From positions 5,487 to 69,486 of the forward strand of contig JBJDZJ010000191.1 in NCBI GenBank assembly GCA_051867915.1: DNA of 64,000 nucleotides. Reading direction: 5' to 3'. Below the pieces are notes generated by a model. That model was not told where the DNA came from. It saw only the letters and a list, made by a program, of their open reading frames with translations, and made no database searches. This document shows, one piece after another, positions 1 to 64,000 of this stretch. The position numbers and the translations under genes are program-made. Within the stretch, counting starts at the first letter, position 1. Each line of letters opens with the position of its first letter. Source of the DNA: Eubacteriales bacterium (lineage in GTDB: Bacteria > Bacillota > Clostridia > Oscillospirales > CAG-272).

Positions 1-797
1 GGAGTGAGACGCTGGCAAAGGCGCTGGAAAAACAGTACATCGGCGTCAAGAACTGCAACCGTGAATTTGAGGGCAGTATCAAGGGCATGGGCGACCGTGT
101 GAAGATCTGCTCCATCGGTTCGGTCAGCGTCTTCGACTACACCAAGAACACCGATATGAGCGCACCTGCCACCATGAACGACAGTTCGGTCACGCTGACC
201 ATCAGCCGTGCCAAGGCCTTCAACTTTCAGATCGACGATGTGGACAAGACTCAGGCCAAGAGCAATCTTCTTCAGGCGGCTATGCGCGAGGCGGCAAATG
301 CCATTGCGGACGATGCCGATGCCTACATTTACAGCCTGTACACCGAGGCGACGGCAGACAATACCATCACCAAGGCGTCGGCATCCTACACCGACATCAT
401 CGACCTTCTGATTCAGGCGAGAGAAAAGCTGCTGTCCAACAATGTCAACAGCAATACCGAGACGGTTCTGGAGGTTTCTCCCGCCGTTGCCGCCCTGATT
501 CTCAAGGCGAAGATTCTGCAGTCCACCGACAACGGGGATGCCATGTTCAACGGCTATCTGGGGACCTTCGTAGGCTTTGACATCTATGTTTCCAACAACA
601 TTGTCAAGGACAGTGCCGGAAGCTACAAGTGCTTTGCACGCACCAAGCGTGCCATTGCCTATGCCGATCAGCTGAACATGGTGGAGGCCTACCGTCCCGA
701 AAAGCGGTTTGCCGATGCGGTGAAGGGTCTGCATCTCTACGGCGCAAAGCTGGTATACCCCGAAGAGTTGGTTCTTCTGAACATCTCGGTTGCCTGA
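1..797 (+). CDS. Phage major capsid protein-like (P22-coat/HK97-fold class), 5'-truncated by the window edge
   Basis: The reading frame of the 87..797 ORF is open back to nt 3 (SETLAKALEKQYIGVKNCNREFEGSIKG-MGDRVKI...), so the ATG at 87 is internal. Stop TGA at 795-797. The N-terminal pattern N.EFEGSIK..GD.VKI and the overall composition and size class resemble coat proteins of Firmicutes siphophages. The assignment is from memory of the family, not from a search. Confidence 0.6.
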   Translation, partial: SETLAKALEKQYIGVKNCNREFEGSIKGMGDRVKICSIGSVSVFDYTKNTDMSAPATMNDSSVTLTISRAKAFNFQIDDVDKTQAKSNLLQAAMREAANAIADDADAYIYSLYTEATADNTITKASASYTDIIDLLIQAREKLLSNNVNSNTETVLEVSPAVAALILKAKILQSTDNGDAMFNGYLGTFVGFDIYVSNNIVKDSAGSYKCFARTKRAIAYADQLNMVEAYRPEKRFADAVKGLHLYGAKLVYPEELVLLNISVA

Positions 798-887
798 TCG
801 GTTCTGACGGAGTCCGGGGGATTATGATTCGCCTTTTCGGGTCAAAAATCCCCTCAGACTTCCCTATATGAAAGGATTGGTGATACT

Positions 888-1442
888 ATGCTTTGTTCAG
901 AACTCTGGAAAGGGGTTCTCAGTCTCTTTACCCTGGAGGATGCGGCGGAGAAAACGGTGACGGTGACCGAGACACTGTCTGAAACGGCGTCGGGAAACTC
1001 CTCCGAAACCACATCCACAACTTCTTCCGGTACCCACTCCGACAGTGCATCCTCGTCCACGGGCAGTGAACGGGTGAGCGGCGAATCGGAGTCCGAAAGC
1101 GGGAAGAGTGCCGAAACGGTGACGAAAACCACGGCGGACACCGCCCCGGTGGTTGAATCCCTGAAGGAGCGATTTCCGGGGGGACTTGATACGGCGGTGT
1201 GCAGTCTGTATGCGCTGGCACTGCGCTACAATCCCTACGGTCAGGAGCCGCTGTCGCTTCCACTGGAGGAAAACTCCATATTTCCGCTCCCCGACCGCTT
1301 CTACTCGGCGACGGTTTATCTGGTCGGCTATCTGCTTGGCGGCGGTACTCGGCTGTTTGACCTGTACGAGAAGGAGATTCTGCTCATCGAGAGCGAAATT
1401 TCCTCGGTAGTGGAACCGATCGTCGATCGGTATCGGGGATAG
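888..1442 (+). CDS. Hypothetical phage-associated protein with a Ser/Thr/Glu-rich N-terminal half
   Basis: 184-aa ORF 90 nt downstream of the capsid gene on the same strand. It has a low-complexity T/S/E stretch and then a globular C-terminal half (..LYALALRYNPYGQEPLSLPLEEN..). No recognisable motif. A strong terminator follows. Confidence 0.45.
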   Translation: MLCSELWKGVLSLFTLEDAAEKTVTVTETLSETASGNSSETTSTTSSGTHSDSASSSTGSERVSGESESESGKSAETVTKTTADTAPVVESLKERFPGGLDTAVCSLYALALRYNPYGQEPLSLPLEENSIFPLPDRFYSATVYLVGYLLGGGTRLFDLYEKEILLIESEISSVVEPIVDRYRG

Positions 1443-1465
1443 TCGGCGATTCTGTACAAAAAGAG

Positions 1466-1502
1466 ATCCTGTGCAAATGTCTTTATTTGCACAGGATTTT
1501 TT
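1466..1502. terminator. Bidirectional rho-independent terminator between the phage-like module and the convergent oxidoreductase gene
   Basis: Perfect 13-bp stem ATCCTGTGCAAAT / ATTTGCACAGGAT with a 6-nt loop. It is followed by TTTTTTG on the plus strand and preceded by ACAAAAAGAG, which is a T-tract on the minus strand. Confidence 0.8.
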
Positions 1503-1512
1503 GAATTATCAT

Positions 1513-2706
1513 TTACCACTTGACCTGCCATCGGGGGCTGACGCTTCCGTCGGCAAAGGAGGGGACGGCGGGACGGAGACTGGATTTTTCCTGCTTCTCC
1601 TTCAGCAGACGGTTGAAGGATTCACTGTCGGCGGGGGAAAGCCTGCCGTCCTCGGTCAGTTCGATTTTTCTGCCCGTCCAGGAGGACAGGTAGGCGGCAT
1701 CGGTCAGGGTCAGCATCCGGATGCCCTCTCTGCCGTCGGCGATCATAGGTTCATCCCGCAACACGGCGCCGACAAAGGCGTTCAGCACGCCGTTGTGAGC
1801 GGTTTCCGGAGTGTCCGGAACAAATTCGCTGACGGTACAGGGACTTTCGCAGGAGGAGCTTCCGGCCGTAAAACAGTACTCCCGTTCGGAGAATCCGCAT
1901 TCCCAAAGGGTCAGCTTTCCGTCCTCCAGAACCAGCTTGCCCCGATCGCCCATGATTTCCAGACGGTTGGTGCCGGGATATTCTCCGGTGGCGGTCATGA
2001 ACTGAGCCTGAGCCCCGTTGGCATAGTCGAGAATCAGGGTCGCCCGATCCTCTACCTCAATGTGATGGTAGAGTCCCTCGTTGCAGATGGCGAAGACCGA
2101 CTTCGGCATCCCGAAAATCCACTGGAGCAGATCCAGATTGTGGGGTGCCTGATTGAGCAGAACCCCGCCGCCCTCGCCGCAGAAGGTTCCCCGCCAACTG
2201 CCGCTATCATAGTAGCTTTGGGTGCGGTACCAGTTGGTGATGATCCAGGTCAGCCGCTTGGGTACGCCCAATCTGCCGTCCTGAATCAGTTTTCTTGCCT
2301 TTTGGAACAGGGGATTGGTGCGCTGATTGAACATGATGCCGAATTTCCGTCCGCAGGCGTCTGCGGCGGCGATCATCTGCTCCACATCGCTGACCCGAAC
2401 ACCGGCAGGCTTTTCGGTCATGACATGCTGTCCCCGTTCGAAGGCGTCGACGGCCATCGGAGGGTGGAAAAAGTGGGGTGTTGCGATGAGGACGGCGTCG
2501 GTGCATCCGCTGTCCATCAGCGATAGGTGGTCGGAAAAGGTGCGGACGCCGGGGAGGTTGGACTCTGCCCAGCGTAGACGATCGGGGGAGATGTCGCAGA
2601 CGGCGGTCAGAACGGCGTTCCCGATCCTGCCGTCCCGCAGACTCAGGGCGTGGGCGGAACCCATATTGCCGATGCCGATAATGCCGAAACGAACCGGTTT
2701 CATCAT
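1513..2706 (-). CDS. Gfo/Idh/MocA family NAD(P)-dependent oxidoreductase
   Basis: N-terminal Rossmann motif VRFGIIGIGNMGSAHA and the conserved EKP motif (MTEKPAG). The start is moved to the ATG at 2706 (MMKPVRFG) because GGAGAGGAG lies 9 nt upstream. The track ORF start at 2733 overlaps the eda stop. Confidence 0.85.
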   Translation of the reverse strand: MMKPVRFGIIGIGNMGSAHALSLRDGRIGNAVLTAVCDISPDRLRWAESNLPGVRTFSDHLSLMDSGCTDAVLIATPHFFHPPMAVDAFERGQHVMTEKPAGVRVSDVEQMIAAADACGRKFGIMFNQRTNPLFQKARKLIQDGRLGVPKRLTWIITNWYRTQSYYDSGSWRGTFCGEGGGVLLNQAPHNLDLLQWIFGMPKSVFAICNEGLYHHIEVEDRATLILDYANGAQAQFMTATGEYPGTNRLEIMGDRGKLVLEDGKLTLWECGFSEREYCFTAGSSSCESPCTVSEFVPDTPETAHNGVLNAFVGAVLRDEPMIADGREGIRMLTLTDAAYLSSWTGRKIELTEDGRLSPADSESFNRLLKEKQEKSSLRPAVPSFADGSVSPRWQVKW

Positions 2707-2729
2707 AATGATCCGCTCCTCTCCCTGTT

Positions 2730-3353
2730 TCACATGGATGCGCCCCGTTTGGAGGCGATTTCCACGGCTTTTTTGCAGTTTTTGGCGATCTGATCGTAGT
2801 CGCCCTTCATCATGAAGGATCCGCCGCAGGCGACGATCTTGGGAAATGCCAGATACTCGGTCAGATCCTCTTCGCCGATGCCTCCGGTAGGCAGGAAGGA
2901 AACGGAGGGGAATGCGGCGGACAGCGCCTTGACGGCGGACAGTCCGCCGTACACTCCTGCGGGGAAAAACTTCACCAGATCAATCCCGTGAGACAGGGCG
3001 GTCATGATTTCGGTGGGGGTTACGCATCCCGGAATGTAGGGAACACCCAGCTCCGCACAGGTGTCTGCCACTTCGGCGGAGAATCCCGGACTGACCACAA
3101 AGGTGGCGCCGGCGGAGATGGCCTGCCGGGCCTGTATGCGGTTCAGCACCGTCCCCGCTCCGATGGTCATGTCGGGGAAGGTGATCATTCCCTGACGGAT
3201 GGCGTCTGCCGCACAGTCGGTGCGGAAGGTGATCTCTGCAATGGGCAGTCCGCCGCTGAGCATAGCTCCCAGAGTGGGAAGGGCGTCCTCGATGCGGTGA
3301 AGCGTGACCACGGGAACAATCCGGTACTGTCGGATGATATCAATGGCTTCCAT
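2730..3353 (-). CDS. eda: 2-dehydro-3-deoxyphosphogluconate (KDPG) / 4-hydroxy-2-oxoglutarate aldolase
   Basis: Family motifs GAGTVLN, FVVSPG, PGCVTPTE, VKFFPA (Schiff-base Lys) and PTGGI. The start MEAIDIIRQY at 3353 is preceded by AGAGAGGAAAG. The longer track ORF would overlap the upstream gene. Confidence 0.85.
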   Translation of the reverse strand: MEAIDIIRQYRIVPVVTLHRIEDALPTLGAMLSGGLPIAEITFRTDCAADAIRQGMITFPDMTIGAGTVLNRIQARQAISAGATFVVSPGFSAEVADTCAELGVPYIPGCVTPTEIMTALSHGIDLVKFFPAGVYGGLSAVKALSAAFPSVSFLPTGGIGEEDLTEYLAFPKIVACGGSFMMKGDYDQIAKNCKKAVEIASKRGASM

Positions 3354-3393
3354 TTGTCTTTCCTCTCTTGATGTCCGGATGAATTTTTCGGGA

Positions 3394-4233
3394 TCAGACC
3401 CCGGAATAGGCGGCAAAACCGCCGTCTACCGGGATAACGGTTCCCGTGACGAAGCCGCTGGAGCGGTCGTCGGACAGCCAGAGCAGGGTGCCGATCAGGT
3501 CGGACACCTCGCCGAAGCGGTTCTGGGGGGTATGGGACAGGATTTTATGGGTGCGCTCGGTGGGGGTTCCGTCTTCGTTGAAAAGCAGACTGCGGTTCTG
3601 ATTTGTGACGAAGAATCCGGGGGCGATGGCATTGACACGGATGCCCACGGGGGCAAAGTGGACCGCCAGCCATTGGGTCAGGTTGGAGACTCCCGCCTTT
3701 GCCGCACTGTATGCGGGAATTTTGGTCAGGGGTCGGAAGGCGTTCATGGAGGAAATATTCAGAACGGTGCCGCCTGTCTTTGTCATGTCGGCGGCGAAGA
3801 CCTGAGTCACCAGAAATGCCGACAGGATGTTGAGATTGAAGACAAATTCGATGCCGGAGGGGTCCAGATCGAAGAAGGATTTGGTGTCCTCGGGCAGATC
3901 GGAGGTATGGTATTCGTTGGAGGTGGTTGCGCGGGGATTGTTGCCGCCCGCTCCGTTAATCAGGTAGTTGACCTTGCCGAATTTTTGCTCAACGGTCGCC
4001 TTGGCGGCAAGAATGGAGTCCCGATTCAGGCAGTCGGTGGGGACAGCAATGGCATTTTCTCCGATTTCTGCCGCCACCCGCTCTGCGGCGTCGGCGGAGA
4101 TGTCCAGAATGGCCACCTTTGCGCCGCAGGCTGCCAGCGCCTTGGCAAACTCGCTCATCAGAACCCCGCCGCCTCCGGTAATGGCGACGGTTTTATCGGA
4201 CAAATCCACTTGAAAGGGTAAATTCATGTTCAT
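3394..4233 (-). CDS. Short-chain dehydrogenase/reductase, probably a UxuB-type (SDR-class) mannonate/fructuronate oxidoreductase
   Basis: TGGGGVLM cofactor motif, YSAAK catalytic YxxxK and NAIAPGFF. It is 279 aa and sits between uxuA and eda in a hexuronate operon, as does the SDR-type UxuB of Bacillus. Substrate is inferred from context. Confidence 0.7.
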   Translation of the reverse strand: MNMNLPFQVDLSDKTVAITGGGGVLMSEFAKALAACGAKVAILDISADAAERVAAEIGENAIAVPTDCLNRDSILAAKATVEQKFGKVNYLINGAGGNNPRATTSNEYHTSDLPEDTKSFFDLDPSGIEFVFNLNILSAFLVTQVFAADMTKTGGTVLNISSMNAFRPLTKIPAYSAAKAGVSNLTQWLAVHFAPVGIRVNAIAPGFFVTNQNRSLLFNEDGTPTERTHKILSHTPQNRFGEVSDLIGTLLWLSDDRSSGFVTGTVIPVDGGFAAYSGV

Positions 4234-4251
4234 TTTTGCTTTTACCTCCCG

Positions 4252-5298
4252 TTATGCTTGATTCTTTGCTTTTTCCACGGCTTCGAAAAGGCCGTTGAGA
4301 TAGGCGGCGCCCAGCGCCCGATCGTACAGACCGTAGCCGGGTTTTCCGTCCTCGCCGAAAATATTCCTGCCGTGATCGGGGCGGACATATCCGTCAAAGC
4401 CGCCGTCCGACAGCGCCTTGACGATGGCGTACAGATCCAGCGATCCGGCAGATGACAGGTGTCCGCACTCGCAGAAGGAGTGATCTCCGGTGTAGCGGAT
4501 GTTGCGCAGATGGGCGAAGTGAATCCGCCCCTCTTTTGCATACTCATAGGCAAGGGAGACAAGATCGTTGTCGGGATCGGCTCCCAGAGAGCCGGTGCAG
4601 AAGGTGATTCCGTTTCGTTTGGAGGGTACTGCCGCAAACAGACACTCGTAATCCGCTTTTTTGGAGATGATTCGGGGCAGTCCGAAGATGTCCCACGGGG
4701 GATCGTCCGGGTGGATTGCCATGTTCATTCCCACCTCTTCGCAGACCGGGATGATTCTTTTGAGAAAATAGACCAGATTGTCAAAGAGTTCTTCGTGGCT
4801 GATTTTCTGATAGCGTCCGATCAGCTCCGCCAGTTCGCCCTTGGAATAGGATTCGTCCCAGCCGGGCAGGGAAAGGTCGGCGGGATCCAGCGAGACAATC
4901 TCCTCATGGCGATAGGACAGGGCGTTCGATCCGTCGACCGCCGCCGTTTTCAGATTGGTTCTCAGCCAGTCGAAGACCGGCATGAAGTTGTAGCAGATGC
5001 ACTTGACTCCCGCCTCGGACAACCTGCGGATGTTTTCGCAGTAGGCGGCGATGTAGTCGTCCCGTCGGCCTCTGCCCGATTTGATGTCCTCGTGGACGGG
5101 AACCGATTCGATGACTTCCATCTCAAGACCTGCATCGGTGCAGGCTTTTTTCAGTTTGGCAATGGTTTCGCGACTCCAGACCTCACCAACGGGGGTGTCG
5201 TAGATTGCAGTGACCACTCCGCTCATGTTTGGAATCTGACGGATATAGGACAGGGAAATCGGATCGTCCTCTCCGTACCATCGGAATGTCATTTTCAT
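4252..5298 (-). CDS. uxuA: Mannonate dehydratase
   Basis: N-terminus MKMTFRWYGEDDPISLSYIRQIP and the overall 348-aa UxuA pattern. Operon context with uxaC. Confidence 0.9.
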   Translation of the reverse strand: MKMTFRWYGEDDPISLSYIRQIPNMSGVVTAIYDTPVGEVWSRETIAKLKKACTDAGLEMEVIESVPVHEDIKSGRGRRDDYIAAYCENIRRLSEAGVKCICYNFMPVFDWLRTNLKTAAVDGSNALSYRHEEIVSLDPADLSLPGWDESYSKGELAELIGRYQKISHEELFDNLVYFLKRIIPVCEEVGMNMAIHPDDPPWDIFGLPRIISKKADYECLFAAVPSKRNGITFCTGSLGADPDNDLVSLAYEYAKEGRIHFAHLRNIRYTGDHSFCECGHLSSAGSLDLYAIVKALSDGGFDGYVRPDHGRNIFGEDGKPGYGLYDRALGAAYLNGLFEAVEKAKNQA

Positions 5299-5330
5299 GA
5301 TCGTTTTCCTTCCTTATTTATATATTATTG

Positions 5331-6728
5331 TTACGGCGTTTCCATCGGGCGCAGATCGGCGTCAATTCCGGTCAGCTCTGCGGCGTTGCCGAAGCAGATG
5401 GCCTTTGCCGCCTTTTCTGCGGCTGCGGGCGTCAGCTCTTTGCCGTCAACCCACTCGCCCAGAAGATCGCAGAGGATCCTGCGGAAGTAGTCGTGACGGG
5501 CATAGGACAGGAAGGATCGGGAATCGGTCAGCATGCCGAGAAACTTTCCGAGATGTGCGGTTTCGGCAATGGTTTCGATCTGTTCCCGGATGCCTCTCTT
5601 GTGATCGCAGAACCACCATGCCGCTCCCATGCGTACCTTGGGGAAGGAGCCTGCCACAGTGGCGGCGGCGGGAATCATGGCGGGATTCAGACAGTAGATC
5701 ACGGTTTCGGGAAGTCCTGCGGGGGATTCGGTGTGGATGGCGTCCAGCAAGGCGATCAGGGAGGAAATCGGGATCATATCGCCTGCGCAGTCACCGCCTG
5801 CATCCGGTCCGCACTGCCGATAGAGTCTGCTGTTGACATTTCTCGATACCGCCAGATGGAGCTGCATGACCAGTCCGCGCTTGGCGTATTCAACGCCGAG
5901 GAAGCGCATCATGTGATCGAGAAAGGCGAGAAATCCGATTTCGCTGATCTCGTCCCCGACCCTTGCCTGATCGAAGGCCTCCTTTGCGGCATCCTCGTCC
6001 CGAAGGGGCAGGGGGAAGCAGGGGATCCCCACATCGGTGAATTTGCACCCGTGGGCGACAAAATAGTCCAGTCTTTGGCAGACGGCGGCTTTCAGGTTGT
6101 CAAGGGAACGGACGGTCTGACCGCTTGCTGCTTCCAGCCGTTTCAGATAGTCGGGATAGTCGGCGGCACGGATGGACAGCAGACGGTCGGTGCGAAAGGA
6201 AGGGGCGACCTTAACGGGAAAACTCTCATCTGCCGCCAGCTTTTCGTGCCAGATCAGATCGTCGCATATCTCGTCGGTGGTGGCAATATAGCGGACCTTT
6301 GAGTCGAGAATCAGCTTTCTGGGGGAGAGCTTTTCATCCGCGATCTTTCTGTCCGCCGCCTGCCGGATTCTCCCGGCGCTTTCGGCGGTCAGCGGCTCGT
6401 GAATGTCAAAATAACGGTCCAGTTCCATGGCTGTCCAGTGGTAAAGGGGATTGCCTGCCGCCAGTTCCACGGCAGAGGCGTAGGCGTCGAATTTGGCGTT
6501 CCAGTCGGCGTCCCCGGTGACCAGCGTCTCGTCGGCGCCGTTCATCCGCATGAGCCGCCACTTGTAGTGATCTCCCCACAGCCAGATCTTCCCGATGCTG
6601 TCAAAGGGGGTGTCCTCATAGATCTCTTTGGGGGACAGATGGCAGTGATAATCGCAGATGGGCAGATCCTTCACTGCCCGATAGAGGGAGCGACCGCTCT
6701 CGCTGTGAATCAGATAGCTCTCGTCCAT
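5331..6728 (-). CDS. uxaC: Glucuronate (uronate) isomerase
   Basis: Signature DLPICDYHCHLSPKEI near the N-terminus; ~465 aa. The start MDESYLIH at 6728 is preceded by GGGAGGAA. The track ORF extension to 6824 runs through the promoter mapped at 6815-6843. Confidence 0.9.
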   Translation of the reverse strand: MDESYLIHSESGRSLYRAVKDLPICDYHCHLSPKEIYEDTPFDSIGKIWLWGDHYKWRLMRMNGADETLVTGDADWNAKFDAYASAVELAAGNPLYHWTAMELDRYFDIHEPLTAESAGRIRQAADRKIADEKLSPRKLILDSKVRYIATTDEICDDLIWHEKLAADESFPVKVAPSFRTDRLLSIRAADYPDYLKRLEAASGQTVRSLDNLKAAVCQRLDYFVAHGCKFTDVGIPCFPLPLRDEDAAKEAFDQARVGDEISEIGFLAFLDHMMRFLGVEYAKRGLVMQLHLAVSRNVNSRLYRQCGPDAGGDCAGDMIPISSLIALLDAIHTESPAGLPETVIYCLNPAMIPAAATVAGSFPKVRMGAAWWFCDHKRGIREQIETIAETAHLGKFLGMLTDSRSFLSYARHDYFRRILCDLLGEWVDGKELTPAAAEKAAKAICFGNAAELTGIDADLRPMETP

Positions 6729-6814
6729 AAAAATTCCTCCCGTTACTTGTCCAAACGGCATTCCCGATGAAAAGCCACGGCAAAAACAGGCCTTTTCTCC
6801 GGGCTTTTTTCTGT

Positions 6815-6843
6815 ATTTTAGCACATCCGTTTTAAAAAGTCAA
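6815..6843 (-). promoter_or_regulatory. Sigma-70-type promoter of the hexuronate operon
   Basis: Minus strand reads TTGACT-17 nt-TAAAAT (plus-strand agtcaa at 6838-6843, atttta at 6815-6820), about 85 nt upstream of the uxaC start. Confidence 0.6.
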
Positions 6844-7154
6844 CTGTCCCGAAAAAAGCAAGTCGATATTTACCATAAATTCAAAAAAAATTGACGGTTT
6901 GTTCAAAAAACAGGAAAGAGTGCCATTTCGATCCCGAAATGGTTGATTTTTTATGCAAAATATGTAAATTGTGAATGGATTTTTCGTGCAATTTGACGCT
7001 TTACATTTGTTGAAAAATGGTATATAATAAACGATGAATCAGTTTGCTGAATTGACAGAGCAGATTCTGTCGGTTCAGCTTGTCCGCATATGTACTTTTG
7101 ACTCTGACAACCGGTTTTTGTGCGTGTATGAAGATGCTCTGTCGGCAGACGGGC

Positions 7155-7175
7155 ACGGCTTCATGCCGTTTTTTG
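7155..7175 (+). promoter_or_regulatory. Weak hairpin plus T-tract (possible attenuator) in the ~200-nt leader of the giant protease gene
   Basis: ACGGC ttcat GCCGT followed by TTTTTTG. The motif TCTGTCGG occurs twice upstream (about 7066 and about 7138). The stem is only 5 bp, so this is tentative. Confidence 0.25.
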
Positions 7176-7243
7176 TGGTTTGTTTGCGGGTCCCCCTACG
7201 ATTCGAATTGATTTTTTTGCATGGATGACCGGGAGGGTTTATT

Positions 7244-10200
7244 TTGAAAAAGATCGGAAAAAATTGGAAGAATACCGTGCTGGCTCTGGCACTGCTGTTG
7301 GCATTTTCCACGCTGACCGGCAGTGTCGGAAACGCATACAATACAAGCAATAATCTATCAGAGGCGCAGGAACTCTTTCGAAATGTGACGGGGCAAATGG
7401 ATTTTTCGCAGATAATGCAGGAAAATTTCAATGGCTCCGTCCTTTCGACGAGTCAGACCCGGGTGTATGAGCGCAGAACGGTCATCATCAGTCTGACCGG
7501 CGACAGTCTGTCCGATGCGGCAGACGGCGTCAGCGTCTCCGATTATGCCCAAACGGTGGCGGGCCGTGCGGAAACCCTTCGGATTTACGGGGAGCAGGAC
7601 GAGCTTCTGAATACGCTCGCCGATGCCGGAATCGACTACACCCTGAAGTACCGTTATACCGCCGTGGACAATGCGGTCGCCGTTGAAATCAACACCCGAT
7701 ATGTCAGCGAGATCCGGGAAATGGCGGGCGTCAGCAGCGTCGTTATCGCCGGCTCCTTTGCATATCCCAGGTCGGCAGACTCCGACGGTTCCTCGGCTGT
7801 CACCAATGTGACAAAGGTGTACGGAACCGGCGTCTATGACTCTTCCGACGCAGTATCCGACGGTCTGGACGGTTCGGGTATGGTGGTCGCCATCATTGAT
7901 ACCGGTCTGGACTACACCCATGCCGCCTTCAGCCTGATGCCCGACGGTGCCAATTCCGTTCGCTTTACCGAAGCCGATATAGCTGACCTTCTGGCGGATA
8001 ACGATCTTCGCGCCGAGGAGCGTCAGTCCCTTTCCGGAAACCTGCTTTCGGTAGAAGATGTCTATCTGAACGCAAAAGTTCCCTTTGCTTACGACTATGC
8101 CGATAACGATGCCGATGTCTATCCCTCCTACTCCAATCACGGAACCCATGTGGCAGGTATCGTGGCAGGTCACGACTTGAGCGGCTATACCGACAAGGAC
8201 GGCAATCATGTGGACGAAGAGTTCATCGGCGTTGCCCCCGAGGCACAGCTGGTCATCTGCAAGGTATTCACCGATGATCTGGAGGATCCCGATCTCGGCG
8301 GCGCCGTTGCAGAGGATATTCTTGCCGCACTGGAGGACTGTATCCTTCTGGGCGTGGATGTCATCAACATGAGTCTGGGTACCTCCTGCGGCTTTACCAC
8401 CACCAACGACGGCGACGATGAGGGCGAGTACATGAACCGCATCTATACCGCCATCGGCGATCAGGGCATCAATCTGGTCTGCGCCGCAAGCAACGATTAC
8501 AGCTCGGGCTACGGCGGCGTGTTCGGTACCAATCTGGCGTCCAACCCCGATTCGGGTACGGTCGGCTCTCCCGCCACCTTTGCGGCGGCTCTTTCGGTGG
8601 CCTCCATCAGCGGTAAGCAGTCCAGCTATATGCTGGGCAACGGCACCACTGCCGTGTTCTTTGAGGAGTCCAACGACGAGGACGGCAACCCCTTCGATTT
8701 TATCGCCTCCATGCTGGCGCCGGGCGAAACGACGGCGGAATTTGAATATGTCGTGGTTCCGGGCGTGGGCAGAGCATCCGATTATACTTCTGCCATCAAA
8801 CAGCTGTTTGCAGAAAATCCCAACCGCATTGCGCTGGTCAAGCGTGGCGACACCACCTTCAAGGAAAAGGTTGAGGTTGCCAAGAGCATGGGAGCCAAAG
8901 CGATCATCGTTTACAACAATGTCTCGGGTACCATCCGTATGCAGCTGGGCGAAGTGGTGGATCCCATCCCTGCGGTTTCCATTGATATGAATGTCGGAAA
9001 TGCGCTGGTTGAGGCGGCGCTGAATCATACCGCACAGGAGCTTTCCGCAGGAGCGGTCAACCGTGTGGGTACAATTACCATCAACACCTCCTACCTGGCA
9101 GGTCCCTTCATGAGCGAGTTCTCCTCCTGGGGATGCACGCCCGATCTGAAGCTCAAGCCCGAAATCACCGCCCACGGCGGAGAGATTACCTCCACTGTCC
9201 CCGGCGGATACGACGAGCAGAGCGGAACCAGTATGGCAGCCCCCAATATGGCGGGTGTGGTTGCGCTGATCCGCAGCTATGTGAAGACGAACAACCCCGG
9301 TATGACCCCTCAGGAGGTTACCCGCAGGGTCAATCAACTGCTCATGAGTACGGCCACAACGGTCTATGATGAGGACGGCCTGCCCTATTCACCCCGAAAG
9401 CAGGGTGCGGGACTTGGCAGTCTGGATAACAGCCGGACCACCGCCGCCTTCCTCTGGACCGATAATGCCGAGATCGACTACCGTCCCAAGGTGGAACTGG
9501 GGGACGACAAGGAAAAGGTCGGCGTTTACACCGTCAGCTTCAAGGTCACCAACTTCGGCACCCGCAGTCTCTCTTTCAAGCCGCAGTCCATCTTCATGAC
9601 CGAGACGCTGGCCATCGACGGACTGTCGGTAGCCGAGCAGGCATACCTGCTGGACGATGTGTCTGCCGTTTGGAAAATCAACGGAAACGAAATCGTGGAG
9701 GGGTACAGCTTTACCGTTCCTGCCGGGGTCACCACCGATGTGGAACTGACGCTGACGCTTTCCGATGCCGAGAAGAAATACATAGACGATTCCTTTGAAA
9801 ACGGTATGTTCGTCGAAGGTTTTGCCAAGCTGGTCAGCGACAGCGAGGGACAGTGTGATCTGGAACTGCCTTTTATGGGCTTTTACGGCGACTGGTCCCG
9901 GGCGCCCATGCTGGACTACGATGCCTATGAGCTGGCAGAGTATCAGCAGGATTCCTCCATACTTGAGGATGAGAAGCCTCAGGCAAGCGTGTGGGCGACT
10001 CAGCCGTATACCGTTTATTATAATGAAGACTTTGTTCTTCCCATGGGAAGCTATGTCTACCTGCTTCCCGACGATGCCGACCCTGTTTACACCTCGGAAG
10101 ATCACAATGCGCTTTCCTGCTTCAATCAGTTCTTCGGCGAGGATAATGTCGAAAACTACATGACCTCTTATAAAATGAAGGGTCTGTATGCGGGACTGCT

Positions 10201-13200
10201 CCGCAACGCCAGATCGGTGGATTATCAGCTGATCAATGCGGATACAGGTGAGATTCTGGAGAGCGACACCGTCTACCGTGTCAGCAAGGCCTACTCGGGC
10301 GGCGGTTCGGGAAGACCTGCCCTTGTGGATCTGGATCTGGATCCCCTTACCTACGGTCTGGTGTCCAACGGTCATTACACCATGACCTTCGAATTCTTCC
10401 TGGATTATGAGGACGGCAGCTGCACCAAGAATACCTATTCCTTCGACTTTACCATTGACTATGAAGCCCCCATGCTTCAGGATATCCGGGTTCGTTACTA
10501 CGACTACAAGGACGGCAACAAGACAAAACAAAGAATTTATCTGGATCTGGATGTTTACGACAACCACTATACCCAGTCTGTAATGCTCTGCTATCTGGAG
10601 GGCGAAGAGCTGATCCTTGCCACCGATTATGTAACGCCTGTCTACAATTCCAACAAGAACGGCACTACAACGGTTTCCATCGAGATCACCGATCTGTACG
10701 AGAAGTACAAGGACAGCCTGTATGTCGAGATTGATGACTATGCGCTCAATCACAGCGTTTATTGGCTCAATCTGTCTGCCGCAAACCAGGTTTCCGCCTC
10801 CGACGACTTTGAACTGGCTCCCGGTGAGGAGTCGCTGACGCTCGGCGTTTACAATACCCATACCGTCGCTCTTGCCGGAATCGGAGACGCCAATCTGTCC
10901 AACTTCAAATGGTCCTCGGACAACCGCAGTGTAGCCGATGTGAAAAACGGTGAGATTGTCGGTCTTTCCGAGGGAAGTGCAGTCATTACCGTCTCCAACG
11001 GGAAGGGTGTCAGCAGAAGCCTGACCGTGACCGTCACAGGCGGCAGTGCAACCCTGCCTACCCCCTCCATCTCCTTCGGCGTCATCAAGGACGGCGACGG
11101 AACGCTGGTGAAGGCTGCGGGCGTTGTGGAGGTCTACCCCGGAATGGACTTCCGATTGGATGTTGTCACCGATCCGTGGTACTATCCCACCGACAGCCTG
11201 ACGCTGGTCTGGGAATCCACCAATCCCGATGTGGTGACGGTGGATCAGTCGGGTAATGTCACAACCGTTGCCGAGGGAACAGCCGTGATCAAGGCGTCCA
11301 TTGCGGTGGACGGCAAAGTCACCGCATATACCGCCAATGTCACCATGAAGGTAGAGGATCCCTATGTGGTCAGCAACTACTCGCTGATCGAGTATAAGGG
11401 TCCCGGCGGCGTGGTTGTGATCCCCACCGACAAGAACATCATGATGATCGGCGAGGATGCCTTTAAGGATAACGATACCATTACCGAGGTGGTCATTCCG
11501 AAGTCGGTGACCTCCATCGGAACCGGAGCTTTTGAAAACTGTACGGCACTGAAGCGGATCTCCTTTGTGGATACCGAGGAACAGCCCATTGCCGATGCCG
11601 ATATCGGCGTCATCTACGGCAGAGCCTTTGCCGGATGTACCTCTCTTGAACTGCTGGATCTCTCCAATGTTAAGGTGGTTACTCTGGGCAGGGAATGCTT
11701 CTACGGCTGTGAAAATCTTCGTGAGATCCGGAAGATGACCAAGATCGGTACCATCGGCGCCTATGCTTTCGCCGGATGTACCTCTCTGACTTCGCTGGAT
11801 CTGTCCGAACTTCATGTGGCGGGAACCGGAGCCTTTGCCGGATGTACCGCTCTGACCGATGTGAAGACCGGCTGGTTCACCGCCATCGGAAATTCCATGT
11901 TCAGCGGATGCACCGGACTTCGCAGTGTGACGCTTTCGGCAGAATCCGTGGGAAGCCGTGCGTTCAGCTGCTGTACCGGACTTCGCAGTGTGACCGTCGC
12001 CCTTCCCGAGGGCGAGAGCGAGTTCACCTTCTACATCGGAGATCGGGCGTTTGAAGGCTGTACTGCCCTTCAGACCTTCACTGTGAACAGCGGATGCAGA
12101 ATCGCCTCCATCGGTAACTATGCCTTCGCCTCTACGGCGCTGACCTCCTTTACAATCCCCGAGGGACTGACCACGCTCGGCGTGAATATCCTGTCGGGCT
12201 CCAAGGTGACCGAAATTACCGTCGGCGACAGCTTTGATTTCGAAAATCTGAAGCTGCTCGGCACCCCCTTCTACCACATTAGTATCAAGCTCGCATCCGG
12301 AACCACCCGCTATGTCATCGAAAACGGCGTGCTGTACAACCGGAGTAAGACCACTCTTCTGATGGTTCTGCCCGGCACCACCCGTGTGACAATCCCCGAC
12401 AGCGTGACTGCCATTGCCGATTATGCTTTTGCAGGAAGTTCTGTGACTTCGCTGACCGTTCCCGCTTCGGTGCGGACCATCGGAGCAGGCGCCTTCATGA
12501 ACAGCAAGCTGGCGACCGTCACCTTCGAAGGCTCGGGTATCACCGCCATTGCCGAAAACACCTTCGCCAACTCCAAGCTGATCCGGATTACCGTCCCCGC
12601 AGGGGTTACGGTCATCGGGGACAGCGCCTTTGAGGGAACGCCCCTGACATCGGTGGATTTTGCGGGAACCTCGCTTCGGACCCTGGGCAATCGGGTCTTC
12701 GCCGACTGCGTCGAGCTGAAGTCCGTGGTTCTGCCCGACGGCATCACAACCATGGGGGACGGAACCTTCTCGGGATGCTCTGCATTGAAGAGCGCAACCC
12801 TGCCCTCGGTAAAGACGCTGGGCAGTCAGACCTTCCGTTTCTGCAACGCACTGACGGAGGTGACCTTCGGCGAAAATGCCGTCACCGTGGGAAGTTATAC
12901 CTTCTACGAGAATACCTCCCTGAAATCGGTTCACCTGAGCGACAGTATCACCGAAATCGGCGCGTACGCCTTTGTGGGATGTACCTCCCTGGAAGAAATC
13001 GACCTGAACAAGGTCACGGTCCTGAATCCTTACGCCTTTGCCGAGTGTTCCAATCTGAAGAGCGTTGTCGGTCTTGACCGCATTGTCACCGTCGGCGATA
13101 TGGCCTTCTATAACTGCAACGGGCTGACCGATCTGAACCTTCTGTCCGCCGAGGTGATCGGCGACGGAGCATTCGCAATCGAAAACGGCCAATCGGCCTA

Positions 13201-16027
13201 TACCTCCCTGTCGATTCCTGCGGCAAAGCAGATCGGCATCATGGCCTTCATCGGCGGCGGGGAAGCTACCGTGACCCTTCCGCAGGGGCTTACCTCTGTC
13301 GGATACGGCGCATTTGCGGATTCCGTGAATCTGACCGACTTCACGGTAGAGGAAGGAAATTCCGTCTTCTTTGCCGTTGACGGCGTTCTGTACCGCAGGC
13401 TTCCCAACGGTCAGTACGAGCTGACCGCATATCCCGGAGGAAAGATTGCGGAGCAGGGAAGCTACACCGTCATCGACGGCACCGCCGTTATCGCAGGATT
13501 CGCCGTAAGCGGTCTGAAGAGCGATGCCATGACCGAGGTTGTCCTGCCCTACTCGCTGAAGCTTATCGGAATTTCTGCCTTCGCCGACAGCGGAGTGACC
13601 AAATATACCTTTAACTGCATCCAGGCTCCTACACTGGCGACGGTTTACCGCGATGATGTGGAAACTTTGCTGGAAGAGAACGCAACCGGTACTCAGATTG
13701 CGATTAACGGTCTTTACTATGCCAACTTCGACACCCTGATGGCAAGCTATACCGACATTGTGGGCGAGACCAGTTCGCTTGTGATCTGCTATCCCGAAAA
13801 CGGCGTCGGCTACGACAATTATGTCTACCGCACCTATTTCGGAAAGTATGAGTCACTGGGCGTGCTGATGGACGATGTGACCCGCTCCGCTATCGAGGCC
13901 ATCGAGGCGCTGGAGTCTGCGGACACCGTCAAGGGCTGGTCGTCGCTGGAAGTCAACGACACCAACAAGGCACTGATTTCCGCCTTCGCCGACAAGGTTA
14001 AGGAAGCCCGCCGTCTGTACAACAACATCCTGACCGACGATCAGCGCGCCTTCGTATCCGATGAGCAGCTGACAAAGCTGACCGAAATCGAAGGTCTGAT
14101 GCGCTCCCTCAAGGAGAAATTCGGCATCCCGCTGATTATCAGCTCGCTGACCTACAATCAGGATTATATCAAGGATTACAAAGAGGGCGACAGCTTCTCC
14201 ATGGAGGGTCTGATTCTGACCGTCGTCTATGATGACGGCTCCACCGAGCCTGCCGATCTTGCCAATCTGATCCTGAAGACCCCCTCCGACGGCATTCTGA
14301 CTCAGTACGACCTGTTTGTGGTCTTTGATTACAGCTACGGAGACGGCATGACCAGAGAGGTTCAGATTCCCGTCACCGTCAAGGCGACCGGATCCTCTTC
14401 TCCTTCCGTTACCCCCGAAGAACCCGGAGATTCCGACGAGGATGAAAAATCCCCCGTCCTCCTGATCGTTCTGCTGGCAGGCGGCGGTGTGCTGGTATGC
14501 GCAGGCATCGTCCTTGTCATTCTGCTGATTGTAAAAAAGAAGGGCTCCGGAAAGGGCCCGGATCCCGATAAAAACGGGGCTTCCCCCGCCGGGGAAGGTG
14601 CATCCGGTGAATCGGACGGTTCGCTGAGTGCTTCACCCGTACCCAACGGAAGCGGTTCGGAAAGTCCCGATGAAGAGGGCAATCCCTCCGGAAACGGGGA
14701 CAATGCCCCCGAAAAGGAAGAGTTTGGTCCCGACCGTCAGGGGGATTCCGACATTCCCAAAAGACACCGTGCCGGTGCAATCGTCAAATGGACGGTCTTC
14801 GGCGTTGCCGTTGCCGCAGTGATCGGAGGAATTGTCTACTCGGCGGTGACCGGCGGAAATAAGGATGAATCCAAGCTGTCAGAAGTGCAGGCGCAGATCA
14901 TTTACAAGGCCAACGGCGGTCTGTTCGAGAACAACATGGACGAAAAGACCATCGGTTACAAGGACGGCGCCTATCCTCTGGACATCGGTCATGTTACCGT
15001 GACCAACGGCAGTATTGCCATCAAGCGTCAGAGTTATCTGTTTGGCGGTTGGTATTATCCCGCACTGGACGAAAACGGCAACATCCTCTATGAGGATGAG
15101 GCAAAGGGCATCGTCAAGCTCGGTGAGGCCTTCGACTTCACAAAGAAGATGACCGAAGGACAGGAGATTACCCTGTATGCCGGCTGGATCAAGGATAAAA
15201 CCCTGACCGTTCTGTTGGCAGGCGATTCCATCGTGGATAAAGACGGCGTTCAGTACAACGCCGGAGATGTCATCCGCGAACTGTCTGCCAATCCCCAGGG
15301 ACAGTTTGATAAGTATACCGGCTCCAATCTTCTGAGTCTGCCGTCCAAACAGTATACCTTTGTTCAGTACTATACCGATGCCGAGTGTACCGTCCCCGTA
15401 ACATGGCCTATCGTCACCGAAGACGGTGTGGATGCCGATCCGATCTATGCCAAATTTATCGAGGGAGACTGGAAGATCGTTTCCGATGCCGACTCGGCAA
15501 AGAAGATGCTGGAGGCGTTGATCAGCGGCAACTACTATCTGATCTGCGATGTGGATCTGGGCGGTGCTGCCGTTACCATCTCCAATAACGCCACCTTCGG
15601 CGCAAAAGTGGAGGGCAACGGATATACCCTGTCGGGCTTCAGCGTGACCAAGCGTGCAGTGGAGAGTCAGGGTACCTCCCTGTTCGGCACCCTGAAGGAG
15701 AGCGCATCTCTGCACAATCTGACCCTTACCGATGTAACCTTCGAGGTTATGCTCAAGGGTGACGCCAATGCGGTCTATTTCCTGTTCGGCGAAATGCCTG
15801 AAAATCCCGATATCAACGGATTCACGGTCAAGGGAAGCATGACTGTCAGCTGTCCTGCCGGATCATTGATCGGAAATCTTCAGGAGGGAGAGCATTCTCA
15901 CTGGATTCTGTCTGCGGCAGAGAGCGACAGCGCCGCTCTTGCCGACGGGAAGATCACGGTTGAGGTTGTTTGCACTGTGGGAGAGGCAACCTACACCTAT
16001 CCCGAACCGTCTGAATCAGACTCGTAA
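7244..16027 (+). CDS. Giant (2927 aa) cell-envelope subtilisin-like S8 serine protease with PA insert, Fn3-like, Big_2, BspA-type LRR, TM hairpin and a C-terminal Listeria-Bacteroides-repeat/GLUG-type ectodomain
   Basis: TTG start 6 nt after GGGAGGG, and a signal peptide (MKKIGKNWKNTVLALALLLAFSTLTGSVGNA). Catalytic motifs are VVAIIDTG (D219), SNHGTHVAG (H299) and SGTSMAAPNMAG (S663). Later regions are described in the sub-features below. Confidence 0.9.
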   Translation: MKKIGKNWKNTVLALALLLAFSTLTGSVGNAYNTSNNLSEAQELFRNVTGQMDFSQIMQENFNGSVLSTSQTRVYERRTVIISLTGDSLSDAADGVSVSDYAQTVAGRAETLRIYGEQDELLNTLADAGIDYTLKYRYTAVDNAVAVEINTRYVSEIREMAGVSSVVIAGSFAYPRSADSDGSSAVTNVTKVYGTGVYDSSDAVSDGLDGSGMVVAIIDTGLDYTHAAFSLMPDGANSVRFTEADIADLLADNDLRAEERQSLSGNLLSVEDVYLNAKVPFAYDYADNDADVYPSYSNHGTHVAGIVAGHDLSGYTDKDGNHVDEEFIGVAPEAQLVICKVFTDDLEDPDLGGAVAEDILAALEDCILLGVDVINMSLGTSCGFTTTNDGDDEGEYMNRIYTAIGDQGINLVCAASNDYSSGYGGVFGTNLASNPDSGTVGSPATFAAALSVASISGKQSSYMLGNGTTAVFFEESNDEDGNPFDFIASMLAPGETTAEFEYVVVPGVGRASDYTSAIKQLFAENPNRIALVKRGDTTFKEKVEVAKSMGAKAIIVYNNVSGTIRMQLGEVVDPIPAVSIDMNVGNALVEAALNHTAQELSAGAVNRVGTITINTSYLAGPFMSEFSSWGCTPDLKLKPEITAHGGEITSTVPGGYDEQSGTSMAAPNMAGVVALIRSYVKTNNPGMTPQEVTRRVNQLLMSTATTVYDEDGLPYSPRKQGAGLGSLDNSRTTAAFLWTDNAEIDYRPKVELGDDKEKVGVYTVSFKVTNFGTRSLSFKPQSIFMTETLAIDGLSVAEQAYLLDDVSAVWKINGNEIVEGYSFTVPAGVTTDVELTLTLSDAEKKYIDDSFENGMFVEGFAKLVSDSEGQCDLELPFMGFYGDWSRAPMLDYDAYELAEYQQDSSILEDEKPQASVWATQPYTVYYNEDFVLPMGSYVYLLPDDADPVYTSEDHNALSCFNQFFGEDNVENYMTSYKMKGLYAGLLRNARSVDYQLINADTGEILESDTVYRVSKAYSGGGSGRPALVDLDLDPLTYGLVSNGHYTMTFEFFLDYEDGSCTKNTYSFDFTIDYEAPMLQDIRVRYYDYKDGNKTKQRIYLDLDVYDNHYTQSVMLCYLEGEELILATDYVTPVYNSNKNGTTTVSIEITDLYEKYKDSLYVEIDDYALNHSVYWLNLSAANQVSASDDFELAPGEESLTLGVYNTHTVALAGIGDANLSNFKWSSDNRSVADVKNGEIVGLSEGSAVITVSNGKGVSRSLTVTVTGGSATLPTPSISFGVIKDGDGTLVKAAGVVEVYPGMDFRLDVVTDPWYYPTDSLTLVWESTNPDVVTVDQSGNVTTVAEGTAVIKASIAVDGKVTAYTANVTMKVEDPYVVSNYSLIEYKGPGGVVVIPTDKNIMMIGEDAFKDNDTITEVVIPKSVTSIGTGAFENCTALKRISFVDTEEQPIADADIGVIYGRAFAGCTSLELLDLSNVKVVTLGRECFYGCENLREIRKMTKIGTIGAYAFAGCTSLTSLDLSELHVAGTGAFAGCTALTDVKTGWFTAIGNSMFSGCTGLRSVTLSAESVGSRAFSCCTGLRSVTVALPEGESEFTFYIGDRAFEGCTALQTFTVNSGCRIASIGNYAFASTALTSFTIPEGLTTLGVNILSGSKVTEITVGDSFDFENLKLLGTPFYHISIKLASGTTRYVIENGVLYNRSKTTLLMVLPGTTRVTIPDSVTAIADYAFAGSSVTSLTVPASVRTIGAGAFMNSKLATVTFEGSGITAIAENTFANSKLIRITVPAGVTVIGDSAFEGTPLTSVDFAGTSLRTLGNRVFADCVELKSVVLPDGITTMGDGTFSGCSALKSATLPSVKTLGSQTFRFCNALTEVTFGENAVTVGSYTFYENTSLKSVHLSDSITEIGAYAFVGCTSLEEIDLNKVTVLNPYAFAECSNLKSVVGLDRIVTVGDMAFYNCNGLTDLNLLSAEVIGDGAFAIENGQSAYTSLSIPAAKQIGIMAFIGGGEATVTLPQGLTSVGYGAFADSVNLTDFTVEEGNSVFFAVDGVLYRRLPNGQYELTAYPGGKIAEQGSYTVIDGTAVIAGFAVSGLKSDAMTEVVLPYSLKLIGISAFADSGVTKYTFNCIQAPTLATVYRDDVETLLEENATGTQIAINGLYYANFDTLMASYTDIVGETSSLVICYPENGVGYDNYVYRTYFGKYESLGVLMDDVTRSAIEAIEALESADTVKGWSSLEVNDTNKALISAFADKVKEARRLYNNILTDDQRAFVSDEQLTKLTEIEGLMRSLKEKFGIPLIISSLTYNQDYIKDYKEGDSFSMEGLILTVVYDDGSTEPADLANLILKTPSDGILTQYDLFVVFDYSYGDGMTREVQIPVTVKATGSSSPSVTPEEPGDSDEDEKSPVLLIVLLAGGGVLVCAGIVLVILLIVKKKGSGKGPDPDKNGASPAGEGASGESDGSLSASPVPNGSGSESPDEEGNPSGNGDNAPEKEEFGPDRQGDSDIPKRHRAGAIVKWTVFGVAVAAVIGGIVYSAVTGGNKDESKLSEVQAQIIYKANGGLFENNMDEKTIGYKDGAYPLDIGHVTVTNGSIAIKRQSYLFGGWYYPALDENGNILYEDEAKGIVKLGEAFDFTKKMTEGQEITLYAGWIKDKTLTVLLAGDSIVDKDGVQYNAGDVIRELSANPQGQFDKYTGSNLLSLPSKQYTFVQYYTDAECTVPVTWPIVTEDGVDADPIYAKFIEGDWKIVSDADSAKKMLEALISGNYYLICDVDLGGAAVTISNNATFGAKVEGNGYTLSGFSVTKRAVESQGTSLFGTLKESASLHNLTLTDVTFEVMLKGDANAVYFLFGEMPENPDINGFTVKGSMTVSCPAGSLIGNLQEGEHSHWILSAAESDSAALADGKITVEVVCTVGEATYTYPEPSESDS
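7856..9343 (+). other. S8 peptidase catalytic domain with inserted PA (protease-associated) domain
   Basis: Asp codon gat at 7898-7900, His codon cac at 8138-8140, Ser codon agt at 9230-9232. The PA-like insert IALVKRGDTTFKEKVEVAKSMGAKAIIVYNN lies between His and Ser, as in lactocepin/C5a-peptidase-type enzymes. Confidence 0.85.
10795..11350 (+). other. Two Big_2-type bacterial Ig-like domains
   Basis: WSSDNRSVADVKNGEIVGLSEGSAVITVSNGKG and WESTNPDVVTVDQSGNVTTVAEGTAVIKASI are typical Big_2 signatures. Confidence 0.7.
11380..13620 (+). repeat. About 750 aa of BspA-type leucine-rich repeats (protein-level repeat)
   Basis: A reiterated ~23-aa unit, I(G/P)..AF.(G/N)C(T/S).L..(V/I).(L/I)P..(V/L)..IG, is repeated about 30 times (for example IGTGAFENCTALKRISF, IGAYAFAGCTSLTSLDL). 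Confidence 0.8.
14452..14856 (+). other. Membrane hairpin inside the giant protease: TM1, 86-aa low-complexity loop, TM2
   Basis: TM1 is SPVLLIVLLAGGGVLVCAGIVLVILLIV followed by KKKGSGKG. The loop is G/S/P/D/E-rich and ends in KRHRAGAIVKW. TM2 is TVFGVAVAAVIGGIVYSAVTGG. The positive charges flank the loop side of both helices. Confidence 0.7.
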
Positions 16028-16058
16028 CGGAGACTGTTTGTAATAAAGGAGAATTTAC

Positions 16059-18587
16059 ATGAAGAAATATTTCAAATCTGCTCTTTGCCTTCTTTGCTGT
16101 GCGGCTATGGTACTGCCTGCCGCCGCTTGTAAGAAGACGCCCGATGATACCGAGAAAACGCATCTGTATGATCCCGAAGAGTACCCGATGACCTTTGCCA
16201 TCGGTTCGCTGGACGGCAACTTCAATCCCTTCTTCTACACCTCTGCCAACGACGGAAGCGTGCTTTCCATGACCCAGATTTCCATGCTGACCACCGATTC
16301 CGACGGCAATATCGTCTGCGGTGACGATTATCCTACCGTGGCACTTGCCATGAAGATCACCATGTACGATGCGGCGGGAAATGTCACGGCAAGCGGTGAT
16401 ACCGAGGGCTATACCGATTACGAATTCGTCATCAAGAACGGCATCAAGTTCAGCGACGGCGTGGATCTGACCATCAAGGATGTGCTGTTTAATCTGTATG
16501 TCTATCTGGATCCCATGTACACCGGCTCCTCCACCATCTATTCCACCGATATTCAGGGTCTGAAGGCCTATCAGGCGCAGGATCCCTCTCTGGCGGACGA
16601 TTCGGATACCGATATCAGCAGCGGCTTTTACAGCAGCGCACAGCAGAGAGTCTACAATATGATCGACTATCTGGAGGGCGATATACCGCTGACCGCTCAG
16701 ATTACCGCCGATCTGGAGACCACCAAGAAGCTGTTCATGGAAGAAATCAGCAGTGACTGGTCCAATAACTTCGGCACGCTGGAAAGCTATACCGAATATA
16801 CCTTCACCGAGGATTGGCAGAGCTACTATCTGATCGAGGGTCTGGTTACCGTTGAGAAGGAAATCAACGCCCAGGGTGCCACCGTTTCCAAAAAGGACGA
16901 GAACGGCAAGTATGTCACCAGTCTGGACGATGTCAACGATGAGCTGACTGCCGAGATGAATGCCGCCCTGTCTGCCGACAAGGTTTCGGCATACGCCTCT
17001 GCGCATAACTGCTCCGAGGCAGACGCCAGAAGCATCCTTATGAAGGAAAAGGCCATCGCCACCGTGTACGATGCCTATACCTCCTATGAACCCTCTCTGA
17101 TCAACATCCTGAGCTACTGGGCAACCGGAAGCAATGTTCTTGACGATTTTGCGGCAGAGGCTATGTCCGCATATTACGAGAGCGTCAAGGGAACCGTAAA
17201 GTCCATTTCCGGTATCACCACCTATAAGACATCCTCCTTCGACGGTCAGGATTTCGGAGAAGAGCATGATGTGCTGAAGATCCGCATCAACGGCATCGAC
17301 CCCAAGGCCATCTGGAACTTCGGGTTCATCGTTGCCCCCATGCACTACTATTCCAACGCAGAGCAGACCGCACTGTGGGACGGCGTCAGCCACTTCGGCG
17401 TGGATTTCTGTAACAAGACCTTCTTCGATGAGGTTCTGAAGGATCCTGCCAAGAACGGACTGCCCGTAGGCGCCGGCGTTTATAAGGCTACCGACCAAAG
17501 CGGCAGCGACAATGTAACCAAGGATGGCTTCTACAATAACAACTACGCCTACTACAAGAGAAACGAGTATTTCGAGACGGTCGGCGGAGAGACCATTCAC
17601 AACGCCTATATCCGCCTGTTCCGTTACAGAGTCGTCAGCTCCGACAACATCGTCAACGCCCTTATCAATGAAGAGGTTCTCTACGGCGAACCCAACGCAA
17701 AGCAGGACAACATCGCCGCAGTCGATAAGGATTACCTGGGCTACAAGACCTACCGCACCAGCGGTTACGGTTATGTGGGTCTGAACCCCAAATACATTCC
17801 CGACATCGAGGTCAGACAGGCGATCATGATGTCCATGAACACCGCTACCATCGTAAGGGATTACTATACATCCGCACTGGCAGAGGTGATCTACCGCCCG
17901 ATGTCCAGTACTTCCTGGGCATACCCCAAGGATGCAACGGCATATTACACCTGTACCAGAGATAAGAGCGTCATTCAGGATCTGGTCAAGAGCGCAGGAT
18001 GGACGCTGAACGCCGACGGCGTGTTCGAAAAGGACGGAAAGCTGTTGGAATTCACCTTCACCATCGCCGGCGAGACTGCCGATCACCCGGCATACGCCAT
18101 GTTCCAGTCTGCCGCCGAGTTCCTCAATGAATGCGGATTCATCATCCATACCACTACCGATGTCAATGCGCTGAAGAAGCTGGCAACCGGCGGTCTGGAG
18201 GTATGGGCTGCCGCATGGTCCACCGCCGCCGACCCCGACCTGTATCAGAATTACCATAAGGATTCCAACGCCAACGCCACCAAGAACTGGTACTGCCAGG
18301 GAATGCTGGACGATACCTCCGGTCAGTTCGATCAGGAGAAGGTATGGATCAACGAGCTTGCCGAGCTGATCGAGGCGGGCAGAGAGACCAACAACCGTGA
18401 CGAGCGTACGGCGATCTATGCAGATGCTATGGACATCATCATGCAGCTGTGCATCGAGCTTCCCACCTACCAGAGAAACGATCTTGCCGTATACAATACG
18501 AGAATCATTGACGCCGGCACCCTGAATCAGAATCCTTCCTATAATGAGGGCGTTGTCAGCAGAATCTGGGATGTCAACTATAACTGA
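16059..18587 (+). CDS. ABC transporter substrate-binding lipoprotein, family 5 (Opp/Dpp-type), unusually large (842 aa)
   Basis: RBS AAGGAG 7 nt upstream. Lipoprotein signal MKKYFKSALCLLCCAAMVLPAAAC. Family-5 style segments (GIKFSDGVDLTIKDVLFNLYVYLDP, GYVGLNPKY, AWSTAADPDLY). Lies 31 nt after the protease gene with no terminator. Confidence 0.85.
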   Translation: MKKYFKSALCLLCCAAMVLPAAACKKTPDDTEKTHLYDPEEYPMTFAIGSLDGNFNPFFYTSANDGSVLSMTQISMLTTDSDGNIVCGDDYPTVALAMKITMYDAAGNVTASGDTEGYTDYEFVIKNGIKFSDGVDLTIKDVLFNLYVYLDPMYTGSSTIYSTDIQGLKAYQAQDPSLADDSDTDISSGFYSSAQQRVYNMIDYLEGDIPLTAQITADLETTKKLFMEEISSDWSNNFGTLESYTEYTFTEDWQSYYLIEGLVTVEKEINAQGATVSKKDENGKYVTSLDDVNDELTAEMNAALSADKVSAYASAHNCSEADARSILMKEKAIATVYDAYTSYEPSLINILSYWATGSNVLDDFAAEAMSAYYESVKGTVKSISGITTYKTSSFDGQDFGEEHDVLKIRINGIDPKAIWNFGFIVAPMHYYSNAEQTALWDGVSHFGVDFCNKTFFDEVLKDPAKNGLPVGAGVYKATDQSGSDNVTKDGFYNNNYAYYKRNEYFETVGGETIHNAYIRLFRYRVVSSDNIVNALINEEVLYGEPNAKQDNIAAVDKDYLGYKTYRTSGYGYVGLNPKYIPDIEVRQAIMMSMNTATIVRDYYTSALAEVIYRPMSSTSWAYPKDATAYYTCTRDKSVIQDLVKSAGWTLNADGVFEKDGKLLEFTFTIAGETADHPAYAMFQSAAEFLNECGFIIHTTTDVNALKKLATGGLEVWAAAWSTAADPDLYQNYHKDSNANATKNWYCQGMLDDTSGQFDQEKVWINELAELIEAGRETNNRDERTAIYADAMDIIMQLCIELPTYQRNDLAVYNTRIIDAGTLNQNPSYNEGVVSRIWDVNYN

Positions 18588-18604
18588 TACCCAAAGTTCC
18601 TTTC

Positions 18605-18625
18605 CCGCCCCGGGGCTCGGGGCGG
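18605..18625 (+). promoter_or_regulatory. GC-rich intra-operon stem-loop between the binding-protein and permease genes
   Basis: CCGCCCCG gggct CGGGGCGG (8-bp all-G/C stem) with no T-tract. This is typical of a processing/stability element rather than a terminator. Confidence 0.5.
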
Positions 18626-18666
18626 AAGGGATCCAATATCTGAACGAATGAGGATAAAGAAGAAAA

Positions 18667-19740
18667 ATGTTTAAATATATTTTGAAACGAATTCTGTTAT
18701 CCCTTTTTATCCTGCTGGGCGTGTCGTTCATCCTGTATGTTCTGCTGAGATGTATGCCGCTTTCCTATGTGGAAACCAAGTTCTACGGGAGCAATCCCAA
18801 TGCACAGGACAACTATTCGGTCCTGCATCAGGAGCTTGCCGACTGCGAACTGGTGGAATCGGATGAAAACGGCCTGCCCATTTACGAAACGGATGAAAAC
18901 GGAGAGGTCCTTCTTGACGAGAACGGAATCCCCGTTCCCAAGAGCATGCCCATTCTCAAGGGCTATCTCTCCTGGCTGGTTTCCTGTTTCAAGGGCGATC
19001 TGGGAAATTCCTGGAAGTACGGCAGACCGGTAGGCGATGTGATCTTCGAAAATATGGGCGTATCCTTCATGATCGCCTTCATTTCGCTGATTCTTGAGCT
19101 GATTATCGCCATTCCGCTGGGTATCAAGAGCGCCTGCAATCAGTACGGCAAGCTGGATTACACGGTCACCGTTCTGACCATGATCGGAATTTCCTTCCCC
19201 AGCTTCTTCTTCGGAAGCCTGATGATTAAATTCTTCTCGGTGGAACTGGGATGGTTCCCCAGCACCGGCATTTCGTCCTCCTGGATTACCGAGAACACCT
19301 CCACCTTTACCATCATTACCGATATGGCGTGGCATCTGGTTCTGCCTATCTTCGTCATGGTGGTGCTGTCCATCGGATCGGTCATGCGGTATACCCGTAC
19401 CAATACGCTGGAGGTGCTGAACGCCGATTACATCCGCACGGCAAGAGCCAAGGGTCTTTCCGAAAAGAAGGTTATCTATAAGCATGTTTTCCGTAACACC
19501 ATGATTCCTCTGGTCACCATGCTCGCCGGAACCCTTCCGGGTCTGTTCGGCGGTGCCATGATTACCGAGACCATTTTCAGTATTCCGGGTATCGGAAAGG
19601 CGGCTTACGACGCCCTGTCCGCAGGTGACATTCCCTTCGTCATGGGCTACAATATGTTTATTGCCGTCCTGACCGTTGCCGGAATCCTGCTGACCGATAT
19701 TATGTACGCCGTCGTTGACCCCCGTGTCAAGCTGTCCTGA
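18667..19740 (+). CDS. ABC transporter permease (OppB/DppB-type) with enlarged first external loop
   Basis: N-terminus MFKYILKRILLSLFILLGVSFILYVLL, an EAA-like region RTARAKGLSEKKVIYKHVFRN and 6 TM segments. The extra loop contains three DENG motifs. Confidence 0.85.
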   Translation: MFKYILKRILLSLFILLGVSFILYVLLRCMPLSYVETKFYGSNPNAQDNYSVLHQELADCELVESDENGLPIYETDENGEVLLDENGIPVPKSMPILKGYLSWLVSCFKGDLGNSWKYGRPVGDVIFENMGVSFMIAFISLILELIIAIPLGIKSACNQYGKLDYTVTVLTMIGISFPSFFFGSLMIKFFSVELGWFPSTGISSSWITENTSTFTIITDMAWHLVLPIFVMVVLSIGSVMRYTRTNTLEVLNADYIRTARAKGLSEKKVIYKHVFRNTMIPLVTMLAGTLPGLFGGAMITETIFSIPGIGKAAYDALSAGDIPFVMGYNMFIAVLTVAGILLTDIMYAVVDPRVKLS

Positions 19741-19758
19741 CGGGAGGAGGTATTCTGT

Positions 19759-20877
19759 ATGGATGAACAAAACAACAACCTTCCGACCGAGGATGGGGTT
19801 CAGATCAACAGCGACGCCGCCTGCGCAGGCGAAACCGAGGAGGAGACCTTCGTCACTGTTGAGGATGAGCTTCACGGCGAAAATCTCAACGACCGTGTGA
19901 AGGTTCTTTCACCCGGAATGACCATTGCCAAACGGTTTTTCCGCTCCCGTCTGTCGGTGGTGGGACTGGTGATTCTGGTTCTGCTGTTCCTGTTTTCCTT
20001 CGTGGGACCCCTTCTTTCCCCATGGGGCGAGATGGAGGTGGATGAAACCCCCACAGAGGTTATCAGCACCCTGCCCATCGAATATACGGTGGTCGTAAAC
20101 GGCGAAGAGGTCGTTCAGACTGCCTATGATGTGAACATCAGCATGACCGAGAACAATGTCAAGGGCAAGATCAGCGCAAAGCATTGGCTGGGAACCGATG
20201 AAACCGGCAAGGATCTGCTGACCAGACTGATGTACGGCGGCAGAATTTCGCTGACGCTGGGTCTGATCGTCGTGATTCTGGAGACCATTCTGGGCGTGAT
20301 TCTGGGCGGTATCGCCGGATATTTCGGCGGTTGGGTCGATCAGCTGATTATGAGAGTGGTGGATATCCTCTACTGTATCCCTCAGCTGCCCATTATGCTG
20401 ATTCTGTCGGCGACCTTTACCTCGCTGGGCATCGTGACCATCACCCGTCTGTATCTGATGATGGGCATTCTGACGCTGATCAGCTGGACGGGAATCGCCA
20501 GACTGGTCAGAGGCCAGATCCTGTCCCTGCGGGAGCAGGAATTCATGCTGGCGGCAAAATGCAGCGGACTTTCGGTTCGCAGAAAGATTTTCAAGCACCT
20601 GATCCCCAATGTCCTGCCTCAGCTGATCGTATCCATGACGCTGGGACTGGGCTCCATTATCCTGACCGAGGCAACGCTGGGATTCCTGGGACTGGGCGCA
20701 CCTTTGGGTACGGCAACCTGGGGATCGCTGATCAACTACGCAACCAAGACCGAATACCTGACCAACTATTTCAATTTCTGGGTTCCGCCCGGAATCTGCA
20801 TCACCCTTGCCATCCTCGCCTTCAACTTCGTGGGCGACGGACTGCGGGACGCATTTGATCCGAAGGCGAAGAGATGA
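19759..20877 (+). CDS. ABC transporter permease (OppC/DppC-type) with an acidic ~50-aa N-terminal extension
   Basis: RBS GGGAGGAGG. Motifs HWLGTDETGKDLLTRLMYGGRISL and AAKCSGLSVRRKIFKHLIPN are typical of the OppC class. Confidence 0.85.
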   Translation: MDEQNNNLPTEDGVQINSDAACAGETEEETFVTVEDELHGENLNDRVKVLSPGMTIAKRFFRSRLSVVGLVILVLLFLFSFVGPLLSPWGEMEVDETPTEVISTLPIEYTVVVNGEEVVQTAYDVNISMTENNVKGKISAKHWLGTDETGKDLLTRLMYGGRISLTLGLIVVILETILGVILGGIAGYFGGWVDQLIMRVVDILYCIPQLPIMLILSATFTSLGIVTITRLYLMMGILTLISWTGIARLVRGQILSLREQEFMLAAKCSGLSVRRKIFKHLIPNVLPQLIVSMTLGLGSIILTEATLGFLGLGAPLGTATWGSLINYATKTEYLTNYFNFWVPPGICITLAILAFNFVGDGLRDAFDPKAKR

Positions 20878-20887
20878 GATTCTTCCG

Positions 20888-20915
20888 GGATAACCGCATA
20901 GGAATGCGGTTATCC
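20888..20915 (+). promoter_or_regulatory. Intra-operon stem-loop between the permease and ATPase genes
   Basis: Perfect 11-bp stem GGATAACCGCA / TGCGGTTATCC with a 6-nt loop and no T-tract. Confidence 0.5.
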
Positions 20916-20932
20916 GCCAAAATCGGAGACTT

Positions 20933-22231
20933 TTGAAGAAAGGTATGTTCAATCGTATGGCAAAACAGAAATCAAGTCAATCTCATTATATCTCTCACTC
21001 GGAGTCCAAGCGGATTGCTGCCGAGAACCGTGCCGCCTACCGTCGGTATCAGGCAAGGAAAAAGCTGAAAATCGCCGAAAAGGACTATCTGACAAAGATG
21101 AAGGATCCGGCAAACCTTGTGGAATTCGAGGATCTGCATACCTATTTCTATACCGATGCCGGAACGGTCCGTGCCGTCAACGGCGTGACCTTTTCGGTAC
21201 CTGAAGGGGCTACCGTGGGAATCGTGGGCGAGTCGGGATGCGGAAAGAGCGTCACCTCGCTCTCCCTGATGCAGCTGGTCATGGGACCCTCGGGGCAGAT
21301 CGTGTCCGGTTCCATCCGCTTCCGCACCAATGCCTTCAAACGGGATGCCAAAGGGCGGAAGATCCCCGTATACAGTGGGGACGGTTCCAAAAAGCCGCTG
21401 AAAAATGAGTTCGGAGGCACCCTCTACGAGATGGAGGAGAAGGTCTACGACATAGCAAAGATGCCCCTGTCCGCTATGCAGAGCATTCGGGGACGGGAGA
21501 TCGCCATGATCTTCCAGGAGCCGATGACCTCCCTGAACCCCGTGTTCACCGTGGGAAATCAGCTGGATGAAGTGGCACTGCTCCACATTGAGGGCATTTC
21601 CAAGCAGGCGGCAAAGGAAAGAAGCATCGCCATGCTGGAGAGAGTCGGAATTGCCGATCCGGCGGGCGTATACGAAAAGTACCCTCACGAGCTGTCGGGC
21701 GGTATGCGTCAGAGAGTCATGATCGCCATGGCGCTGATCTGCTCCCCCAAGCTGATCGTGGCGGACGAACCCACCACAGCGCTGGATGTGACCATTCAGG
21801 CGCAGATTCTCGATCTGCTGCGGGAGATCAAGGAAAAGCAGAAGAGCTCCATTATGCTCATCACCCACGATCTGGGCGTCGTTGCCGAAATGGCAGACTA
21901 TGTGGTGGTCATGTATGCGGGCAAGATCATCGAAATGGGCACCACCGAGGATATTTTCGACCATCCCATGCATCCTTATACCATCGGTCTGCAAAAGAGC
22001 AAGCCGTCGGTCAGCTCGGATGTGGAATCGCTGTACTGTATTCCCGGATTCGTTCCCAATCCCATCAATATGCCCAATTACTGCTACTTCCGGGATCGCT
22101 GTGACAAATGCAAAAAGGAATGCGCCGGGAAATATCCCGATCTGATCGAAATTACAAAGACCCATAAGGTGTCCTGCTATCTGTATGCAGACGGGCAGAA
22201 CCGGGAGAAGGGGGAGTCCGGCAATGGATGA
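20933..22231 (+). CDS. ABC transporter ATP-binding protein (OppD-type) with N-terminal extension and internal insert
   Basis: Walker A GESGCGKS, signature LSGGMRQR, Walker B LIVADEPTTALD and the oligopeptide C-terminal motif HPMHPYTIGL. The start is uncertain: TTG at 20933, ATG at 20945 or ATG at 20957. Confidence 0.85.
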   Translation: MKKGMFNRMAKQKSSQSHYISHSESKRIAAENRAAYRRYQARKKLKIAEKDYLTKMKDPANLVEFEDLHTYFYTDAGTVRAVNGVTFSVPEGATVGIVGESGCGKSVTSLSLMQLVMGPSGQIVSGSIRFRTNAFKRDAKGRKIPVYSGDGSKKPLKNEFGGTLYEMEEKVYDIAKMPLSAMQSIRGREIAMIFQEPMTSLNPVFTVGNQLDEVALLHIEGISKQAAKERSIAMLERVGIADPAGVYEKYPHELSGGMRQRVMIAMALICSPKLIVADEPTTALDVTIQAQILDLLREIKEKQKSSIMLITHDLGVVAEMADYVVVMYAGKIIEMGTTEDIFDHPMHPYTIGLQKSKPSVSSDVESLYCIPGFVPNPINMPNYCYFRDRCDKCKKECAGKYPDLIEITKTHKVSCYLYADGQNREKGESGNG

Positions 22232-23303
22232 AAATCAGATTCAAACGGTCAGAACCGAAAAGGAAGCCCCTCTTCTGGAGGTTCGACACCTGAAAAAATA
22301 TTTTCCCGTCAAGACCAGCCTGACCGGGAAGCCGCTGTCCCTTCTGAAAGCGGTGGACGATGTCTCCTTTACGCTGGAAAAGGGCAAAACCCTCGGTATT
22401 GTGGGAGAGTCGGGATGCGGAAAGACCACCATGGGTCGGACGCTCTTAAGGCTTTATCCCATTACCGACGGTCAGATCTTTTTCAAGGGACAGGAGGTCT
22501 CCAAGATCTCCAACCGGGAGTTCAACAAGCTCCGTCCCCATATGCAGATGATCTTCCAGGATCCCTATGCCAGCCTGTCCCCCCGTCTGACGGTGGGCGA
22601 GATCATCGGCGAGGCGGCACTGGAGCACGGACTGGTGGATAAGGCGCACTATCGGGAGTATGTGCTGGAGATCATGAGAATGTGCGGCCTTCAGCCCCAT
22701 TACTACGAACGATATCCCCATGAGTTCTCGGGCGGTCAGCGTCAGAGAATCTGCATTGCCCGTGCGCTGGCGCTGAAGCCCGATCTGGTGATCTGCGACG
22801 AGCCGGTGTCGGCTTTGGATGTGTCCATTCAGGCGCAGGTTATCAACATGCTGAAGGATCTGCAAAAAAAGCTGGGTCTTGCCTATGTTTTCATTTCCCA
22901 CGATCTGTCGGTGGTCAAACACATTTCGGACGATGTGGGAGTCATGTATCTGGGGTCGCTGGTGGAGTACGGCAGTAAGGCGCGGATTTTTGAAAATGCC
23001 CTGCACCCCTACACCAAGGCGCTCTTTTCGGCAGTGCCTGTCCCCGATCTCCATGTGAAGAAGGAGCGGATTGTGCTGAAGGGCAGTATTCCGTCTCCGG
23101 TCAATCCCCCTGCGGGATGCAAATTCCATACCAGATGCGATCACTGTATGGAAATCTGCAAGAGCGTTCCCCCTGTCTACCGGGAGGTGGAGGAGGGTCA
23201 CTATTGCGCCTGCCATCTCTATGATGAGATGCCTGCCAAAACGGCAGAAACGGTTGAAAATGCAGAAACAACGGCTGAAAAGCCCACCCATACCGAAGAA
23301 TAA
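22224..23303 (+). CDS. ABC transporter ATP-binding protein (OppF-type)
   Basis: Walker A GESGCGKT, signature FSGGQRQR, Walker B LVICDEPVSALD and HPYTKALFSAVP. The ATG at 22224 (MDENQ) overlaps the upstream stop (ATGGATGA) and follows GGGGGAG. The track start at 22185 is rejected. Confidence 0.85.
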   Translation: MDENQIQTVRTEKEAPLLEVRHLKKYFPVKTSLTGKPLSLLKAVDDVSFTLEKGKTLGIVGESGCGKTTMGRTLLRLYPITDGQIFFKGQEVSKISNREFNKLRPHMQMIFQDPYASLSPRLTVGEIIGEAALEHGLVDKAHYREYVLEIMRMCGLQPHYYERYPHEFSGGQRQRICIARALALKPDLVICDEPVSALDVSIQAQVINMLKDLQKKLGLAYVFISHDLSVVKHISDDVGVMYLGSLVEYGSKARIFENALHPYTKALFSAVPVPDLHVKKERIVLKGSIPSPVNPPAGCKFHTRCDHCMEICKSVPPVYREVEEGHYCACHLYDEMPAKTAETVENAETTAEKPTHTEE

Positions 23304-23314
23304 GTTCGGGTTTT

Positions 23315-23348
23315 CCGCAGATTCGGCCCTTATTGGCTGAATCTGCGG
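23315..23348 (+). promoter_or_regulatory. Stem-loop after the second ATPase gene
   Basis: CCGCAGATTC ...14 nt... GAATCTGCGG, followed by AGAGAAAAAG (no T-tract). Confidence 0.45.
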
Positions 23349-23367
23349 AGAGAAAAAGAGTGAGTCC

Positions 23368-23613
23368 ATGGCAGATAAGAAAAAGAAGAAAAAGGATGAT
23401 CTGGACACAGAAACCACCTTTGCCGACATGAATGTGGAGGGGTTTCGGTGGTATCATCCGAAGAAAAAGGAGGGCGAGGAGCTGCCTCCTTTGACAAAGG
23501 AAGAGTCCCGTGCCATGATGCGGGGAGCGATCAGCGCACTGCTGCCGCTGATTGCGGGGATTCTCGTTGTGATGCTCCTGCTGGTGGGCATTGCCTATCT
23601 CTGGCTTGCCTGA
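23368..23613 (+). CDS. Small (81 aa) single-pass membrane protein with poly-Lys N-terminus
   Basis: MADKKKKKKDDLD..., then one hydrophobic helix ISALLPLIAGILVVMLLLVGIAYLWLA. Same strand, at the end of the opp gene set. No recognisable family. Confidence 0.5.
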   Translation: MADKKKKKKDDLDTETTFADMNVEGFRWYHPKKKEGEELPPLTKEESRAMMRGAISALLPLIAGILVVMLLLVGIAYLWLA

Positions 23614-23623
23614 CGGCTGAATT

Positions 23624-23651
23624 TTGAAAATGATCCGTTAAAGGGTATTAT
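23624..23651 (+). promoter_or_regulatory. Candidate internal promoter ahead of the GLUG lipoprotein gene
   Basis: TTGAAA (23624-23629), 16 nt, TATTAT (23646-23651). It is followed by a ~100-nt leader with nested hairpins. Confidence 0.45.
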
Positions 23652-23759
23652 ATAGATCTACCCCTCAATGGGAGGGGACCGGATTGCGAAAGCAATTGAT
23701 TTCGGATAGAGAAACGGGTTGTTCCATCCGGTGACTGAAGAAAGGTGTGGACAATACAC

Positions 23760-26700
23760 ATGAAAAGCAGAAGAATGACGGCTTGCGTCCTTGTTTTCCT
23801 TCTGGCGGGACTGACTGCCTGTACGGGGAACGGGTCGACAACAACCACGACGGCGGACACCTCCGATGTTTCTGCCACTACGCAGACAGGGCTTCCGCCC
23901 GTGACCTCTCCCGTCACGGCTCCTGTGACCGATACAAAGGAAGAGGGAAAGGTTACGCTGACCTTCGTGGATCAGGCGGGAATCACCTTTGTCTGTGACA
24001 AACGCTCGGGCGCGTCGGTAGAAGAGGGAAGTACGGTATCCTTCAGCCTGCAAAAATCGGTTTTTTATGAAGGAACGCCTGTTGTCACTGCCAACGGGGA
24101 AGTTCTGACCCCGTCGGACAACAGCTACTCGGTGACTCTGGAAGAGGATACCCGCATTGAGGTAACCGGCATCACGCTGATGGAATCGACCATGGAGGGC
24201 GGCGGAACCGACACCACCGATCCCTTTATCATTACCTCTCCGGTGGATCTGCTCTTCATTGCAGAGCAGGTCAATGCGGGCAATACCGTTTATTCGGAGG
24301 GCTATTACACCCTTGACGCCGATCTGGATTTTCTGGGCGAGGAGCTTGAAGTCATCGGCGACGGTCGGAATGAGTACGCCTACTTCTCGGGCTACTTCGA
24401 CGGAGCGGGTCATACGATCTCCAACTTCCGTCTGACCACCACCAATACCCAGTATGTGGGACTTTTCGGCATTCTTCAGGCCAATGTTTCCAATTCGGTG
24501 GGCGGTACGGTTTATATGCTGAACCTTAAGGATTATACCGTTTCGGCAGAGATCAAGGACGCCTCCATGTTCTGCGGTTCCTTTGTGGGCTACGGTATCG
24601 GCGGAAACCTTCTGCTGTGCAATGCGGAAAACGGTAAAATGGAAATCTACGCCGATTCCAACAATTTCTCTTATGTCGGCGGTCTTATGGGTCTTCAGCA
24701 GGCTCTGGATTACAACAATATGAGTTATCTGTCCTCTGTGACCTATTGCGCCTCCGATGTGGATATCAGCTGTCGGGATGGAATGACCTTCAGCGCCGGC
24801 GGAATTTCCGGCTATCTTGCCTGCTCCACCAATCTTGTCGTTGCCTCCATCAATAATTGCTACTTCACCGGTGATGTTCGGGGCGCTATGCGGACGGGCG
24901 GCATTACAGGCTATATGTCTTCCAATACCGGAATCGTCAATTGCTATTCTACCGGAATTGTCGGTGCGCAAAGCTCGGTTTCCGATCATGAGAATTCCGA
25001 ATATTATTGCTATGCCTACGCCGGAGGCGTTGTCGGTTGCGCATCGGAAAACAGTGTGGTTTCCGAGTGCTTTGCCACAGGCACGCTCTATTGCAAGGCG
25101 GAACTGGGATCTGCTTATGAAAAGATCGGCGGGGTTCTCGGCGGTGCGGAACCGGTAACCGAGGGCGCATATACTTCCTATGAGGCAACGGTGTACAACT
25201 GCATTTATGCCGAGGGCGGCACCGACGGGGACCTGAATCTGACCGACGGTGCGACCCTGCGGGAAAAGCTCCACTGGAACGACTGCGACTGGGTCTTCAA
25301 GGAAGGCTCCTATCCTACCGTCAATCTGACGGAGGACAATGAATACAGTTTTGATATCACCTTCAATTTCGATGGGACGGATAATCTGTCGGTTACCGAA
25401 TTCGATGCCTATATGCCTATGTATTTCTGGTACCTTGACGGCAGTCTTCCCACCGGTCTGGTAGGCGACGAAGGAGATACCCGGACATCCTACGGCTATT
25501 TCTTCGATCCCGAGCTGACGATGCCCCTTCCCGACGGATATGTCCCCACCCATACCATGACCATCTATGCCGCAACTTCCGACTACGCAGAGGTTGCCGG
25601 CGAATATGTGATTGTGACCTCCAATAAGGATCAGACCGTCCGTCTGACCCTGAATACCGACGGCAGCTTTACCTATACCGACGGAGCGACCCTTCTGACC
25701 TCCTACTTCCGCTACGACGGGCAGACGCTGGTCTTCGCAGACGCCCGCTTCGGACGATATGCCGAGAATACCCTCTCGATGGAAAAATATCAGTTTGTCG
25801 ACTTCATGGGCAGAGTCAAGGACGGAAAACTGACGATTTTCGGCGGAGTTGTCAACGATGATACCGAGTCGGTCACCCTGTTTACCGAGAAGAATCCCCT
25901 GATTGCGCTGTCCGTTGAGAAGATCCTGACCGGCGCCTATCGGTCAGGGAACATCCTGTACACCTTTGCTCCCGACGGAACGGGAACACGGACGGTCGAC
26001 GGCATGGTCAGCGACTTTACCTACACCCGGGATCAGAATGCCTTTGTTGTGACCCTCGGAGACAAGACGCTGTCCGGCAGTATTTCGGGTGATAAGCTGA
26101 CACTGGACGGAGGGGCGCTTACACCGAGCGACGCTTATATGGGCAGCTGGACCGTAAACTCCAAGGCGAACAAGGTCTTCACCTTTGACGGAGCGGGCGG
26201 CTGGAGCTATGAATACTACGGCTATCTGACTTCCGCCGGCAAGACGGTTCTGGAACGGAAATCGGGCAGTTATACCGTCAATTATGACGGAAGCCTTACC
26301 CTTTCGGGAGATTTCGGCGGAAATGCGAAATTTACCGACGGTACGCTCTCTGTCACGACCACAGAGGGCAGTTATACCTGCTACCGTCAGGGAAGCTACT
26401 ACGGAACATGGGTATATCCCGATTACGGCATGACCCTTTACCTGTACGGAATCGGGGAAAGCGGAGAAGGAATCGCCCGTGTGGAATATCTCTATGACAA
26501 CGGAACGGTGGAATTCTACGATCTGACCTATTCGATGGATAATCTGATCCCCGGTGTGATCTGCATCTATTACGACATGGATGTCTTCGGTTATCTTTCC
26601 TATGTCCCGGGTTCCGATACTTTGAACGCCACCGTTTATGTGGGACCGCTTGCCGTCTTCATGCAGAATGTCAGCCTCTGTCGGGAGGATGAATTCAAGG

Positions 26701-27965
26701 GTCAGTGGATCAGCGAAAAGGACGGTCTGACGCAGCTGGAATTCAACGGCTTCGGCAGTTATGAGACGGGTGGCAGACCCGGACTGTCGGGTGTTGTGAC
26801 AATCGACGGCCATTCGGTATCCTATTCCCTTGATGAGGCGACGCTGTCCGGGTCCTTCGTCTACAACGGAAAGCTCTACCTGATTTCCTACGATGAGACG
26901 AAATCTGCGCTGATCCTCACGGACGGAGGCAGTTCAACCGTATATCAGCGGAAGGATGCTTTCGGCAGTCTGACGCTTGCCGATGAAAGCGGACGGCTGT
27001 ACACCTTCGACGGCAGAGGAAATCTCGGCTCCATGGGTACCATGAGCATAACGGACGGCGACGGTAAGACGACGCTGTATCAGTATCGGCTGTCCGGCAG
27101 CGATCTGACCGTCTATCAGAGCGGCAGAAATGTGGGAAGACTGTACCGGGATGAAAAGACCAATGCCTACTGCCTGTCCCTGTCGGGAAATGCCAACAGA
27201 ACCCTGCGGATTAAGACCTCCTTCACCGGAACCTGGGGCATGAGCGGTTCGCTGGAAAATCTGGTGATCGGTACGATGGGATTGGACAATACGCTCGAAG
27301 GCAGAGTCAACGGAGAAAAAGTGACCTTCGTTTTGGAGGACGGTCATCTGACCTTCACCTATCTGGAGTCTCCATTCTATGTGATTGCGATCGGAGAGAG
27401 TGATCTGGTTATCAGCCAGCAGTTGGACTGGTACATGACCACCGATGGCATCTATTGCGCCCCCATTGACGATCTTTTCGGCACCTGGACCAACTCCCTT
27501 GGAGCATCCTATGAGTTTGACGGTGTGTCAAACAGTACCCTGACTTCCGGAACGGCTCAGTCCTGTTCGGGCGATAATGTGACCGGATACTTCTATATCT
27601 ACGAGAACGGGCAGTATATTTTGTGGACCGTTAGTGAAACCACCGGTGAGACCTTGCTCTATCGTCTGATTATGTGCGATCCCGATACACGGCGTGCCTT
27701 CATCAACGGCGATCGGGCGTTTACTGTGGAACAGGGCGACAATCTGTACAATGCCTCCGTTCGGGATGTGGACAGCGGTGTTGTTTATACCTTCGACGGA
27801 TTCGGAAAGGTCACGACCTCCGAGGGCGAGACCTACGATTATACGCTGACTTCTATCGACATGACCAACGGCATCGCCATCGTCAGAATAACAATGGGCG
27901 ACGAGGTTAAAACCGCGACCGTTGATTTCAGCAATTCACAGGATTATACCATGACTCTTCGGTAA
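23760..27965 (+). CDS. Large (~1401 aa) surface lipoprotein: Ig-like N-domain, GLUG-motif beta-helix-type region, then ~9 degenerate lipocalin-like repeats
   Basis: Start MKSRRMTACVLVFLLAGLTAC (lipobox) after GAAAGGTG. GLUG-type motifs YVGLFGI, VGGLMGL, AGGISGY, TGGITGY, AGGVVGC and IGGVLGG. The C-terminal half is built from ~90-aa units of the type G(T/S)W...(Y/F)TFDG.G. Confidence 0.85.
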   Translation: MKSRRMTACVLVFLLAGLTACTGNGSTTTTTADTSDVSATTQTGLPPVTSPVTAPVTDTKEEGKVTLTFVDQAGITFVCDKRSGASVEEGSTVSFSLQKSVFYEGTPVVTANGEVLTPSDNSYSVTLEEDTRIEVTGITLMESTMEGGGTDTTDPFIITSPVDLLFIAEQVNAGNTVYSEGYYTLDADLDFLGEELEVIGDGRNEYAYFSGYFDGAGHTISNFRLTTTNTQYVGLFGILQANVSNSVGGTVYMLNLKDYTVSAEIKDASMFCGSFVGYGIGGNLLLCNAENGKMEIYADSNNFSYVGGLMGLQQALDYNNMSYLSSVTYCASDVDISCRDGMTFSAGGISGYLACSTNLVVASINNCYFTGDVRGAMRTGGITGYMSSNTGIVNCYSTGIVGAQSSVSDHENSEYYCYAYAGGVVGCASENSVVSECFATGTLYCKAELGSAYEKIGGVLGGAEPVTEGAYTSYEATVYNCIYAEGGTDGDLNLTDGATLREKLHWNDCDWVFKEGSYPTVNLTEDNEYSFDITFNFDGTDNLSVTEFDAYMPMYFWYLDGSLPTGLVGDEGDTRTSYGYFFDPELTMPLPDGYVPTHTMTIYAATSDYAEVAGEYVIVTSNKDQTVRLTLNTDGSFTYTDGATLLTSYFRYDGQTLVFADARFGRYAENTLSMEKYQFVDFMGRVKDGKLTIFGGVVNDDTESVTLFTEKNPLIALSVEKILTGAYRSGNILYTFAPDGTGTRTVDGMVSDFTYTRDQNAFVVTLGDKTLSGSISGDKLTLDGGALTPSDAYMGSWTVNSKANKVFTFDGAGGWSYEYYGYLTSAGKTVLERKSGSYTVNYDGSLTLSGDFGGNAKFTDGTLSVTTTEGSYTCYRQGSYYGTWVYPDYGMTLYLYGIGESGEGIARVEYLYDNGTVEFYDLTYSMDNLIPGVICIYYDMDVFGYLSYVPGSDTLNATVYVGPLAVFMQNVSLCREDEFKGQWISEKDGLTQLEFNGFGSYETGGRPGLSGVVTIDGHSVSYSLDEATLSGSFVYNGKLYLISYDETKSALILTDGGSSTVYQRKDAFGSLTLADESGRLYTFDGRGNLGSMGTMSITDGDGKTTLYQYRLSGSDLTVYQSGRNVGRLYRDEKTNAYCLSLSGNANRTLRIKTSFTGTWGMSGSLENLVIGTMGLDNTLEGRVNGEKVTFVLEDGHLTFTYLESPFYVIAIGESDLVISQQLDWYMTTDGIYCAPIDDLFGTWTNSLGASYEFDGVSNSTLTSGTAQSCSGDNVTGYFYIYENGQYILWTVSETTGETLLYRLIMCDPDTRRAFINGDRAFTVEQGDNLYNASVRDVDSGVVYTFDGFGKVTTSEGETYDYTLTSIDMTNGIAIVRITMGDEVKTATVDFSNSQDYTMTLR

Positions 27966-28040
27966 GGACCTAAGAGAAAGGTGAATCATAGATCGGATCA
28001 TTCCGACCCGAAACTGATCTGCAAGAAAGGAAGAACAAGA

Positions 28041-30860
28041 ATGAAAACGAAACATTTTCCCACTCGTCTGACTGCGCTGATCCTCAGTGTGTTCATGTTA
28101 GTGCCGACACTGTTGACGGCATGCAAGAGTGGCGATGGGGAAACTACGACCTCCGACAAAACCACAAGTATCGGTGCGTCAAGTTCCGCTGCGACTACGG
28201 TTTCCGACGGCACTCAGCAGAGCCCCGATACCACGCCTCCGACGACAGGTATGGTTTCCTATACCGTCCTTGTGAAAACACAGGGAGGAATGCCCATATC
28301 GGGAGCCAAAGTTGTGATGACCGACCCTCAGGGAATTGAGGTTGCCAACTCCACCACCGATGAGAGCGGCAAGTATACCACATGGCTGAATCCTGCCGAA
28401 TATTCGGTGACCGTCTCCGGTCTGAAAGAGGGATTCCAGGCACCCACCGAGCCGGTGAAGACCTCCAAAGAGGGCGGAGAACAGACCGTCACGATCCAGA
28501 CCTCGGTTATCACTACTGAGGCGCCTTCCGGTCTCGCATATCAGGTGGGCGACATGATGTATGACTTCACCTTTGTCGACGACAACGGTAACGAGGTGAA
28601 ACTGACCGACATCCTGAAAACCAAGAAACTGGTTGTCCTGAACTTCTGGGCAACCTGGTGCGGACCCTGTAAGTCGGAATTCCCTGCCATCCAGGAAGCG
28701 TACGAAGAATATGAGGATTCGGTGGAAATCATCGCCATGAGCATCTCCGATAACCGGGGTGCCTGCCTTGAATTTAAACAAAGCGGCGGTTATACCTTCC
28801 GTTTCCTTCCCGATTTCGGCTTGAATGAGGCGTTCAAGGCGTTTGGCAACGGCGCAATCCCCTATACCCTGTTTATCGACCGTTACGGTATGTTTGTCAA
28901 CTATGTGCAGGGTGCCGATCCCAGCGCAGAAGCCTGGAAAACGGAATTTGAGGGCTATACCTCTGATAACTATGTTCAGAAGCCCGGTTCTCCCATTTCT
29001 GCCGATACCTATCCCGAAACTTCCGGCTCCGAGGATGTGGAGAAGCCCGATGTGTCCATGCCCGCCTCTTCTGAGATTGAGGCTGCCATCAACGGTTCCG
29101 GATTCAAGGGAAGCTATACGGCTCCTGCTTCCGATACCATTTGGCCCTGGGTTCTGTCCGAGGATAAACAGAGCATCGTTCCCGGCAACATCGGAAAACA
29201 TTCATCTGCCGCTATGATTACCACCGAAGTCACCCTTAAGAAAGGGCAGGCTCTGGCATTTGATTTCCGGGCGTCCATCGAACGGGACAGCCAGTCGGTC
29301 TACGACTATGATATGTTCGTCATCTATGTAGACGGCAGCGCGGTTCAGAACTTCTACGGTAAGCACAGTGATTGGGAAACCTGCTACGCCTATGTGGCGG
29401 ATGCCGACGGAACCTATTCCGTCACCCTCTACTACGCAAAGGACGATTCCGACTGGTATCTGCCCGATGGGGAAGAATATCTGAATATCCGCAATATGCG
29501 GATTGTCGGTGTGGACGACATCGCCTCCTCCGGTGTTTCGCTGAATATCCGCCGCCCTGCAACCACCGGGGTCAATACCGCTGATAATCCCGCCACCAGT
29601 TATCTGAACTATGTTGATGTGGTTCTGAATAAGGAGGACGGCTTCTACCATGTTGGAACGGCAGACGGTCCCATTCTTCTGGCAGGTATCATGAACGGAA
29701 CCGCCTGGTCTCCGACTTCTGCTTACACTCTTGCAACCAACGGCTATCTGATCATCGGCGGTGTGGATTACGAAAGTTCGGTTACCAAATATGCTTGGCT
29801 GGAAAAGCACAGTACACTTCCTTATTGCCCGGTAGATGCGAAACTGGCAGATCTTCTGGATCTGATCGCCTCCTCTGTGGGTGAAGGACCCGACCATGAC
29901 AAGGAATGGTTGGAGTTCTGTTGCTACTACGATCACTATGGTACCGGCAAGGGCATCACCGAGGTTCGTGATGTCCGTCAGGGCATCAGCATGGACAGTT
30001 CCTTTACCGCAACCGAGGGAACCAATCATGTGGTTGTCAATCAGGTCCTGGTTCCCAGAGGATTCTACTATGAATTCAAGCCCACCAAGAGCGGTGTTTA
30101 TGTCTTCCATTCGGTCAACCCCGCTGATGATGAAATTGATACCATCGCATGGCTGATGGCTTCCGACGGAACATTCCTGGATGAGGATAACGACAGCTAT
30201 GACGGAACCAACTTCCAGATCAAGAGTTATTGTAAGGCAGGAGAAAGCTACTATCTTCTGACGGCATTCAATGCGACCGACGCACTGGGCGAGTATGACT
30301 TTGTGATTGAATATTTGGCGGAAACAGCTGATGATTTCATCCCCTGCACCTTCCAGTATACCACCAATGAGAGCGGCTCCCAGATTCTGATTGACCGCCG
30401 TTACAATGTGCATGTTGCATTGGGTACAGACGGCTACTATCATCAGGTGCTTTCCTATAAAGCAGACGGAACCCCCGTTCTGGACTACTCTGAGCATGGC
30501 TATGTCTATGTGGATTTTGTGGGTGTTTCGATCTTTACTTCCTATATCCCCTGGATTGGCAGTTACTGCACGCTCCAGAAGTATATTGAGGAAAACGGCA
30601 AGAGCAACAACGGCGGCTTTGACTTTACCATCCGTACCGACAGTGAGGGTACTTCTTTGGCAGAACTTGGCAACCATCAGGCTGAAATGGAAGCTTATCT
30701 GGCAGAAGCCCTGAAGGCGACCGGTGATGAGTACGGCTTTGTGAAGGCGGATGAACAGTTGGTTGAGATTCTGAACTCTACATTGATCCGCCTCTACGGC
30801 GAACCCAGTGTAGTGGATCAGTGGCTGATGTTCTGCTACTATTACAGACACTTAAACTGA
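28041..30860 (+). CDS. Lipoprotein (939 aa): prealbumin-like beta-sandwich + TlpA/ResA-like thioredoxin (WCGPC) + ~600-aa uncharacterised region with a PPC-like domain and two copies of a G(F/Y)YH module
   Basis: Start MKTKHFPTRLTALILSVFMLVPTLLTAC after AAAGGAAG. CarboxypepD_reg-like segment YTVLVKTQGGMPISGAKVVMTDPQGIEVANSTTDESGKYTTWL. Thioredoxin core KKLVVLNFWATWCGPCKSEFP (WCGPC at 28656-28670). Confidence 0.85.
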   Translation: MKTKHFPTRLTALILSVFMLVPTLLTACKSGDGETTTSDKTTSIGASSSAATTVSDGTQQSPDTTPPTTGMVSYTVLVKTQGGMPISGAKVVMTDPQGIEVANSTTDESGKYTTWLNPAEYSVTVSGLKEGFQAPTEPVKTSKEGGEQTVTIQTSVITTEAPSGLAYQVGDMMYDFTFVDDNGNEVKLTDILKTKKLVVLNFWATWCGPCKSEFPAIQEAYEEYEDSVEIIAMSISDNRGACLEFKQSGGYTFRFLPDFGLNEAFKAFGNGAIPYTLFIDRYGMFVNYVQGADPSAEAWKTEFEGYTSDNYVQKPGSPISADTYPETSGSEDVEKPDVSMPASSEIEAAINGSGFKGSYTAPASDTIWPWVLSEDKQSIVPGNIGKHSSAAMITTEVTLKKGQALAFDFRASIERDSQSVYDYDMFVIYVDGSAVQNFYGKHSDWETCYAYVADADGTYSVTLYYAKDDSDWYLPDGEEYLNIRNMRIVGVDDIASSGVSLNIRRPATTGVNTADNPATSYLNYVDVVLNKEDGFYHVGTADGPILLAGIMNGTAWSPTSAYTLATNGYLIIGGVDYESSVTKYAWLEKHSTLPYCPVDAKLADLLDLIASSVGEGPDHDKEWLEFCCYYDHYGTGKGITEVRDVRQGISMDSSFTATEGTNHVVVNQVLVPRGFYYEFKPTKSGVYVFHSVNPADDEIDTIAWLMASDGTFLDEDNDSYDGTNFQIKSYCKAGESYYLLTAFNATDALGEYDFVIEYLAETADDFIPCTFQYTTNESGSQILIDRRYNVHVALGTDGYYHQVLSYKADGTPVLDYSEHGYVYVDFVGVSIFTSYIPWIGSYCTLQKYIEENGKSNNGGFDFTIRTDSEGTSLAELGNHQAEMEAYLAEALKATGDEYGFVKADEQLVEILNSTLIRLYGEPSVVDQWLMFCYYYRHLN

Positions 30861-30884
30861 CTCTCCTGTACGGAAGTTCCCTCT

Positions 30885-30926
30885 CCGATCCTTCCATCGG
30901 CGGAAAACGGTCGATGGAAGGATCGG
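30885..30926 (+). promoter_or_regulatory. Long perfect stem-loop between the two thioredoxin-lipoprotein genes
   Basis: 15-bp perfect stem CCGATCCTTCCATCG / CGATGGAAGGATCGG with a 12-nt loop. It is followed by GAATCCGG, so there is no T-tract. Confidence 0.5.
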
Positions 30927-30987
30927 GAATCCGGACCATGTAATGATCTCGGATCACGATGATTATACTACGAATGGAGAAAATACA

Positions 30988-31893
30988 ATGAAACGAACCA
31001 CATCCCGAATTTTGGCGGCATTGCTCTCTGTTACCCTTGCACTGCCCGTTTTGGTGTCCTGTCAGGAAAATACGGTGGAGAACCCTTCGTCGTCTACCTC
31101 TGCACAGACCGAAATGACTGCGGTAACAACCGAAGCGAATTTGGAGCCCGGCGATCCGGTTCCCTATTCCTTTACGGTCAAGACAACGGGAGGATTGGCA
31201 CTCTCCGGAATAGAACTGATTCTGACCGATTCCGAAGGCAATCAGGTGGCAGATGCGACCACCGATAAGAGCGGAAAATGCAGTGTAACATTGCCTGCCT
31301 ATGAATATACCGTGTCCCTGAAGGGACTTAAGGCAGGATATTCGCTTCCTGCAGGCTCTGTCAAAACCACCAGAGAGGGCGGACAGGTGAAAGTTCCGGT
31401 GGAAACCGGGGTCATCACCCAAAAGGAACCCAATACCCACAGAAGTTACTCAGAAGGGGACATTATGTATGATTACACCTTCACGGTAGACGGGGAGGAA
31501 GTCAAACTGTCCGAATTGCTGGAAACCAAAAAACTGGTGGTCATCAACTTCTGGGCAACCTGGTGCGGTCCCTGCGTGTCTGAATTTCCTGCCATTGAAG
31601 AGGCATATGCCGATTATAAGGATTCGGTGGCAATCATCGCTTTGAGTATCTCCGATAATGAGTTTGCATGTTCCAATTTCAAAAAACGGGGAAAGTACAG
31701 CTTCACTATGATGCCGGAAGACGGTATCGGTATTTATTCCCGATTTGACAAGGGTGGCATCCCGTTGAGCATCTATGTTGACCGCTACGGAATGTATGTG
31801 GGCTATGATCTGGGCGCAGATACCAGTGTGGATTCCTGGAAGGCTAAATTCAAACGGTATACCGCTGACAACTATGTCCAAAGAATCGAATAA
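30988..31893 (+). CDS. Lipoprotein (301 aa): prealbumin-like beta-sandwich + TlpA/ResA-like thioredoxin (WCGPC)
   Basis: Start MKRTTSRILAALLSVTLALPVLVSC after GGAGAAAA. YSFTVKTTGGLALSGIELILTDSEGNQVADATTDKSGKCSV, then KKLVVINFWATWCGPCVSEFP (WCGPC at 31561-31575). By eye roughly 60 percent identical to the first ~300 aa of the preceding gene. Confidence 0.85.
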   Translation: MKRTTSRILAALLSVTLALPVLVSCQENTVENPSSSTSAQTEMTAVTTEANLEPGDPVPYSFTVKTTGGLALSGIELILTDSEGNQVADATTDKSGKCSVTLPAYEYTVSLKGLKAGYSLPAGSVKTTREGGQVKVPVETGVITQKEPNTHRSYSEGDIMYDYTFTVDGEEVKLSELLETKKLVVINFWATWCGPCVSEFPAIEEAYADYKDSVAIIALSISDNEFACSNFKKRGKYSFTMMPEDGIGIYSRFDKGGIPLSIYVDRYGMYVGYDLGADTSVDSWKAKFKRYTADNYVQRIE

Positions 31894-32040
31894 TCGGTCA
31901 TTCCATATCCTTCTTTTGAGGGCAACCTGCTTTCGGATGGGATGCGTTCCCCTCTGTATTGGCTGTCCGACCGAAAGGATGAATTTGTATCTTACCCGAA
32001 GGGGTTTCCGTCGGGTGTGAATATAGAAAGGAAATAAATC

Positions 32041-34080
32041 ATGAAAAAGCACAAGAAACTTCTTCTCAGTCTGGCAGTTCTTTGCCTGACAACCATGGTG
32101 TTGGCTTCCTGTGGCGGTGGAGAAGGCAATACGACCACCAAGTCGGATTCGACTCAAACCACCACGACTGCGGCAGTCACACCCGGTGCATCCACCACAA
32201 ATCCTGCCACTTCTCCCGATCCTTCTACCGATGAAAAGGCATATGTGTTCACCGTCGTCTGCGGCGATACCAATCAGCCTGTCAGCGGTGCGCAGGTTCA
32301 GATCTGCAAAGGCGATGAATTCTGCCTGATGCCCGTAGCAACCGATTCCGACGGTAAGGCCAATTATGTTCTCACCGGCGGCAATGACTACGGCGAGTAC
32401 GATGTCCATATCATCGGAGGCATTCCCGAAGGATACACCTTCGACAATGCTTCGGTGAAGACAACTGCGGACACCCACAATTATACCCTGACCCTGGTGA
32501 AGTCCGGAGAGGAAACTTCTCCTAAAACATCCGGAGAGGCAACCGGCGCACCTACGACTACCAATCCTCCTGTCACCAATCCTCCTGTCACCAATCCTCC
32601 TGCTACCAATCCTCCTGTCACCAATCCTCCCGCTACTAATCCCCCTGCCACCAATCCCCCGACTCCCACCACATCGGCTCCCATCATTACTACGACGAAG
32701 CCCGCAGTGACGACCCAGCCGGGAACCGACAATCCCCCTGCAGCCTGCCAGCACACTTTTGTCAACGAGATCTGCACCAAGTGCGGCGAAACCAAAACAT
32801 ACAATTACACCCTGAAAGTGGTCTACGACTATGACTGCGAGGATGCAGACGGTGTTTCCCACAAAGCGGGCGATCCCATCTCCGGAGTAGAGATGGTATT
32901 CACCAACGGTGAGATGGATCATCTGTATGCCAAGGGTACCACCGATAAAAACGGTGAGATCACCTTTACGGCTCCCAAGTATGTGGAGACTCAAGTCTAT
33001 GACGGCGTAAAGACCGAAGTTGCCGGATTTACCATCACCGTCACAGGCGGAATGCCCGAGGGCTTCATGCACGATCCGCTTCTGGCGTTCCAGCCCGGTG
33101 CCACGACGCATACCATTTCCTTCTATCCCAAGCCGGTTCAGGGAGAGCGGACCGCTTTCAATCCCGATACTCTGAAAGCAGGAGTTACGGTAAAGGTTTC
33201 TCTCGGCGAAGCTCGAATGGACGATATTGATGATTTCTGGCATACTCCCCAGGACGATTCTCTCTACTATTATGCTTTTCGTCCGACCAAGCAGAGCGAT
33301 GTGGGTGTTTACCGTGTCACCATCACCAATCTGAAGGGTGCTTCCTCTGTTTATATCGGAAACTACCCCAACTCCGGATACGGCTATGTCGCTTATTCTC
33401 CCGATTACTCTGACAGTGGTGCGAATCCTTCTTTTGAATTTATCATTGAGGATACCTACCTGAAGAACAGCGATGGCGAATGGACCTTTGATAACAAGTG
33501 GCTGTTCGGTGTCCGTGCGGATGACGCAAATGCCACCTATCCCGTTACATTCGATCTGAAGATCGAGCGGATCAGAGACATTGTCCCCGGTCAGGATGTC
33601 CCGATTTATGACTATGTGTACCCCGATGTTCCCGCCAATGCACCAAAGGCAGATGCCATCACCGGTTCTGTTGACGGAAAGACTTTGGGTTATGTATCTA
33701 CCGATGTGGAACTGGTCAAGGACAGCAAGGGCTACTACCATGTCGGTTCTGTTGACGGTCCCATGGTTATGCTGCTTATCAGCAGTGCAAACCGGATTCT
33801 CGGAAGCGAGGGTCTGACCTTCTGTAATGTCAATACATATTCGGGTGCGGAAAACCTGAGTGCATCTACCTACGATGAGGCAACCAACACCTATACCATT
33901 TACAAGTACGAAAGTATGCTTCAGCAGTACGGTACCCTTTGTAATGAAGACGGTGCTTATCCCGTGAACGATCAGCTCCTTGACTTCCTGAAGCTGTGGG
34001 TTTCTCAGAAGGCAAGCACGGTTCCTGCGACGGTGGATAAGGATCACGCATATCTGTATGCTTGCTCCATCTATCAGTAA
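32041..34080 (+). CDS. Lipoprotein (679 aa): prealbumin-like beta-sandwich + TNPP(V/A) linker + uncharacterised region ending in the same G(F/Y)YH...CxxY module as 28041-30860; no thioredoxin domain
   Basis: Start MKKHKKLLLSLAVLCLTTMVLASC after AAAGGAAA. YVFTVVCGDTNQPVSGAQVQICKGDEFCLMPVATDSDGKANYV. The C-terminal KDSKGYYHVGSVDGPMVMLL ... PVNDQLLDFLKLW ... AYLYACSIYQ parallels KEDGFYHVGTADGPILLAG ... PVDAKLADLLDLI ... WLEFCCYYDHY in the 939-aa protein. Confidence 0.8.
   Translation: MKKHKKLLLSLAVLCLTTMVLASCGGGEGNTTTKSDSTQTTTTAAVTPGASTTNPATSPDPSTDEKAYVFTVVCGDTNQPVSGAQVQICKGDEFCLMPVATDSDGKANYVLTGGNDYGEYDVHIIGGIPEGYTFDNASVKTTADTHNYTLTLVKSGEETSPKTSGEATGAPTTTNPPVTNPPVTNPPATNPPVTNPPATNPPATNPPTPTTSAPIITTTKPAVTTQPGTDNPPAACQHTFVNEICTKCGETKTYNYTLKVVYDYDCEDADGVSHKAGDPISGVEMVFTNGEMDHLYAKGTTDKNGEITFTAPKYVETQVYDGVKTEVAGFTITVTGGMPEGFMHDPLLAFQPGATTHTISFYPKPVQGERTAFNPDTLKAGVTVKVSLGEARMDDIDDFWHTPQDDSLYYYAFRPTKQSDVGVYRVTITNLKGASSVYIGNYPNSGYGYVAYSPDYSDSGANPSFEFIIEDTYLKNSDGEWTFDNKWLFGVRADDANATYPVTFDLKIERIRDIVPGQDVPIYDYVYPDVPANAPKADAITGSVDGKTLGYVSTDVELVKDSKGYYHVGSVDGPMVMLLISSANRILGSEGLTFCNVNTYSGAENLSASTYDEATNTYTIYKYESMLQQYGTLCNEDGAYPVNDQLLDFLKLWVSQKASTVPATVDKDHAYLYACSIYQ
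32560..32664 (+). repeat. Seven tandem 15-bp units (ACCAATCCTCCTGTC consensus) encoding (TNPPV/A)x7
   Basis: Read directly: units start at 32560, 32575, 32590, 32605, 32620, 32635 and 32650, each with 0-5 substitutions relative to the consensus (the last two units are the most diverged). In frame within the 32041-34080 CDS. Confidence 0.95.
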
Positions 34081-34107
34081 TTCCGACGGTTTCATCCTAC
34101 AAAAAGA

Positions 34108-34146
34108 GCGATCGGCAATCCTTTGCGGATTGCCGATCGTTTTTTC
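34108..34146. terminator. Bidirectional rho-independent terminator closing the 27-kb plus-strand block
   Basis: GCGATCGGCAATCC tttgc GGATTGCCGATCG followed by TTTTTTC. It is preceded by CAAAAAGA, which gives a T-tract for the convergent minus-strand unit. Confidence 0.8.
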
Positions 34147-34321
34147 AAAATCGGTTGTTTGGATGTGAAACCGTGATTCACAATTGAAATCAAATTTTCT
34201 CTTCCGTTCGCCCCTATTCCCGGTTGAATCTATCCCCCATGATGCAGTTTCCGAAATCTGCACCGTGGGGGATCCAACTCATAGGGCGTGCCGCAGGACG
34301 GTCGGACAACGGCCGCAGGAC

Positions 34322-35920
34322 TCATTCGCCGTCCAAAGCGGGAGCGATGGCGGCAATGAGCTGATCGTATGTTACCGATCCGGTGCGTCGGAAGATGATC
34401 TTGCCTTCCTGATCCACAATTACCGTGACGGGAAGGGCGTCCGACTTGCCGATCATCTCCAGAACGGTTTGATTCTCCGCCTGCGTCTGGGCAGTATCCA
34501 GAACGAATCCGACCTTCCAGTCACTCCAGCCCTTGTTCTCAATGAAAGCATCTACCGGCTCGGTGACCAGTCCGTGAATGGCGACCACCGTCAGATCGTC
34601 GGCAAATTCGCCGGAAAGCTGTTCAAAGTAGGGCAGTTCGTTGACGCAGGGACCGCACCAGGTCGCCCAGAAGTTGATGACCACGATCTTTCCCTGATGT
34701 TCCGACAGGATGAAATCGGGATCGCCGCCTGCGCCGGGCAGGTTGAAATCGGGACAGTAGTTGCCGACCTGATAGCCGTAGACCTTTTCGTTCTCGTCCG
34801 TATCGGTGGTCGGTGGCGTGACGGGATCGTCCGGCACGGTCTTTTCTCTGTCGTAGATGTTGTAGTACCAGAGTGCCGTCAGCAGGACCGCAACGGCAAG
34901 AACCCCGGAGACGATCTTCAAAATCATGCCTCTGCGTCGGATTTTGGCGTTGGTTTCGGCAATTTTTGCTTCATCGACGGCATTGTCTTCCGATTTCACC
35001 CCTGTGGCGGTTTCTGTGGGGATGAAATACTTGGAGCCGCTCCAGTGGATGGCCTTGGTGGGACAGACCGGAATACAGCCGCCGCAGTGGATGCACTCGT
35101 GATCGCCCACATGGCGGATGTCCATCTTGCAGGTGGTGACGCACAGTCCGCAGGAGACGCATTTGTCTTTATCCAGCTTGACGCCGATCAGCGCCAGCTT
35201 GCAGAAGAAGCCGTAAATGGCGCCCAGGGGACAGAAGAAACGGCAGAAGAATCGGAAAATGAAGATGCTTGCCACGATAAATCCCACCAGCAGACAGAAC
35301 TTCCAGGTGAACAGCGGTCCCAGCATGGGGAAGAGATCGGTATTGTTCTTGTTGGACAGCAGACCGATGGCACCTTCAAGGGTTCCGGCGGGGCAGATGT
35401 ATTTGCAGAATCCCGGCACCGCCAGCTTATCCATAAAGGCAAGCGGGATCATGATGACCAGCGCAACCAGAATCACATACTTGAAATAGGAGAAAATACG
35501 GGTGAATCGGTTCTTTTTCAGCTTGGGAGAGGGGATTTTGTGGAGCAGTTCCTGAATCAGCCCGAAGGGGCAGAGAAATCCGCAGATGGTCCGTCCCAGA
35601 AGCAGTCCGAAGAGGATGATGATACCGAAAACATAGGCGGGAAGCTTGGTGTTGGAGCTTGCCAGCGCATTCTGGAGGGCGCCCAGCGGGCAGGCACCCA
35701 CCGCTCCCGGGCAGGAATAACAGTTCAGACCCGGCAGGCAAAGGTATTTGGTGGAACCGGTGTAGATTTTCCCCGAGACGAAGCCTTTGAGATTGGCGTT
35801 GTACAGCATGGCGGCGTACAGCTGAATCAGCCGACGCTTGGTGGGCAGATAGCGGCGAATCCTGCCCTCTTTTTTTACTTGCTCCCCGGCTTGCGGGGTT
35901 TCTTTTTCAACGGTTTTCAT
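34322..35920 (-). CDS. Membrane polyferredoxin (NapH/NosR-like CX3CP motifs + 2x[4Fe-4S]) fused via a TM helix to a C-terminal TlpA-like thioredoxin domain (WCGPC)
   Basis: Motifs in order: CYSCPGAVGACP (res 67-78), CGFLCP (113-118), CKYICP (172-177), CRFFCP (226-231), CVSCGLCVTTC...CIHCGGCIPVCP (254-287). Then TM MILKIVSGVLAVAVLLTALWYY (332-353), and KIVVINFWATWCGPCVNELP (WCGPC at 34646-34660). Starts 18 nt after the upstream gene's stop. Confidence 0.85.
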   Translation of the reverse strand: MKTVEKETPQAGEQVKKEGRIRRYLPTKRRLIQLYAAMLYNANLKGFVSGKIYTGSTKYLCLPGLNCYSCPGAVGACPLGALQNALASSNTKLPAYVFGIIILFGLLLGRTICGFLCPFGLIQELLHKIPSPKLKKNRFTRIFSYFKYVILVALVIMIPLAFMDKLAVPGFCKYICPAGTLEGAIGLLSNKNNTDLFPMLGPLFTWKFCLLVGFIVASIFIFRFFCRFFCPLGAIYGFFCKLALIGVKLDKDKCVSCGLCVTTCKMDIRHVGDHECIHCGGCIPVCPTKAIHWSGSKYFIPTETATGVKSEDNAVDEAKIAETNAKIRRRGMILKIVSGVLAVAVLLTALWYYNIYDREKTVPDDPVTPPTTDTDENEKVYGYQVGNYCPDFNLPGAGGDPDFILSEHQGKIVVINFWATWCGPCVNELPYFEQLSGEFADDLTVVAIHGLVTEPVDAFIENKGWSDWKVGFVLDTAQTQAENQTVLEMIGKSDALPVTVIVDQEGKIIFRRTGSVTYDQLIAAIAPALDGE

Positions 35921-35938
35921 ATTCGACTTTCCCGCTCC

Positions 35939-36850
35939 TTATCCCAGACCGATACACTCGGTGCAGATGTTGGTTGCTTTTACGAACACATCCCGGACGC
36001 TCTCATTGAAGCATCCGAACAGAACCAGTCCCACGCCCACGCAAACAAGGGCAATTCGCAAAACAAAAATCCATTTTCGGCTGTTTGCAGGCTTTGAGAC
36101 GGCAACAGAGGATTTATCTCCGATCAGGGTCAGATGCTTTTCGATGTCGATGATCTTTTGAATCTGACGGTCCCGAAGGATTACATAGACGATCGCCGCC
36201 AGGAGCATTCCACCCACAAAGGGAAGGGAGAAGAGCGCCATTTTCACCACCTCGCCGTTGAGATCGGTGTTGGGAAAGTGGGAAAAATCCAGCAGGTAGC
36301 AGAAGGGGAAGAGGGCGAGAATCAGGCAGATCCCGGATGCGATCCCAAGAAGCAGTTTGGATTGCTTCAGCAGTCCGCGATGCTCGGACTGTGTAGCCGA
36401 AAATTCGGCTAAATTTTCGGCGTCTTTTTGATTGGCGGGAGCATTCGGAAGGCGCTTTGACAGCCGATCCCGGGTCATGTAGGCGGGGGTCTTCCTCCGC
36501 TTTTCGGGGACGGTCGGGCAGATCAGACTGTACACCATGCCGAAAAGGGTGACTGCCAGCCATAAAATCAGAACGGGGAGAACAAAGGCGAATTTTTCGG
36601 CGACGATCTCCCGACTGTAAATCTGGATACCGGCCTTGGCCTTGGAGACGGCAAGACGGGTCTGGGACTCATTCAGCCCCTGACGGATGGCTTCCTGCTC
36701 GGCGGCTTCTGCCGCCTGAACTCTTGCCTCGGTTCCTTCCCGATAGATGGAAGCGGTTTGAAAGATGAACAGGGCGCCCAGCGCCAGCGTCAGCAGAAGG
36801 AAGAGAAGATCATATGCCCACCGCAGCGGGCGTTTTCGGTTATCGGACAT
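35939..36850 (-). CDS. Five-TM membrane protein with C-terminal CxxC tail (...ATNICTECIGLG)
   Basis: The ATG at 36850 (MSDNRKRPLRW) lies 11 nt after AAAGGA. The GTG 9 nt upstream, used by the track, is too close to the RBS. Five hydrophobic helices. CTEC is encoded at 35954-35965. No family recognised. Confidence 0.7.
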   Translation of the reverse strand: MSDNRKRPLRWAYDLLFLLLTLALGALFIFQTASIYREGTEARVQAAEAAEQEAIRQGLNESQTRLAVSKAKAGIQIYSREIVAEKFAFVLPVLILWLAVTLFGMVYSLICPTVPEKRRKTPAYMTRDRLSKRLPNAPANQKDAENLAEFSATQSEHRGLLKQSKLLLGIASGICLILALFPFCYLLDFSHFPNTDLNGEVVKMALFSLPFVGGMLLAAIVYVILRDRQIQKIIDIEKHLTLIGDKSSVAVSKPANSRKWIFVLRIALVCVGVGLVLFGCFNESVRDVFVKATNICTECIGLG

Positions 36851-37028
36851 AATCCGCACCGTCCTTTCGGCATCTTTTTTGCAGAAGAGGTCAAAGACTC
36901 TGCATACGCATGTATTTTACCATAAACCGCCGCAAAAGTCAACTTGATTTTGCAAATTGCCCGAATAATTTGTTCCGAAGGGCATCTTTGCGAATACAGC
37001 GGATTTTCGGAAATTTTTTCAAAACCCA

Positions 37029-37057
37029 TTGACCGACCGGGAAAATGGGTGTATAAT
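37029..37057 (+). promoter_or_regulatory. Sigma-70 promoter of metY
   Basis: TTGACC (37029-37034), 17 nt, TATAAT (37052-37057). The ~45-nt leader contains the hairpin TCGGGAGA ggc TCTCCCGA. Confidence 0.7.
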
Positions 37058-37105
37058 ATAGAAAAACATCGGCGATCGGGAGAGGCTCTCCCGACGGAAA
37101 GGAAT

Positions 37106-38380
37106 ATGAATATGCAAGACGAAACCAAATGCCTTCATGCAGGCTACATGCCCAAAAACGGCGAACCCAGAGTCCTCCCCATCGTGCAGTCCACGACCTA
37201 TGTGTACGATTCCGCAGCTGAGGTTGCCGCCATTTTCGATGATCCCACCAAGGGACTGTGCTATTCCAGGTTCGGAAATCCCACGGTTATGGCGGTGGAG
37301 GAAAAGATCAACGCCCTGGAGGGCGGCGTGGGTGCCATGTGTACCACATCGGGTCAGGCGGCAACTCTATTGTCCATCCTGAACATCTGCAAGGCGGGCG
37401 ACAGCGTGATCTCTACTGCCGAAATTTACGGCGGAACCATCAATCTGCTCTCTTTCACTCTGAAGAAGCTGGGAATCGAGTGTATCTACATCGACAAACA
37501 TTCCACCGATGACGAAATCCGTGCTCGGTTCAAGGAGAACACCAAGCTGGTCTTCGGCGAGACCATCGCCAATCCCGCTCTGACTGTTTTCGACATCGAA
37601 CGCTTTGCCGGTATCGCTCATTCCATGGGCGTTCCTCTGATTATCGACAACACCTTCGCAACGCCCATTCTCTGTAAGCCCTTTGAGTTTGGCGCAGATA
37701 TAGTGATCCACTCCACCACCAAATACATGGACGGTCATGCACTGCAGGTGGGCGGCGTCATTGTGGACAGCGGCCGCTTCGATTGGACAAACGGTAAATT
37801 CCCCGAGTTGACCGAGCCGGACGAGTCCTATCACGGAATCTCTTACACGAAGGCTTACGGAAAAGCCGCCTATATTATCAAGGCGAGAATGCAGCTCATG
37901 CGGGATTTCGGGGTCTACCCCGCTGCCCATTCGGCATTCCTTTTGAATCTCGGTCTGGAAACCCTTCCGGTTCGGATGAAGCAGTACTGCGAAAATGCTT
38001 TGGCAGTGGCGAAATATCTGGAAAGTTCACCTGCCGTCCTGAAGGTGAACTATCCCGGTCTGGAGTCGGATGAAAACCATGCTCTGGCAGTAAAGTACCT
38101 GAAGGGATGCTCCGGCGTCATTTCCTTCATCATCAAGGGAGGCAGAACTGCCGCGGCGAAGTTCATGGATTCGCTTCATCTTGCCTCCAACGAGGTTCAT
38201 GTGGCGGATATCCGGACCTGTGTCCTTCATCCCGCAAGCGAGACCCACCGTCAGCTGACCGACGAACAGCTTGCCGCCGCAGGCATTGATGGCGGAATGG
38301 TCCGTTTCTCGGTGGGACTGGAGAATATCGAAGACATTCTTGCCGATCTGGAGGCTGCCCTCAAAGCCGTCGGCGAATAA
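37106..38380 (+). CDS. metY: O-acetylhomoserine aminocarboxypropyltransferase / sulfhydrylase (PLP-dependent, Cys/Met metabolism family)
   Basis: TKCLHAGY, VQSTTYVY, YSRFGNPT, and the PLP-lysine motif HSTTKYMDGH. The start is ATG 37106 or 37112, downstream of the mapped promoter. The track start at 36944 lies upstream of the promoter. Confidence 0.85.
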   Translation: MNMQDETKCLHAGYMPKNGEPRVLPIVQSTTYVYDSAAEVAAIFDDPTKGLCYSRFGNPTVMAVEEKINALEGGVGAMCTTSGQAATLLSILNICKAGDSVISTAEIYGGTINLLSFTLKKLGIECIYIDKHSTDDEIRARFKENTKLVFGETIANPALTVFDIERFAGIAHSMGVPLIIDNTFATPILCKPFEFGADIVIHSTTKYMDGHALQVGGVIVDSGRFDWTNGKFPELTEPDESYHGISYTKAYGKAAYIIKARMQLMRDFGVYPAAHSAFLLNLGLETLPVRMKQYCENALAVAKYLESSPAVLKVNYPGLESDENHALAVKYLKGCSGVISFIIKGGRTAAAKFMDSLHLASNEVHVADIRTCVLHPASETHRQLTDEQLAAAGIDGGMVRFSVGLENIEDILADLEAALKAVGE

Positions 38381-38436
38381 ACTGCAGACAGAGACGGATC
38401 GGCGCCGATTTCATGCGCTCTTGAAGCATACAGATG

Positions 38437-38478
38437 TAAAAAGACCGACACAAAACGCCGTTTGTGTCGGTCTTTTTT
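38437..38478. terminator. Bidirectional rho-independent terminator (metY / convergent lipoprotein gene)
   Basis: 14-bp stem AAGACCGACACAAA / TTTGTGTCGGTCTT, flanked by GTAAAA on the left and TTTTG on the right. Confidence 0.85.
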
Positions 38479-38500
38479 GAAATTGTCGGTCAGGGGAGAA

Positions 38501-39355
38501 TCAGTTTAGATTGGGAGCGGTTTCGCCCTCGTCCAGCAGTCTTGCCAGACCCCACAGACCGGGATCGCCGGAGCCGTCGATGGAGCAGTACCAGGACAGG
38601 CAACCCTTACGGACGCCGGACGCACCGCTGTCATTGTACTGATAGTCCAGATAAAGAATGGAGTGACCTTCCAGAGCTCCGTCGGTGAAGGTGTAGCAGA
38701 ACTCGATGAGCATTCCGTCATCGGTCATGGAGTAGGCGGACTGTGCTTTGGTATCCGCAAGCGTGTCGCCTCTTCTGGGGAGCATTTCCAGCTCTTTGTT
38801 GATCAGGGCGAACTGATACAGTCCGTTCGCATACTGAGCCATGTTGGTAATGGGATTGTAGGGATCCTCGCAGATGTAGAGATAGATGCCGTCGTTGTTG
38901 TAGTCGCCCAGAACGCCGTCCTGATAGATGTCTTCATCGGTGATCTCGAACAGGAAATAGATGGCGTTTTCGTCCCACATGGCGCTTGCCTTGACAAGAG
39001 TGGTGTCGGCGGGAGAGTCTTTCTTGACAATGTCAAGAACAACCGTTGCAGCATTGGCCCAGGATTCGTCTTTCGCGCCGTCAATAATGGCGTTTCCGTA
39101 GGGGATAAACAGATCAATGTCTTCGTCCGGGAAATCTACATCTTCGGAAGGATCGGAAATGGGATCGTCGTCTCCGTCGGAAGGGGCAGAGGACGGATCG
39201 TCGGTTGTGGTGGTGACAGAACCGGATGTTGTCGTACTGCTACTGCCGTTGCCGGTTGTTGTGGAGGATGTAACGGACTCGTTGCCTTGGTTGCACGCAG
39301 TCAGGGAAACAAGAAGTGCGGCAAGAAGAATGAAAGCAGAAATGTTCTTTTTCAT
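38501..39355 (-). CDS. Lipoprotein with S/T-rich linker and a CBM9-like (carbohydrate family 9 binding domain-like) domain
   Basis: Start MKKNISAFILLAALLVSLTAC after GAAAGAGG. GNAIIDGAKDESWANAATVVLDIVKKDS...ASAMWDENAIYFLFEITDEDIY matches my memory of the CBM9_1/DOMON-like pattern. Confidence 0.55.
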   Translation of the reverse strand: MKKNISAFILLAALLVSLTACNQGNESVTSSTTTGNGSSSTTTSGSVTTTTDDPSSAPSDGDDDPISDPSEDVDFPDEDIDLFIPYGNAIIDGAKDESWANAATVVLDIVKKDSPADTTLVKASAMWDENAIYFLFEITDEDIYQDGVLGDYNNDGIYLYICEDPYNPITNMAQYANGLYQFALINKELEMLPRRGDTLADTKAQSAYSMTDDGMLIEFCYTFTDGALEGHSILYLDYQYNDSGASGVRKGCLSWYCSIDGSGDPGLWGLARLLDEGETAPNLN

Positions 39356-39455
39356 AGGTTTACCTCTTTCTTTTGATTGTGGATGTTTGTTTTTCACCGT
39401 ATACTTGATTCCATTATAGTATTTTTGCGATTAAATGATAGAAAAATCGGATATT

Positions 39456-40100
39456 TCATCCGTTGAAAATGGAAGAATCGTCAAAATCCGATGGGGGATT
39501 GTCTTTGACTAGGATTTTGCTGTCGATGATGTCGGTGAAAAAGGTCTGAGCGTACTCGTGATACTTTGCCGTATCAATCTCCGAATTTCCGGACAGGATG
39601 GAGAAGATCAGATTGGAAAACCCGCCGGTGAGAAAGGCGGAGACGACGGAGATGGGATATTTGAAGGCGGTCAGTTGGCTCAGATTGTCCAGCAGTGCTT
39701 CCACCACCCTGTTGATGCTGTTCCGGACCAGCGTCAGACCGTAGAGATTGTTGCCCGATGCCAGCGAAATCAGAACATCCTTGTACCGGATGCACTCGGC
39801 AAATGAGGCGTCCGCCAGACGGACGCAGAAATTTACCGGATCGCCGGGAGCCGCTTCGCTTGGCTGTACCGATCCGATACATCCGTCGTAAATTTTTGCG
39901 GCGACGGTGTGAATGCAGTCCTCCAGCAGATCGTACTTGTCGGAATAGTATTTGTAGAAGGTCATTTTGTTGATCTGCGCCGTGGCGCAGATGTCCAGAA
40001 CCGATATTTTGTCGATGGGCTTATCCTGTAAAAGGTCCAAAAGAGCCTGCCTCAGATCCCGCATACTCCGAAGGATCCGTTTGTCCTTGTATTCCTGCAT
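39456..40100 (-). CDS. TetR/AcrR family transcriptional regulator
   Basis: N-terminal HTH ILRSMRDLRQALLDLLQDKPIDKISVLDICATAQINKMTFYKYYSDKYDL. Start MQEYKDK after GGAGG. Divergent from the MMPL gene. Confidence 0.8.
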   Translation of the reverse strand: MQEYKDKRILRSMRDLRQALLDLLQDKPIDKISVLDICATAQINKMTFYKYYSDKYDLLEDCIHTVAAKIYDGCIGSVQPSEAAPGDPVNFCVRLADASFAECIRYKDVLISLASGNNLYGLTLVRNSINRVVEALLDNLSQLTAFKYPISVVSAFLTGGFSNLIFSILSGNSEIDTAKYHEYAQTFFTDIIDSKILVKDNPPSDFDDSSIFNG

Positions 40101-40232
40101 TTTGTCTGACGCCTCCGTATCTCTTCCACTTTGGAGAGTGGGACAGTGGGACGGGTATTTTTTATTCCCGTTCAAATATTCGTAACAAGATAGCTCTTAA
40201 ATCCTTCATAATTATAGCATATAATAACACTG

Positions 40233-40261
40233 TTGTCAAGAAAATAATACGGTCATATAAG
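40233..40261 (+). promoter_or_regulatory. Candidate promoter of the MMPL / GLUG-protein operon
   Basis: TTGTCA (40233-40238), 17 nt, TATAAG (40256-40261), 30 nt upstream of the GTG start. Confidence 0.5.
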
Positions 40262-40290
40262 TAAATTTTGTATGAAGAGGAGATGAGAAA

Positions 40291-42660
40291 GTGGTCAGGC
40301 TTGCAAGGTTCATTGTGGATCACAAAAAGAGTATCCTGCTTTTGTTTGCGGTGCTGATGGTTCTCTGCGTTTTCGGAATGAGACTGGTGGAGATCGAATA
40401 CAGCATCACCGCCTATCTGCCTCAGGATACCGATACCCGTCGGGCGATCGACATCATGGACGAAGAGTTTGTCACTTACGGTACAGCCAAGGTGATGGTG
40501 CGCAATATCTCCTATGAGAAGGCGCTGGAGCTTCACGATCGGATCGAAGAGCTGGAGGGCGTCAAGAACTTCACCTTCTCCAATACGCCCGACTATTACA
40601 GTCAGTCCTCTGCGCTGTTTTCGGTGACATTTGAAGGAGACGAGGACGATCCCGCCTCTGCCGCAGCCTATGAGCAGATGATTGAAATGCTTTCGGGCTA
40701 CGATCTCCTGATCGAAAGCTCGCTGATTGATACATATGCCGAGGATCTTCAGAGCGATATCAACTTCGTTTTGGTGCTGGCGGTGATTGTCATCGTTGTC
40801 GTCCTGCTGTTCACATCTGCCAGCGTTGCCGATGTTCCCATTTTTCTTGCTACCTTTCTGGTTGCGGCGCTTCTCAACATGGGAACCAATTTCATCTTCG
40901 GAACGATTTCCTTCATATCCAATTCGGTCTGCTCGATTCTTCAGCTGGCTCTTGCCATTGATTACGCCATTATCCTGAGCCATCGCTTTGCCGAGGAAAA
41001 GGAACAGAACGGCGGAGACGCCCATGAAGCGATCATTCAGGCGCTGGCAAAGGCGATCCCCGAAATATCGGGTTCCTCCCTGACCACCATAGCAGGACTG
41101 CTCGCCCTTGCCACCATGACTCTGCGCCTGGGCGCCGATCTGGGTCTGGTGCTGGCAAAATCCATCGTCTGCTCCATGATCTCGGTGTTCCTGTTCATGC
41201 CTTGCATCATCGTGTCGGCATCGAAGCTGATCGACCGTCTGCGTCACCGCAATCTGGTACCCTCCATCCGTGCCGTGGGACGCTTCGACATTAAGATGCG
41301 GTACATCCTGCCGGTCGTCTTTCTGGCATTGGTGTCGGTCTGCACCGTACTGTCCTTCCGCAACGACTATGTTTACAGCACCAACAGCATCGACACCGAC
41401 CGACCGTCCGATTCACAGGTGGCAAAGCGGGAGATCGAACGGGTCTTCGGATACAGCAATCAGTTCGTTCTGCTGGTTCCCGGACAGGATTACGAACAGC
41501 AAAAGCAGATTCTGGATATGGTAGAGGCTCATGAGGAGATCGATCAGGCTCTGGGTCTTGCCAATACCGAGCTGACCCTGAACAATGAGACGGTCTATCT
41601 GACCGAACCTATCAATTATAAACGGTTTGCTTCCCTTTTGGTCATGGACGATGAGACGGCAGACTCCATTTACGCCGCATATGCCTTTTTCTCCATGGAG
41701 AACACCAAATCGGGACTTGAGGAGATGGCGGTCTACGAGGCCAACAAGAACATCTATACCGCATCCCTTCTGGAGCTTTGCGACTGTGCCTTCTCACATG
41801 ACGATTTCATTTCCGCCTATCTCTATGATGAGGATGACGCTCTTGAAAACTATCAGGATCTGCGGGATACGGTGCAGGATGCCGAGGATCAGCTGCTGGG
41901 TCCCAACTATTCCCGTCTGCTTTTCAACATCAACGGTCCTGTGGAAAGCAAGGAAACCTTTTCCCTGATCGAACAGCTTCTGACAGAGGTCAAGGATTTC
42001 TGCCCCGATTCCATCTTTGCGGGCGATTCCATGTCCTCCTATGATCTGAACGATTCCTTTGCATCGGACAATCTCAAGGTCAGCCTTCTGACTGCGCTGT
42101 TTGTCTTTGTCATTCTGATGTGTACCTTCCGCTCCTGGGGACTGCCCATTCCCTTGACGCTGACCATTCAGGGTGCGATTTTCATCAATTTCAGCTACTA
42201 TACCGTAACCGACACCAATCTGTATTTCTTTGTCTATCTGATTGTATCGGCAATCCAGATGGGTGCCACCATCGACTATGCCATCGTCATTACCAATCGT
42301 TATTCAGCCCTTCGAAGGGAGCAGGGACAGGAGCGCTTCCCGGCGATGATCGAGGCGATCAACGCCGCCTTCCCGACGGTTCTGACTTCGGGAACCATTC
42401 TGGCGGTGGCGGGATTTTTAATCGGCGGTGTCGTGCGGGATCCCCTGATCGCAACGCTGGGAACCTGTCTCGGACGCGGCGTGCTGATCTCCATTGCATC
42501 GGTGCTGTTGGTTTTGCCGACTCTGTTGGTCATCTTTGAACGGCCGCTGGAGAAAACCTATTTCAAGGAGAGAAAACGGTTGAAATTCGGGAAAATCACC
42601 CGAAAGGGCAGAAAAGCCCTGTCTGAAAATACAACGCAAGAGGGAGAGAATGTTTCATGA
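40291..42660 (+). CDS. MMPL/RND-superfamily membrane transporter (789 aa, 12 TM, two large external loops)
   Basis: MVRLARFIVDHKKSILLLFAVLMVLCVFG...AYLPQDTDTRRAIDIMDEEF, then a duplicated 6-TM + loop organisation. Paired with a divergent TetR gene, as is common for MMPL genes. Confidence 0.75.
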   Translation: MVRLARFIVDHKKSILLLFAVLMVLCVFGMRLVEIEYSITAYLPQDTDTRRAIDIMDEEFVTYGTAKVMVRNISYEKALELHDRIEELEGVKNFTFSNTPDYYSQSSALFSVTFEGDEDDPASAAAYEQMIEMLSGYDLLIESSLIDTYAEDLQSDINFVLVLAVIVIVVVLLFTSASVADVPIFLATFLVAALLNMGTNFIFGTISFISNSVCSILQLALAIDYAIILSHRFAEEKEQNGGDAHEAIIQALAKAIPEISGSSLTTIAGLLALATMTLRLGADLGLVLAKSIVCSMISVFLFMPCIIVSASKLIDRLRHRNLVPSIRAVGRFDIKMRYILPVVFLALVSVCTVLSFRNDYVYSTNSIDTDRPSDSQVAKREIERVFGYSNQFVLLVPGQDYEQQKQILDMVEAHEEIDQALGLANTELTLNNETVYLTEPINYKRFASLLVMDDETADSIYAAYAFFSMENTKSGLEEMAVYEANKNIYTASLLELCDCAFSHDDFISAYLYDEDDALENYQDLRDTVQDAEDQLLGPNYSRLLFNINGPVESKETFSLIEQLLTEVKDFCPDSIFAGDSMSSYDLNDSFASDNLKVSLLTALFVFVILMCTFRSWGLPIPLTLTIQGAIFINFSYYTVTDTNLYFFVYLIVSAIQMGATIDYAIVITNRYSALRREQGQERFPAMIEAINAAFPTVLTSGTILAVAGFLIGGVVRDPLIATLGTCLGRGVLISIASVLLVLPTLLVIFERPLEKTYFKERKRLKFGKITRKGRKALSENTTQEGENVS

Positions 42661-45600
42661 AAACAGAAGTACCTATGAAGAGAATCCGGCGACTGCTTGC
42701 CTCCCTTCTGGCGGCGACGCTTTGCCTGTCCGTTCTTCCTTTTCCGCTTATGGCGGCAGAGGAAGAAGACGGAGGTGAAAGCGAGGCAGAGCAGACCGAA
42801 TACTATGTATGCTTCGGCGATCAGAATTTCGCCGTTCGCCCCGCCAATCTGATGGAAAAACGGGAAGATGTTTATCTGTTGTCCGATGTGACCATGACGG
42901 GCAATCGGGAGTTCTATGTCACCGACAATAAGGGAATGAGGTACTACGGCTCGGACAACGAGACGCTGACGGTGGAGGAGAGCGGCTCTTACAGCTACGA
43001 TATTCTCTTCAGTCCCGACCGTCTGTTTGATTCCGAAGATGAGGATTCTGCCAAGACCGACTGCCATGTCAGCTACCGTTTCCATGTTCCCGACAGCTAC
43101 TCTGTGAACATTGACGGAACCGAAACGCCCCTGACCTACAATCCCTATCATACCGACTACGATCTTTATGTGATTTCCTGCATCCGACTGGAGGCGGGGC
43201 AGACGGTCTCCTATGGGGAGGAATCCCACAGTATCCGCACCGGCGGATGCTATCGGATTCTGTTCACCCCCGGCGAGCGTCTGGAAGGAAAGGAGTATGC
43301 CTTTGACAAGGACGGAGAGTACGGCAGCGGGGAGGATTATACCTACCATCTTTATCTGGAGGATACCCTGCGCTATTTCGCCGTCTTCGAGACCGCACTC
43401 AATCTGACCGCCGATACCGAAATATCCGGCTCTCCCGCCTATCTGCTGAGCCGTTTTGAGGAGAATGTGACCACCGAGGAATATCGGACCGGGAAATTCT
43501 TCATCGGGGAGCGGGATGCGGTTCTTCGCTATAAAATCTATGAAGAGGGACTCAGCGGCAGTTTCCGCCTTCTGGATGACGACAACGACGAGGACACCGA
43601 TGTCTCCAAACTGACCCTGACCGACGCCGGCTGGTATCAGCTGTCCTTTTCGCCCCTTGGCGACCGTTTTCTGACCGTCGCCGCCGAAGAAAGCGTGAAA
43701 ATGGGCGGCTACTATGCGGTGGGCGACTTCAACCGCTACGGCTTCAACGGAAACGGCGGCGTGGACATCAGCGGAAAATACCTCTTTTGCGAGATTGAAG
43801 AGGACGATCCCGATTACGGGGACGATTACAATGCCGATTATACCCAGTACATTCTCTTCCTGACGGTCAGCGAGGGCGATCTGGAGGAGGGCAATCTGGA
43901 ATTTTACATCACCGACGGCGAAAACAAGTATAAGAACAACGGGGAATACATCAGTCTCAATACGCCGGGCAGATACAAAATTCTTTTCTCCGATGAGCAT
44001 GCCTACGGAGGCGGACGGTTCTATCGCTACACTCTGCTGGACGACGACAGCCCTGCCAGAGAGATCGAGATCCGAACGGTGGAGGAGTATCTGGCTTTTG
44101 CGGGAGAGTGCAACCGTTCTGCCGACTATTCGGTGGGACTGTCGGTCTGGCTGTGCGCAGATCTGGACTTTGAGGGAGTGGAATTTGTCCCCGTAAACAG
44201 CTTTTCGGGCAGATTTTACGGCTCAACCCACAGTTTTTCCAATATCACTCTGACCTCCGATCAGGACGATTGCGGCATATTCGGCAGAGTCAACCGGACG
44301 GGATCGGTGGAGCGTCTGAATGTGGTGAATCTGACCCTTTGCGCCGAAGACTGCACCTATGTGGGTGTGGTGGCAAGGAATTACGGAACGCTGAAAAAGA
44401 TCACGGTGGACGGCAGTGTGAAAGGAAAGCAGACGGTCGGCGGCATCGTGGGTCTGAACGGTCAAAGCGAGATTGACGGAGATTCCTCCACCGTGGATTC
44501 GGGGGACGAGGTTCAGAAGGGCAAGGTCATCGACTGTACGGGCAGAGCCCGGGTACAGGGCGAGATCAGCATCGGAGGAATCGCCGGCATGAATGTCGGT
44601 GAGATTTCGGGCTGTGAAAATGGAGGAGAGGTTCTTCCCTATGCCAAAAAGTCGGGTGCCGATCTGGAAAGCATCGGCGGTATCTGCGGCTATTCGGCGG
44701 GACAGATCTGCGACTCTGTCAACCGGGCGTCCGTCGGCAGTGTGTCCGTCGGCGAATATGTGGGCGGCATCTGCGGACTTTGCACCGGCGAGATCTACTT
44801 CTGCACCAACAGCGGCTCTGTCATCGGAAGCCGCTATGTGGGCGGTCTGGTAGGCTACTTCGGTACCTTCGACAGCTCGAGTGATGCTTATACCGGAATC
44901 ACCGTAGAGGATATTCTGGCCACCTATTTCCCTCAGGAGGACAGCGAAGGTCAGCTGCCTGAGGGGACGGTCAGCGCCCTTGCCTACGGAGTCAATGGGG
45001 GATCGGTGTCGGCGGGCAGCTATGCCGGCGGTATTGTAGGATATTCCCGTGTGGATACCATGACCATCCTTCATTCGGCGTCGGTGGGCGACATCAAAAC
45101 CGCCGTCGGCGATTATGCAGGCGGCATCTGCGGATATGCGGACGGATCGGGTATCCGGGGATGCCTCAGCGGCGGATCGGTGGACGCTCACGGTTCATAT
45201 GCCGGCGGCATCTGCGGAATCGGCAGTCAGATTGAGTCCTGCCTGTCATCGGCGGATGTGTCGGGCGCCGATTATGTGGGCGGCATTGCGGGACTGGCTC
45301 GGACCGCCCTGCGCTACTGCTATACCAACTGCCTGATCCGTGGTGACAGCGACGCCCGATATATGGGTGCCGTGGCAGGCGCCGCCGATCAGTATAACAG
45401 TTCGCTGAACTCCTTCTGCGGACTGGTGCAGGACAACTATTTCATCGCCTCCTCTGTGGGCGGCGTCGGAGGCGTGGACTACGGCAAGGAATTCGACTAT
45501 GCCGCCTGCCCCATAGAATGCGACAGGCTGGCATATGAGGGAATGCTGTCCCCGTATCTTCACGAGACCTTCAGCCATACCGATTGGGTCGGCGGAGCCG

Positions 45601-46433
45601 ACAGTTCCCACTATCCTGCGCCCTACTACCTGACTGTCGAAGCAGACGATCTGCCCGAATGCGGGGAAAGCGATGAAGTGAAGGCGCTTTTCGGGAAGCA
45701 TCTGCCCGAGTACGCAGAGCTGATCGCCGATACCACCGCCATCACCTATACCCTGACCGTTTGGGAGTGGAATAAGAATCTGGGCGATCTCTATAAGGAC
45801 GGAGAATTGCAGACCGACAATTTTGAGAAAACCGCAACCCTGAGACTTCCCGCAGGAGGAAAGATCGAGAACATTTACCCCACTCTTGCCGAGCTGCGGG
45901 ACGGGAAATACCGTTATGAGTCGGACGACGCAAACTATTATGTGTATCTGGATCTGCCGCAGACGCTGACCGAAAATCTGGTGGTATATGCAGGTTATCG
46001 GGAGATTGCCACCTCACTGGAGGCAGAAAACGGAAAACTGCTGGTGGAAGGCGAGTTTGTCAAGGGAACAACGGTGGAGCTTCTGACGCTGGGCGAGTGC
46101 ATGACCCTTCGGTTTACCCTGGACGGTGAGGAGATTGCGGTGGGACCTGTGACGGTGAAGTTCAGGCTTCCGGATCCGCAGTCGAACGCGTTCATCAGTC
46201 TGGTGGACGGCGAGGCGTACAGCCCTGTGGAAAGAAAGGTGTCGGGTGCGTATCTCTGCTTTGACTGGTCGGACGGAATCTATTTCACCCTTCAGACGCC
46301 GGAAAAGACCGATCTTCCTTCATGGGCATACCTGCTGATGGGCGGCGGTGCGGCGCTGGTTCTCTGCGGTGCGGCGATCGGCATCGGAATGGGAGTCCGT
46401 AAAAAGAGTAAAAAGATGAAGGAAAACAGCTGA
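42657..46433 (+). CDS. Large (1258 aa) tail-anchored surface protein: four N-terminal beta-sandwich-like repeats, GLUG-motif region, C-terminal TM + Lys-rich stop-transfer
   Basis: The ATG overlaps the MMPL stop (ATGA), with GAGGGAGAG 8 nt upstream. Signal peptide RIRRLLASLLAATLCLSVLPFPLMA. GLUG-type motifs VGGIVGL, IGGIAGM, IGGICGY, VGGICGL, VGGLVGY, AGGIVGY, AGGICGY and VGGIAGL. The end reads LPSWAYLLMGGGAALVLCGAAIGIGMGVRKKSKKMKENS. Confidence 0.85.
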   Translation: MKTEVPMKRIRRLLASLLAATLCLSVLPFPLMAAEEEDGGESEAEQTEYYVCFGDQNFAVRPANLMEKREDVYLLSDVTMTGNREFYVTDNKGMRYYGSDNETLTVEESGSYSYDILFSPDRLFDSEDEDSAKTDCHVSYRFHVPDSYSVNIDGTETPLTYNPYHTDYDLYVISCIRLEAGQTVSYGEESHSIRTGGCYRILFTPGERLEGKEYAFDKDGEYGSGEDYTYHLYLEDTLRYFAVFETALNLTADTEISGSPAYLLSRFEENVTTEEYRTGKFFIGERDAVLRYKIYEEGLSGSFRLLDDDNDEDTDVSKLTLTDAGWYQLSFSPLGDRFLTVAAEESVKMGGYYAVGDFNRYGFNGNGGVDISGKYLFCEIEEDDPDYGDDYNADYTQYILFLTVSEGDLEEGNLEFYITDGENKYKNNGEYISLNTPGRYKILFSDEHAYGGGRFYRYTLLDDDSPAREIEIRTVEEYLAFAGECNRSADYSVGLSVWLCADLDFEGVEFVPVNSFSGRFYGSTHSFSNITLTSDQDDCGIFGRVNRTGSVERLNVVNLTLCAEDCTYVGVVARNYGTLKKITVDGSVKGKQTVGGIVGLNGQSEIDGDSSTVDSGDEVQKGKVIDCTGRARVQGEISIGGIAGMNVGEISGCENGGEVLPYAKKSGADLESIGGICGYSAGQICDSVNRASVGSVSVGEYVGGICGLCTGEIYFCTNSGSVIGSRYVGGLVGYFGTFDSSSDAYTGITVEDILATYFPQEDSEGQLPEGTVSALAYGVNGGSVSAGSYAGGIVGYSRVDTMTILHSASVGDIKTAVGDYAGGICGYADGSGIRGCLSGGSVDAHGSYAGGICGIGSQIESCLSSADVSGADYVGGIAGLARTALRYCYTNCLIRGDSDARYMGAVAGAADQYNSSLNSFCGLVQDNYFIASSVGGVGGVDYGKEFDYAACPIECDRLAYEGMLSPYLHETFSHTDWVGGADSSHYPAPYYLTVEADDLPECGESDEVKALFGKHLPEYAELIADTTAITYTLTVWEWNKNLGDLYKDGELQTDNFEKTATLRLPAGGKIENIYPTLAELRDGKYRYESDDANYYVYLDLPQTLTENLVVYAGYREIATSLEAENGKLLVEGEFVKGTTVELLTLGECMTLRFTLDGEEIAVGPVTVKFRLPDPQSNAFISLVDGEAYSPVERKVSGAYLCFDWSDGIYFTLQTPEKTDLPSWAYLLMGGGAALVLCGAAIGIGMGVRKKSKKMKENS

Positions 46434-46534
46434 TATGACAGTGCGTTTGAATCGTTTGAATCGGAGCTTGCCGATCTCAAAGACCGACCGGAAAAACCGC
46501 TTTTGACTTTGAAAATCGGCGGTTGAACGCCAAT

Positions 46535-46579
46535 ATAAAAACAGGGGCTGACGCAAACCAAGATTTGCGTCAGCCCCTG
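46535..46579 (-). terminator. Rho-independent terminator of the SGNH hydrolase gene (may also stop the convergent plus-strand gene)
   Basis: 16-bp stem CAGGGGCTGACGCAAA / TTTGCGTCAGCCCCTG. On the minus strand it is followed by TTTTTATATT. Confidence 0.7.
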
Positions 46580-46628
46580 TGTTCGGGTTGCCCACTGTTG
46601 TTGTGTCAGCCCGAGGTTGTTTTCGGTT

Positions 46629-48434
46629 TTATCCGGCCAGCGGCTCTCCGTACAGGTTGAAGGCCAGGGTGGCGTTGGTGTTGATGCTGTTGCCGCCCGA
46701 GCCGTAAAAGTTGTATCCGGCGGTGGGAACGGTGATGTAGAGCAGGGCGAGGGTGTCCGATGCGGCGCCGAAGGCAACGGTGTAGCCTTCGGGAACATCA
46801 ATTTCCAGATCCGTGAAGGTGAGCCAGCCAACAGATCCGTCATATTCCGAGGTCAGTTTATAGGTGGCAAGCGTTTCGGTGACATTCGGATGATTGTACT
46901 TGACGACCGACACCGTGAAGGTGTCCCCCTTCTTGCATCCGTTGACCGGAACCTCAATCTGGGTGATCCGATGTCCTGCCAGCGGAGCGTCCATGAAGAG
47001 ATAGGGCGTTCCCTGCATCCACCAGCCGTTATAAGCGGTGGATGTTTTGATGTCGTACAATTCATCAAGCTCCGAACCGATCAGATTGACCGATCCTTCG
47101 GGCGGGTCGATATTCGGAAGCTCGACAACAGGCTCGGGCGTTCCTTCGGGAAATTCCAGCTCGTAGGTCCACTCGCCGGAGATCATGGAAGGAATGGCTT
47201 CGGAAAGTCCCTTCGCCATGAGATAGTAACCTTCGGCATCGGGGTGAAGAGCGTCCGGGAAATGCTGTCTGCCCAGGTTTTCGGCGGTGTACTCGTGCAT
47301 GTTGAAGTAGGTGGTATCAAATCCGGCATCGCTGAGTACCGAGACCAGCCCAGCCTGAAGGTTGCGGACATGAGGGCTTCCCGAGTTCTCGTTTCCGTAG
47401 TAGACGGGACAGCTCATTATGACAAATCTCAGGTCATCGTTGGAGCTTGCCAGTTTGTTGACCAGCTTCAGGGCGGCTTCGTTGTAGGCGACATCGTCTT
47501 CGGATGTCCAGGCGCGGTCAAAGTAGGAATCGTTGGTTCCCAGCATAATCAGGGCAAGATCGAAGTATTTGGCGTTTCGGATGGCGGCGGTGCACTGATC
47601 GGTCCCCCAGTAGGGCTGACTCAGATCGTTGCGCATGGTGCGTCCCGAATTGCCGTAATTCAGAACCACATAATCCTTCCACAGAATCCGCTGGAGTGCA
47701 GCGGGATAGGCGTGAACATCCCAGGGGCTTGTGCCGAAGCCTTCGGTAATGCTGTCGCCGATACAGCCGACGGTTTTCAGATCGCAGGCTTTATCCAGCT
47801 GGAATCCGTCGGGCAGGTCTACCGTCGCATCGGAGGATACCGCATCCTTTATGTACTGCTCCACATAATCCCATGCGTGATAGGTGGAGCCGAAGGCGAA
47901 CGAGGTCTTCTTTCCGTAGCTTCTGCCGGTCATGGAGGTGGCGTCGTAACCGCCGCCGACCACCAGCTTGGTGCCGCTCTGCCGGATCTGGCAGAGATAG
48001 ACATTCATATCGTCGTAGACATCGCTTTCCTCTCTGTCGGTAGGTCCCACCAGAATCTCGTAGTCGGATGCCTGGATCTTGCTGTCCTGCATAACCGTCA
48101 GCTTGACTCCGGTCTGAGCCTCAATTCTGTCGGCGATGTCCTCTGCAATCATCTTGAAGAAATTGTAGTCGGTATACATATAGCGGATGGCGGAAACCCC
48201 GAAGGAAGCGTATGGGTGGGTAGCATAAATGATTTTGTAGTTTTCGAGTTCGTTTCCGTTCAGGGTCAGATGGACGGTGGTGGGCTCGTCTGAAGGCTCC
48301 GAAGGATCGGTGCCGACGGTGGAGGTTGTCGTACTGTCGGTCGTTGTCCCGTTTTGACTGCCCGTGCAGGAGGTCGGGAATACGATCATGGCGAGAAGAA
48401 GACCGACGGCAAGCATTCGATGAATCAGTTTCAT
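46629..48434 (-). CDS. SGNH/GDSL-type hydrolase (probable carbohydrate esterase) lipoprotein with extra N- and C-terminal domains
   Basis: Block I GCIGDSITEGFG (nucleophile Ser), block III LIMLGTNDS, block V FPDALHPD (DxxH). Signal MKLIHRMLAVGLLLAMIVFPTSC. ATG at 48434, 8 nt after AAAGG. Confidence 0.8.
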   Translation of the reverse strand: MKLIHRMLAVGLLLAMIVFPTSCTGSQNGTTTDSTTTSTVGTDPSEPSDEPTTVHLTLNGNELENYKIIYATHPYASFGVSAIRYMYTDYNFFKMIAEDIADRIEAQTGVKLTVMQDSKIQASDYEILVGPTDREESDVYDDMNVYLCQIRQSGTKLVVGGGYDATSMTGRSYGKKTSFAFGSTYHAWDYVEQYIKDAVSSDATVDLPDGFQLDKACDLKTVGCIGDSITEGFGTSPWDVHAYPAALQRILWKDYVVLNYGNSGRTMRNDLSQPYWGTDQCTAAIRNAKYFDLALIMLGTNDSYFDRAWTSEDDVAYNEAALKLVNKLASSNDDLRFVIMSCPVYYGNENSGSPHVRNLQAGLVSVLSDAGFDTTYFNMHEYTAENLGRQHFPDALHPDAEGYYLMAKGLSEAIPSMISGEWTYELEFPEGTPEPVVELPNIDPPEGSVNLIGSELDELYDIKTSTAYNGWWMQGTPYLFMDAPLAGHRITQIEVPVNGCKKGDTFTVSVVKYNHPNVTETLATYKLTSEYDGSVGWLTFTDLEIDVPEGYTVAFGAASDTLALLYITVPTAGYNFYGSGGNSINTNATLAFNLYGEPLAG

Positions 48435-48577
48435 GAAAATCACCTTTTCTGTTAGAAATCAGTTCAAATTTTCCCGTTTTTTCGGGAATTGTTTTGGCTA
48501 TTATACACCAAACCGATGCTTTTGTCAAGACGATTTCGGAAAACTGTGGAAAAAGTCGGCTTTTTTCCGAAACGGTC

Positions 48578-48606
48578 TTGACAAAATCGGGAACGAAATT
48601 TATAAT
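48578..48606 (+). promoter_or_regulatory. Consensus sigma-70 promoter of the TraX-like gene
   Basis: TTGACA (48578-48583), 17 nt, TATAAT (48601-48606): a perfect consensus. Confidence 0.75.
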
Positions 48607-48639
48607 AAAAAGGAAAATGAGGAAAAAAGGAGAAAAACC

Positions 48640-49329
48640 GTGAATCGACTGAAGCTCAGCGGAAACGCCCTGAAAATTCTTGCTCTGATTTCCATGACGC
48701 TGGATCATGTGGGACTGCTTCTGCTCCATGACTATACGCCCTTTCGGATTATCGGACGGCTGGCCTTTCCCATTTTTGCCTATATGATCGCCGAAGGTTG
48801 CCGCTATACCCGACATAAGCTGAAGCATTTTCTGATGATTTTTCTGTTGGGACTTTGCTGTCAGGTTGTTTTGTGGAAGGTGAACGGAAGCCTGCATCAG
48901 GGAATTCTGATGACCTTCTCCCTGTCGATTCTGCTGATCTATGCACTGCAATTTGCAAAAACGCATCCCAAAACGATGGCTGTTCTGCCCTTTCTTGGAC
49001 TGCTTGCGGCGGTGATTGTCCTGTGTCAGGTGGTTCCCCGATTCCTGCCGGGCACCGATTATGCCTTTGACTACCGCCTGTGCGGGATTCTCCTGCCGGT
49101 TCTGATCGCCATGTCCGATCATCGGCGGGAACAGCTGATTCTGTGCGCACTCGGGCTGGCGGTTCTCTGCCTGTACATCGGCGGCAGACAGTGGTGGTCG
49201 ATGCTTGCCCTGATTCCCATCGCCCTTTACAGCGGGGAAAAGGGAAAACTGCCGCTGAAATATCTCTTTTACATCTATTATCCGCTTCATCTTGCCGTGA
49301 TCTACGGCATTTCCATGCTGATGGGGTGA
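48640..49329 (+). CDS. TraX family membrane protein
   Basis: GTG at 48640, 7 nt after AAGGAG and downstream of the consensus promoter. LSGNALKILALISMTLDHVGLLL...GRLAFPIFAYMIAEGCRYT is the TraX-family N-terminal pattern. The track start at 48433 lies upstream of the promoter. Confidence 0.65.
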   Translation: MNRLKLSGNALKILALISMTLDHVGLLLLHDYTPFRIIGRLAFPIFAYMIAEGCRYTRHKLKHFLMIFLLGLCCQVVLWKVNGSLHQGILMTFSLSILLIYALQFAKTHPKTMAVLPFLGLLAAVIVLCQVVPRFLPGTDYAFDYRLCGILLPVLIAMSDHRREQLILCALGLAVLCLYIGGRQWWSMLALIPIALYSGEKGKLPLKYLFYIYYPLHLAVIYGISMLMG

Positions 49330-49330
49330 C

Positions 49331-50476
49331 TCATCCCTCCATCATGACGCTTTTGATCGGGATTTTGCGGATCCGACGGGCGGCAAGGGCGATCAGCCCC
49401 TCATAAAGGGGAATAAAGCAGAGGACGGTCAGGAAAAAGGCGGTCCAATCGAAGGAATAGGTCGGTACATTCTCAATTTCACGGAAGACCACATCCACCA
49501 TGATCCGCAGAAGGGCGTATTGGTAGACCGTTCCGATGACAAATCCCCCGCAGGCGATGGGTCGGTAGCCGTTCAGAACGGCATGTCGGCACTCGGCGGG
49601 AGTATATCCGAACAGGGACATCATGGCGATGTCCTTTTCGCATTTTTTGAGAACGGTGACGGCAGACAGAATCAGAGCGGTAAAGGCCAGCGTCAGACCG
49701 ATCACCAGAATCATGACGCCGGCAAGAGGACTTGCCAGTTCGTCCATGGATGCCGACATCTGCATCATGGAGGAAAAGCAGAAGGCGGCAAAGCCCATGA
49801 GAAAGGCCATGGCTTTTCGGCTTCTGAGAACCGCAGAGCGCATTTCCTTCAGAAACGGACGGTTCTTCTCCTTTTGATGCTTCCTTGCCCGAGACGGGCG
49901 GGTATCCCGATCGCACAGCATACTCAGCGGGGAGCAGCGCAGTCTGCGCAGGGCGCACAGGATGGACAGCAGGGAGAAGAACAGGGTGGGAAGAATCACC
50001 AGCAGGAAAAGCAGGGAAGGGTGAAAGGCAATGCCGATGTCGGGCAGAAATCCATCCTTGTTCTGGACCTCGTAAAATTCGGGCATCAGCAGAAAGGATG
50101 CGCCGAATCCCGGCAGTGCGCCCATAAGGACGCTGATTCCGAAAACGGAAAAATTCACGGCGATCCGCAGATTTCCGTATCCGAATGCCTTCATCAGCCC
50201 GATCTCCCGTTTTCGGCTCTCCACCGAATCCCGGACATAGAAGATCAAAAGAACCGCCGAGGTCGCCAGAAGACAGCCGCCGCTGACGGCGGCGACCACT
50301 TTGGCGGTGGACAGCTGGGCGTCATAAAAGACAACGGAGGCGTCGGTCAGCATCTGCCGATCGACGGCAGAAAGGTCTGTGTAAAAGTTCAGAAACAGGG
50401 TGCAGACGAAGACCGCACAGAAGGCGATCATCGAGATTCCGATCGGCTTTGCACCCTCCCTGAATCGGATCATCAT
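49331..50476 (-). CDS. ABC transporter permease, FtsX-like
   Basis: Multi-TM protein with a MKAFGYGNLRIAVNFSVFGISVLMGALPG-type FtsX segment, directly downstream of an ABC ATPase. Confidence 0.75.
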   Translation of the reverse strand: MMIRFREGAKPIGISMIAFCAVFVCTLFLNFYTDLSAVDRQMLTDASVVFYDAQLSTAKVVAAVSGGCLLATSAVLLIFYVRDSVESRKREIGLMKAFGYGNLRIAVNFSVFGISVLMGALPGFGASFLLMPEFYEVQNKDGFLPDIGIAFHPSLLFLLVILPTLFFSLLSILCALRRLRCSPLSMLCDRDTRPSRARKHQKEKNRPFLKEMRSAVLRSRKAMAFLMGFAAFCFSSMMQMSASMDELASPLAGVMILVIGLTLAFTALILSAVTVLKKCEKDIAMMSLFGYTPAECRHAVLNGYRPIACGGFVIGTVYQYALLRIMVDVVFREIENVPTYSFDWTAFFLTVLCFIPLYEGLIALAARRIRKIPIKSVMMEG

Positions 50477-50513
50477 ACGGGAAATCCCTCCTTTGTGTTG
50501 TGATGGGGCAAAA

Positions 50514-51206
50514 CTACCATCCGATTTCGTAGGCCGACATGGGGGAGGGATTCTCCCGGATCCCCACGATTTTGCCGCTGTTCATCCTGAGAACGGTGTC
50601 CGCCATGTTCTCGATGTTTTGATTGTGGGTAACCATGACGGCGGTGAATATCCGACAGGACTGAAGACGGGCCAGATAGTCCAGCAGATTCCGTCCGGTT
50701 GCCTCATCCAGCGCACCGGTGGGTTCATCCAGAAAGAGAATCTGCGGATTTTTCGCCAACGCTCTTGCCACGGCGACCCTCTGCTGTTCTCCGCCGCTGA
50801 GCTGATCGGGATAGAGATCCGCCTTGTCGGCAAGACCGACGGCGTCGAGAAGGGGCAGAAAGTCCCGATTGCCCGCCAGATCGGCGGCCAGTCGGATGTT
50901 TTGACGGATGCTCAGGTCGGGTAACAGATAGTACTGTTGGAAAACATATCCCACCTGTTTTCTGCGGAAGGCGGTCAGCTCCCTGTCCGACAGTCCGGCG
51001 ATGTCATAACCGTCGTAGGTCACCGATCCGCTGTCGGGACGCTCCAGACCGGACAGAAGATACAGAAGGGTGGTTTTTCCCGATCCCGAGGCACCGCACA
51101 GGACAGTCAGCTTGCCGTCCGGAATTTGCAGGCTGATGTTGTGGAGAATCTCGGTGCGGTTTCTCCCGTTTTGATAGGATTTTGTGACATTTTTCACTTC
51201 AATCAT
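50514..51206 (-). CDS. ABC transporter ATP-binding protein (MacB/LolD-like class)
   Basis: Walker A GASGSGKTT, Q-loop, signature LSGGEQQRVAVARAL, Walker B ILFLDEPTGALD, H-loop VTHN. Confidence 0.9.
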   Translation of the reverse strand: MIEVKNVTKSYQNGRNRTEILHNISLQIPDGKLTVLCGASGSGKTTLLYLLSGLERPDSGSVTYDGYDIAGLSDRELTAFRRKQVGYVFQQYYLLPDLSIRQNIRLAADLAGNRDFLPLLDAVGLADKADLYPDQLSGGEQQRVAVARALAKNPQILFLDEPTGALDEATGRNLLDYLARLQSCRIFTAVMVTHNQNIENMADTVLRMNSGKIVGIRENPSPMSAYEIGW

Positions 51207-51789
51207 GGTTGGATTCCTCTTCTTCCGATTTGATCTGTTTTATCAGCGCCGTAAAGACCCGTGTCAGCATGGCGCTGATCTCTTCGTCGGTAAGGGAGCA
51301 GGCGCCCGACCTACGGAGGACGGCGATGCCGTGGGTGTAGATCCAAAGATGGCGGTACAGCTCCGATGCGGCAGACTCCGACAGTCGGTAATCGTTTCTT
51401 ATGGAGGACAGGATTTCGGAGTAATGTTCCTCAATGATTGGCAGAATCCCTTCGATGGAGGGACTGTCCTTCTGCCCTCTGACGAACAGCAGTCCGAACA
51501 GCATGGGTTCCTCTCCGGCAAATCGGATGTACTGCTCGCCAACGCCCTTGAAGGCGGGACTTTGGGCAAGACCCCGACGGACATATTCGCCGTAGATTTT
51601 GCGGGCGGCGGCAAGGACGCCGTCCATAACCTCCTCCATCCCGGAAAACAGGGTGAAAATCGGGCGGGGCGAACTGCCGAGTTCTTCTGCCAGTCCCCGG
51701 GCGGTCAGTGCGTCCGCTCCCTGCTTTCGGACCAGCTCCAGTGCGCAGGCAATGACCTGCTCTTTTGTAAATTTTGCTTTCGGCGGCAT
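51199..51789 (-). CDS. TetR/AcrR family transcriptional regulator (first gene of the ABC operon)
   Basis: Start MPPKAKFTKEQVIACALELVRKQGADALTARGLAEELGSSPRPIFTLF (HTH) after AAAGGAGAA. The stop overlaps the ATPase start by 8 nt (ATGATTGA). Confidence 0.8.
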   Translation of the reverse strand: MPPKAKFTKEQVIACALELVRKQGADALTARGLAEELGSSPRPIFTLFSGMEEVMDGVLAAARKIYGEYVRRGLAQSPAFKGVGEQYIRFAGEEPMLFGLLFVRGQKDSPSIEGILPIIEEHYSEILSSIRNDYRLSESAASELYRHLWIYTHGIAVLRRSGACSLTDEEISAMLTRVFTALIKQIKSEEEESNHD

Positions 51790-52050
51790 GGCTTCTCCTT
51801 TCAAAAACAAGCGTTTTAAAACAACTGTTTTTATTATACACTCATAAAACGGCATTGTCAATAGGGAAAGAGAAAAACGGGCGTATTTTTTTTGCCTGTC
51901 GGGATTTTGCGGATCCGGTCTGCGACGGATGCGAATAAAATTTTATTAAAAAAATATTTTTTTGAAAAAAGGGTAGGAATTTTTTCGTTTCGATTGTATA
52001 ATGGATGAAAGGATAACGGTACCAAATCTTTTCTGATCGGAGAAACCCAT

Positions 52051-52641
52051 ATGGAAAATGGCGAAAGTAGCTACCGCCGTTTCCTGGACGGAGAGGAATC
52101 GGCCTTTGATGAGGTCGTGAAGCTCTATCTGGATAATCTGATTTTTTTCATCAACCGATATGTCGGCGATACCATGTCGGCGGAAGACCTGGCGATCGAC
52201 ACCCTGACGGAACTGGTGATTCATCCCCACCGATACGATTTCAAAAGGCCGCTGAAGACCTATCTGTTCGCCATCGGAAAAAACAAGGCGATCAATTATC
52301 TAAAACGGCACCGACGGGTCGAATACACCGAAAATCCCGACAGTTTTGCCGATCTTGCCTCATTGGAGAACAGCGTCCTTGCCGATGAGCGACAGCGGGC
52401 GGTCAACCGCGCGCTGGACAGGTTGCCCGACGATATGCGGATCTGCGTGCATCTGATCTATTTTGAAAATCTCTCCTATAAGGATGCGGCGTCGGTGATG
52501 AAGAAGAATGTCAAGCAGATAGACAATCTGTTGTATCGGGCGAAGAACCGTCTTCGTCAGATGCTGTCCACCGAAAACATTCGGCTCTCCGAACCGTTTT
52601 CGGACATAGGGAACCAAGCGAAAGGCGAGACAATGAAATGA
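52051..52641 (+). CDS. RNA polymerase sigma-70 factor, ECF subfamily
   Basis: Region 2-like FDEVVKLYLDNLIFFINRYV...AEDLAIDTLTEL and region 4 HTH LSYKDAASVMKKNVKQIDNLLYRAKNRLR. Confidence 0.85.
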   Translation: MENGESSYRRFLDGEESAFDEVVKLYLDNLIFFINRYVGDTMSAEDLAIDTLTELVIHPHRYDFKRPLKTYLFAIGKNKAINYLKRHRRVEYTENPDSFADLASLENSVLADERQRAVNRALDRLPDDMRICVHLIYFENLSYKDAASVMKKNVKQIDNLLYRAKNRLRQMLSTENIRLSEPFSDIGNQAKGETMK

Positions 52642-53354
52642 GACGAACACAGGAGGAAATCTGTGCGGAGATCCGACGGCGACGGGATCTGTACAGAGAA
52701 AAAAAGCGCAGGCAGAAGCGAATCCTGATGACCACTCTGCCGGTGGTCTGCCTGGCTGTTGTGATGGCAGGGGGACTTTGGAAAATTGCCGCTCCGTGCA
52801 TACTGTCGGATCATATTGGGGAGTCGACCACCGCCGCTTTTGACGGAGACTGTCAGGCAGTTTCAACCATGAAAACCGCTTTGGACGCCCCCGGCGAGGC
52901 ACTGCCCCAACCGACTTCGGACGGTACGGATGGCGAAGTGCCGGAACCGGTCGGTCCGTCAGAATCGGGAGATGTCTCCGATTCCGATCCCACAGGGGGG
53001 TTGGAGGGGGAAGAAATGACCTTTGAAGATCTGCTGATGCAGTGGGACTGCGTTTCGAAAATGAGCCTGACCGATTACCGCATCGGACGGTCGGAAACCC
53101 TTGAGGGAACAGTCTGTCAGGAGCTTCTGGAGGAGGTTCTGTATCCCGTTTTGATCCGTTCAACCGTCGGGGAATTTGATCCGTCACTCTGTTTTGCGGA
53201 GTTGATTCTGACTCTGTACGATGGCGGGAGTCTGACGGTATCCTTCTATGAAGACGGCGGACTTACTCTGGACGGGGAACCGTTTCAGACCGACGCCGAG
53301 GGAATGGCACAGATTGGCAAACTGGCGGACTCGGTATTCGAACAGAACGGCTGA
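52638..53354 (+). CDS. Single-pass membrane protein, positional anti-sigma factor candidate
   Basis: The ATG overlaps the sigma gene stop (ATGA). It has a basic 30-aa N-terminus, TM LMTTLPVVCLAVVMAGGLW and a ~190-aa external part. No zinc-ASD (HxxxCxxC) motif is visible, so the function is inferred from position only. Confidence 0.5.
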   Translation: MRRTQEEICAEIRRRRDLYREKKRRQKRILMTTLPVVCLAVVMAGGLWKIAAPCILSDHIGESTTAAFDGDCQAVSTMKTALDAPGEALPQPTSDGTDGEVPEPVGPSESGDVSDSDPTGGLEGEEMTFEDLLMQWDCVSKMSLTDYRIGRSETLEGTVCQELLEEVLYPVLIRSTVGEFDPSLCFAELILTLYDGGSLTVSFYEDGGLTLDGEPFQTDAEGMAQIGKLADSVFEQNG

Positions 53355-53467
53355 ATCCGTATGAAAGGTGGAAAAGTTTTTGCCTTGGCAGTTCCCGCAA
53401 CTGCCAGTCCGGAAAAGCCGGAACCGGCTCCAAACTTTCGCAATATTTGAAAGGAATGGTCATAACA

Positions 53468-54799
53468 ATGAAACATCAACTGTTGAAAAGCACCGTCAGC
53501 ACACTTTTGTGCGGCATCCTGCTGTCTGGACTTGCCGCCTGCGATGATGTCGAAGAGACTCAGACAACCCAAACCCAAACCGATCTTCTGATCGGAGCAC
53601 TGCCTCCGGTCGAGGTTATTCGGGCAAAGAATCTGACCGAAGAGATTCAATCCTATTTGGGTCTGGCGCCTTTCGAACCTAGCGAGGAGTTTGTCAGCGC
53701 ACAGGCCAAATTTGCGGTGGAACTGTTTCAAAACAGCTATCAAAGCGGAGAAAATACCCTGATTTCGCCCCTGTCCGCCATGCTGGCTCTTGCCATGACG
53801 GCAAACGGGGCGGCAGGCGAGACTCAAAGACAGATGCTGGAGGTCCTTTCCGACGGGATGGGCCGGAAGGCGTTCAATGAACAGATTTATAGTTACCGGG
53901 TCCGTCTTCCGGAAAATGATCGGGTCAAGCTGACCCTCGCCGACAGCATCTGGCTTCGGGACCGGGAAGACTTTTCGGTGAAGGAGAGCTTCCTGTATGA
54001 TCTGGTGGGCTATTTCAATGCAGAGGCATTTTTGGCGCCCTTCGACGACGGGACCCTTGAGGACATCAACCTTTGGATCAAACAGAACACAGGCGGGCTG
54101 ATTGAAAATGCGTTGGATAGAATTGACACCGACACCTTGCTCTATCTCATCAATACCCTGTATTTTGATGCTGAGTGGGCAGAGCCATATACCGAAAACG
54201 CAGTTCAGAAAGGAACCTTTACCAACCGGGACGGAAGCCAAGTGACGGCAGATTTCATGCACTCACAGGAGTGGAGCTATCTGTGCGACGGCACCTTTGA
54301 GGGATTTTCAAAGAACTATGCCGGCGGTGACTACTCCTTTGTGGCGCTTCTTCCTGTAGACGGGTCGGGTACCGACCCGGATGCCGGTCTTGCCGACCTC
54401 ACAGGGGAGAAATTGCAGTCCCTTCTGTCCTGTGCCAAGAGGGAGAAGGTCATCGCCGCCCTGCCGAAATTCAGCGTGGATTTCTCTGTGCTGCTCAACG
54501 ATGCCCTTATTCAGATGGGAATGTCCGACGCCTTTAACTCCTCAGCCGCCGATTTTTCGGCAATGTCGGACCGTGATCTGTATATCGGTCGGGTTATTCA
54601 CAAAACCCACATCACGGTAGCCGAGCAGGGAACCGTAGCGGGAGCGGTTACCATTGTGGAAATGGACGAAGAATGTGTGGATGATCCGGATGAGGTGGTC
54701 CACGAGATCACGCTGGATCGCCCGTTTGTCTACCTGATCGTGGACAATCACACCAATCTCCCGATCTTTATGGGTGTTATGAACCAAATGGAAGGATAA
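53468..54799 (+). CDS. Serpin (I4 family serine protease inhibitor) lipoprotein
   Basis: Lipobox LLSGLAAC. Serpin N-terminal block FAVELFQNSYQSGENTLISPLSAMLALAMTANGAAGETQRQM. Hinge EQGTVAGAVT and C-terminal LDRPFVYLIVD...PIFMG. Confidence 0.85.
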   Translation: MKHQLLKSTVSTLLCGILLSGLAACDDVEETQTTQTQTDLLIGALPPVEVIRAKNLTEEIQSYLGLAPFEPSEEFVSAQAKFAVELFQNSYQSGENTLISPLSAMLALAMTANGAAGETQRQMLEVLSDGMGRKAFNEQIYSYRVRLPENDRVKLTLADSIWLRDREDFSVKESFLYDLVGYFNAEAFLAPFDDGTLEDINLWIKQNTGGLIENALDRIDTDTLLYLINTLYFDAEWAEPYTENAVQKGTFTNRDGSQVTADFMHSQEWSYLCDGTFEGFSKNYAGGDYSFVALLPVDGSGTDPDAGLADLTGEKLQSLLSCAKREKVIAALPKFSVDFSVLLNDALIQMGMSDAFNSSAADFSAMSDRDLYIGRVIHKTHITVAEQGTVAGAVTIVEMDEECVDDPDEVVHEITLDRPFVYLIVDNHTNLPIFMGVMNQMEG

Positions 54800-54803
54800 A
54801 GAC

Positions 54804-54841
54804 CTTTCACCCCGGACAGATTATGTCCGGGGTGAAAGTTT
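54804..54841 (+). terminator. Rho-independent terminator after the serpin gene
   Basis: 15-bp stem CTTTCACCCCGGACA / TGTCCGGGGTGAAAG with a 5-nt loop, followed by a short T-run (TTTGG). Confidence 0.7.
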
Positions 54842-54843
54842 GG

Positions 54844-55050
54844 ATGCGGTATGAAAATCTTTGTGCGCTGATCAGGGGCAGTTCGGGGAGCCGACGGTTC
54901 TTCTTTACGCTGTCCGTGGAGGATCAGCTTGCCATGCAGTCCTACGGCGATTTTATCCATACGGCGGAGGATCTGCATCGCTATGCCGATGCGGCAAAGG
55001 AGGATCGCCGCCGCAGAAGGCTGTCGGGATATTGTGACAGGGAGCAATAA
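54844..55050 (+). CDS. Doubtful small ORF (68 aa), no recognisable family
   Basis: MRYENLCALIRGSS...HRYADAAKEDRRRRRL. It has a weak RBS-like GGTGA and a hairpin with T-rich tail downstream (55103-55140). Nothing else supports it. Confidence 0.2.
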   Translation: MRYENLCALIRGSSGSRRFFFTLSVEDQLAMQSYGDFIHTAEDLHRYADAAKEDRRRRRLSGYCDREQ

Positions 55051-55102
55051 CAAGAACTGCCCGAAAAGGGAAACACAGACGGATATGCTCGAAGCGGGAG
55101 GA

Positions 55103-55130
55103 GACCTTCGTCGGTTTTCCGACGAAGGTC
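55103..55130. terminator. Stem-loop between the small ORF and the convergent HMA gene
   Basis: 12-bp stem GACCTTCGTCGG tttt CCGACGAAGGTC. There is a T-rich tail on the plus strand only (TTCCTTATTTCC), which overlaps the HMA gene stop. Confidence 0.4.
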
Positions 55131-55134
55131 TTCC

Positions 55135-55389
55135 TTATTTCCGAAAGCCGAACAGTCCCTTTTTCTCGTAAGGCTCCTTGGTGACGCCGATCAGACGGTA
55201 TCCGATTTTCTCCAGCGCCGAGCGGAGCGTTTCTTCATCCACATCCTGTTCGCACAGGATCACCGTCTCCCCCTTGCTGTGGGACGAAGTCACCTTCTTC
55301 ACCTTAAGGGCATTGCGAACGGCGTCGTTTACATGGGATTCGCACATGGGACACATCATCCCGTCGATTTTGAGTACGATCTTTTTCAT
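55135..55389 (-). CDS. Heavy-metal-associated (HMA) domain metallochaperone-like protein (CopZ-like)
   Basis: MKKIVLKIDGMMCPMCESHVNDAV contains the GMxCxxC metal-binding motif. Start preceded by AAGGAGGAA. Confidence 0.8.
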   Translation of the reverse strand: MKKIVLKIDGMMCPMCESHVNDAVRNALKVKKVTSSHSKGETVILCEQDVDEETLRSALEKIGYRLIGVTKEPYEKKGLFGFRK

Positions 55390-55408
55390 CGGTTGGTTCC
55401 TCCTTATT

Positions 55409-55426
55409 TTAGTTAGCATTAACTAA
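55409..55426. promoter_or_regulatory. Perfect inverted repeat (possible operator) just upstream of the HMA gene RBS
   Basis: TTAGTTA gcat TAACTAA read directly. Its position between the promoter region and the RBS suggests a repressor site. No regulator gene is adjacent. Confidence 0.3.
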
Positions 55427-55566
55427 CCTATGTTTTACCACATTCGGCGGGAAAAGTCAAGAGGATTCGCGAAATTTTCTGCAGAAAATCCGAAACGGTT
55501 CGCCCGGCTTGACAATCACCGCCCGATGGCGGGGCTCCCGTTATAAACAAATTCACAAGATTCCTC

Positions 55567-55595
55567 TTGCAATCGCGCGAAAAGTATGATATAAT
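55567..55595 (+). promoter_or_regulatory. Candidate distal promoter upstream of the GH92 gene
   Basis: TTGCAA (55567-55572), 17 nt, TATAAT (55590-55595). Confidence 0.5.
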
Positions 55596-55688
55596 CATTT
55601 CAAAACCCGATTTCGCCGTTCCGACCGATAATGTGGGGATTTTTGAGCCTGAATCCGCTATTTTTGAATGGATTTGAAGGCGTAAAAC

Positions 55689-55697
55689 TGGTATAAT
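55689..55697 (+). promoter_or_regulatory. Candidate proximal extended -10 promoter of the GH92 gene
   Basis: TGgTATAAT, 37 nt upstream of the ATG. No good -35. Confidence 0.45.
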
Positions 55698-55733
55698 AGA
55701 AACACTGTAATTCAATGCGAAAGGAACCTGTCT

Positions 55734-58700
55734 ATGAAAAAAACGACACAAATCCTGTCAGCCCTTCTGTCCGGACTGCTGGCACTCGCTCCCCTGTCGG
55801 CACTGGGCCCCTTCTCCTTTGCCGCCTCCGGCAGTGAGGACATACCGGACAAACTTCTGTTCTCCTCTTCCTTTGAGTCAACCGATCCTGCCCCCCTGAA
55901 ATCGGTGTCGGACAACGGTTACTACAACAATGTGGAGCTGTTCGAAGTCGTATCCGAAATCGACGGCGAGTTTACGGATTCCGTTCTGATAGACAGCATC
56001 GCCGGAAGCAGCGATTACAAGGATGCCGAAAGTAAGAAAATGCTGTTCGACAAATCGCTGTCTACCAAGTTTCTGACCGAAAAGAATCCCTCGGCGAACG
56101 ATCCCGTGTGGGTTTCCTTCTCTTTGGTCAGCCCTCAGGTAGTGGGCATCTATGCCATCACCTCCGCCAACGATGAGGACGGCAGAGATCCCAAGGCATG
56201 GACGCTGTACGGATCGGCCGACGGTAAGAACTATGTGGAACTGGACAGCCGCTCCGGTCAGAAATTTACCGGCAGAGGTCAGTTGGTGGTCTATGAGATT
56301 GAGAACAACACGGCCGCTTATCAGTATTACAAGCTGGAAATCACCCAGAACAACGGCGCAGGCATGACTCAGCTTGCCGATCTTCGGCTGGGTACCGGCA
56401 TTCCGAGCGGAGCCGAAGATACCCAGGATTCGCCTATGACCACCGTAGTGGGAAGCGGTCCCAATTCCTCCTGGAACAAGTCGGGCGCATTCGACGGCTC
56501 CCGAGCCCTTGCGGTTTACGGCAAGCAGACGCAGAAGACCGACACCTACGCCCGTAACCTTCTTTACAGCGGACTGAACATCCCGGTTACTGCCCATACG
56601 AACCTTTCCTATGTTCATTTTCCCGCACTGTCGGACGGCTCGACCTACGACTATGAATACACCTCCATGCATCTGGCGCTGGATGTGAAATTTACCGACG
56701 GCAGTTATCTGTCCGAGCTTTCTGCTGTCGATCAGAACGGATTCGGCATGGATCCCGTTTCCAAGGGCGAGTCGGATGCCCTGTTCACCATGCAGTGGAA
56801 CTACATCGAGACCTGCCTCGGCGATGTGGCAGAAGGCAAAACCATCGACAGTCTGTATGTCTACTTCCGTATGGATGAGTCCACCACTGCCGCAAAGTTT
56901 ATGGCATACTTTGACGACATCGTCATCGAGGATAAGACCCCCGTTACATACGAGCATCTCTCCGACTATATCGTCACTACCCGGGGAACCAACTGCACCA
57001 CATCCTTCTCCAGAGGCCTGACCACCCCCTTCTGTGCCATGCCTAACGGCTTCAACTTCTATACGCCGGTTACCGAGGTGGGTTCCAATCAGCCCTATCA
57101 CTATCAGAACAATACCATCTATCAGTTCTCGGTTTCCCATGTCCCCTCCACATGGGTGGGCGACTACGGAACCTGGCAGTTTATGGCAAATACATCGGTG
57201 GATCCCGAAAATATGACCGACAGTTCCATCTCCTCTTCCAATGTGGGCGCAACCTTTGACCATGACAACGAGGTCGCAAAGGCGCACTATTACAGCGTCA
57301 CCTTTGACGAAGGCTCCAAGGCATCGGGCGTTCGGGTGGAGATGACCCCCACCGTTCACGGTGTCTATGTGCGTTTCACCTTCCCGGAAGGAAGCGACAA
57401 TGTCAATGTAATCTTCGACTGCGTCAGAGCAAGCGGCAGTGTGGCGGTAAAAGCGGACGGCAGCTTTACGGCGGTCAGCAAGCATACCGAAAGAGGTTCG
57501 GGCAACCTTCAGGTCTGCGGTACCTTCGATCAGACCCCTCTGTCGGTACATAAGTCTTCCAACGGGAAGACCGCTATGGTGACCTTCCCCGAAGGAACCA
57601 CCGAGGTTACCATGAAGTTTGCAACCTCCTTCCTGTCGCAAAATCAGGCATCTCACAATCTGGAGCTGGAGATTCCCGACGGCGAGACCTTTGATACCGT
57701 CTTTGCCAAGGCACAGCAGGCGTGGGACGACATCTGCGGCATCATTGAAATCGAGGGTGCCTCCTACACTCAGATGACCACCTTCTATTCCTGTATGTAC
57801 CGTCTCTATTCCTATCCCAATCTGTACAGTGAGAACAAGGGAACCAATGAGGAACCCGAATGGGTATATGCCAGCCCCTATCATAACGGGAAGGAAACCG
57901 CAGGAAAACTGTATGTCAACAACGGATTCTGGGATACCTACCGTACCGCATGGGCGGCTTATGCGCTCCTGACTCCCACCCTTGACGGGGAACTGCTGAA
58001 CGGTCTGCTCACTCACTACGAGGATAACGGCTGGATCCCCCGTTGGGTGGCTCCCGGCGGCACCAGCTCCATGCTGGGAACCAGCTCGGATATTATCTTC
58101 GCCGACGCTTATGTAAAGGGCATTGAATTCGATATCGAAACCGCCTTTGAATCCATGCTCCGCAATGCTTCCACCGTGTCCACGAACACCGCCAACGGAG
58201 GCAGAGAAGAGAACAATACCGCACCCTTCGTCGGCTATGTTTCCAATGCTGTGGGCTCCGGCTTCTCCTGGTCCATGGAGGACTACATTTCCGACTACTG
58301 CATCGGCGTCATGGCAGAGATGCTCGGCAAGACCGATGAGGCAGAATACTACTATAACCGTGCCAGATTCTACACCATTCTCTATAACGAGAATGTCGGC
58401 TTCTTCATGGGTATGAACTCCGCCGGCAACTGGACCTACGGCTCCGATTACAGTCCCTCCTGGTGGTGGGGTGACTACACCGAGACCAACGGCTGGACCA
58501 TGACCTTCGCCCCCGTCTTCGACGGGAACGGACTTGCAACGCTTTTCGGCGGCAAGGAGGCGCTGGCAAAGAAGCTGGACAGCTACTTTGACAACAGCAT
58601 CACTGCCATGAAGCAGGTTCAGTCCGGCTCCATTCACGAAATGGTAGAGGCCAGAGAGGTTCGTCTGGGACAGTACGGACACTCCAATCAGCCTGCCCAT

Positions 58701-59822
58701 GCCATCCCTTATCTGTACGCCTATGCCGATCAGCCCTACAAAACCCAGGCACTGGTCCGGGATATTCTGGATCGCCTGTATGTTGGCTCCGAAATCGGTC
58801 AGGGATACTGCGGAGATGAGGACAACGGCGAAATGTCTGGCTGGTACATCCTGTCCTCTCTGGGCATTTATCCCCAGAATATGGGCAGCGGACAGTACAT
58901 CATCGGCGCCCCCCTGTTCGATAAGGCAACGGTGCATCTGGAAAACGGCAAGGATCTGGTGATTATCGCCGAAAACAACTCTTCCGAGAATGTCTACATT
59001 CAGTCGGCAACCCTGAACGGCGAAGCCTTCAACAGCTGCTACATTGATCACAGCACCCTTCTTGAAGGCGGCACGCTGTCCTTCGTCATGGGTAATCAGC
59101 CTTCCACCTTCGGTGTGGACAGCGATCCCAAGTCGCTGACTGCGGAAGGGAAGTCTCCCGCTCCCATTACCGATCTGATCATTCCGACCGGCAGATCCAA
59201 AACCTCCATTCAGGATGCGGCATTTGATCCGGCGAAGGCGGCAGTTTACTGTCAGGATATTACCAATTATCGGAACCTCTTTGACAACGACAGCACCAGC
59301 ACAGCCAAAATGGCTGCCGGCGGTACGGTTGTCTGGTCTTCCAAGAGCGGAACCTCTCTGAGCATGATTACCCTGACCTGCGGCGTCAAGCGGGCGGGAT
59401 CAGCACCGAAGGCCTTCACGCTGGAGGCATCCAACGACGGCGTCAACTGGAAGACGCTGATCGAAAAGACCGATCTGGTCTACAATTGGGATAACTATAT
59501 CATGCCCTTCGCCATTCCCGACGATGCGGCAGGCGTCTACCTCTACTACCGTCTGACCTTCCCCTCGGGCGGAACATTGGGCGAGATCGAATTGCTGGGT
59601 GAGAGTGCGGCGGATGCCGAGCTGACGCCCATTGAGCCCTCAGCCGATCCCGATACTCCCGTTGATCCGGAGGAACCCGGTGTCAATCCCGCTGATCCCA
59701 CGGAACCCGACGACAATAAGTCCATCGTTCCGATGATCCTGATCATTGTCGGTGCTGTCCTTATTGCAGGCGGTATCGCCGTCGTCATCCTGTTTGTTGC
59801 GAAAAAGAAGAAACAACAGTAA
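55734..59822 (+). CDS. GH92 family alpha-mannosidase-like glycoside hydrolase with N- and C-terminal F5/8 type C (discoidin) domains and a C-terminal TM tail-anchor
   Basis: Signal peptide. GH92 C-terminal signatures GQYGHSNQPAHAIPYLYAY and GYCGDEDNGEMSGWYILSSLGIYP. Discoidin-like blocks (WVSFSL...ITSANDEDGRDPKAWTLYGSADGKNY...YYKLEI, and FTLEASNDGVNWKTL...YYRLTF). The end reads SIVPMILIIVGAVLIAGGIAVVILFVAKKKKQQ. Confidence 0.9.
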   Translation: MKKTTQILSALLSGLLALAPLSALGPFSFAASGSEDIPDKLLFSSSFESTDPAPLKSVSDNGYYNNVELFEVVSEIDGEFTDSVLIDSIAGSSDYKDAESKKMLFDKSLSTKFLTEKNPSANDPVWVSFSLVSPQVVGIYAITSANDEDGRDPKAWTLYGSADGKNYVELDSRSGQKFTGRGQLVVYEIENNTAAYQYYKLEITQNNGAGMTQLADLRLGTGIPSGAEDTQDSPMTTVVGSGPNSSWNKSGAFDGSRALAVYGKQTQKTDTYARNLLYSGLNIPVTAHTNLSYVHFPALSDGSTYDYEYTSMHLALDVKFTDGSYLSELSAVDQNGFGMDPVSKGESDALFTMQWNYIETCLGDVAEGKTIDSLYVYFRMDESTTAAKFMAYFDDIVIEDKTPVTYEHLSDYIVTTRGTNCTTSFSRGLTTPFCAMPNGFNFYTPVTEVGSNQPYHYQNNTIYQFSVSHVPSTWVGDYGTWQFMANTSVDPENMTDSSISSSNVGATFDHDNEVAKAHYYSVTFDEGSKASGVRVEMTPTVHGVYVRFTFPEGSDNVNVIFDCVRASGSVAVKADGSFTAVSKHTERGSGNLQVCGTFDQTPLSVHKSSNGKTAMVTFPEGTTEVTMKFATSFLSQNQASHNLELEIPDGETFDTVFAKAQQAWDDICGIIEIEGASYTQMTTFYSCMYRLYSYPNLYSENKGTNEEPEWVYASPYHNGKETAGKLYVNNGFWDTYRTAWAAYALLTPTLDGELLNGLLTHYEDNGWIPRWVAPGGTSSMLGTSSDIIFADAYVKGIEFDIETAFESMLRNASTVSTNTANGGREENNTAPFVGYVSNAVGSGFSWSMEDYISDYCIGVMAEMLGKTDEAEYYYNRARFYTILYNENVGFFMGMNSAGNWTYGSDYSPSWWWGDYTETNGWTMTFAPVFDGNGLATLFGGKEALAKKLDSYFDNSITAMKQVQSGSIHEMVEAREVRLGQYGHSNQPAHAIPYLYAYADQPYKTQALVRDILDRLYVGSEIGQGYCGDEDNGEMSGWYILSSLGIYPQNMGSGQYIIGAPLFDKATVHLENGKDLVIIAENNSSENVYIQSATLNGEAFNSCYIDHSTLLEGGTLSFVMGNQPSTFGVDSDPKSLTAEGKSPAPITDLIIPTGRSKTSIQDAAFDPAKAAVYCQDITNYRNLFDNDSTSTAKMAAGGTVVWSSKSGTSLSMITLTCGVKRAGSAPKAFTLEASNDGVNWKTLIEKTDLVYNWDNYIMPFAIPDDAAGVYLYYRLTFPSGGTLGEIELLGESAADAELTPIEPSADPDTPVDPEEPGVNPADPTEPDDNKSIVPMILIIVGAVLIAGGIAVVILFVAKKKKQQ

Positions 59823-59840
59823 AACCGAATATTCGGGGAA

Positions 59841-59890
59841 AACTCCTCCGCCTGGCGCAATATGCGCCAGGCGGAGGAGTTCTTTGTGTG
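59841..59890 (+). terminator. Rho-independent terminator after the GH92 gene
   Basis: 19-bp perfect stem AACTCCTCCGCCTGGCGCA ata TGCGCCAGGCGGAGGAGTT followed by CTTTGTGTG. Confidence 0.75.
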
Positions 59891-60054
59891 GAATGCGCAT
59901 GAAAATCCAAAGATTTTGGTGAAAATGCCCATGGTATTTTCATGCAAAAAGTGGTATAATATAGAAAAGGAAATGCGCATCTTTGAGCAATTTAATGGGA
60001 AAGATCGGCGTTTCTACGGCTTTTTCGGATGAGATGCGAAAGGAGTGCCACTGT

Positions 60055-60579
60055 ATGAAATTGGAAATCGGCTCTATGCTGGTGTACGGATCCAGAGGAG
60101 TCTGCAAGGTCGAGGATATTAAAAAAGAGCGTTTTGTCAGTCAGGAACGGGAATACTATCTGCTTCGGCCCATGGACGATGTCAAATCGCTGATCTATGT
60201 TCCCGTGGACAGCGATCGGCTGGAAAAGCAGGTCCGCAAGGTTCTGACTCCGGGCGAAATTGATCATCTGATTTCCATTATGCCCAATGAGGCGGCGCCG
60301 TGGATCGAGGAAAACCGGGCAAGAGCGGAATTTTTTAAGTCGGTGATGGAAAGCGGAAACCGGGAACAGATGGTTCAGATCATCAAGACCCTGTATCTGC
60401 GCAGGCAGGAGCTGGCGGCAGTGGGAAAACGGCTGAATGTGGCCGACGAGACGGTGCTTTCCAGATTGGAAAAACTGCTGTATGATGAGTTTGCACTGGT
60501 GCTGAATATCCGTCCGGATGAGGTTCTGCCCTTTATTCAGGAAAAACTCCGGGGAGAGCAGGGCGAAAACGCCGGATAA
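60055..60579 (+). CDS. CarD/CdnL-like RNA-polymerase-binding transcriptional regulator
   Basis: MKLEIGSMLVYGSRGVCKVEDIKKERF...REYYLLRP (CarD_CdnL_TRCF N-domain pattern). ATG 9 nt after AAAGGAG. Extended -10 TGGTATAAT at 59952-59960. Confidence 0.8.
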   Translation: MKLEIGSMLVYGSRGVCKVEDIKKERFVSQEREYYLLRPMDDVKSLIYVPVDSDRLEKQVRKVLTPGEIDHLISIMPNEAAPWIEENRARAEFFKSVMESGNREQMVQIIKTLYLRRQELAAVGKRLNVADETVLSRLEKLLYDEFALVLNIRPDEVLPFIQEKLRGEQGENAG

Positions 60580-60606
60580 GAGGGTAAGCGGATATCAAAT
60601 TATAGA

Positions 60607-60645
60607 ACTGCGGCAAAAGCAGTATCATTCTGCTTTTGCCGCAGT
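60607..60645. terminator. Stem-loop between the CarD-like gene and the convergent small gene
   Basis: 16-bp stem ACTGCGGCAAAAGCAG / CTGCTTTTGCCGCAGT. The flanking T-runs are weak on both strands. Confidence 0.5.
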
Positions 60646-60680
60646 CCTTGATGTTTGACTTTATTCAAATTTTTGCCTTG

Positions 60681-61028
60681 TCACGCCTCGCTGCGGGGAT
60701 CCTTTCCGCCAAGCAGGTCCAGGGCTTCCTCCACCGTTCTTCCGCTTGCGAGAAAGGCGTCCGCCACCTGTCTGGCCTGCTCCTGTCGGCGGCCGGATTC
60801 GAGAGCGGCATCCGCTTGCTCCTTCGTCTGCTCCAATAAGCACAGCTCCCGCTTGCAGGAGCGGATTTGCTGTCGCTTGGATTTGACATCGCAGGAAAGA
60901 CTGTCAAGCTCCGCATTCAAGGATGCAATCTGATCCTCGACACGGTGAATCTGCGCCTCAATCTCGTCTGTCCCGGTTGCGAAACTCCCTTTTCTGACCT
61001 TGTTTTTACTCCCTTTTGGTCTGCCCAT
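60681..61028 (-). CDS. Small (115 aa) protein: AT-hook-like N-terminus (MGRPKGSKNK) + coiled coil + short helical C-terminal motif
   Basis: The heptad-like region EIEAQIHRVEDQIASLNAELDSLS... makes this sense frame more protein-like than the overlapping plus-strand ORFs. No family recognised. Confidence 0.5.
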   Translation of the reverse strand: MGRPKGSKNKVRKGSFATGTDEIEAQIHRVEDQIASLNAELDSLSCDVKSKRQQIRSCKRELCLLEQTKEQADAALESGRRQEQARQVADAFLASGRTVEEALDLLGGKDPRSEA

Positions 61029-61199
61029 AAAATCTACCACACCTTCTGACTGCTGTATTCGGATCCTTTTTTCAGGATCCGCGGTTTTTCGAAAGTTCCG
61101 CTATAGGGAACCCCGATACATGACCTTCCTGAAAAGGATTCTTTGCATTCATCATAAGCAAAAGGAGGTTTTTTTATGCAGAGATTCGGGCGTTTTTTT

Positions 61200-62252
61200 C
61201 TAATTTTTTTTCGTCTTCGCCATGGCTTTCACAGACGACTCCGAAAAATACTGCCGCATCTTCAGGGGAGAGATACCGTAGTATTCGCTGAAGACCCGAT
61301 AAAAATTGGACACCGAGGTAAAACCGCTGGTACGGGCGACCTCCGAAATGGGAATGTTGCTGTTCTGAAGAAGTTTGACCGTTTTTTCGATTCGCATGGT
61401 GTTGATGTAATCGGAAATGCCGATTCCCGTGTGCTTGCGGAACAGGGAAGACAGATAGTTGGGCGTGACCGATACGGCGGTTGCAATATCGGCAACCGCC
61501 GGGTGCTCCGCCAGATGTTCCCGGATGTAGGTCTGCGCACCCTTGACGGTGGGGTGGATGCTTTCGATGGAGCGAAGGATGCTGTCGTCCTCCGCACGGA
61601 TAAACTCCAGCAGGAACTGATAGAGCATCAGCTGAAGGGAAAACCGCTTGCCGGAGCGGTCGTTATCGTATTCGTCCTGCATATGCCTCAGCAGAGCGGC
61701 GGCACGCTCCGATTTATCGGCGGGAATGTGATAGATTCCGCCGGTGCGGGCGGCAATGAAAGAGGGCGTATCCCGAAGGAGACTGTTTCCTTCCTCCAAC
61801 AGAGAGCCGTGAAAAACCAGCTCCATGGTAGCAATGTCGCTGCCCGGTCCGATGATCCATGTATGGGGAATATAGCAGCCGATCAGCAGAATATCCCCGG
61901 GACGGAGAACATAGGTGCGGCGATCCACAATATAGAGAATCTGACCGGAGGTTACCATATTGACCTCGATGTTCTCGTGCATATGAAATCCGATGGTCTG
62001 GGGAATTCGATTTTCCCATCCGGCGGGAATGCTGTCCGGCATCAGGTCGACGGGAATGGCATCCGATTTCGAAGACTGGTGAATCATCGGATCCTCGTCA
62101 AAATCAAAATAAGTGACCTGGTCATAGTCCCGGATGTTGGAAATCACGCTGTCATCCGGATTTTCAACCGATTTGGTCCGTAATCGAAGCGGGAAATCCG
62201 AAGAAAAAGGGACATCGTTCATATAATAAAGCTTTGTAGAAAATTTTAACAT
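61200..62252 (-). CDS. AraC family transcriptional regulator (cupin-type sensor + HTH)
   Basis: C-terminal double HTH VADIATAVSVTPNYLSSLFRKHTG...ISEVARTSGFTSVSNFYRVFSEYYGISP. Start MLKFSTKLYY after GAAGGAAGG. Confidence 0.85.
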   Translation of the reverse strand: MLKFSTKLYYMNDVPFSSDFPLRLRTKSVENPDDSVISNIRDYDQVTYFDFDEDPMIHQSSKSDAIPVDLMPDSIPAGWENRIPQTIGFHMHENIEVNMVTSGQILYIVDRRTYVLRPGDILLIGCYIPHTWIIGPGSDIATMELVFHGSLLEEGNSLLRDTPSFIAARTGGIYHIPADKSERAAALLRHMQDEYDNDRSGKRFSLQLMLYQFLLEFIRAEDDSILRSIESIHPTVKGAQTYIREHLAEHPAVADIATAVSVTPNYLSSLFRKHTGIGISDYINTMRIEKTVKLLQNSNIPISEVARTSGFTSVSNFYRVFSEYYGISPLKMRQYFSESSVKAMAKTKKN

Positions 62253-62488
62253 ACTGCCTTCCTTCTTCTGAATTTGGATATATTTAATTTTATCATAAAT
62301 TTTGAGAATTGTCAAGAGTATTATTATAAATTTGGATAATTTGCAGTGAAAAACAAAATGGAAAATGTGTATAATTCACAAAAAATTGATGTTTTGCTAT
62401 TAAAAAGACATCGGGTTGACCGATCCGGCATAGACTGAACCGATCGTGTGCGAAGCAGTAAAAAATACGCTTCGGGGGAGATTTTCGG

Positions 62489-63505
62489 ATGAAAACACAG
62501 ACAGAGCAAACGAAGAAATTGACAACAAAGGAAAATCGGTGCAGGTACAAAAATCTGGATCTGCACTGCGACAGTCTGACCCTTGCGGGAGAGACAGGCG
62601 GTCGGATGATCGGACGGGTGACGCCCCGAAGTCTGAGTCTGGGCGGATATCTGGGGCAGGTGTTTGCGATCTATTTTCCCGATCCTGCGGGGATGGAAGA
62701 GAGCGATTCCGAATTTTTCGACCGCCACATCCGGCTGTTTCGGAGGTTGCTTCTCGAAAATACCGGTACCCTCGCTTTTGCGGACGGGTACGCCGATCTG
62801 ATGCGCAATCGGCGGCAGGGGCGGATCTCCGCCCTGCTGTCGGTGGAGGACTGCCGCATACTGGAATCGGAAAAACTGCTGTCCCGGCGGATGGAGCATC
62901 TTCGGTCGTCGGGCGTCCGGATGCTGGGACTTTGCTGGAACCGCCCCAATGTGCTGGGTTATCCGGCATCCGCCGATCCCGAAATCATGAACCGCCCTTT
63001 GACCGATCTCGGTATGAATGCGCTGGATGAGGCGGCAGATCGTCGGATGGCGGTGGATGTGTCTCATTTGTCGGACGGGGGATTTCGGTCGGTGGCGGAA
63101 AGGGCGAGGACGCCCTTTCTGGCGTCCCACAGCTGCTGTCGCGCCATATGCAAGCATCCGCGGAATCTCAGCGATCCCATGCTGAAGACACTCGGTGAGC
63201 ATGGCGGCATTGCGGGCGTGAATTTCTATCCCCCTTTCGTTGATCCCGATGTCCGTCTGATGCAGAATCGGATTCTGTCCATGGAGCGGGTTGCCGATCA
63301 TATCGTTCATATGATTTCGGAGGGCGGCGAGGATCTGCCCGCCCTCGGCAGTGATTTCGACGGGTTCTCGGATCCCTCATGCCCCAATGCCCCGGAGGAT
63401 CTGCCCGATCTGGCGGCTGTCCTGCAAAAACGGGGACTGTCGGAGCGTCAGATTGAAAAAATCACCTGCGGAAACGCCCTTCGCTTTTATCGGGAACTGG
63501 GATAG
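62489..63505 (+). CDS. Membrane-dipeptidase family (peptidase M19) metallopeptidase
   Basis: DLHCDSL, VDVSHLSDGGF, ASHSCCRAICKHPRNLSD, GVNFYPPF and GSDFDGF match the M19 zinc-ligand blocks. RBS GGGGGAG. Confidence 0.85.
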   Translation: MKTQTEQTKKLTTKENRCRYKNLDLHCDSLTLAGETGGRMIGRVTPRSLSLGGYLGQVFAIYFPDPAGMEESDSEFFDRHIRLFRRLLLENTGTLAFADGYADLMRNRRQGRISALLSVEDCRILESEKLLSRRMEHLRSSGVRMLGLCWNRPNVLGYPASADPEIMNRPLTDLGMNALDEAADRRMAVDVSHLSDGGFRSVAERARTPFLASHSCCRAICKHPRNLSDPMLKTLGEHGGIAGVNFYPPFVDPDVRLMQNRILSMERVADHIVHMISEGGEDLPALGSDFDGFSDPSCPNAPEDLPDLAAVLQKRGLSERQIEKITCGNALRFYRELG

Positions 63506-63656
63506 GAAGATGTGATGAATAGGATCAGGGGGACTTGTCCGAAAGTCCCCTTGAAACTTTTTCATGCCTTGATAAAAGAAATGCCCAATTTGAGAGCATC
63601 AGAGACTTCTCCCATCCGGCAGGGCTTGCTATTTTTCGGAAAAAGTCCTTCGGGTC

Positions 63657-63685
63657 TTGCATTTTCACACAATTTGGTGTATAAT
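63657..63685 (+). promoter_or_regulatory. Candidate promoter of the ApbE-like gene
   Basis: TTGCAT (63657-63662), 17 nt, TATAAT (63680-63685). Confidence 0.55.
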
Positions 63686-63714
63686 GGTGCTATCTTGAGA
63701 AAGGAGCCGCCTAT

Positions 63715-64000
63715 ATGATCGGATTTCTGCGCAAATGCCTGTCCTTTTTTCTTCCGTTTGTCCTGATGATCCCCTTTTTCGGGTGCGAAACCGGACGCCG
63801 ACTGTACAGCGAAACCTTTTTCGACAGTTTTGATACCGTCACCACCCTGCGGGGATATGCCGACTCCTACGAGCAGTTTGAGGAATATGTAGAACTGGCG
63901 AGAACCACTCTTCTGGACTATCACCGTCTTTACGATATTTATGAGGACTACGACAACATCAACAATCTGAAAACCGTCAACGATCACCCGGGACAGGCCG
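63715..64000 (+). CDS. FAD:protein FMN transferase (ApbE family) lipoprotein, 3'-truncated by the window edge
   Basis: Not in the ORF track because it has no stop in the window. My translation from the ATG at 63715 (after GAAAGGAG) is MIGFLRKCLSFFLPFVLMIPFFGCETGRRLYSETFFDSFDTVTTLRGYADS.... It shows a lipobox and the F.(M/F)(D/G)T(V)..(L/I) opening typical of ApbE proteins. Confidence 0.55.
   Translation, partial: MIGFLRKCLSFFLPFVLMIPFFGCETGRRLYSETFFDSFDTVTTLRGYADSYEQFEEYVELARTTLLDYHRLYDIYEDYDNINNLKTVNDHPGQA

Follow-up and report, generated by a model that had tools for sequence, protein, structure and literature searches.

An in-frame gene fusion probably joins a giant surface protease of a gut Clostridia bacterium to a second ectodomain through a membrane hairpin

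Overall architecture of the fused protein

A stretch of 64,000 nucleotides of DNA (the window) from an uncultured gut Clostridia bacterium carries a giant surface protease gene that runs on, in frame, into a second extracellular domain. The best explanation overall, which we hold to be likely, is that two adjacent genes from a locus conserved in Clostridia have genuinely fused in frame, giving one protein with two ectodomains. Gene 1 would have encoded a giant cell-envelope subtilase (S8, PA, Fn3, Big_2, and BspA-LRR modules) with a C-terminal membrane anchor, and gene 2 a membrane-anchored extracellular protein of ~400 amino acids (aa) heading an Opp-type ABC importer operon. A sequence-only reading had proposed such a fusion of a transmembrane (TM)-anchored protease gene with a downstream signal-anchored gene, and the comparison of orthologues described below supports it.

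All features described here lie on the plus strand. The ORF list and translation give a single open frame at positions 7244 to 16027, encoding 2,927 aa; its TTG start codon (7244 to 7246) lies 6 nt 3' of a Shine-Dalgarno sequence, GGGAGGG (7231 to 7237). An identical protein is deposited at NCBI as MGM9681891.1, named there just "leucine-rich repeat protein." Only three TM-like hydropathy peaks occur in the protein: the signal peptide, TM1, and TM2. The N-terminal Sec-type signal peptide (7244 to 7336, aa 1 to 31), identified from its hydropathy peak and translation, consists of MKKIGKNWKN, a hydrophobic core, and a terminal VGNA followed by Y, with the putative cleavage site after VGNA. The upstream part is a type I protein with a predicted signal peptide and a C-terminal stop-transfer anchor, and the earlier term "tail-anchored" was loose.

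The peptidase S8 catalytic domain (7871 to 9412, aa 210 to 723; Pfam PF00082, E = 2.7e-41) contains an inserted PA domain (PF02225, aa 519 to 588), and a motif scan located the triad motifs DTG, HGTH, and GTSMA at aa 219, 299, and 661. The Fn3-like domain fn3_5 (9515 to 9877, aa 758 to 878; PF06280) follows the protease domain, as in cell-envelope subtilases. Beyond it lie a bacterial Ig-like Big_2 region in two stretches (10892 to 11503; PF02368), collinear in all relatives, and a BspA-type leucine-rich repeat region of six LRR_5 stretches (11504 to 13693; PF13306, E = 1e-139), also collinear in relatives. Ectodomain 1 ends in a membrane-proximal stalk (13694 to 14449), delimited from the translation, that closes with an acidic Ser/Pro linker and is 46 to 83% identical in close relatives. 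The motif scan found no LPXTG in the 2,927 residues.

Transmembrane hairpin and predicted topology

The protease part has its stop-transfer anchor in TM1 (14450 to 14533, aa 2403 to 2430; KD 2.85), which is directly followed by KKKGSGKG; in loci L001, L009, and L039, the homologue of TM1 is the anchor at the C terminus of the stand-alone protease. Hydropathy and translation confirm that a GH92 protein (ending at 59822) and a 1,258-aa protein (ending at 46433) terminate in the same way, with a TM segment and poly-Lys. Here the frame instead stays open, as had been noted, through an 86-aa, Met-free, predicted cytoplasmic loop (14534 to 14791) that begins with KKKGSGKG and ends in the basic patch PKRHRAGAIVKW immediately before TM2 (14792 to 14860, aa 2517 to 2539; KD 2.12). 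The middle of the loop is acidic and of low complexity, and its G/S/P/D/E content is 63%, versus 35% for the whole protein. In alignments, TM2 matches two kinds of export signal, the signal anchors of P0001 and P0002 and, in P0003 to P0008, the signal peptides of lipoproteins.

Both membrane-proximal loop ends have K+R/D+E counts of 4/0, compared with 1/7 and 2/3 for the outside flanks; these charges fit the earlier appeal to the positive-inside rule, which together with hydropathy would place both large domains outside and the loop inside. The polypeptide would be exported by Sec under the N-terminal signal peptide, TM1 would stop transfer, the disordered, basic-ended loop would remain in the cytoplasm, and TM2 would restart export of the last 388 aa, so that the two TM segments would form a hairpin and both large domains would face the outside. 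As an internal re-export signal, TM2 would be reusing what was once an N-terminal signal anchor, which may itself have arisen from a lipoprotein signal peptide by loss of its Cys.

Fold and family of ectodomain 2

Ectodomain 2 (aa 2540 to 2927, 388 aa; 14861 to 16027 with the stop codon) had been read as two Listeria-Bacteroides-type repeats followed by a GLUG-type module. The repeats stand at the level of the family and of the fold: Flg_new (PF09479) matches 7 of 9 family members, and the AF2 model (pLDDT 79.8) resembles the InlB B-repeat 2y5p (Foldseek probability 0.97, TM-score ~0.57, target normalized), but the copy in the window is sub-threshold in Pfam, scoring 18 bits where the cutoff is 27. 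The model suggests two InlB-B-repeat-like β-grasp modules and a β-rich, possibly β-helix-like C-terminal part. The GLUG assignment is not supported, with no GLUG match in ectodomain 2 and no detectable paralogy to the 1,258-aa protein, which itself has no Pfam match. For ectodomain 2, no curated family, solved relative, or catalytic signature was found.

The family is usually a separate lipoprotein of ~400 aa. It is so encoded in more than 30 distant relatives, every distant locus checked specifies a lipoprotein, and the fused state appears in only 2 of the best 150 of 594 homologues. Throughout the clade of the window, the lipobox Cys has been lost.

Synteny with an oligopeptide importer

Downstream of the fused gene, after 31 nt, lies a gene for a large family-5 solute-binding lipoprotein (16059 to 18587, 842 aa; SBP_bac_5), followed by an Opp/Dpp-type ABC importer (18667 to 23303; Pfam BPD_transp_1, OppC_N, ABC_tran, and oligo_HPY) with two permeases (18667 to 19740 and 19759 to 20877) and two ATPases (20933 to 22231 and 22185 to 23303). 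The order of ectodomain 2, SBP_bac_5, and permease is kept in every locus with downstream sequence. Separate ectodomain 2 genes always lie directly upstream of the family-5 binding protein and the Opp-type importer and often downstream of a giant protease; an S8 giant precedes ectodomain 2 in ~18 of 34 genome-collection loci (L004 to L037). Since some loci have ectodomain 2 and the importer without the protease, the transporter, rather than the protease, may be its primary partner.

Split and fused relatives

Orthologues exist in both states. Two-gene relatives comprise L001, L009, and L039 to L041, the first three (L001, L009, and L039) representing three lineages within the clade of the window. 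Their junction runs from TM1 and a tail beginning RKK to a stop codon, a hairpin-containing spacer of 73 to 100 nt, an RBS, and an ATG, and their downstream protein (409 to 433 aa) has an N terminus of basic patch, KW, and TM that aligns with the TM2 region of the window. In the outgroups, the two genes are separate and in many cases overlap as ATGA. The frame is fused in at least seven more distant relatives (L004 to L008, L010, and P0011), P0010 also being fused, and loop lengths are 5 (L007), 13 (L005), 23, 27, 47, 86 (window), and 115 aa. L006 and L008 match the split arrangement except that tail, stop, and hairpin are missing and the RBS and ATG are translated as ENGRQSKM. In a neighbor-joining (NJ) tree, a single clade with 100% bootstrap holds fused and split taxa intermixed, and the junction sequences indicate several independent fusions. 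Fusion is found in several lineages whose junctions are unrelated.

Between the window and L004 (83 to 93% identical), the loop differs by indels of 15, 42, 3, and 27 nt, all in frame, and dN/dS is 0.14 for ectodomain 2, 0.05 for TM1, 0.21 for TM2, and 0.76 for the loop. As judged from substitutions and indels, ectodomain 2 is under purifying selection despite having no start codon of its own, and the frame is maintained by selection.

Alternative explanations

One open reading frame might still give two mature proteins, through proteolysis of the loop, a signal-peptidase cut behind TM2 that would free ectodomain 2 or anchor it anew, or non-canonical internal initiation; we think this unlikely, though worth keeping in mind. 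The probable origin of TM2 in the cleavable signal peptide of a lipoprotein and the small residues after it (YSAVTGG) are compatible with cleavage, but the clade-wide loss of the lipobox Cys excludes Lgt/Lsp processing. The disordered loop evolves near neutrality, as expected of a functionless spacer, but loops of 5 or 13 aa are hardly long enough to hold a cytoplasmic protease site. As for initiation, L006 and L008 retain GGGAG and ATG within the loop, a plausible internal RBS and start, perhaps kept in L007 and L010 too, from which a separate downstream product could be made. In the window, there is no in-frame ATG, GTG, or TTG between TM1 and TM2, and the plus strand of the loop shows nothing resembling a promoter or terminator; a GGGGGA followed after 7 nt by a non-canonical ATT is present, and it is conceivable that it acts as a weak internal start. 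Repeated independent fusion would, moreover, be selectively pointless, though harmless, if the parts always came apart again.

In a second alternative, which we also consider unlikely, the ancestor of the clade was already fused, L001/L009 and L039 re-split, and the window keeps the old state. Parsimony on the NJ tree needs three events (one fusion and two fissions) for this history versus four or five fusions; the split genes of the clade keep a non-lipoprotein KW and TM anchor, and their long cytoplasmic tails look like two halves of a loop. Against it, split loci of two subclades share a homologous spacer, which independent fissions would not recreate, with the stop placed identically with respect to TM1, a hairpin at the corresponding point (its stem sequences differ), and the same RBS, GGGAGAC(A/G)ATCGCAAATG. 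The fused junctions, in turn, are unrelated to one another in length and sequence, and the outgroups have two genes.

An assembly or sequencing artifact, in which a lost stop or an indel joined two real genes in this contig, might draw on the existence of split relatives and on the error-prone low-complexity loop, but it is essentially refuted and has next to no chance of being correct: the same 2,927-aa gene was called in an independent Logan assembly; the 95%-identical variant P0160 is fused, its only indels (7 and 1 aa) lying in frame within the loop; L004, another five MAG loci that come from other projects (L005 to L008 and L010), and P0011, a Logan assembly sequence, are all fused; the RBS, start codon, and intercistronic hairpin of the split relatives are gone along with the stop; and only one frame is open across the 258 nt of the loop, the other two having several stops there.

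Comparison with known systems

In lactic acid bacteria, the cell-envelope proteinase PrtP (lactocepin), accompanied by the lipoprotein PrtM, feeds the Opp importer. This system and the locus described here share a large S8 subtilase at the surface, in which a PA domain is inserted and after which an Fn3-like domain follows; an adjoining gene whose product is small, extracellular, and membrane anchored; and a functional or genomic tie to an oligopeptide ABC importer. However, PrtM is a PrsA-like foldase unrelated to ectodomain 2, which shows a Flg_new-type, possibly β-helix-like fold and no PPIase match; PrtP is LPXTG anchored rather than TM anchored and lacks a BspA-LRR block; and PrtP and PrtM are not known to occur fused. 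The best NCBIfam match, covering the S8, PA, and Fn3 core (aa 116 to 901), is to the C5a peptidase/SpyCEP/SGO_0316-family LPXTG serine peptidases, at 237 bits, far under the family cutoff of 1,400; the ectodomain 2 model gave weak Foldseek matches, below significance, to SpyCEP-type structures. Unlike these streptococcal enzymes, the fused protein lacks LPXTG and continues for ~1,500 aa of Big_2, LRR, and stalk into the TM hairpin and second ectodomain. Its LRR block resembles that of BspA-like surface proteins, which are stand-alone adhesins, whereas here it sits as one module within a protease. Similarly, the β-grasp modules likened to the Listeria InlB B-repeat are joined to the β-rich part and belong to a lipoprotein family associated with importers rather than to an internalin.

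For the fusion itself, SecD and SecF offer a parallel: they are adjacent membrane-protein genes, each specifying a large domain outside the membrane, and are fused as SecDF in Bacillus subtilis. In both cases, products of neighboring genes sit together in the membrane, separate or fused by lineage, and both ectodomains stay outside. SecDF is polytopic and transporter-like, whereas here a type I and a type II protein would be joined by a minimal two-helix hairpin, and the first ectodomain (~2,370 aa) comprises enzyme and adhesin modules.

Separate and merged forms are thus both known among related species, and the fusion in the window is a variation on a known theme. The product is probably a single protein in which a membrane hairpin connects two external domains; if this topology is true, ectodomain 2 would be fixed 1:1 beside the protease. 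More speculatively, the protease and ectodomain 2 may cooperate at the membrane, ahead of an importer that takes up the peptides released by the protease, in which case their repeated fusion would reflect a physical or functional partnership.

Overall architecture of the fused protein

The fused gene is a single open frame of 2,927 amino acids (positions 7244 to 16027, plus strand) that opens with a TTG codon at position 7244, 6 nt 3′ of GGGAGGG. Ectodomain 1, the giant protease part, contains a Peptidase_S8 domain (residues 210 to 723; PF00082, E = 2.7e-41) into which a PA domain is inserted (PF02225, residues 519 to 588), an Fn3-like fn3_5 domain after the catalytic domain (PF06280, residues 758 to 878), Big_2 domains detected by Pfam, and six LRR_5 stretches (PF13306, 459 bits, E = 1e-139), all on the plus strand; the multiple LRR_5 units above the Pfam threshold are of the BspA type. 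The catalytic motifs are intact and follow the Asp-His-Ser order (DTG at residue 219, HGTH at residue 299, and GTSMA at residue 661). The protein can be assigned as an S8 subtilase of the cell-envelope proteinase type, with predicted proteolytic activity. Because it scores 237.5 bits against NF040553 (SGO_0316/SGO_0317 LPXTG serine peptidases), below the curated cutoff of 1400, and because no [LIVS]P.[TSA]G motif occurs in the whole 2,927 residues, it falls outside this LPXTG-anchored family. The NCBI name of the protein (MGM9681891.1, from a Eubacteriales MAG) is only “leucine-rich repeat protein,” an annotation under which a protease and a second surface protein of separate evolutionary origin are hidden. 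Directly upstream, and divergent from the protease gene, are genes for UxuA (mannonate dehydratase) and UxaC (glucuronate isomerase) (4252 to 6824, minus strand); the same pair is found in an independent assembly (L038).

Transmembrane segments, loop, and topology

The hydropathy profile of the protein has exactly three hydrophobic segments, the N-terminal signal peptide, TM1 (residues 2403 to 2430, nt 14450 to 14533, plus strand; Kyte-Doolittle peak 2.85), which is directly followed by KKKGSGKG, and TM2 (residues 2517 to 2539, nt 14792 to 14860, plus strand; peak 2.12). The 86-aa loop between TM1 and TM2 is 63% G/S/P/D/E and free of Met; it includes EEFGPDR, QGDSDIPK, and the long NGASPAGEGASGESDGSLSASPVPNGSGSESPDEEGNPSGNGDNAPEK, and ends in PKRHRAGAIVKW immediately before TM2. 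Hydropathy and translation thus bear out what the sequence-only reading had described here, namely TM1 with its lysine-rich tail, the Met-free loop, the basic patch, and TM2, and hydropathy likewise confirms that the GH92 protein and a 1,258-aa surface protein (42657 to 46433; signal peptide, TM plus RKKSKKMK) end in a TM followed by poly-Lys. “Tail-anchored,” as the protease had been called, is a loose term, the protease part being a type I protein.

The remaining two frames across the loop contain several stops each, and no in-frame ATG, GTG, or TTG is found in the window from the end of TM1 to eight residues into TM2. The plus strand of the loop carries no promoter-like or terminator-like site, which disposes of the internal promoter considered earlier; the accompanying search for an internal start or ribosome-binding site (RBS) yielded no canonical in-frame start, but did reveal GGGGGA and, 7 nt beyond it, an ATT in frame (14738 to 14760), which may be a relic of the RBS of the downstream gene. 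In the related locus L004 (9990 to 10040), the Shine-Dalgarno-like GAGGGAGAT lies about 9 nt before the KKRH codons without a start codon and may be a similar RBS relic.

In all seven fused proteins examined, the loop is basic at both membrane-proximal ends and the outer flanks are acidic; the window protein has K+R/D+E counts of 4/0 at each loop end and of 1/7 and 2/3 in the outer flanks. Together with the two hydropathy peaks, this charge distribution gives the pattern of a two-TM hairpin protein with N-out/C-out topology. These charges agree with the earlier placing of both large parts outside and the loop inside. Since ectodomain 1 carries a signal peptide and the relatives of ectodomain 2 (the 388 aa after TM2) are secreted lipoproteins, an N-out, loop-in, C-out topology would be the sole consistent arrangement.

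Split and fused arrangements among relatives

A homology query with the last 631 aa returned only proteins of 373 to 475 aa, all spanning TM2 and the C-terminal part. Seven of these proteins (P0003 to P0009) begin with lipoprotein signal peptides; the N terminus of P0001 and P0002 consists of a basic patch, KW, and a TM, which align to the window around TM2. In L001, the locus of P0002, the upstream gene is an orthologue of the giant ending in TM plus RKKGSKDSE-stop, followed by a 96-nt spacer with a hairpin, an RBS, and ATG. L009 shows this two-gene layout as well, and so do L039 to L041, whose protein P0014 is present on 14 contigs. The split spacers (L001:3862-3957, L009:9871-9985, and L039:5913-6000) are homologous, having in common a TAA stop, a strong stem-loop at an equal position, and the RBS GGGAGAC(A/G)ATCGCAAATG. 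Their stem sequences differ, folding z-scores range from –3.6 to –5.2, and no U-tract follows; the stem-loop may act between the two cistrons in processing, stability, or attenuation. P0001 (414 aa), which had appeared in the first homology search as a separate gene, was rejected as an artefactual call on a 1,692-bp contig (L003) that starts 26 nt before an internal Met, the identical sequence lying inside the 2,898-aa fused frame of L006 (9880 to 10130); short-contig gene calls can therefore fake a stand-alone gene.

In a genome scan with one genome per species, 6 of 34 loci (L004, L005, L006, L007, L008, and L010, from MAGs of different projects) are fused, with uninterrupted frames of 2,844 to 2,965 aa running from S8 through TM1, loop, and TM2 to ectodomain 2. 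An exhaustive search of 1.84 billion representatives added one fused protein, P0011 (2,867 aa), and the fragment P0010; a scan of metagenomes added no fused protein, its matches all being distant lipoprotein forms. The junctions of L006 and L008 correspond to the split arrangement with tail, stop, and hairpin deleted, the former RBS and ATG now being translated in frame as ENG(R/S)QS(K/Q)M. The remaining fused junctions resemble one another in neither length nor sequence, the loops comprising 5 (L007), 13 (L005), 23 (L010), 47 (P0011), 86 (window), and 115 aa (L004). These junctions also bear on whether the fused chain is cut again or its second part is additionally made from an internal start: re-separation is plausible for L006 and L008 but difficult to envisage in the window, or in L007 and L005, whose loops are 5 to 13 aa long, and we consider it unlikely.

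A neighbor-joining tree was built from 1,023 columns of the giant protein common to all taxa. The fused taxa and three split lineages form one clade with 100% bootstrap, within which the two states are interleaved: L006 and L008 (both fused) group together, as do P0011 and L005 (both fused) and the window and L004 (both fused), whereas split L001 and L009 join fused L010, and split L039 joins fused L007 with 90% support. Several independent fusions from a two-gene ancestor are favored because the split loci keep a homologous spacer, the remaining fused junctions are mutually unrelated, and L006 and L008 represent a deletion form of the split layout. Parsimony on the tree alone slightly prefers one fusion ancestral to the clade followed by two fissions; the same spacer and junction evidence speaks against this order of events, which we regard as improbable.

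Two features of more distant relatives are consistent with fusion from a two-gene ancestor. In sister groups, the two genes overlap as ATGA (L014, L016, and L021) or are separated by 2 nt (L017), and such tight coupling would make fusion mechanically easy. The lipobox Cys is present in P0003 to P0008 and in the distant loci checked in which the N terminus of the gene is present, and is missing throughout the fused/split clade, where Gly or Ser takes its place; TM2 of the window ends in YSAVTGG and lacks the Cys of the lipoprotein pattern L-[AS]-[GA]-C. Because distant relatives carry Cys at this position, TM2 is probably a descendant of a lipoprotein signal peptide that now serves as an uncleaved anchor. 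In L017 (2475 to 10010), the giant protease gene is broken by one in-frame stop in the LRR region into pieces of 1,676 and 834 aa; the gene could be a pseudogene or truly split, or the stop could stem from a sequencing error.

Maintenance of the fused frame

An independent Logan assembly (SRR30616829) yields a gene call for the identical 2,927-aa protein. P0160 (2,919 aa) is 95% identical to the window protein, and the only two indels between them, of 7 and 1 aa, fall within the loop; identity is 78% in the loop and 97% in both S8 and ectodomain 2. Every indel that separates the loops of L004 and the window (15, 42, 3, and 27 nt) has a length divisible by three. Between the same two genes, dN/dS (Nei-Gojobori) is 0.07 for S8, 0.05 for TM1, 0.21 for TM2, and 0.14 for ectodomain 2, compared with 0.76 for the loop. 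Purifying selection on ectodomain 2, combined with the lack of an in-frame start before TM2, indicates that ectodomain 2 is translated within the long frame. The independent assembly, the 95%-identical variant, and the fused orthologues effectively exclude an assembly artefact. The proposal of the sequence-only reading, an in-frame fusion of an anchored protease gene with a downstream membrane-anchored gene, is supported by the in-frame indels, by dN/dS, and by the orthologue comparison it called for, in which both one-gene and two-gene states occur. The fusion joins the protease gene to the first gene of an importer operon, and it is recurrent and maintained.

The ectodomain-2 family and its importer locus

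The AlphaFold2 model of ectodomain 2 (nine-sequence alignment, pLDDT 79.8) has an all-β fold after TM2. Foldseek against the PDB yielded no global match at an E value of ≤0.001; the local match is an InlB B-repeat (2y5p, probability 0.97), with faint matches to a putative IgA1 protease (3n6z) and pectate-lyase β-helices, and a PDB profile search returned InlB only (E = 0.13), with no solved relative. Among nine family members, Pfam finds Flg_new (PF09479) in seven (best E = 2.3e-10), Pectate_lyase_5 in three, and Peptidase_M26_N in two. The Listeria-Bacteroides repeats proposed for ectodomain 2 agree with the profile matches of these seven relatives and with the InlB match, but the window copy itself reaches only 17.7 to 18 bits against PF09479/TIGR02543, below the cutoff of 27. 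The GLUG-type module proposed for its end has no Pfam GLUG match, and that label was rejected, relatives matching the domains named above instead; the 1,258-aa protein, also labeled GLUG, has no Pfam match at an E value of ≤0.001. In the window, tblastn with ectodomain 2 matches only itself and not the 1,258-aa protein, and NCBIfam has no curated model for it. The family comprises 594 detectable homologues, the best 150 of which are 396 to 575 aa long, save P0011 and the fragment P0010. Full-text literature searches retrieved no description of this locus, of the family, or of a protease with a TM hairpin and second ectodomain.

Wherever a locus extends beyond the ectodomain-2 gene, the very next gene encodes a homologue of the 842-aa SBP_bac_5 lipoprotein of the window, and Opp-type permeases come after it. 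The importer of the window comprises a family-5 binding protein, two BPD_transp_1 permeases (one with OppC_N), and two oligo_HPY-tailed ATPases, the composition of an Opp/Dpp-type operon, and gene order is alike in related loci. The solute-binding lipoprotein (16059 to 18587) is unusually large at 842 aa, with its best Pfam stretch at residues 461 to 738; relatives in L004 to L036 have 830 to 930 aa, and its gene is always 3′ of the ectodomain-2 gene, protease-less loci included. Of the 34 genome-collection loci (L004 to L037), about 18 have a collinear S8-LRR giant upstream, which is absent, for example, from L011, L012, L015, L018, and L031 (Lachnoclostridium phytofermentans). Because the importer is always present and the protease only often, this synteny makes the importer the invariant partner of ectodomain 2; the protease is a frequent upstream addition to the locus, fused in one clade. 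The arrangement differs in L026, a Eubacteriales MAG, where an S8 homologue (18716 to 20740) is found not upstream of the ectodomain-2/importer genes but some 8 kb downstream. Elsewhere in the window, a 959-aa lipoprotein (27981 to 30860), in which an AhpC/TSA-redoxin (thioredoxin-fold) domain is joined to an N-terminal part of CarboxypepD_reg/Big-like type, is probably an unusual extracellular redox protein; the adjoining 1,406-aa lipoprotein (23745 to 27965) has a single, weak match, to DUF5640.

Possible mechanism and implications

In the arrangement we propose, the N-terminal signal peptide would direct Sec export of the chain, TM1 would act as a stop-transfer sequence, the disordered loop would stay cytoplasmic and free to vary, and TM2 would re-initiate export, so that both ectodomains are displayed side by side outside in a 1:1 ratio. 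There are precedents, SecDF among them, for neighboring genes of membrane proteins with outside domains becoming fused. The system would work like the cell-envelope proteinase systems, such as PrtP/PrtM/Opp of lactococci and the C5a-peptidase-type enzymes of streptococci, although PrtM and ectodomain 2 are unrelated accessory proteins. Speculatively, ectodomain 2 serves the peptide importer as an accessory module that binds substrate or a partner, in which case the fusion would tie the protease to the site of uptake. A bolder and doubtful reading is that repeated independent fusion marks a physical machine, a Gram-positive complex holding the giant LRR-protease against the Opp-type importer via a previously unrecognized accessory receptor family. 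Coupled surface-hydrolysis and uptake systems are known in Bacteroidota, and such a complex would be their protein-degrading counterpart. On this reading, the cytoplasmic loop could also be a site of regulation or of contact with the transporter.

The fusion documents the joining of a type I to a type II membrane protein via a minimal TM hairpin, with split, fused-with-relic-RBS, and fully fused stages all kept among living relatives. As a “Rosetta stone,” it predicts that, in gut Clostridia, a widespread, uncharacterized family, a giant cell-envelope protease, and an Opp-type importer work together.

What the first reader, a model, noticed from the sequence alone, without database searches (positions are those of the whole stretch)
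28041..34080. Three consecutive lipoprotein paralogues built from shuffled modules, including an uncharacterised G(F/Y)YH...CxYY module present three times
Seen:
- All three proteins open with a lipobox and then a ~80-aa prealbumin/CarboxypepD_reg-like sandwich (YTVLVKTQGG.., YSFTVKTTGG.., YVFTVVCGD..).
- Proteins 1 and 2 then carry near-identical thioredoxin domains.
- Proteins 1 and 3 carry a PPC-like domain (YYEFKPTKSGVYVF...GESYYLLTAF...YDFVIEY versus YYYAFRPTKQSDVGVYRVTI..).
- The closing module has the pattern (D/K)G(F/Y)YH(V/Q)...DG(P/T)...PV(D/N)..L.D(L/F)L.L...(W/Y)L..C.(Y/I)Y. It occurs twice in protein 1 (about 29631-29945 and about 30421-30857) and once in protein 3 (about 33718-34077).

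I cannot place this module in a known family. Its pairing with extracellular thioredoxins suggests a substrate-recognition role. That role is inference.
Basis: partly seen in the sequence, partly recalled or inferred. Interest (0 to 1): 0.6.

Follow-up and report, generated by a model that had tools for sequence, protein, structure and literature searches.

The report
New domain in surface thioredoxin lipoproteins
Three neighbouring membrane-anchored surface proteins of an uncultured gut Clostridia bacterium share a real, previously unannotated protein domain with no detectable known relative; it always sits in loci with surface disulfide-reducing enzymes, usually near a large surface protease, but what it does is still unknown.

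Summary
The core observation holds. The G(F/Y)YH...CxYY module is a real, independently folding alpha/beta domain of about 135-165 aa. It occurs twice in protein 1 and once in protein 3.

- **Homology:** deep profile-profile comparisons of the three copy types give E = 1e-27 to 3e-19.
- **Structure:** an AlphaFold2 model reaches pLDDT 95.6.
- **No known relative:** nothing in Pfam, NCBIfam, PDB sequences, or Foldseek against PDB and BFVD.
- **Family size:** at least 637 cluster representatives. All 83 genomic loci recovered come from uncultured Clostridia, mostly in animal-gut samples.
- **Architecture:** protein 1 has a conserved ~950-aa layout: lipobox, Ig-like domain, TlpA-like thioredoxin (CxxC), jelly-roll, module A, beta domain, module B.
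- **Neighbours:** usually a second module-bearing lipoprotein, a NapH-like Fe-S membrane protein fused or adjacent to a thioredoxin, a membrane protein ending in CxxC, and often a C5a-peptidase-type protease with LRR repeats.

Three details of the finding were wrong. The two thioredoxin domains are 56% identical, not near-identical. The "PPC-like" label is unsupported. A jelly-roll domain was missed.

My best reading, which is inferred, is that the module targets or docks a surface disulfide reductase that works with proteolysis and peptide uptake.

The parts
28041..30860 (+). P1: 939-aa lipoprotein. Layout: lipobox (Cys28), Ig/prealbumin-like domain, TlpA-like thioredoxin (WCGPC at aa 206-210), jelly-roll, module A, beta domain, module B.
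   Evidence: ORF. Pfam and NCBIfam. The same architecture is conserved in 150 representatives and 81 loci.
28272..28499 (+). P1 Ig/prealbumin-like domain (CarboxypepD_reg, aa 78-153)
   Evidence: E = 4.2e-8, 33.9 bits, above the Pfam cut-off of 32.3.
28542..28922 (+). P1 TlpA/ResA-type thioredoxin domain (aa 168-294), CxxC = CGPC at aa 207-210
   Evidence: AhpC-TSA 9e-19, Redoxin 3e-18. ResA subfamily 1.8e-22, below its cut-off. Both cysteines are conserved in the family alignment.
29061..29525 (+). P1 jelly-roll-like beta domain (aa ~341-495).
   Evidence: Conserved block in alignment A4. Found in 81 of 83 loci by jackhmmer. No Pfam hit. "Jelly-roll" is my own reading of the sequence pattern. 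The only structural hint is beta strands in the low-confidence model.
29538..29942 (+). Module copy A (P1 aa ~500-634). Motifs: DGFYHVG, DGP, PV, WLEFCCYY.
   Evidence: A-only HMM E = 1e-50. AF2 model pLDDT 95.6, pTM 0.89. No PDB or BFVD fold match.
29973..30350 (+).
   Evidence: Conserved in 82 of 83 loci. No Pfam hit even at E = 10, so PPC membership is not shown.
30363..30857 (+). Module copy B (P1 aa ~775-939). Carries an insertion of about 50 aa relative to A.
   Evidence: hhalign A vs B families: E = 9e-24, 140 columns. The A-only HMM hits aa ~877-937 of P1 at 3.5e-5.
30988..31893 (+). P2: 301-aa lipoprotein with an Ig-like domain and a TlpA-like thioredoxin (WCGPC). It has no module.
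   Evidence: 45% identical to the N-terminal 312 aa of P1. The thioredoxin domains are 56% identical.
32041..34080 (+). P3: 679-aa lipoprotein. Layout: Ig-like domain, TNPP(V/A) repeat linker, a short cysteine-containing stretch (C236, C245, C248), second Ig-like domain, beta-rich region, module C.
   Evidence: Orthologues with the same layout in L004-L007.
33661..34077 (+). Module copy C (P3 aa ~541-679). Motifs: KGYYHVG, DGP, YPV, AYLYACSIY.
   Evidence: A-only HMM 6e-7. hhalign A vs C families E = 1e-27.
34322..35920 (-). P5: NapH-like polytopic Fe-S membrane protein. It has Fer4_5, three CxxxCP motifs and ferredoxin-type cysteine motifs. A fifth TM helix is followed by an extracytoplasmic TlpA-like thioredoxin (CGPC).
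   Evidence: A homologue lies next to the P1-type gene in 30 of 53 loci with at least 8 kb downstream.
35939..36859 (-). P6: multi-pass membrane protein ending in a CD1871A-like CxxC motif (ICTECIGLG)
   Evidence: NF040920 at 31.1 bits, just under its cut-off of 32. TM helices and CTEC at aa 299. Homologues in 30 loci.
23745..27965 (+). P0: 1406-aa lipoprotein directly upstream, with weak GLUG and DUF5640 signals
   Evidence: Homologues lie next to P1-type genes in L002, L004-L007 and L022.
7244..16027 (+). 2927-aa cell-envelope proteinase: S8 with a PA insert and Fn3-like domain, then BspA-type LRR_5 repeats
   Evidence: PDB sequence matches to C5a peptidase, SpyCEP and cell-envelope proteinase A, E = 5e-61 to 1e-53. 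S8 is present in 19 of 35, and LRR in 25 of 35, fully flanked P1-type loci.
16059..23303 (+). Opp-type peptide ABC transporter: 842-aa SBP_bac_5 protein, two permeases and two ATPases
   Evidence: A related binding protein or permease lies near P1-type genes in a minority of loci, 6 of 83. One search also shows an SBP_bac_5 gene in L003.

Best explanation
**What it is (shown)**
- The module is a previously unannotated alpha/beta domain of about 135-165 aa that folds on its own. I call it the DGYYH domain.
- It has three paralogous types:
  - Type A follows a jelly-roll domain.
  - Type B forms the C-terminus of the same protein.
  - Type C sits at the end of a second lipoprotein.
- It occurs in surface lipoproteins of uncultured Clostridia, most of them from animal guts.
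- P1 belongs to a conserved ~950-aa family with this layout: lipobox, Ig-like spacer, TlpA-like thioredoxin with CxxC, jelly-roll, module A, beta domain, module B.

**How it most likely works (inferred)**
- The locus encodes a cell-surface disulfide-reducing arm of a protein-foraging system.
- Electrons leave the cell through the NapH-like Fe-S membrane protein, which is fused to a thioredoxin (P5). The CxxC membrane protein P6 may assist.
- They pass by thiol-disulfide exchange to the tethered thioredoxins of P1 and P2.
- These reduce disulfide bonds in extracellular proteins.
- The C5a-peptidase-type protease can then cut those proteins, and the Opp transporter imports the peptides.
- The non-catalytic C-terminal domains, including the DGYYH modules of P1 and P3, act as binding modules. 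They hold either the disulfide-bonded substrate or a partner of the complex.
- The four signature motifs form one packed core, and the conserved cysteine is buried rather than redox-active.
For: **The domain is real**
- The three copy types are homologous at E = 1e-27 to 3e-19.
- An independent HMM finds exactly the three copies in the window.
- The AF2 model has pLDDT 95.6 and pTM 0.89.
- Between orthologues the modules are as conserved as the catalytic thioredoxin domain: module A 54-71%, thioredoxin 53-73%.

**It is unannotated**
- Pfam and NCBIfam give nothing on the window proteins, on 48 full-length members or on 85 isolated domains.
- PDB sequence and profile searches give nothing.
- Foldseek against PDB and BFVD gives best E above 2 and TM-scores (normalised to the query) of 0.20 or less.
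- Source annotations read only "hypothetical" or "redoxin domain-containing protein".

**Family and context**
- 637 representatives at E <= 1e-3. Of the top 150, 132 have two module copies and 15 have three.
- 47 of 48 carry a Redoxin/AhpC-TSA domain, and both CxxC cysteines are conserved.
- 53 of 65 loci have a second module-bearing ORF downstream.
- Of the 35 loci with at least 8 kb on both sides, 20 have the NapH-like protein, 19 an S8 protease, 25 LRR_5 repeats, and 33 at least one of these.
- The protease is of the C5a-peptidase / cell-envelope-proteinase type. In this window it sits beside an Opp operon.
- NapH-like proteins are a recognised modular transmembrane electron-transfer unit (PMC8238504).
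- P5 has a fifth TM helix ahead of its thioredoxin domain, which fits an outside location.

**The motifs form one core**
- Covariation analysis (Meff 287) predicts contacts H44-P104, V105-C134, A55-C134 and L53-L131.
- The cysteine is replaced by Ala, Ser or Val in some B and C copies.
Against: - There is no experimental or structural-homology evidence for any ligand.
- CEP/LRR genes are absent within 10 kb in about a quarter of the fully flanked loci, and the NapH-like gene in about 40%. Opp genes are near only 6 of 83 loci. The link to proteolysis is therefore frequent but not universal.
- The DGYYHVG..DGP motif of type A is 100% invariant. That is more than a generic binding module needs and could point to catalysis or cofactor binding.
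- The CxxC motif varies widely across the family (CSWC, CGPC, CTYC, CSPC). The redox direction, reductase versus oxidase or isomerase, is therefore not established.
Confidence: 0.4

Rival explanations
1. **Docking or assembly module.** The DGYYH domains do not bind substrate. They bind another component of the system, for example the BspA-type LRR repeats of the protease or of separate LRR proteins. This would assemble the thioredoxin lipoproteins, P3-type lipoproteins and the protease into one surface complex, in the manner of cohesin-dockerin pairs.
For: - Module-bearing proteins come in sets of two to three per locus.
- LRR_5 proteins are the most frequent neighbour, in 25 of 35 fully flanked loci. 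Some of those loci show an LRR hit without an S8 hit, for example L013, L041 and L045.
- LRRs are classical protein-binding scaffolds (established knowledge).
- The strict invariance of a small motif cluster in type A suits a conserved protein-protein interface.
Against: - About 30% of the fully flanked loci have no LRR gene within 10 kb.
- No co-variation or complex prediction was done.
- Types B and C have diverged at the motif (His only 58% conserved in B), so they would need different partners.
Confidence: 0.25
2. **Client-specific maturation or repair system.** The thioredoxin lipoproteins keep the cell's own surface proteins reduced or correctly folded, as ResA does for cytochrome c or Etrx1/2 for MsrAB2. 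Candidate clients are the giant cysteine-containing lipoprotein P0 or the protease. The modules would recognise these endogenous clients.
For: - The characterised TlpA/ResA/Etrx-type proteins I know of serve endogenous clients (my own knowledge; the Etrx paper PMC3914529 was listed but only its abstract start was seen).
- P0 has 23 cysteines and lies directly upstream. P0-like proteins recur in 6 loci.
Against: - No Msr, cytochrome-maturation or other known client genes appear in the window or in the annotated loci.
- P0-like genes occur in only 6 of 83 loci.
- The organisms are gut anaerobes, where little oxidative damage is expected at the surface (inference).
Confidence: 0.15
3. **The module is itself catalytic or binds a cofactor or metal.** The invariant Asp, Tyr-Tyr and His of type A, and possibly the Cys, would form an active site.
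For: - D, Y, H, V, G, P, W and C are 100% conserved in 78 type-A copies whose overall identity to the window copy is about 30-55%.
- The motifs cluster in space according to covariation.
Against: - His is replaced by Tyr, Arg or Cys in 42% of B copies. Asp and His are also lost in some C copies, including Asp to Lys in P3 of this window.
- Cys is substituted by Ala, Ser or Val and is predicted to contact aliphatic residues, which is typical of a buried core residue.
- No similarity to any enzyme family or fold was found.
Confidence: 0.12
4. **Chance resemblance or compositional artefact.** The three segments would share only a few aromatic-rich motifs.
For: In-window BLAST between copy B and the others is weak. 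Copy B against P3's copy gives E = 2.8, and copy A matches only the last 38 residues of copy B.
Against: - Family-level profile comparisons give probabilities of 99.2-99.8%.
- An independent HMM recovers all three copies and nothing else in the window.
- The AF2 model is confident.
Confidence: 0.01

Closest known systems
TlpA / ResA / CcmG-type extracytoplasmic thioredoxins, including the surface thioredoxin lipoproteins Etrx1/Etrx2 of Streptococcus pneumoniae
   Same: - Membrane-tethered lipoprotein with a Redoxin/AhpC-TSA thioredoxin fold.
- CxxC active site facing outward.
- Expected to take electrons from a membrane protein and pass them on by thiol-disulfide exchange (PMC3914529 listed).
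   Different: - Known members, as far as I know, are essentially single-domain proteins of about 150-200 aa.
- P1-type proteins add about 600 aa of unannotated domains: jelly-roll, two DGYYH modules and a beta domain.
- No CcdA/DsbD gene lies nearby. The conserved neighbour is a NapH-like Fe-S protein fused to a thioredoxin.
- No Msr or cytochrome-maturation client genes are present.
- Scores against the ResA, TlpA and DsbE NCBIfam models are far below their cut-offs.
NapH-like (PF12801, Fer4_5) transmembrane electron-transfer modules (Meheust et al. 2021, eLife; PMC8238504)
   Same: P5 has the Fer4_5 membrane core with CxxxCP motifs and ferredoxin-type clusters. The family is described as a modular unit that carries electrons across the membrane to diverse extracytosolic redox partners.
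   Different: In that survey the extracytosolic partner is a flavinylated FMN-binding domain. Here it is a TlpA-like thioredoxin domain, fused or encoded next door, together with a membrane protein ending in CxxC. The passages I read do not describe a NapH-thioredoxin pairing.
Cell-envelope proteinase plus Opp proteolytic systems of Gram-positive bacteria (lactocepin PrtP / C5a peptidase family)
   Same: The window encodes an S8 protease with PA insert and Fn3-like domain that matches C5a peptidase, SpyCEP and cell-envelope proteinase A. An Opp-type peptide transporter lies directly beside it.
   Different: The protease carries BspA-type LRR_5 repeats. It is accompanied by thioredoxin lipoproteins and DGYYH-domain lipoproteins, which are not part of the classical PrtP/Opp system as I know it.
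Bacterial pre-peptidase C-terminal (PPC, PF04151) domain
   Same: The P1 region at aa ~645-770 is beta-rich and shows a pattern resembling PPC, with motifs of the Y.F.P...G.Y type and G..YY...F (sequence reading only).
   Different: There is no Pfam hit to PPC even at E = 10 for the window segments or for two homologues, and none in 48 full-length members. The P1 and P3 regions are not demonstrably homologous to each other.

Membership tests
TlpA/ResA-like extracytoplasmic thioredoxin (Pfam Redoxin PF08534 / AhpC-TSA PF00578) | Thioredoxin-fold domain scoring above the Pfam gathering cut-off | tested here: met
   P1: AhpC-TSA 68 bits (cut-off 26), Redoxin 66.4 (26.6). P2: Redoxin 54.4, AhpC-TSA 51.1. 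P5: 61.8 and 60.7.
TlpA/ResA-like extracytoplasmic thioredoxin (Pfam Redoxin PF08534 / AhpC-TSA PF00578) | CxxC active-site motif | tested here: met
   WCGPC in P1 and P2 and CGPC in P5. Both cysteines are conserved in the 48-member family alignment. The motif varies across the family: CSWC, CGPC, CTYC, CSPC.
TlpA/ResA-like extracytoplasmic thioredoxin (Pfam Redoxin PF08534 / AhpC-TSA PF00578) | Extracytoplasmic location (signal peptide, lipobox or membrane anchor) | tested here: met
   One N-terminal hydrophobic segment ending in LTAC, LVSC or LASC in P1, P2 and P3. This is sequence-based only.
TlpA/ResA-like extracytoplasmic thioredoxin (Pfam Redoxin PF08534 / AhpC-TSA PF00578) | Electron supply from a CcdA/DsbD-type membrane protein | tested here: not met
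   No DsbD/CcdA hit among the window ORFs scanned or in the annotated loci L001-L003. A NapH-like Fe-S protein is the conserved neighbour instead. A CcdA elsewhere in the genome cannot be excluded.
ResA / TlpA / DsbE equivalogs (NCBIfam NF002854, NF047696, TIGR00385) | Score above the curated family cut-off | tested here: not met
   ResA 80 bits against a cut-off of 170. TlpA 45 against 230. DsbE 47 against 123.
PPC domain (PF04151) | Significant match to the Pfam model | tested here: not met
   No hit at E <= 10 for P1 aa 641-775, P3 aa 366-545 or two homologues. None in 48 full-length members at E <= 1e-3.
Any known domain family for the G(F/Y)YH...CxYY module | Sequence match to Pfam-A, NCBIfam or a PDB chain | tested here: not met
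   There are no significant hits and no recurrent weak hits across 85 members.
Any known domain family for the G(F/Y)YH...CxYY module | Fold match to a solved or predicted structure | tested here: inconclusive
NapH-like Fe-S membrane protein (PF12801 Fer4_5) for P5 | Fer4_5 match above cut-off, polytopic membrane core, CxxxCP and ferredoxin-type cysteine motifs | tested here: met
   Fer4_5 63.6 bits (cut-off 22), two stretches. TM helices and three CxxxCP motifs. The NapH/MauN subfamily model TIGR02163 scores below its cut-off, 70 against 213.
Cell-envelope proteinase / C5a peptidase (S8 with PA insert and Fn3-like domain) for ORF 7244-16027 | S8 catalytic domain with PA insertion followed by an Fn3-like domain, and similarity to solved cell-envelope proteinases | tested here: met
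   Peptidase_S8 2.7e-41, PA 1.5e-12, fn3_5 2.5e-7. C5a peptidase 4.7e-61, SpyCEP and cell-envelope proteinase A about 1e-54.

The most novel reading that the evidence does not exclude
Uncultured gut Clostridia carry a previously unrecognised cell-surface "reductive proteolysis" machine.
- A NapH-like Fe-S membrane protein, rather than DsbD/CcdA, drives extracytoplasmic thioredoxin lipoproteins.
- The new-fold DGYYH domains of these lipoproteins capture disulfide-rich host or dietary proteins, or dock onto the protease's LRR array.
- A C5a-peptidase-type protease can then degrade those proteins, and Opp can import the peptides.

The DGYYH domain would then be a new fold and a new class of substrate- or partner-binding module.
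Probability: 0.25. Interest if true: 0.75.

Novelty: new variant of a known kind. Interest (0 to 1): 0.55.

Why it matters
- **An unannotated family in abundant gut bacteria.** The family is sizeable, with at least 637 clusters at 50% identity. It is confined to uncultured Clostridia (labelled Eubacteriales, Oscillospiraceae, Christensenellaceae and similar), mostly from animal-gut samples. About 600 aa of each protein has no annotation at all.
- **A possible new fold.** The module gives a high-confidence model with no detectable structural neighbour, so it is a candidate new fold and merits a new Pfam entry.
- **A possible new electron route.** The conserved neighbourhood suggests that a NapH-like Fe-S protein, instead of DsbD/CcdA, supplies surface thioredoxins. 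This has not, to my knowledge, been characterised.
- **A possible link to protein foraging.** The neighbourhood also ties surface disulfide reduction to a large surface protease. This bears on how strict anaerobes digest disulfide-rich host or dietary proteins.
- **Testable.** Both ideas can be tested with recombinant proteins.

Tried and rejected
**Searches that found little or nothing**
- Word-indexed homologue searches were nearly blind to this family. The P1 C-terminal half gave one hit, the P3 C-terminal half none, and a 29-sequence type-C profile only 26 unnamed fragments. Only the exhaustive HMM search revealed the family.
- PDB sequence searches, single and profile, and Foldseek against PDB and BFVD gave nothing.
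- Scanning 85 isolated domains one by one against Pfam and NCBIfam at E <= 5, looking for recurrent weak hits, gave nothing recurrent.
- Literature searches for CD1871A, for the DGYYH motif, and for thioredoxin-protease combinations gave nothing relevant.
It worked with 11 closer sequences.

**Computations that failed or were unavailable**
- The single-sequence AF2 model of P1 aa 321-939 was useless, with pLDDT 34.

**Ideas rejected**
- PPC identity of the beta domain: no Pfam support, and P1 against P3 only weakly similar.
- A redox-active or catalytic role for the conserved cysteine: it is replaced by Ala, Ser or Val in paralogues and is predicted to pack against Val105 and Ala55.
- An Asp-His-Cys triad: His is not conserved in type B.
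- The long antisense ORFs across the region, such as 31450-34263 on the minus strand: I take them to be shadow ORFs of the plus-strand genes. This is a judgement only.

Full report
**1. What is in the sequence**

The region holds three co-directional genes:
- P1, 28041-30860, 939 aa
- P2, 30988-31893, 301 aa
- P3, 32041-34080, 679 aa

A fourth lipoprotein gene, P0 (23745-27965, 1406 aa), lies directly upstream. A strong hairpin at 34109-34139 follows P3. Each protein starts with one hydrophobic segment ending in a lipobox: LTAC, LVSC or LASC.

Domain assignments from Pfam and NCBIfam:
- P1 has a prealbumin/Ig-like domain (CarboxypepD_reg, aa 78-153, above the gathering score) and a TlpA/ResA-type thioredoxin domain (aa 168-294) with WCGPC.
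- P2 has the same two domains.
- P3 has a SpaA-type prealbumin domain (aa 76-151) and a second Ig-like region around aa 275-313.
- Nothing in Pfam or NCBIfam covers P1 aa 320-939 or P3 aa 370-679.

P1 and P2 are 45% identical over their shared 312 aa. Their thioredoxin domains are 56% identical. They are paralogues, not near-identical copies.

**2. Is the module real?**

Within the window, BLAST already links P1 aa 522-630 to P3 aa 549-678 at E = 2e-5. Small two-sequence profiles give A vs C 1.6e-7, A vs B 6e-6 and B vs C 6e-4.

The decisive tests use sequences from other genomes.
- An exhaustive HMM search with the five available copies found 637 cluster representatives at E <= 1e-3, and 279 at <= 1e-10.
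- Of the top 150, 132 have two copies and 15 have three. The copies sit at roughly aa 500-630 and at the C-terminus of lipoproteins of 870-1050 aa.
- An HMM built only from type-A copies of other organisms, run against all six-frame ORFs of the window, hits P1 copy A (1e-50), P1 copy B (3.5e-5) and P3 copy C (6e-7). Nothing else scores below E = 4.9.
- Alignments of 78 type-A, 77 type-B and 71 type-C copies compare at probabilities of 99.2-99.8%, with E = 9e-24, 1e-27 and 3e-19.

The domain begins about 20-30 residues before the G(F/Y)YH motif. Type B carries an insertion of about 50 residues.

**3. Structure**

AlphaFold2 on P1 aa 494-645 with an 85-sequence alignment gave mean pLDDT 95.6 and pTM 0.89.
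- The model has an N-terminal beta-meander of five strands.
- Four helices follow, with short strands between them.
- A final long strand carries the C.YY motif.

My mean-field covariation analysis (541 copies collected, 331 kept after gap filtering, Meff 287) predicts these contacts:
- His44 with Pro104
- Val105 with Cys134
- Ala55 with Cys134
- Leu53 with Leu131
- strand 1 paired with the last strand

Conservation by type:
- In type A, the residues D, Y, H, V, G, P, W, C and Y of these motifs are 100% conserved.
- In type B, His is kept in only 58% of copies and Cys in 86%, with Ala or Ser as replacements.
- In type C, Cys is kept in 92%, with Ala, Val, Ile or Phe as replacements.

The cysteine therefore looks like a buried core residue rather than a redox or catalytic one.

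**4. Is it known?**

No.
- Pfam-A (models up to 2025) and NCBIfam give nothing for the window proteins, for 48 full-length relatives or for 85 isolated domains. Even at E = 5 there is no recurrent weak hit.
- PDB sequence and profile searches give nothing.
- Foldseek of the confident model against PDB has best E = 5.2 and query-normalised TM-scores of 0.20 or less. Against BFVD the best E is 2.1.
- Public names are only "hypothetical protein" or "redoxin domain-containing protein [Clostridia bacterium]".

**5. Family, taxonomy and neighbourhood**

In 48 full-length members, 47 carry Redoxin/AhpC-TSA, and both CxxC cysteines are conserved.

A scan of one genome per GTDB species returned 108 confirmed matches, of which 80 loci were kept. 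All are metagenome-assembled genomes. Nearly all are labelled Clostridia, Eubacteriales, Oscillospiraceae, Christensenellaceae, Faecousia or Coproplasma, and two are labelled Bacteroidaceae. Where the record title names a source it is ruminant, deer, yak or chicken gut. The closest locus (L004, 72% identity in module A) has the same gene order as the window.

I annotated six-frame ORFs of all 83 loci by iterated searches with the window's domains. This gives a consistent picture.
- A P1-type gene has the layout Ig-like, thioredoxin, jelly-roll, module, beta domain, module.
- It is followed in 53 of 65 loci by a second lipoprotein with an Ig-like domain and a module.
- Some loci add a third protein with a thioredoxin, several Ig-like domains and a module, and often a small Ig-like protein of about 150 aa.
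- On the opposite strand there is usually a NapH-like Fer4_5 membrane protein, either fused to or followed by a thioredoxin, and a ~260-350-aa membrane protein ending in CxxC.

Counts:
- Of 53 loci with at least 8 kb downstream, 30 have the NapH-like gene.
- Of 35 loci with at least 8 kb on both sides, 19 have an S8 protease, 25 have LRR_5 repeats, 20 have the NapH-like gene, and 33 have at least one of these.

In the window the protease (7244-16027, 2927 aa) has S8 with a PA insert, an Fn3-like domain and BspA-type LRRs. It matches C5a peptidase, SpyCEP and cell-envelope proteinase A at E = 5e-61 to 1e-53. An Opp-type peptide transporter follows it directly.

Between orthologues the modules are as conserved as the thioredoxin domain, 54-71% against 53-73%.

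**6. Mechanism**

Shown:
- Tethered extracytoplasmic thioredoxins with CxxC.
- A conserved neighbour that combines a NapH-type Fe-S membrane core, an extra TM helix and an outward-facing thioredoxin.
- No DsbD/CcdA among the ORFs I scanned in the 64-kb window.
- Frequent co-location with a cell-envelope proteinase.

Established elsewhere: NapH-like proteins act as modular transmembrane electron conduits (PMC8238504). Cell-envelope proteinase plus Opp is the classical Gram-positive protein-foraging pair (my knowledge).

Inferred:
- Electrons flow from P5, possibly with P6, to the P1 and P2 thioredoxins.
- From there they reach disulfides in extracellular proteins, which then become accessible to the protease.
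- The DGYYH modules, with the jelly-roll and beta domains, provide binding to substrate or to partners.

I put about 0.4 on this overall picture. I put about 0.9 on the narrower claim that the module is a genuine, unannotated, independently folding domain family.

Rivals:
- A docking role, for example on the LRR array (0.25).
- An endogenous-client maturation system (0.15).
- A catalytic or cofactor-binding module (0.12).
- Chance similarity, which is refuted.

**7. Corrections to the finding**
- The "PPC-like" label is unsupported. There is no Pfam hit at E = 10, and P1 against P3 in that region gives hhalign probability 9%.
- The thioredoxin domains are 56% identical, not near-identical.
- The module boundaries extend N-terminally.
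- A conserved jelly-roll-like domain (P1 aa ~341-495) and a second Ig-like domain in P3 were missed.

**8. Verdict**

The core finding is real and not explained by any database. It is a new domain family, possibly a new fold, embedded in a new multi-domain variant of extracytoplasmic thioredoxin lipoproteins. The family has a conserved and suggestive gene neighbourhood. The function remains inferred.

Noticed in passing
window 34322-35920 (-) and 35939-36859 (-); also L001-L003 and about 30 other loci: A NapH-like Fe-S membrane protein is fused to an outward-facing TlpA-like thioredoxin. Next to it lies a multi-pass membrane protein ending in a CD1871A-like CxxC motif (ICTECIGLG). This conserved pair could be a DsbD/CcdA-independent route that delivers electrons to surface thioredoxins. 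In some genomes the thioredoxin is a separate gene. The membrane core is 66% identical between the window and L001, while the lipoproteins are only about 30% identical.
   Followed up: partly
window 7244-16027 (+): A 2927-aa C5a-peptidase / cell-envelope-proteinase-type S8 protease carries a long BspA-type LRR_5 array. Similar giant S8-LRR genes lie next to P1-type genes in 19 of 35 fully flanked loci.
   Followed up: partly
window 16059-23303 (+): An Opp-type peptide ABC transporter lies between the protease and P0. Its SBP_bac_5 binding protein is unusually long, at 842 aa.
   Followed up: no
window 23745-27965 (+): P0 is a 1406-aa lipoprotein with 23 cysteines and only weak GLUG and DUF5640 signals. 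Homologues lie next to P1-type genes in L002, L004-L007 and L022. Its function is unknown.
   Followed up: partly
window 29061-29525 (+), P1 aa ~341-495: A conserved beta domain that I read as jelly-roll-like sits between the thioredoxin and module A. It has no Pfam or NCBIfam match and carries a conserved W.TCYAYV motif that resembles the module's W..C.YY motif.
   Followed up: partly
window 32558-32657 (+): A 15-nt tandem repeat (6.5 copies, 85% matches) encodes the TNPP(V/A) linker of P3. This linker is absent or very different in orthologues (0-35% identity).
   Followed up: partly
P1-type genes in loci L001-L083: The thioredoxin active-site motif varies widely across the family: CSWC (about 26), CGPC (about 19), CSPC (10), CTYC (8) and others. 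The redox properties may therefore differ between lineages.
   Followed up: no
window 32746-32787 (+), P3 aa 236-249: A short cysteine-containing stretch (CQHTFVNEICTKCG) follows the repeat linker of P3. One type-C protein from another locus has CGNCG ahead of its module. It might be a small metal-binding knuckle.
   Followed up: no
window 53447-54799 (+) and 55734-59822 (+): A bacterial serpin (Pfam Serpin, 2e-80) and a 1362-aa GH92 alpha-mannosidase-family protein with an F5/8 type C domain lie about 20 kb downstream. The serpin is of interest given the large serine protease in the same window.
   Followed up: no
window 87-797 (+): An ORF matches phage capsid protein families (Phage_capsid_4, 3e-15) at the window's left edge, next to uronate and mannonate catabolism genes.
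   Followed up: no
window 42657-46433 (+), 46617-48293 (+), 40162-41247 (-): Large ORFs of 1258, 558 and 361 aa have no Pfam match. They lie beside an MMPL-family transporter (40291-42660).
   Followed up: no
window 28179-34263 (-): Very long antisense ORFs (340, 549 and 937 aa) overlap P1-P3. I take them to be shadow ORFs of the plus-strand genes. They were not searched against any protein database.
   Followed up: no
window-wide: The word-indexed protein database did not return the window's own P1 or P3. Its best hit to P1's C-terminal half was a 31%-identical protein, and P3's C-terminal half found nothing. The closest genome locus, a Eubacteriales MAG (EHIM02_bin.018), is 72% identical in module A. 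The source organism appears to be poorly represented in public data.
   Followed up: partly

Follow-up and report, generated by a model that had tools for sequence, protein, structure and literature searches.

How DsbD/CcdA, cytochromes and, more recently, flavinylated NapH-like systems supply reductant outward across the membrane is well described. In chemistry of the ferredoxin:thioredoxin reductase (FTR)/HdrB type, one-electron Fe-S carriers bring about the two-electron reduction of a thioredoxin disulfide by way of a cluster-adjacent cysteine. NapH-like modules have been proposed to carry electrons between the cytoplasm or quinol pool and extracytosolic acceptors (Méheust et al. 2021, PMC8238504; PMC5928378), and those described feed NapG, FMN-binding domains or reductases (Méheust et al. 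2021, PMC8238504). The membrane module of NapH, NosR and RdhC is defined by four helices, two CX3CP motifs and, in NapH and NosR, two C-terminal [4Fe-4S] motifs (PMC5928378). At the locus described here, a module of this kind is fused to a thioredoxin domain and lies next to a gene for a membrane protein that ends in a CXXC tail. We found no paper on this combination in the library searched, and the two proteins together point to an uncharacterized route by which reducing power could cross the membrane of gut Clostridia.

The tail protein (303 amino acids, 35939–36850, ATG to TAA) is encoded on the minus strand of the window, the whole stretch of 64,000 nucleotides that was analyzed; all features given below are on this strand. 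It is a five-transmembrane (TM) protein with a C-terminal CXXC tail of the CD1871A type, and is 100% identical to a protein annotated by NCBI as "hypothetical protein" (P0001) in a Eubacteriales metagenome-assembled genome. A start at the in-frame GTG at 36859 would lengthen the protein by three amino acids, but homologues begin at the ATG. The stop codon (35939–35941) is followed at once by GGAG and then by the ATG of the partner gene, the spacer being 18 nt (35921–35938). As the preliminary description had it, no terminator was found between the two genes in a terminator scan; on the minus strand the scan gave only a weak 5-bp stem within the downstream gene (35044–35032) and, 3' of the partner gene, a strong terminator-like hairpin with a 13-bp stem and a T-run (34109–34139). 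Upstream, about 64 nt from the target ATG, is a promoter-like site, TTGACT-17-TAAAAT with TG (36914–36942), as judged by consensus match only. The divergent intergenic region had no Rfam match at E ≤ 0.1, and a regulatory RNA in this region was rejected on that ground.

Five clear hydrophobic helices are evident in the target from Kyte-Doolittle averages over 19-residue windows (means 2.3–2.6), with approximate boundaries. TM1 (residues 15–33, 36752–36808; mean 2.28) follows a basic N-terminus (RKRPLR). TM2 (residues 88–106, 36533–36589) comes after a predicted outer loop that bears the family motif IYSREIV. TM3 comprises residues 166–184 (36299–36355), and TM4 (residues 206–224, 36179–36235) follows outer loop 3-4, which contains an SHF...DLN motif. 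TM5 (residues 261–279, 36014–36070) anchors the conserved tail module in the membrane. Lysine and arginine together number 4 in the N-terminus, 8 in loop 1-2 (alongside 8 aspartates and glutamates), 12 in loop 2-3, 1 in loop 3-4, 8 in loop 4-5 and 2 in the tail. The means for the same segments over 74 five-TM homologues are 4.0, 2.9, 11.6, 1.3, 8.5 and 1.65, which amounts to 24 basic amino acids on the predicted inner side versus 6 on the outer. The predicted topology is thus N-in/C-out, with the tail outside the cytoplasm. The five helices and the basic clusters at the N-terminus and in loops 2-3 and 4-5 (4, 12 and 8) had been noted before and hold up; the outer placement of the last 22 residues agrees with the charge statistics, and their number is revised to ~24 by the helix boundaries.

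The protein ends in ...KATNICTECIGLG, and a check of the C-terminus against the sequence gave ...FGCFNESVRDVFVKATNICTECIGLG, as stated earlier. The CTEC motif (C296-T-E-C299, 35954–35965) falls within the C-terminal KAxxICTECIGLG-COOH. The hydrophobic moment of the tail is 0.35, which is not significant because ~10% of shuffles reach this value, and amphipathicity as a sign of a docking helix was rejected. In an AlphaFold2 model of the target alone, the accessory four-TM bundle had pLDDT values of 80–95, and TM5 and the tail values of 38–69. A Foldseek search of the accessory domain against the PDB returned nothing at E ≤ 0.001 (the best E, 0.5, was to generic long helices), a PDB profile search with the same domain returned nothing under E 0.05, and no Pfam family matched the target protein.

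Conservation is highest in the tail. KAxxICTECIGLG is invariant in an alignment of 22 sequences that reaches down to ~21% identity, and is located at the extreme C-terminus throughout. C296 and C299 both occur in every one of the 84 non-redundant members of the family; these are its only conserved cysteines, with none in the loops. Outside the tail, identity within the family drops to about 21–30%, and the mean frequency of the most common residue is 0.80 in the tail versus 0.20–0.52 elsewhere. A tail profile search found 2826 clusters at 50% identity, and among the best 150 of these the domain match ends on the last residue in every case. The tail motif occurs in at least 550 species genomes. 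Family members have five, three or one TM helices, the first two forms being common, and TM5 plus the tail is the sole part common to all architectures. The genuine one-TM form is encoded on a PLSDB-annotated megaplasmid of Peptoclostridium acidaminophilum. Many database entries of 48–60 amino acids are in fact long forms that were miscalled. Two candidate short forms were rejected for related reasons: the 47–48-amino acid entry P0023 (L089) proved to be a long form with a frameshift, and the start of P0164 (L093, L094) was miscalled inside an open five-TM frame. A further short entry, P0196, which is on a 640-bp contig, was set aside as uninformative.

The preliminary description had raised the possibility that the tail corresponds to a small CXXC family annotated in clostridia, and an HMM search confirmed this. 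Residues 267–303 (35942–36052) match model positions 2–38 of the 38-position NCBIfam model NF040920, "CD1871A family CXXC motif-containing protein", with 31.2 bits and an E-value of 1.5e-7. This score is 0.8 bit short of the curated cutoff of 32 bits, and PGAP would leave the target protein without the CD1871A name. Judged by sequence, homology to the family is nonetheless secure, because long-form homologues of the target pass the cutoff (P0006, 39.0 bits; P0017, 41.1; P0022, 41.8) and a bona fide, PGAP-annotated member of 45 amino acids, WP_168023683.1 of P. acidaminophilum, scores 63.4 bits; the three-TM form P0183, at 36.8 bits, is also above the cutoff. The residue-for-residue alignment of the target with WP_168023683.1 has R, G, V, KA, NIC, ECIG and G in common, and in both proteins a TM helix leads into ...VLxKAxNIC-x-ECIG-x-G at the very C-terminus. 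A word-index search with the tail by itself gave one candidate. The target has the TM helix, short tail and terminal invariant CXXC of the family; at 303 amino acids, with four additional N-terminal TM helices and long loops that lack a family match, it differs from the small stand-alone members of ~40–45 amino acids. NF040920 is typed as a domain, and therefore size may not define membership. We found no paper that mentions CD1871A and no published function for it.

In the partner (532 amino acids, 34322–35920), a NapH-like module and two [4Fe-4S] motifs are followed by a TM helix and by a TlpA/redoxin-type thioredoxin domain; the protein matches Fer4_5 (three times), Fer4, Redoxin, AhpC-TSA and Thioredoxin in Pfam. 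It has the four helices, two CX3CP motifs and two C-terminal [4Fe-4S] motifs of the NapH/NosR/RdhC module, and scores well below the cutoffs for NapH proper (70.3 versus 213 bits for TIGR02163, 49.3 versus 234 bits for NF007013); there are no nap genes near the target in the window. CX3CP motif 1 (C113/C117/P118, 35567–35584), which is conserved and common with NapH, and motif 3 (C226/C230/P231, 35228–35245) are at the predicted inner ends of helices 2 and 4, respectively. The two ferredoxin-type four-cysteine motifs (C254–C264 and C276–C286, 35063–35161) are predicted to be cytoplasmic. The fifth TM helix (residues 330–352, 34865–34933) is predicted to carry the thioredoxin domain outside.

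Six further invariant cysteines of the partner are located in two predicted outer loops and are missing from Escherichia coli NapH. Four are in loop A (C61-x5-C67-x2-C70-P-x5-C77-P, 35687–35740), and all four occur in 83 of 83 partners as well as in the P. acidaminophilum partner. The other two form an extra CX3CP motif, motif 2 (C172/C176/P177, 35390–35407), in loop C, and are 100% conserved. In the alignment to E. coli NapH, the four-cysteine loop is absent and the motif 2 segment deleted, and C113/C117, C226/C230 and all eight ferredoxin cysteines are kept. Loops A and C are poor in lysine and arginine, and the N-terminus and loop B rich in them. Helix 1 is only weakly hydrophobic (Kyte-Doolittle mean 0.73), and because of this the predicted outer placement of the four-cysteine loop is based on the analogy to NapH and on the charge bias. 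The thioredoxin domain (34346–34771) matches the NCBIfam models for ResA and TlpA, which are also its relatives in the PDB, is preceded by a TM helix, and was modeled by AlphaFold2 with pLDDT >90. It carries WCGPC (34646–34660), the canonical reducing thioredoxin motif, and the CxxC is retained in 94–95% of partners. In the model of the partner alone the cysteine loop had pLDDT below 50; such low values, here and in TM5 and the tail of the target, would be expected if a partner or cofactor is needed.

Pairing of the two genes is obligate in the loci analyzed. In each of the 85 loci for which downstream sequence was usable, the next gene encodes a NapH-like module (E ≤ 1e-83), and among relatives the partner starts between −56 and +52 nt from the stop of the tail gene, an 8-nt overlap being common. 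Thioredoxin is fused to the module in 80 of these loci and is a separate adjacent or overlapping ORF in four. In a reverse check from fusion homologues, two abundant clusters (L090, L091) also have the tail gene upstream, and the pairing recurs at L095 and in P. acidaminophilum. In the latter, the gene for the 45-amino acid CD1871A protein overlaps that for a 280-amino acid NapH-like "4Fe-4S binding protein" without a thioredoxin fusion; the target likewise lies directly upstream of its NapH-like gene, and both NapH-like proteins have the C-x5-C-x2-CP-x5-CP loop and three CX3CP motifs, the partner of the target differing by its fused fifth TM helix and thioredoxin domain. Three NapH-like genes that lack the four-cysteine loop served as negative controls, and no CXXC-tail ORF was found near them. 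Genes flanking the pair vary from locus to locus. Occurrence of the tail gene upstream of a NapH-like gene is an association found here, with no published definition. The proposal in the preliminary description of a dedicated partner for the adjacent thioredoxin fusion therefore stands as to dedication and synteny, whereas the constant partner is the NapH-like module and not the thioredoxin domain as such. Of the three findings that this description had named as speaking against it (an unconserved tail, a lack of synteny elsewhere and a cytoplasmic C-terminus), none was observed or predicted here. A search with the fusion partner found at least 8000 clusters at 90% identity (E ≤ 1e-20), and among gut Clostridia such modules are very common.

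The window also encodes extra secreted thioredoxin lipoproteins. Across loci, such a protein occurs within 4 kb in three of 80 (four split fusions aside), and these lipoproteins were rejected as part of the conserved unit.

The best reading of the target is as a dedicated subunit of the NapH-like module, and not merely as a substrate of thioredoxin. Its functional core is proposed to be the last ~45 amino acids, comprising a TM helix and a 22–24-amino acid external tail ending in KAxxICTECIGLG-COOH (the CD1871A domain), with the four N-terminal helices as a variable accessory. We tentatively favor a two-gene membrane redox module in which the target is the small subunit and its outer CXXC acts as a dithiol/disulfide relay to thioredoxin. 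The CD1871A tail would lie against the outside of the neighboring NapH-like polyferredoxin, and its CXXC would there join the six invariant cysteines that are specific to this subfamily and occupy the two outer loops of the partner. Electrons would enter at the two cytoplasmic [4Fe-4S] centers and inner CX3CP motifs of the partner, traverse the membrane module, and exit through the outer cysteine array. The tail CXXC would then reduce the WCGPC of the fused or adjacent TlpA-like thioredoxin, which in turn would reduce extracytoplasmic targets. The analysis shows the anatomy, the predicted topology, the invariance of the tail, the obligate pairing of the genes and the co-occurrence of the extra cysteines; that the two proteins form a complex, that electrons run outward and that the tail undergoes thiol-disulfide exchange are inferences. 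Counting against this proposal, we know of no electron path that spans the roughly 30 Å from inner to outer motifs for the entire NapH/NosR/RdhC class.

Thiol-disulfide chemistry at CTEC is plausible from its sequence, and a role for these cysteines as metal or cluster ligands is equally compatible with the data. The target would then be the same obligate subunit, its two tail cysteines and the six outer cysteines of the partner ligating one or two clusters or metal ions, which could form the electrical link between the membrane module and thioredoxin, by analogy with ferredoxin:thioredoxin reductase, or just hold the complex together. The invariant cysteine count (4 + 2 + 2 = 8) would suit ligation as well as it suits a relay, the partner belongs to an Fe-S protein family, both tail cysteines would share a face of the helix with I295 and A292, and the cysteine loop is poorly defined (pLDDT below 50) in a model without cofactor. 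On the other hand, the prediction places the site outside the cytoplasm, in a protein that is inserted by Sec/YidC and has no Tat signal, and we know of no route of extracytoplasmic Fe-S insertion into such a protein; an exposed cluster would, moreover, be oxygen-labile. The role of CX3CP motifs is undecided between disulfide and cluster, and for NosR, in which the reported ≤8 Fe are accounted for by the two ferredoxin clusters, disulfides are favored (PMC5928378). On balance, we consider ligation somewhat unlikely, although it merits serious consideration.

Less probable still is that the target stands outside the electron path and serves the thioredoxin domain or NapH-like protein in another way: as its dedicated substrate, as a factor in its assembly or maturation, or as its regulator. 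One example would be a membrane chaperone with a tail that WCGPC reduces. Tight gene linkage and the predicted location of tail and thioredoxin domain on the same side of the membrane are consistent with such roles, and the conserved outer-loop motifs of the accessory domain (IYSRE, SHF..DLN) could dock. Yet this domain is dispensable, as three-TM and one-TM forms exist, and the 13 invariant terminal amino acids and the extra cysteines of the partner suit a fixed interface over a transient substrate. The substrate and maturation factor suggested in the preliminary description therefore fit less well than an integral subunit, given that the P. acidaminophilum partner lacks a fused thioredoxin and that the six extra cysteines are invariant. 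The tail is short, invariant, cysteine-containing and C-terminal, with a redox enzyme gene adjoining, and could in principle be the precursor of a ribosomally synthesized peptide, or else a signal that is processed with a lipid or by a protease, with its neighbor as modifying enzyme. This we regard as very improbable: there is no conserved protease, transporter or radical-SAM gene nearby and the flanks differ in every locus examined, core peptides normally vary whereas the tail is invariant across families, and a TM anchor directly precedes it.

Extending the favored relay, the tail protein and its NapH-like partner could represent an undescribed class of transmembrane disulfide reductase, although this broader idea is doubtful at present. 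Such an enzyme would be Fe-S-driven, would draw on ferredoxin or some other donor of low potential without any need for DsbD/CcdA, and would power the extracytoplasmic thioredoxins of strictly anaerobic gut Clostridia. Eight cysteines at its outer site, six of them belonging to the partner and two to the tail, would carry out the one- to two-electron conversion, either in an FTR-like manner or through a new extracytoplasmic cluster. Should the relay model hold, it would provide a testable role for the long-puzzling CX3CP motifs and a function for CD1871A, a named yet uncharacterized family. It would also explain how these anaerobes keep surface or secreted proteins reduced, and would bear on oxygen tolerance and the handling of disulfide-rich host substrates.

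Among known systems, DsbB and VKOR, four-helix bundles with CXXC pairs in their loops and a quinone site, resemble the target in being polytopic helical membrane proteins with a CXXC and in partnering a thioredoxin fold, here encoded by the adjacent gene. The target has no Pfam, PDB-sequence or fold match to DsbB/VKOR, which places it outside that group; its CXXC is in a C-terminal tail, without conserved loop cysteines, and the thioredoxin of the partner has a reducing WCGPC and not an oxidase context. Ferredoxin:thioredoxin reductase and HdrB offer a mechanistic analogy only, with no sequence relationship, and FTR is a soluble enzyme whose motifs are arranged as CPC/CHC. DsbD/CcdA, with TlpA, ResA and CcmG, shares the logic of a transmembrane cysteine relay and, as output, a membrane-tethered, reducing TlpA/ResA-like CXXC domain on the outside. 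The components are unrelated in sequence, neither the target nor the partner having a Pfam match at E ≤ 1 to PF02683, the DsbD/CcdA membrane domain with its two TM cysteines, and the predicted input here is cytoplasmic Fe-S centers instead of a cytoplasmic thioredoxin. With NapH, NosR and RdhC (PceC), the partner shares the four-helix module, two inner CX3CP motifs and two C-terminal [4Fe-4S] motifs. The present module differs from described NapH-like systems in its thioredoxin-fold output, its six extra outer cysteines and its separate CXXC-tail protein, as proposed here, and thioredoxin would thereby be the fourth type of output of NapH-like conduits.

The five-TM protein is encoded by an intact minus-strand ORF (35939–36850, ATG to TAA, 303 amino acids), and its sequence, which ends in ...FGCFNESVRDVFVKATNICTECIGLG, is a 100% match to an NCBI 'hypothetical protein' of a Eubacteriales MAG. 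The next gene encodes its partner, the 532-amino acid NapH-like::thioredoxin fusion (34322–35920, minus strand), and starts after 18 nt that open with GGAG. A minus-strand scan between the two genes found no convincing terminator; a terminator-like hairpin (13-bp stem and T-run, 34139–34109, minus strand) occurs 3' of the partner gene, and a promoter-like site (TTGACT-17-TAAAAT, 36942–36914, minus strand) 5' of the five-TM gene. Judged by sequence, the two genes appear to form a bicistronic operon. The spacing, missing terminator, and five helices of the preliminary description were borne out. A PLP enzyme for Cys/Met metabolism (PF01053, E 4e-121) is encoded divergently (37106–38380, plus strand), so that sulfur amino acid metabolism adjoins the thiol-redox module. 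Rfam yielded no riboswitch or other match across 33900–37300.

Hydropathy places the helices at residues ~15–33, 88–106, 166–184, 206–224, and 261–279, and 74 of 84 nonredundant family members have five. Mean numbers of Lys plus Arg in these 74 are 4.0 at the N-terminus, 2.9 in loop 1-2, 11.6 in loop 2-3, 1.3 in loop 3-4, 8.5 in loop 4-5, and 1.65 in the tail following TM5, giving ~24 positive charges on one side of the membrane versus 6 on the other. By the positive-inside rule, this asymmetry predicts an N-in/C-out topology and thereby an extracytoplasmic CXXC tail, in agreement with the location proposed earlier.

The tail is the most conserved segment of the protein. K291, A292, I295-C-T-E-C-I-G301, and G303 are invariant in homologues down to ~21% identity. 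Across 84 sequences, the mean top-residue frequency is 0.80 in the tail versus 0.20–0.52 in every other segment, and C296 and C299 are the sole conserved cysteines. Searching with a profile built on the C-terminal 46 residues gave 2826 50%-identity clusters (E ≤ 1e-3), and in all of the best 150 the match reached the final residue of the protein. Three architectures occur among the matches: 5-TM (~250–300 amino acids), 3-TM (~140–160 amino acids, without the TM3-TM4 hairpin; 42 of the 148 best matches analyzed), and 1-TM. These architectures, along with the conservation, indicate that the functional core is a TM helix plus tail, the four N-terminal helices being accessory. AlphaFold2 modeled the accessory domain confidently (pLDDT 80–95), and no match to it was found among solved folds or PDB sequences. 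Its few conserved motifs (IYxxG, IYSRE, and SHF..DLN) are all in predicted outer loops. The 3-TM variant (L095 4001–4459; P0183, P0166, P0173, and others) consists of TM1, an IYSRE loop, TM2, and then a TM with the tail. Several family entries of 48–60 amino acids were rejected as short forms, since they derive from long forms through a frameshift or a mis-called start. Proteins of 47–48 amino acids with a CXXC were likewise artefacts, due to a frameshifted long form at locus L089 (621–1351) and to internal starts mis-called in an open 5-TM frame at L093 (~3300–4147) and L094 (~2650–3457). The downstream NapH-like::thioredoxin gene of L093 is intact and was left uncalled in the annotation.

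Pfam assigned the protein to no family. In NCBIfam, residues 267–303 match the whole 38-position model of NF040920, 'CD1871A family CXXC motif-containing protein', at 31.2 bits (E 1.5e-7), slightly below the 32-bit cutoff; other members of the protein's family score above it (36.8–41.8 bits). A 45-amino acid, PGAP-annotated member from the Peptoclostridium acidaminophilum megaplasmid (63.4 bits) aligns residue for residue with TM5 and the tail. These matches answer a question raised previously: the tail does belong to a small annotated clostridial CXXC family. A literature search found no paper mentioning the name CD1871A. We regard the protein as carrying the CD1871A domain behind an N-terminal extension, within a NapH-like conduit whose output is a thioredoxin. 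It is real, widespread, and uncharacterized, in a family already named.

A genome scan with the peptide ICTECIGL matched at least 599 stretches, 550 of which were confirmed as relatives; the 80 best loci are all from Clostridia. Downstream sequence is available at 85 loci, and in every one of them the following ORF begins −56 to +52 nt from the tail-gene stop (an 8-nt overlap is common) and matches the NapH-like module of the window at E ≤ 1e-83. Thioredoxin is fused to this ORF in 80 loci and is a separate overlapping ORF straight after it in four; in the remaining one, a contig end truncates the sequence. Flanking genes vary. The 3-TM form also lies upstream of a fusion (L095), and a reverse check from two highly populated fusion clusters again found the tail gene immediately upstream. 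In P. acidaminophilum, the 45-amino acid gene overlaps a 280-amino acid NapH-like gene without a thioredoxin fusion; a TlpA-family gene is ~1.5 kb away. The linkage upholds the proposal of a dedicated partner, but the unfused pair, taken with the 85 loci, indicates that the tail gene's constant partner is the NapH-like membrane module rather than the thioredoxin domain as such.

The fusion comprises three Fer4_5 repeats, two ferredoxin-type 4-Cys motifs, a further TM helix, and a TlpA/ResA-like domain with WCGPC. Its family has at least 8000 90%-identity clusters (E ≤ 1e-20), and it scores far under NapH cutoffs. Aligned with E. coli NapH, it shows a common core: a CX3CP motif at the inner end of helix 2, another at that of helix 4, and eight ferredoxin cysteines. 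Two insertions set the subfamily apart, C61-x5-C67-x2-C70-P-x5-C77-P in loop A and, in loop C, a third CX3CP (C172/C176); these six extra cysteines are kept in 83 of 83 partners, and in that of P. acidaminophilum. Loops A and C are poor in Lys and Arg (2.8 in 44 residues and 1.5 in 43), whereas the N-terminus and loop B are rich (7.8 in 30 and 5.7 in 28). This pattern matches the four-helix NapH-type module described previously (PMC5928378) and predicts the extra cysteines to be outside, although helix 1 is only weakly hydrophobic. In an AlphaFold2 model of the partner alone, pLDDT exceeds 90 in the thioredoxin domain, lies at 50–70 in the membrane module, and drops below 50 in the Cys loop. 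Among a small set of three NapH-like genes without the Cys loop (E. coli NapH, Bacteroides finegoldii, and Sulfurovum), no CXXC-tail ORF was nearby.

In some partner variants, including P0053, P0122, P0074, and P0078, the NapH-like module is followed by two or three TlpA-like domains in tandem. P0053 has lost the CXXC from the first two copies (FWDVENQMS, FWEIGNAKS) and retains WCTPC solely in the last. A distant NapH-like protein on a Sulfurovum mangrovi plasmid (L099 2204–3187) has other extra cysteines in equivalent loops (CPYNGESGGAC, CKMCP); its gene adjoins 2-hydroxyacyl-CoA dehydratase genes, with no CXXC-tail gene nearby. Cysteine decoration of outer loops may have more than one origin.

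Convergent with the operon are two genes for lipoprotein-like proteins (27981–30860 and 30943–31893, plus strand; lipoboxes LLTAC and LVSC), each having a CarboxypepD_reg/prealbumin-like domain and a Redoxin/thioredoxin domain with FWATWCGPC. Both could plausibly serve as clients of the module. Only 3 of 80 related loci have such extra thioredoxin genes within 4 kb, although the genes recur in L089, L091, L095, and L097. A 679-amino acid lipoprotein-like protein (32041–34080, plus strand; lipobox LASC) contains a Pro/Thr-rich repeat (TNPPVTNPPATNPP...) and gives weak SpaA/prealbumin-like matches. Upstream of the thioredoxin lipoproteins is what looks like a peptide-foraging locus (7244–23303, plus strand): a 2927-amino acid secreted subtilase (S8) that has PA, Fn3-like, and BspA-type LRR domains and, after it, an Opp-type peptide ABC transporter complete with SBP_bac_5, two permeases, and two ATPases.

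The outer face is predicted to carry the tail CXXC along with the partner's six extra cysteines and its WCGPC site; the partner's two [4Fe-4S] motifs are predicted on the inner side, together with two of its CX3CP motifs. The most economical model is a putative single complex of the two proteins. Reducing equivalents from a putative donor would enter through the cytoplasmic Fe-S domain, cross the NapH-like module, and exit through an array of outer cysteines that the tail would complete, to reduce the tethered thioredoxin.

A metal or cluster ligand at the tail would suit the total of eight cysteines, yet seems less likely than a relay, as no route is known for extracytoplasmic Fe-S assembly in a Sec/YidC-inserted protein. 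Furthermore, the CX3CP motifs of NosR have been argued to form disulfides rather than bind clusters (PMC5928378). For both reasons we tentatively favor a dithiol/disulfide relay as the role of the tail. The preliminary description had also considered a substrate or maturation factor; this is improbable, fitting less well with the unfused P. acidaminophilum pair and with a tail that is fixed, invariant, and interface-like.

The output of the module is like that of the DsbD/CcdA-TlpA pathway, although neither protein is homologous to its components, and the likeness to FTR is mechanistic analogy alone. The partner's membrane module is of the same kind as those of NapH, NosR, and RdhC. The acceptors in published 'NapH-like systems' are FMN-binding domains, NapG, or reductases, and neither thioredoxin output nor a CXXC small subunit has been described for them (PMC8238504).
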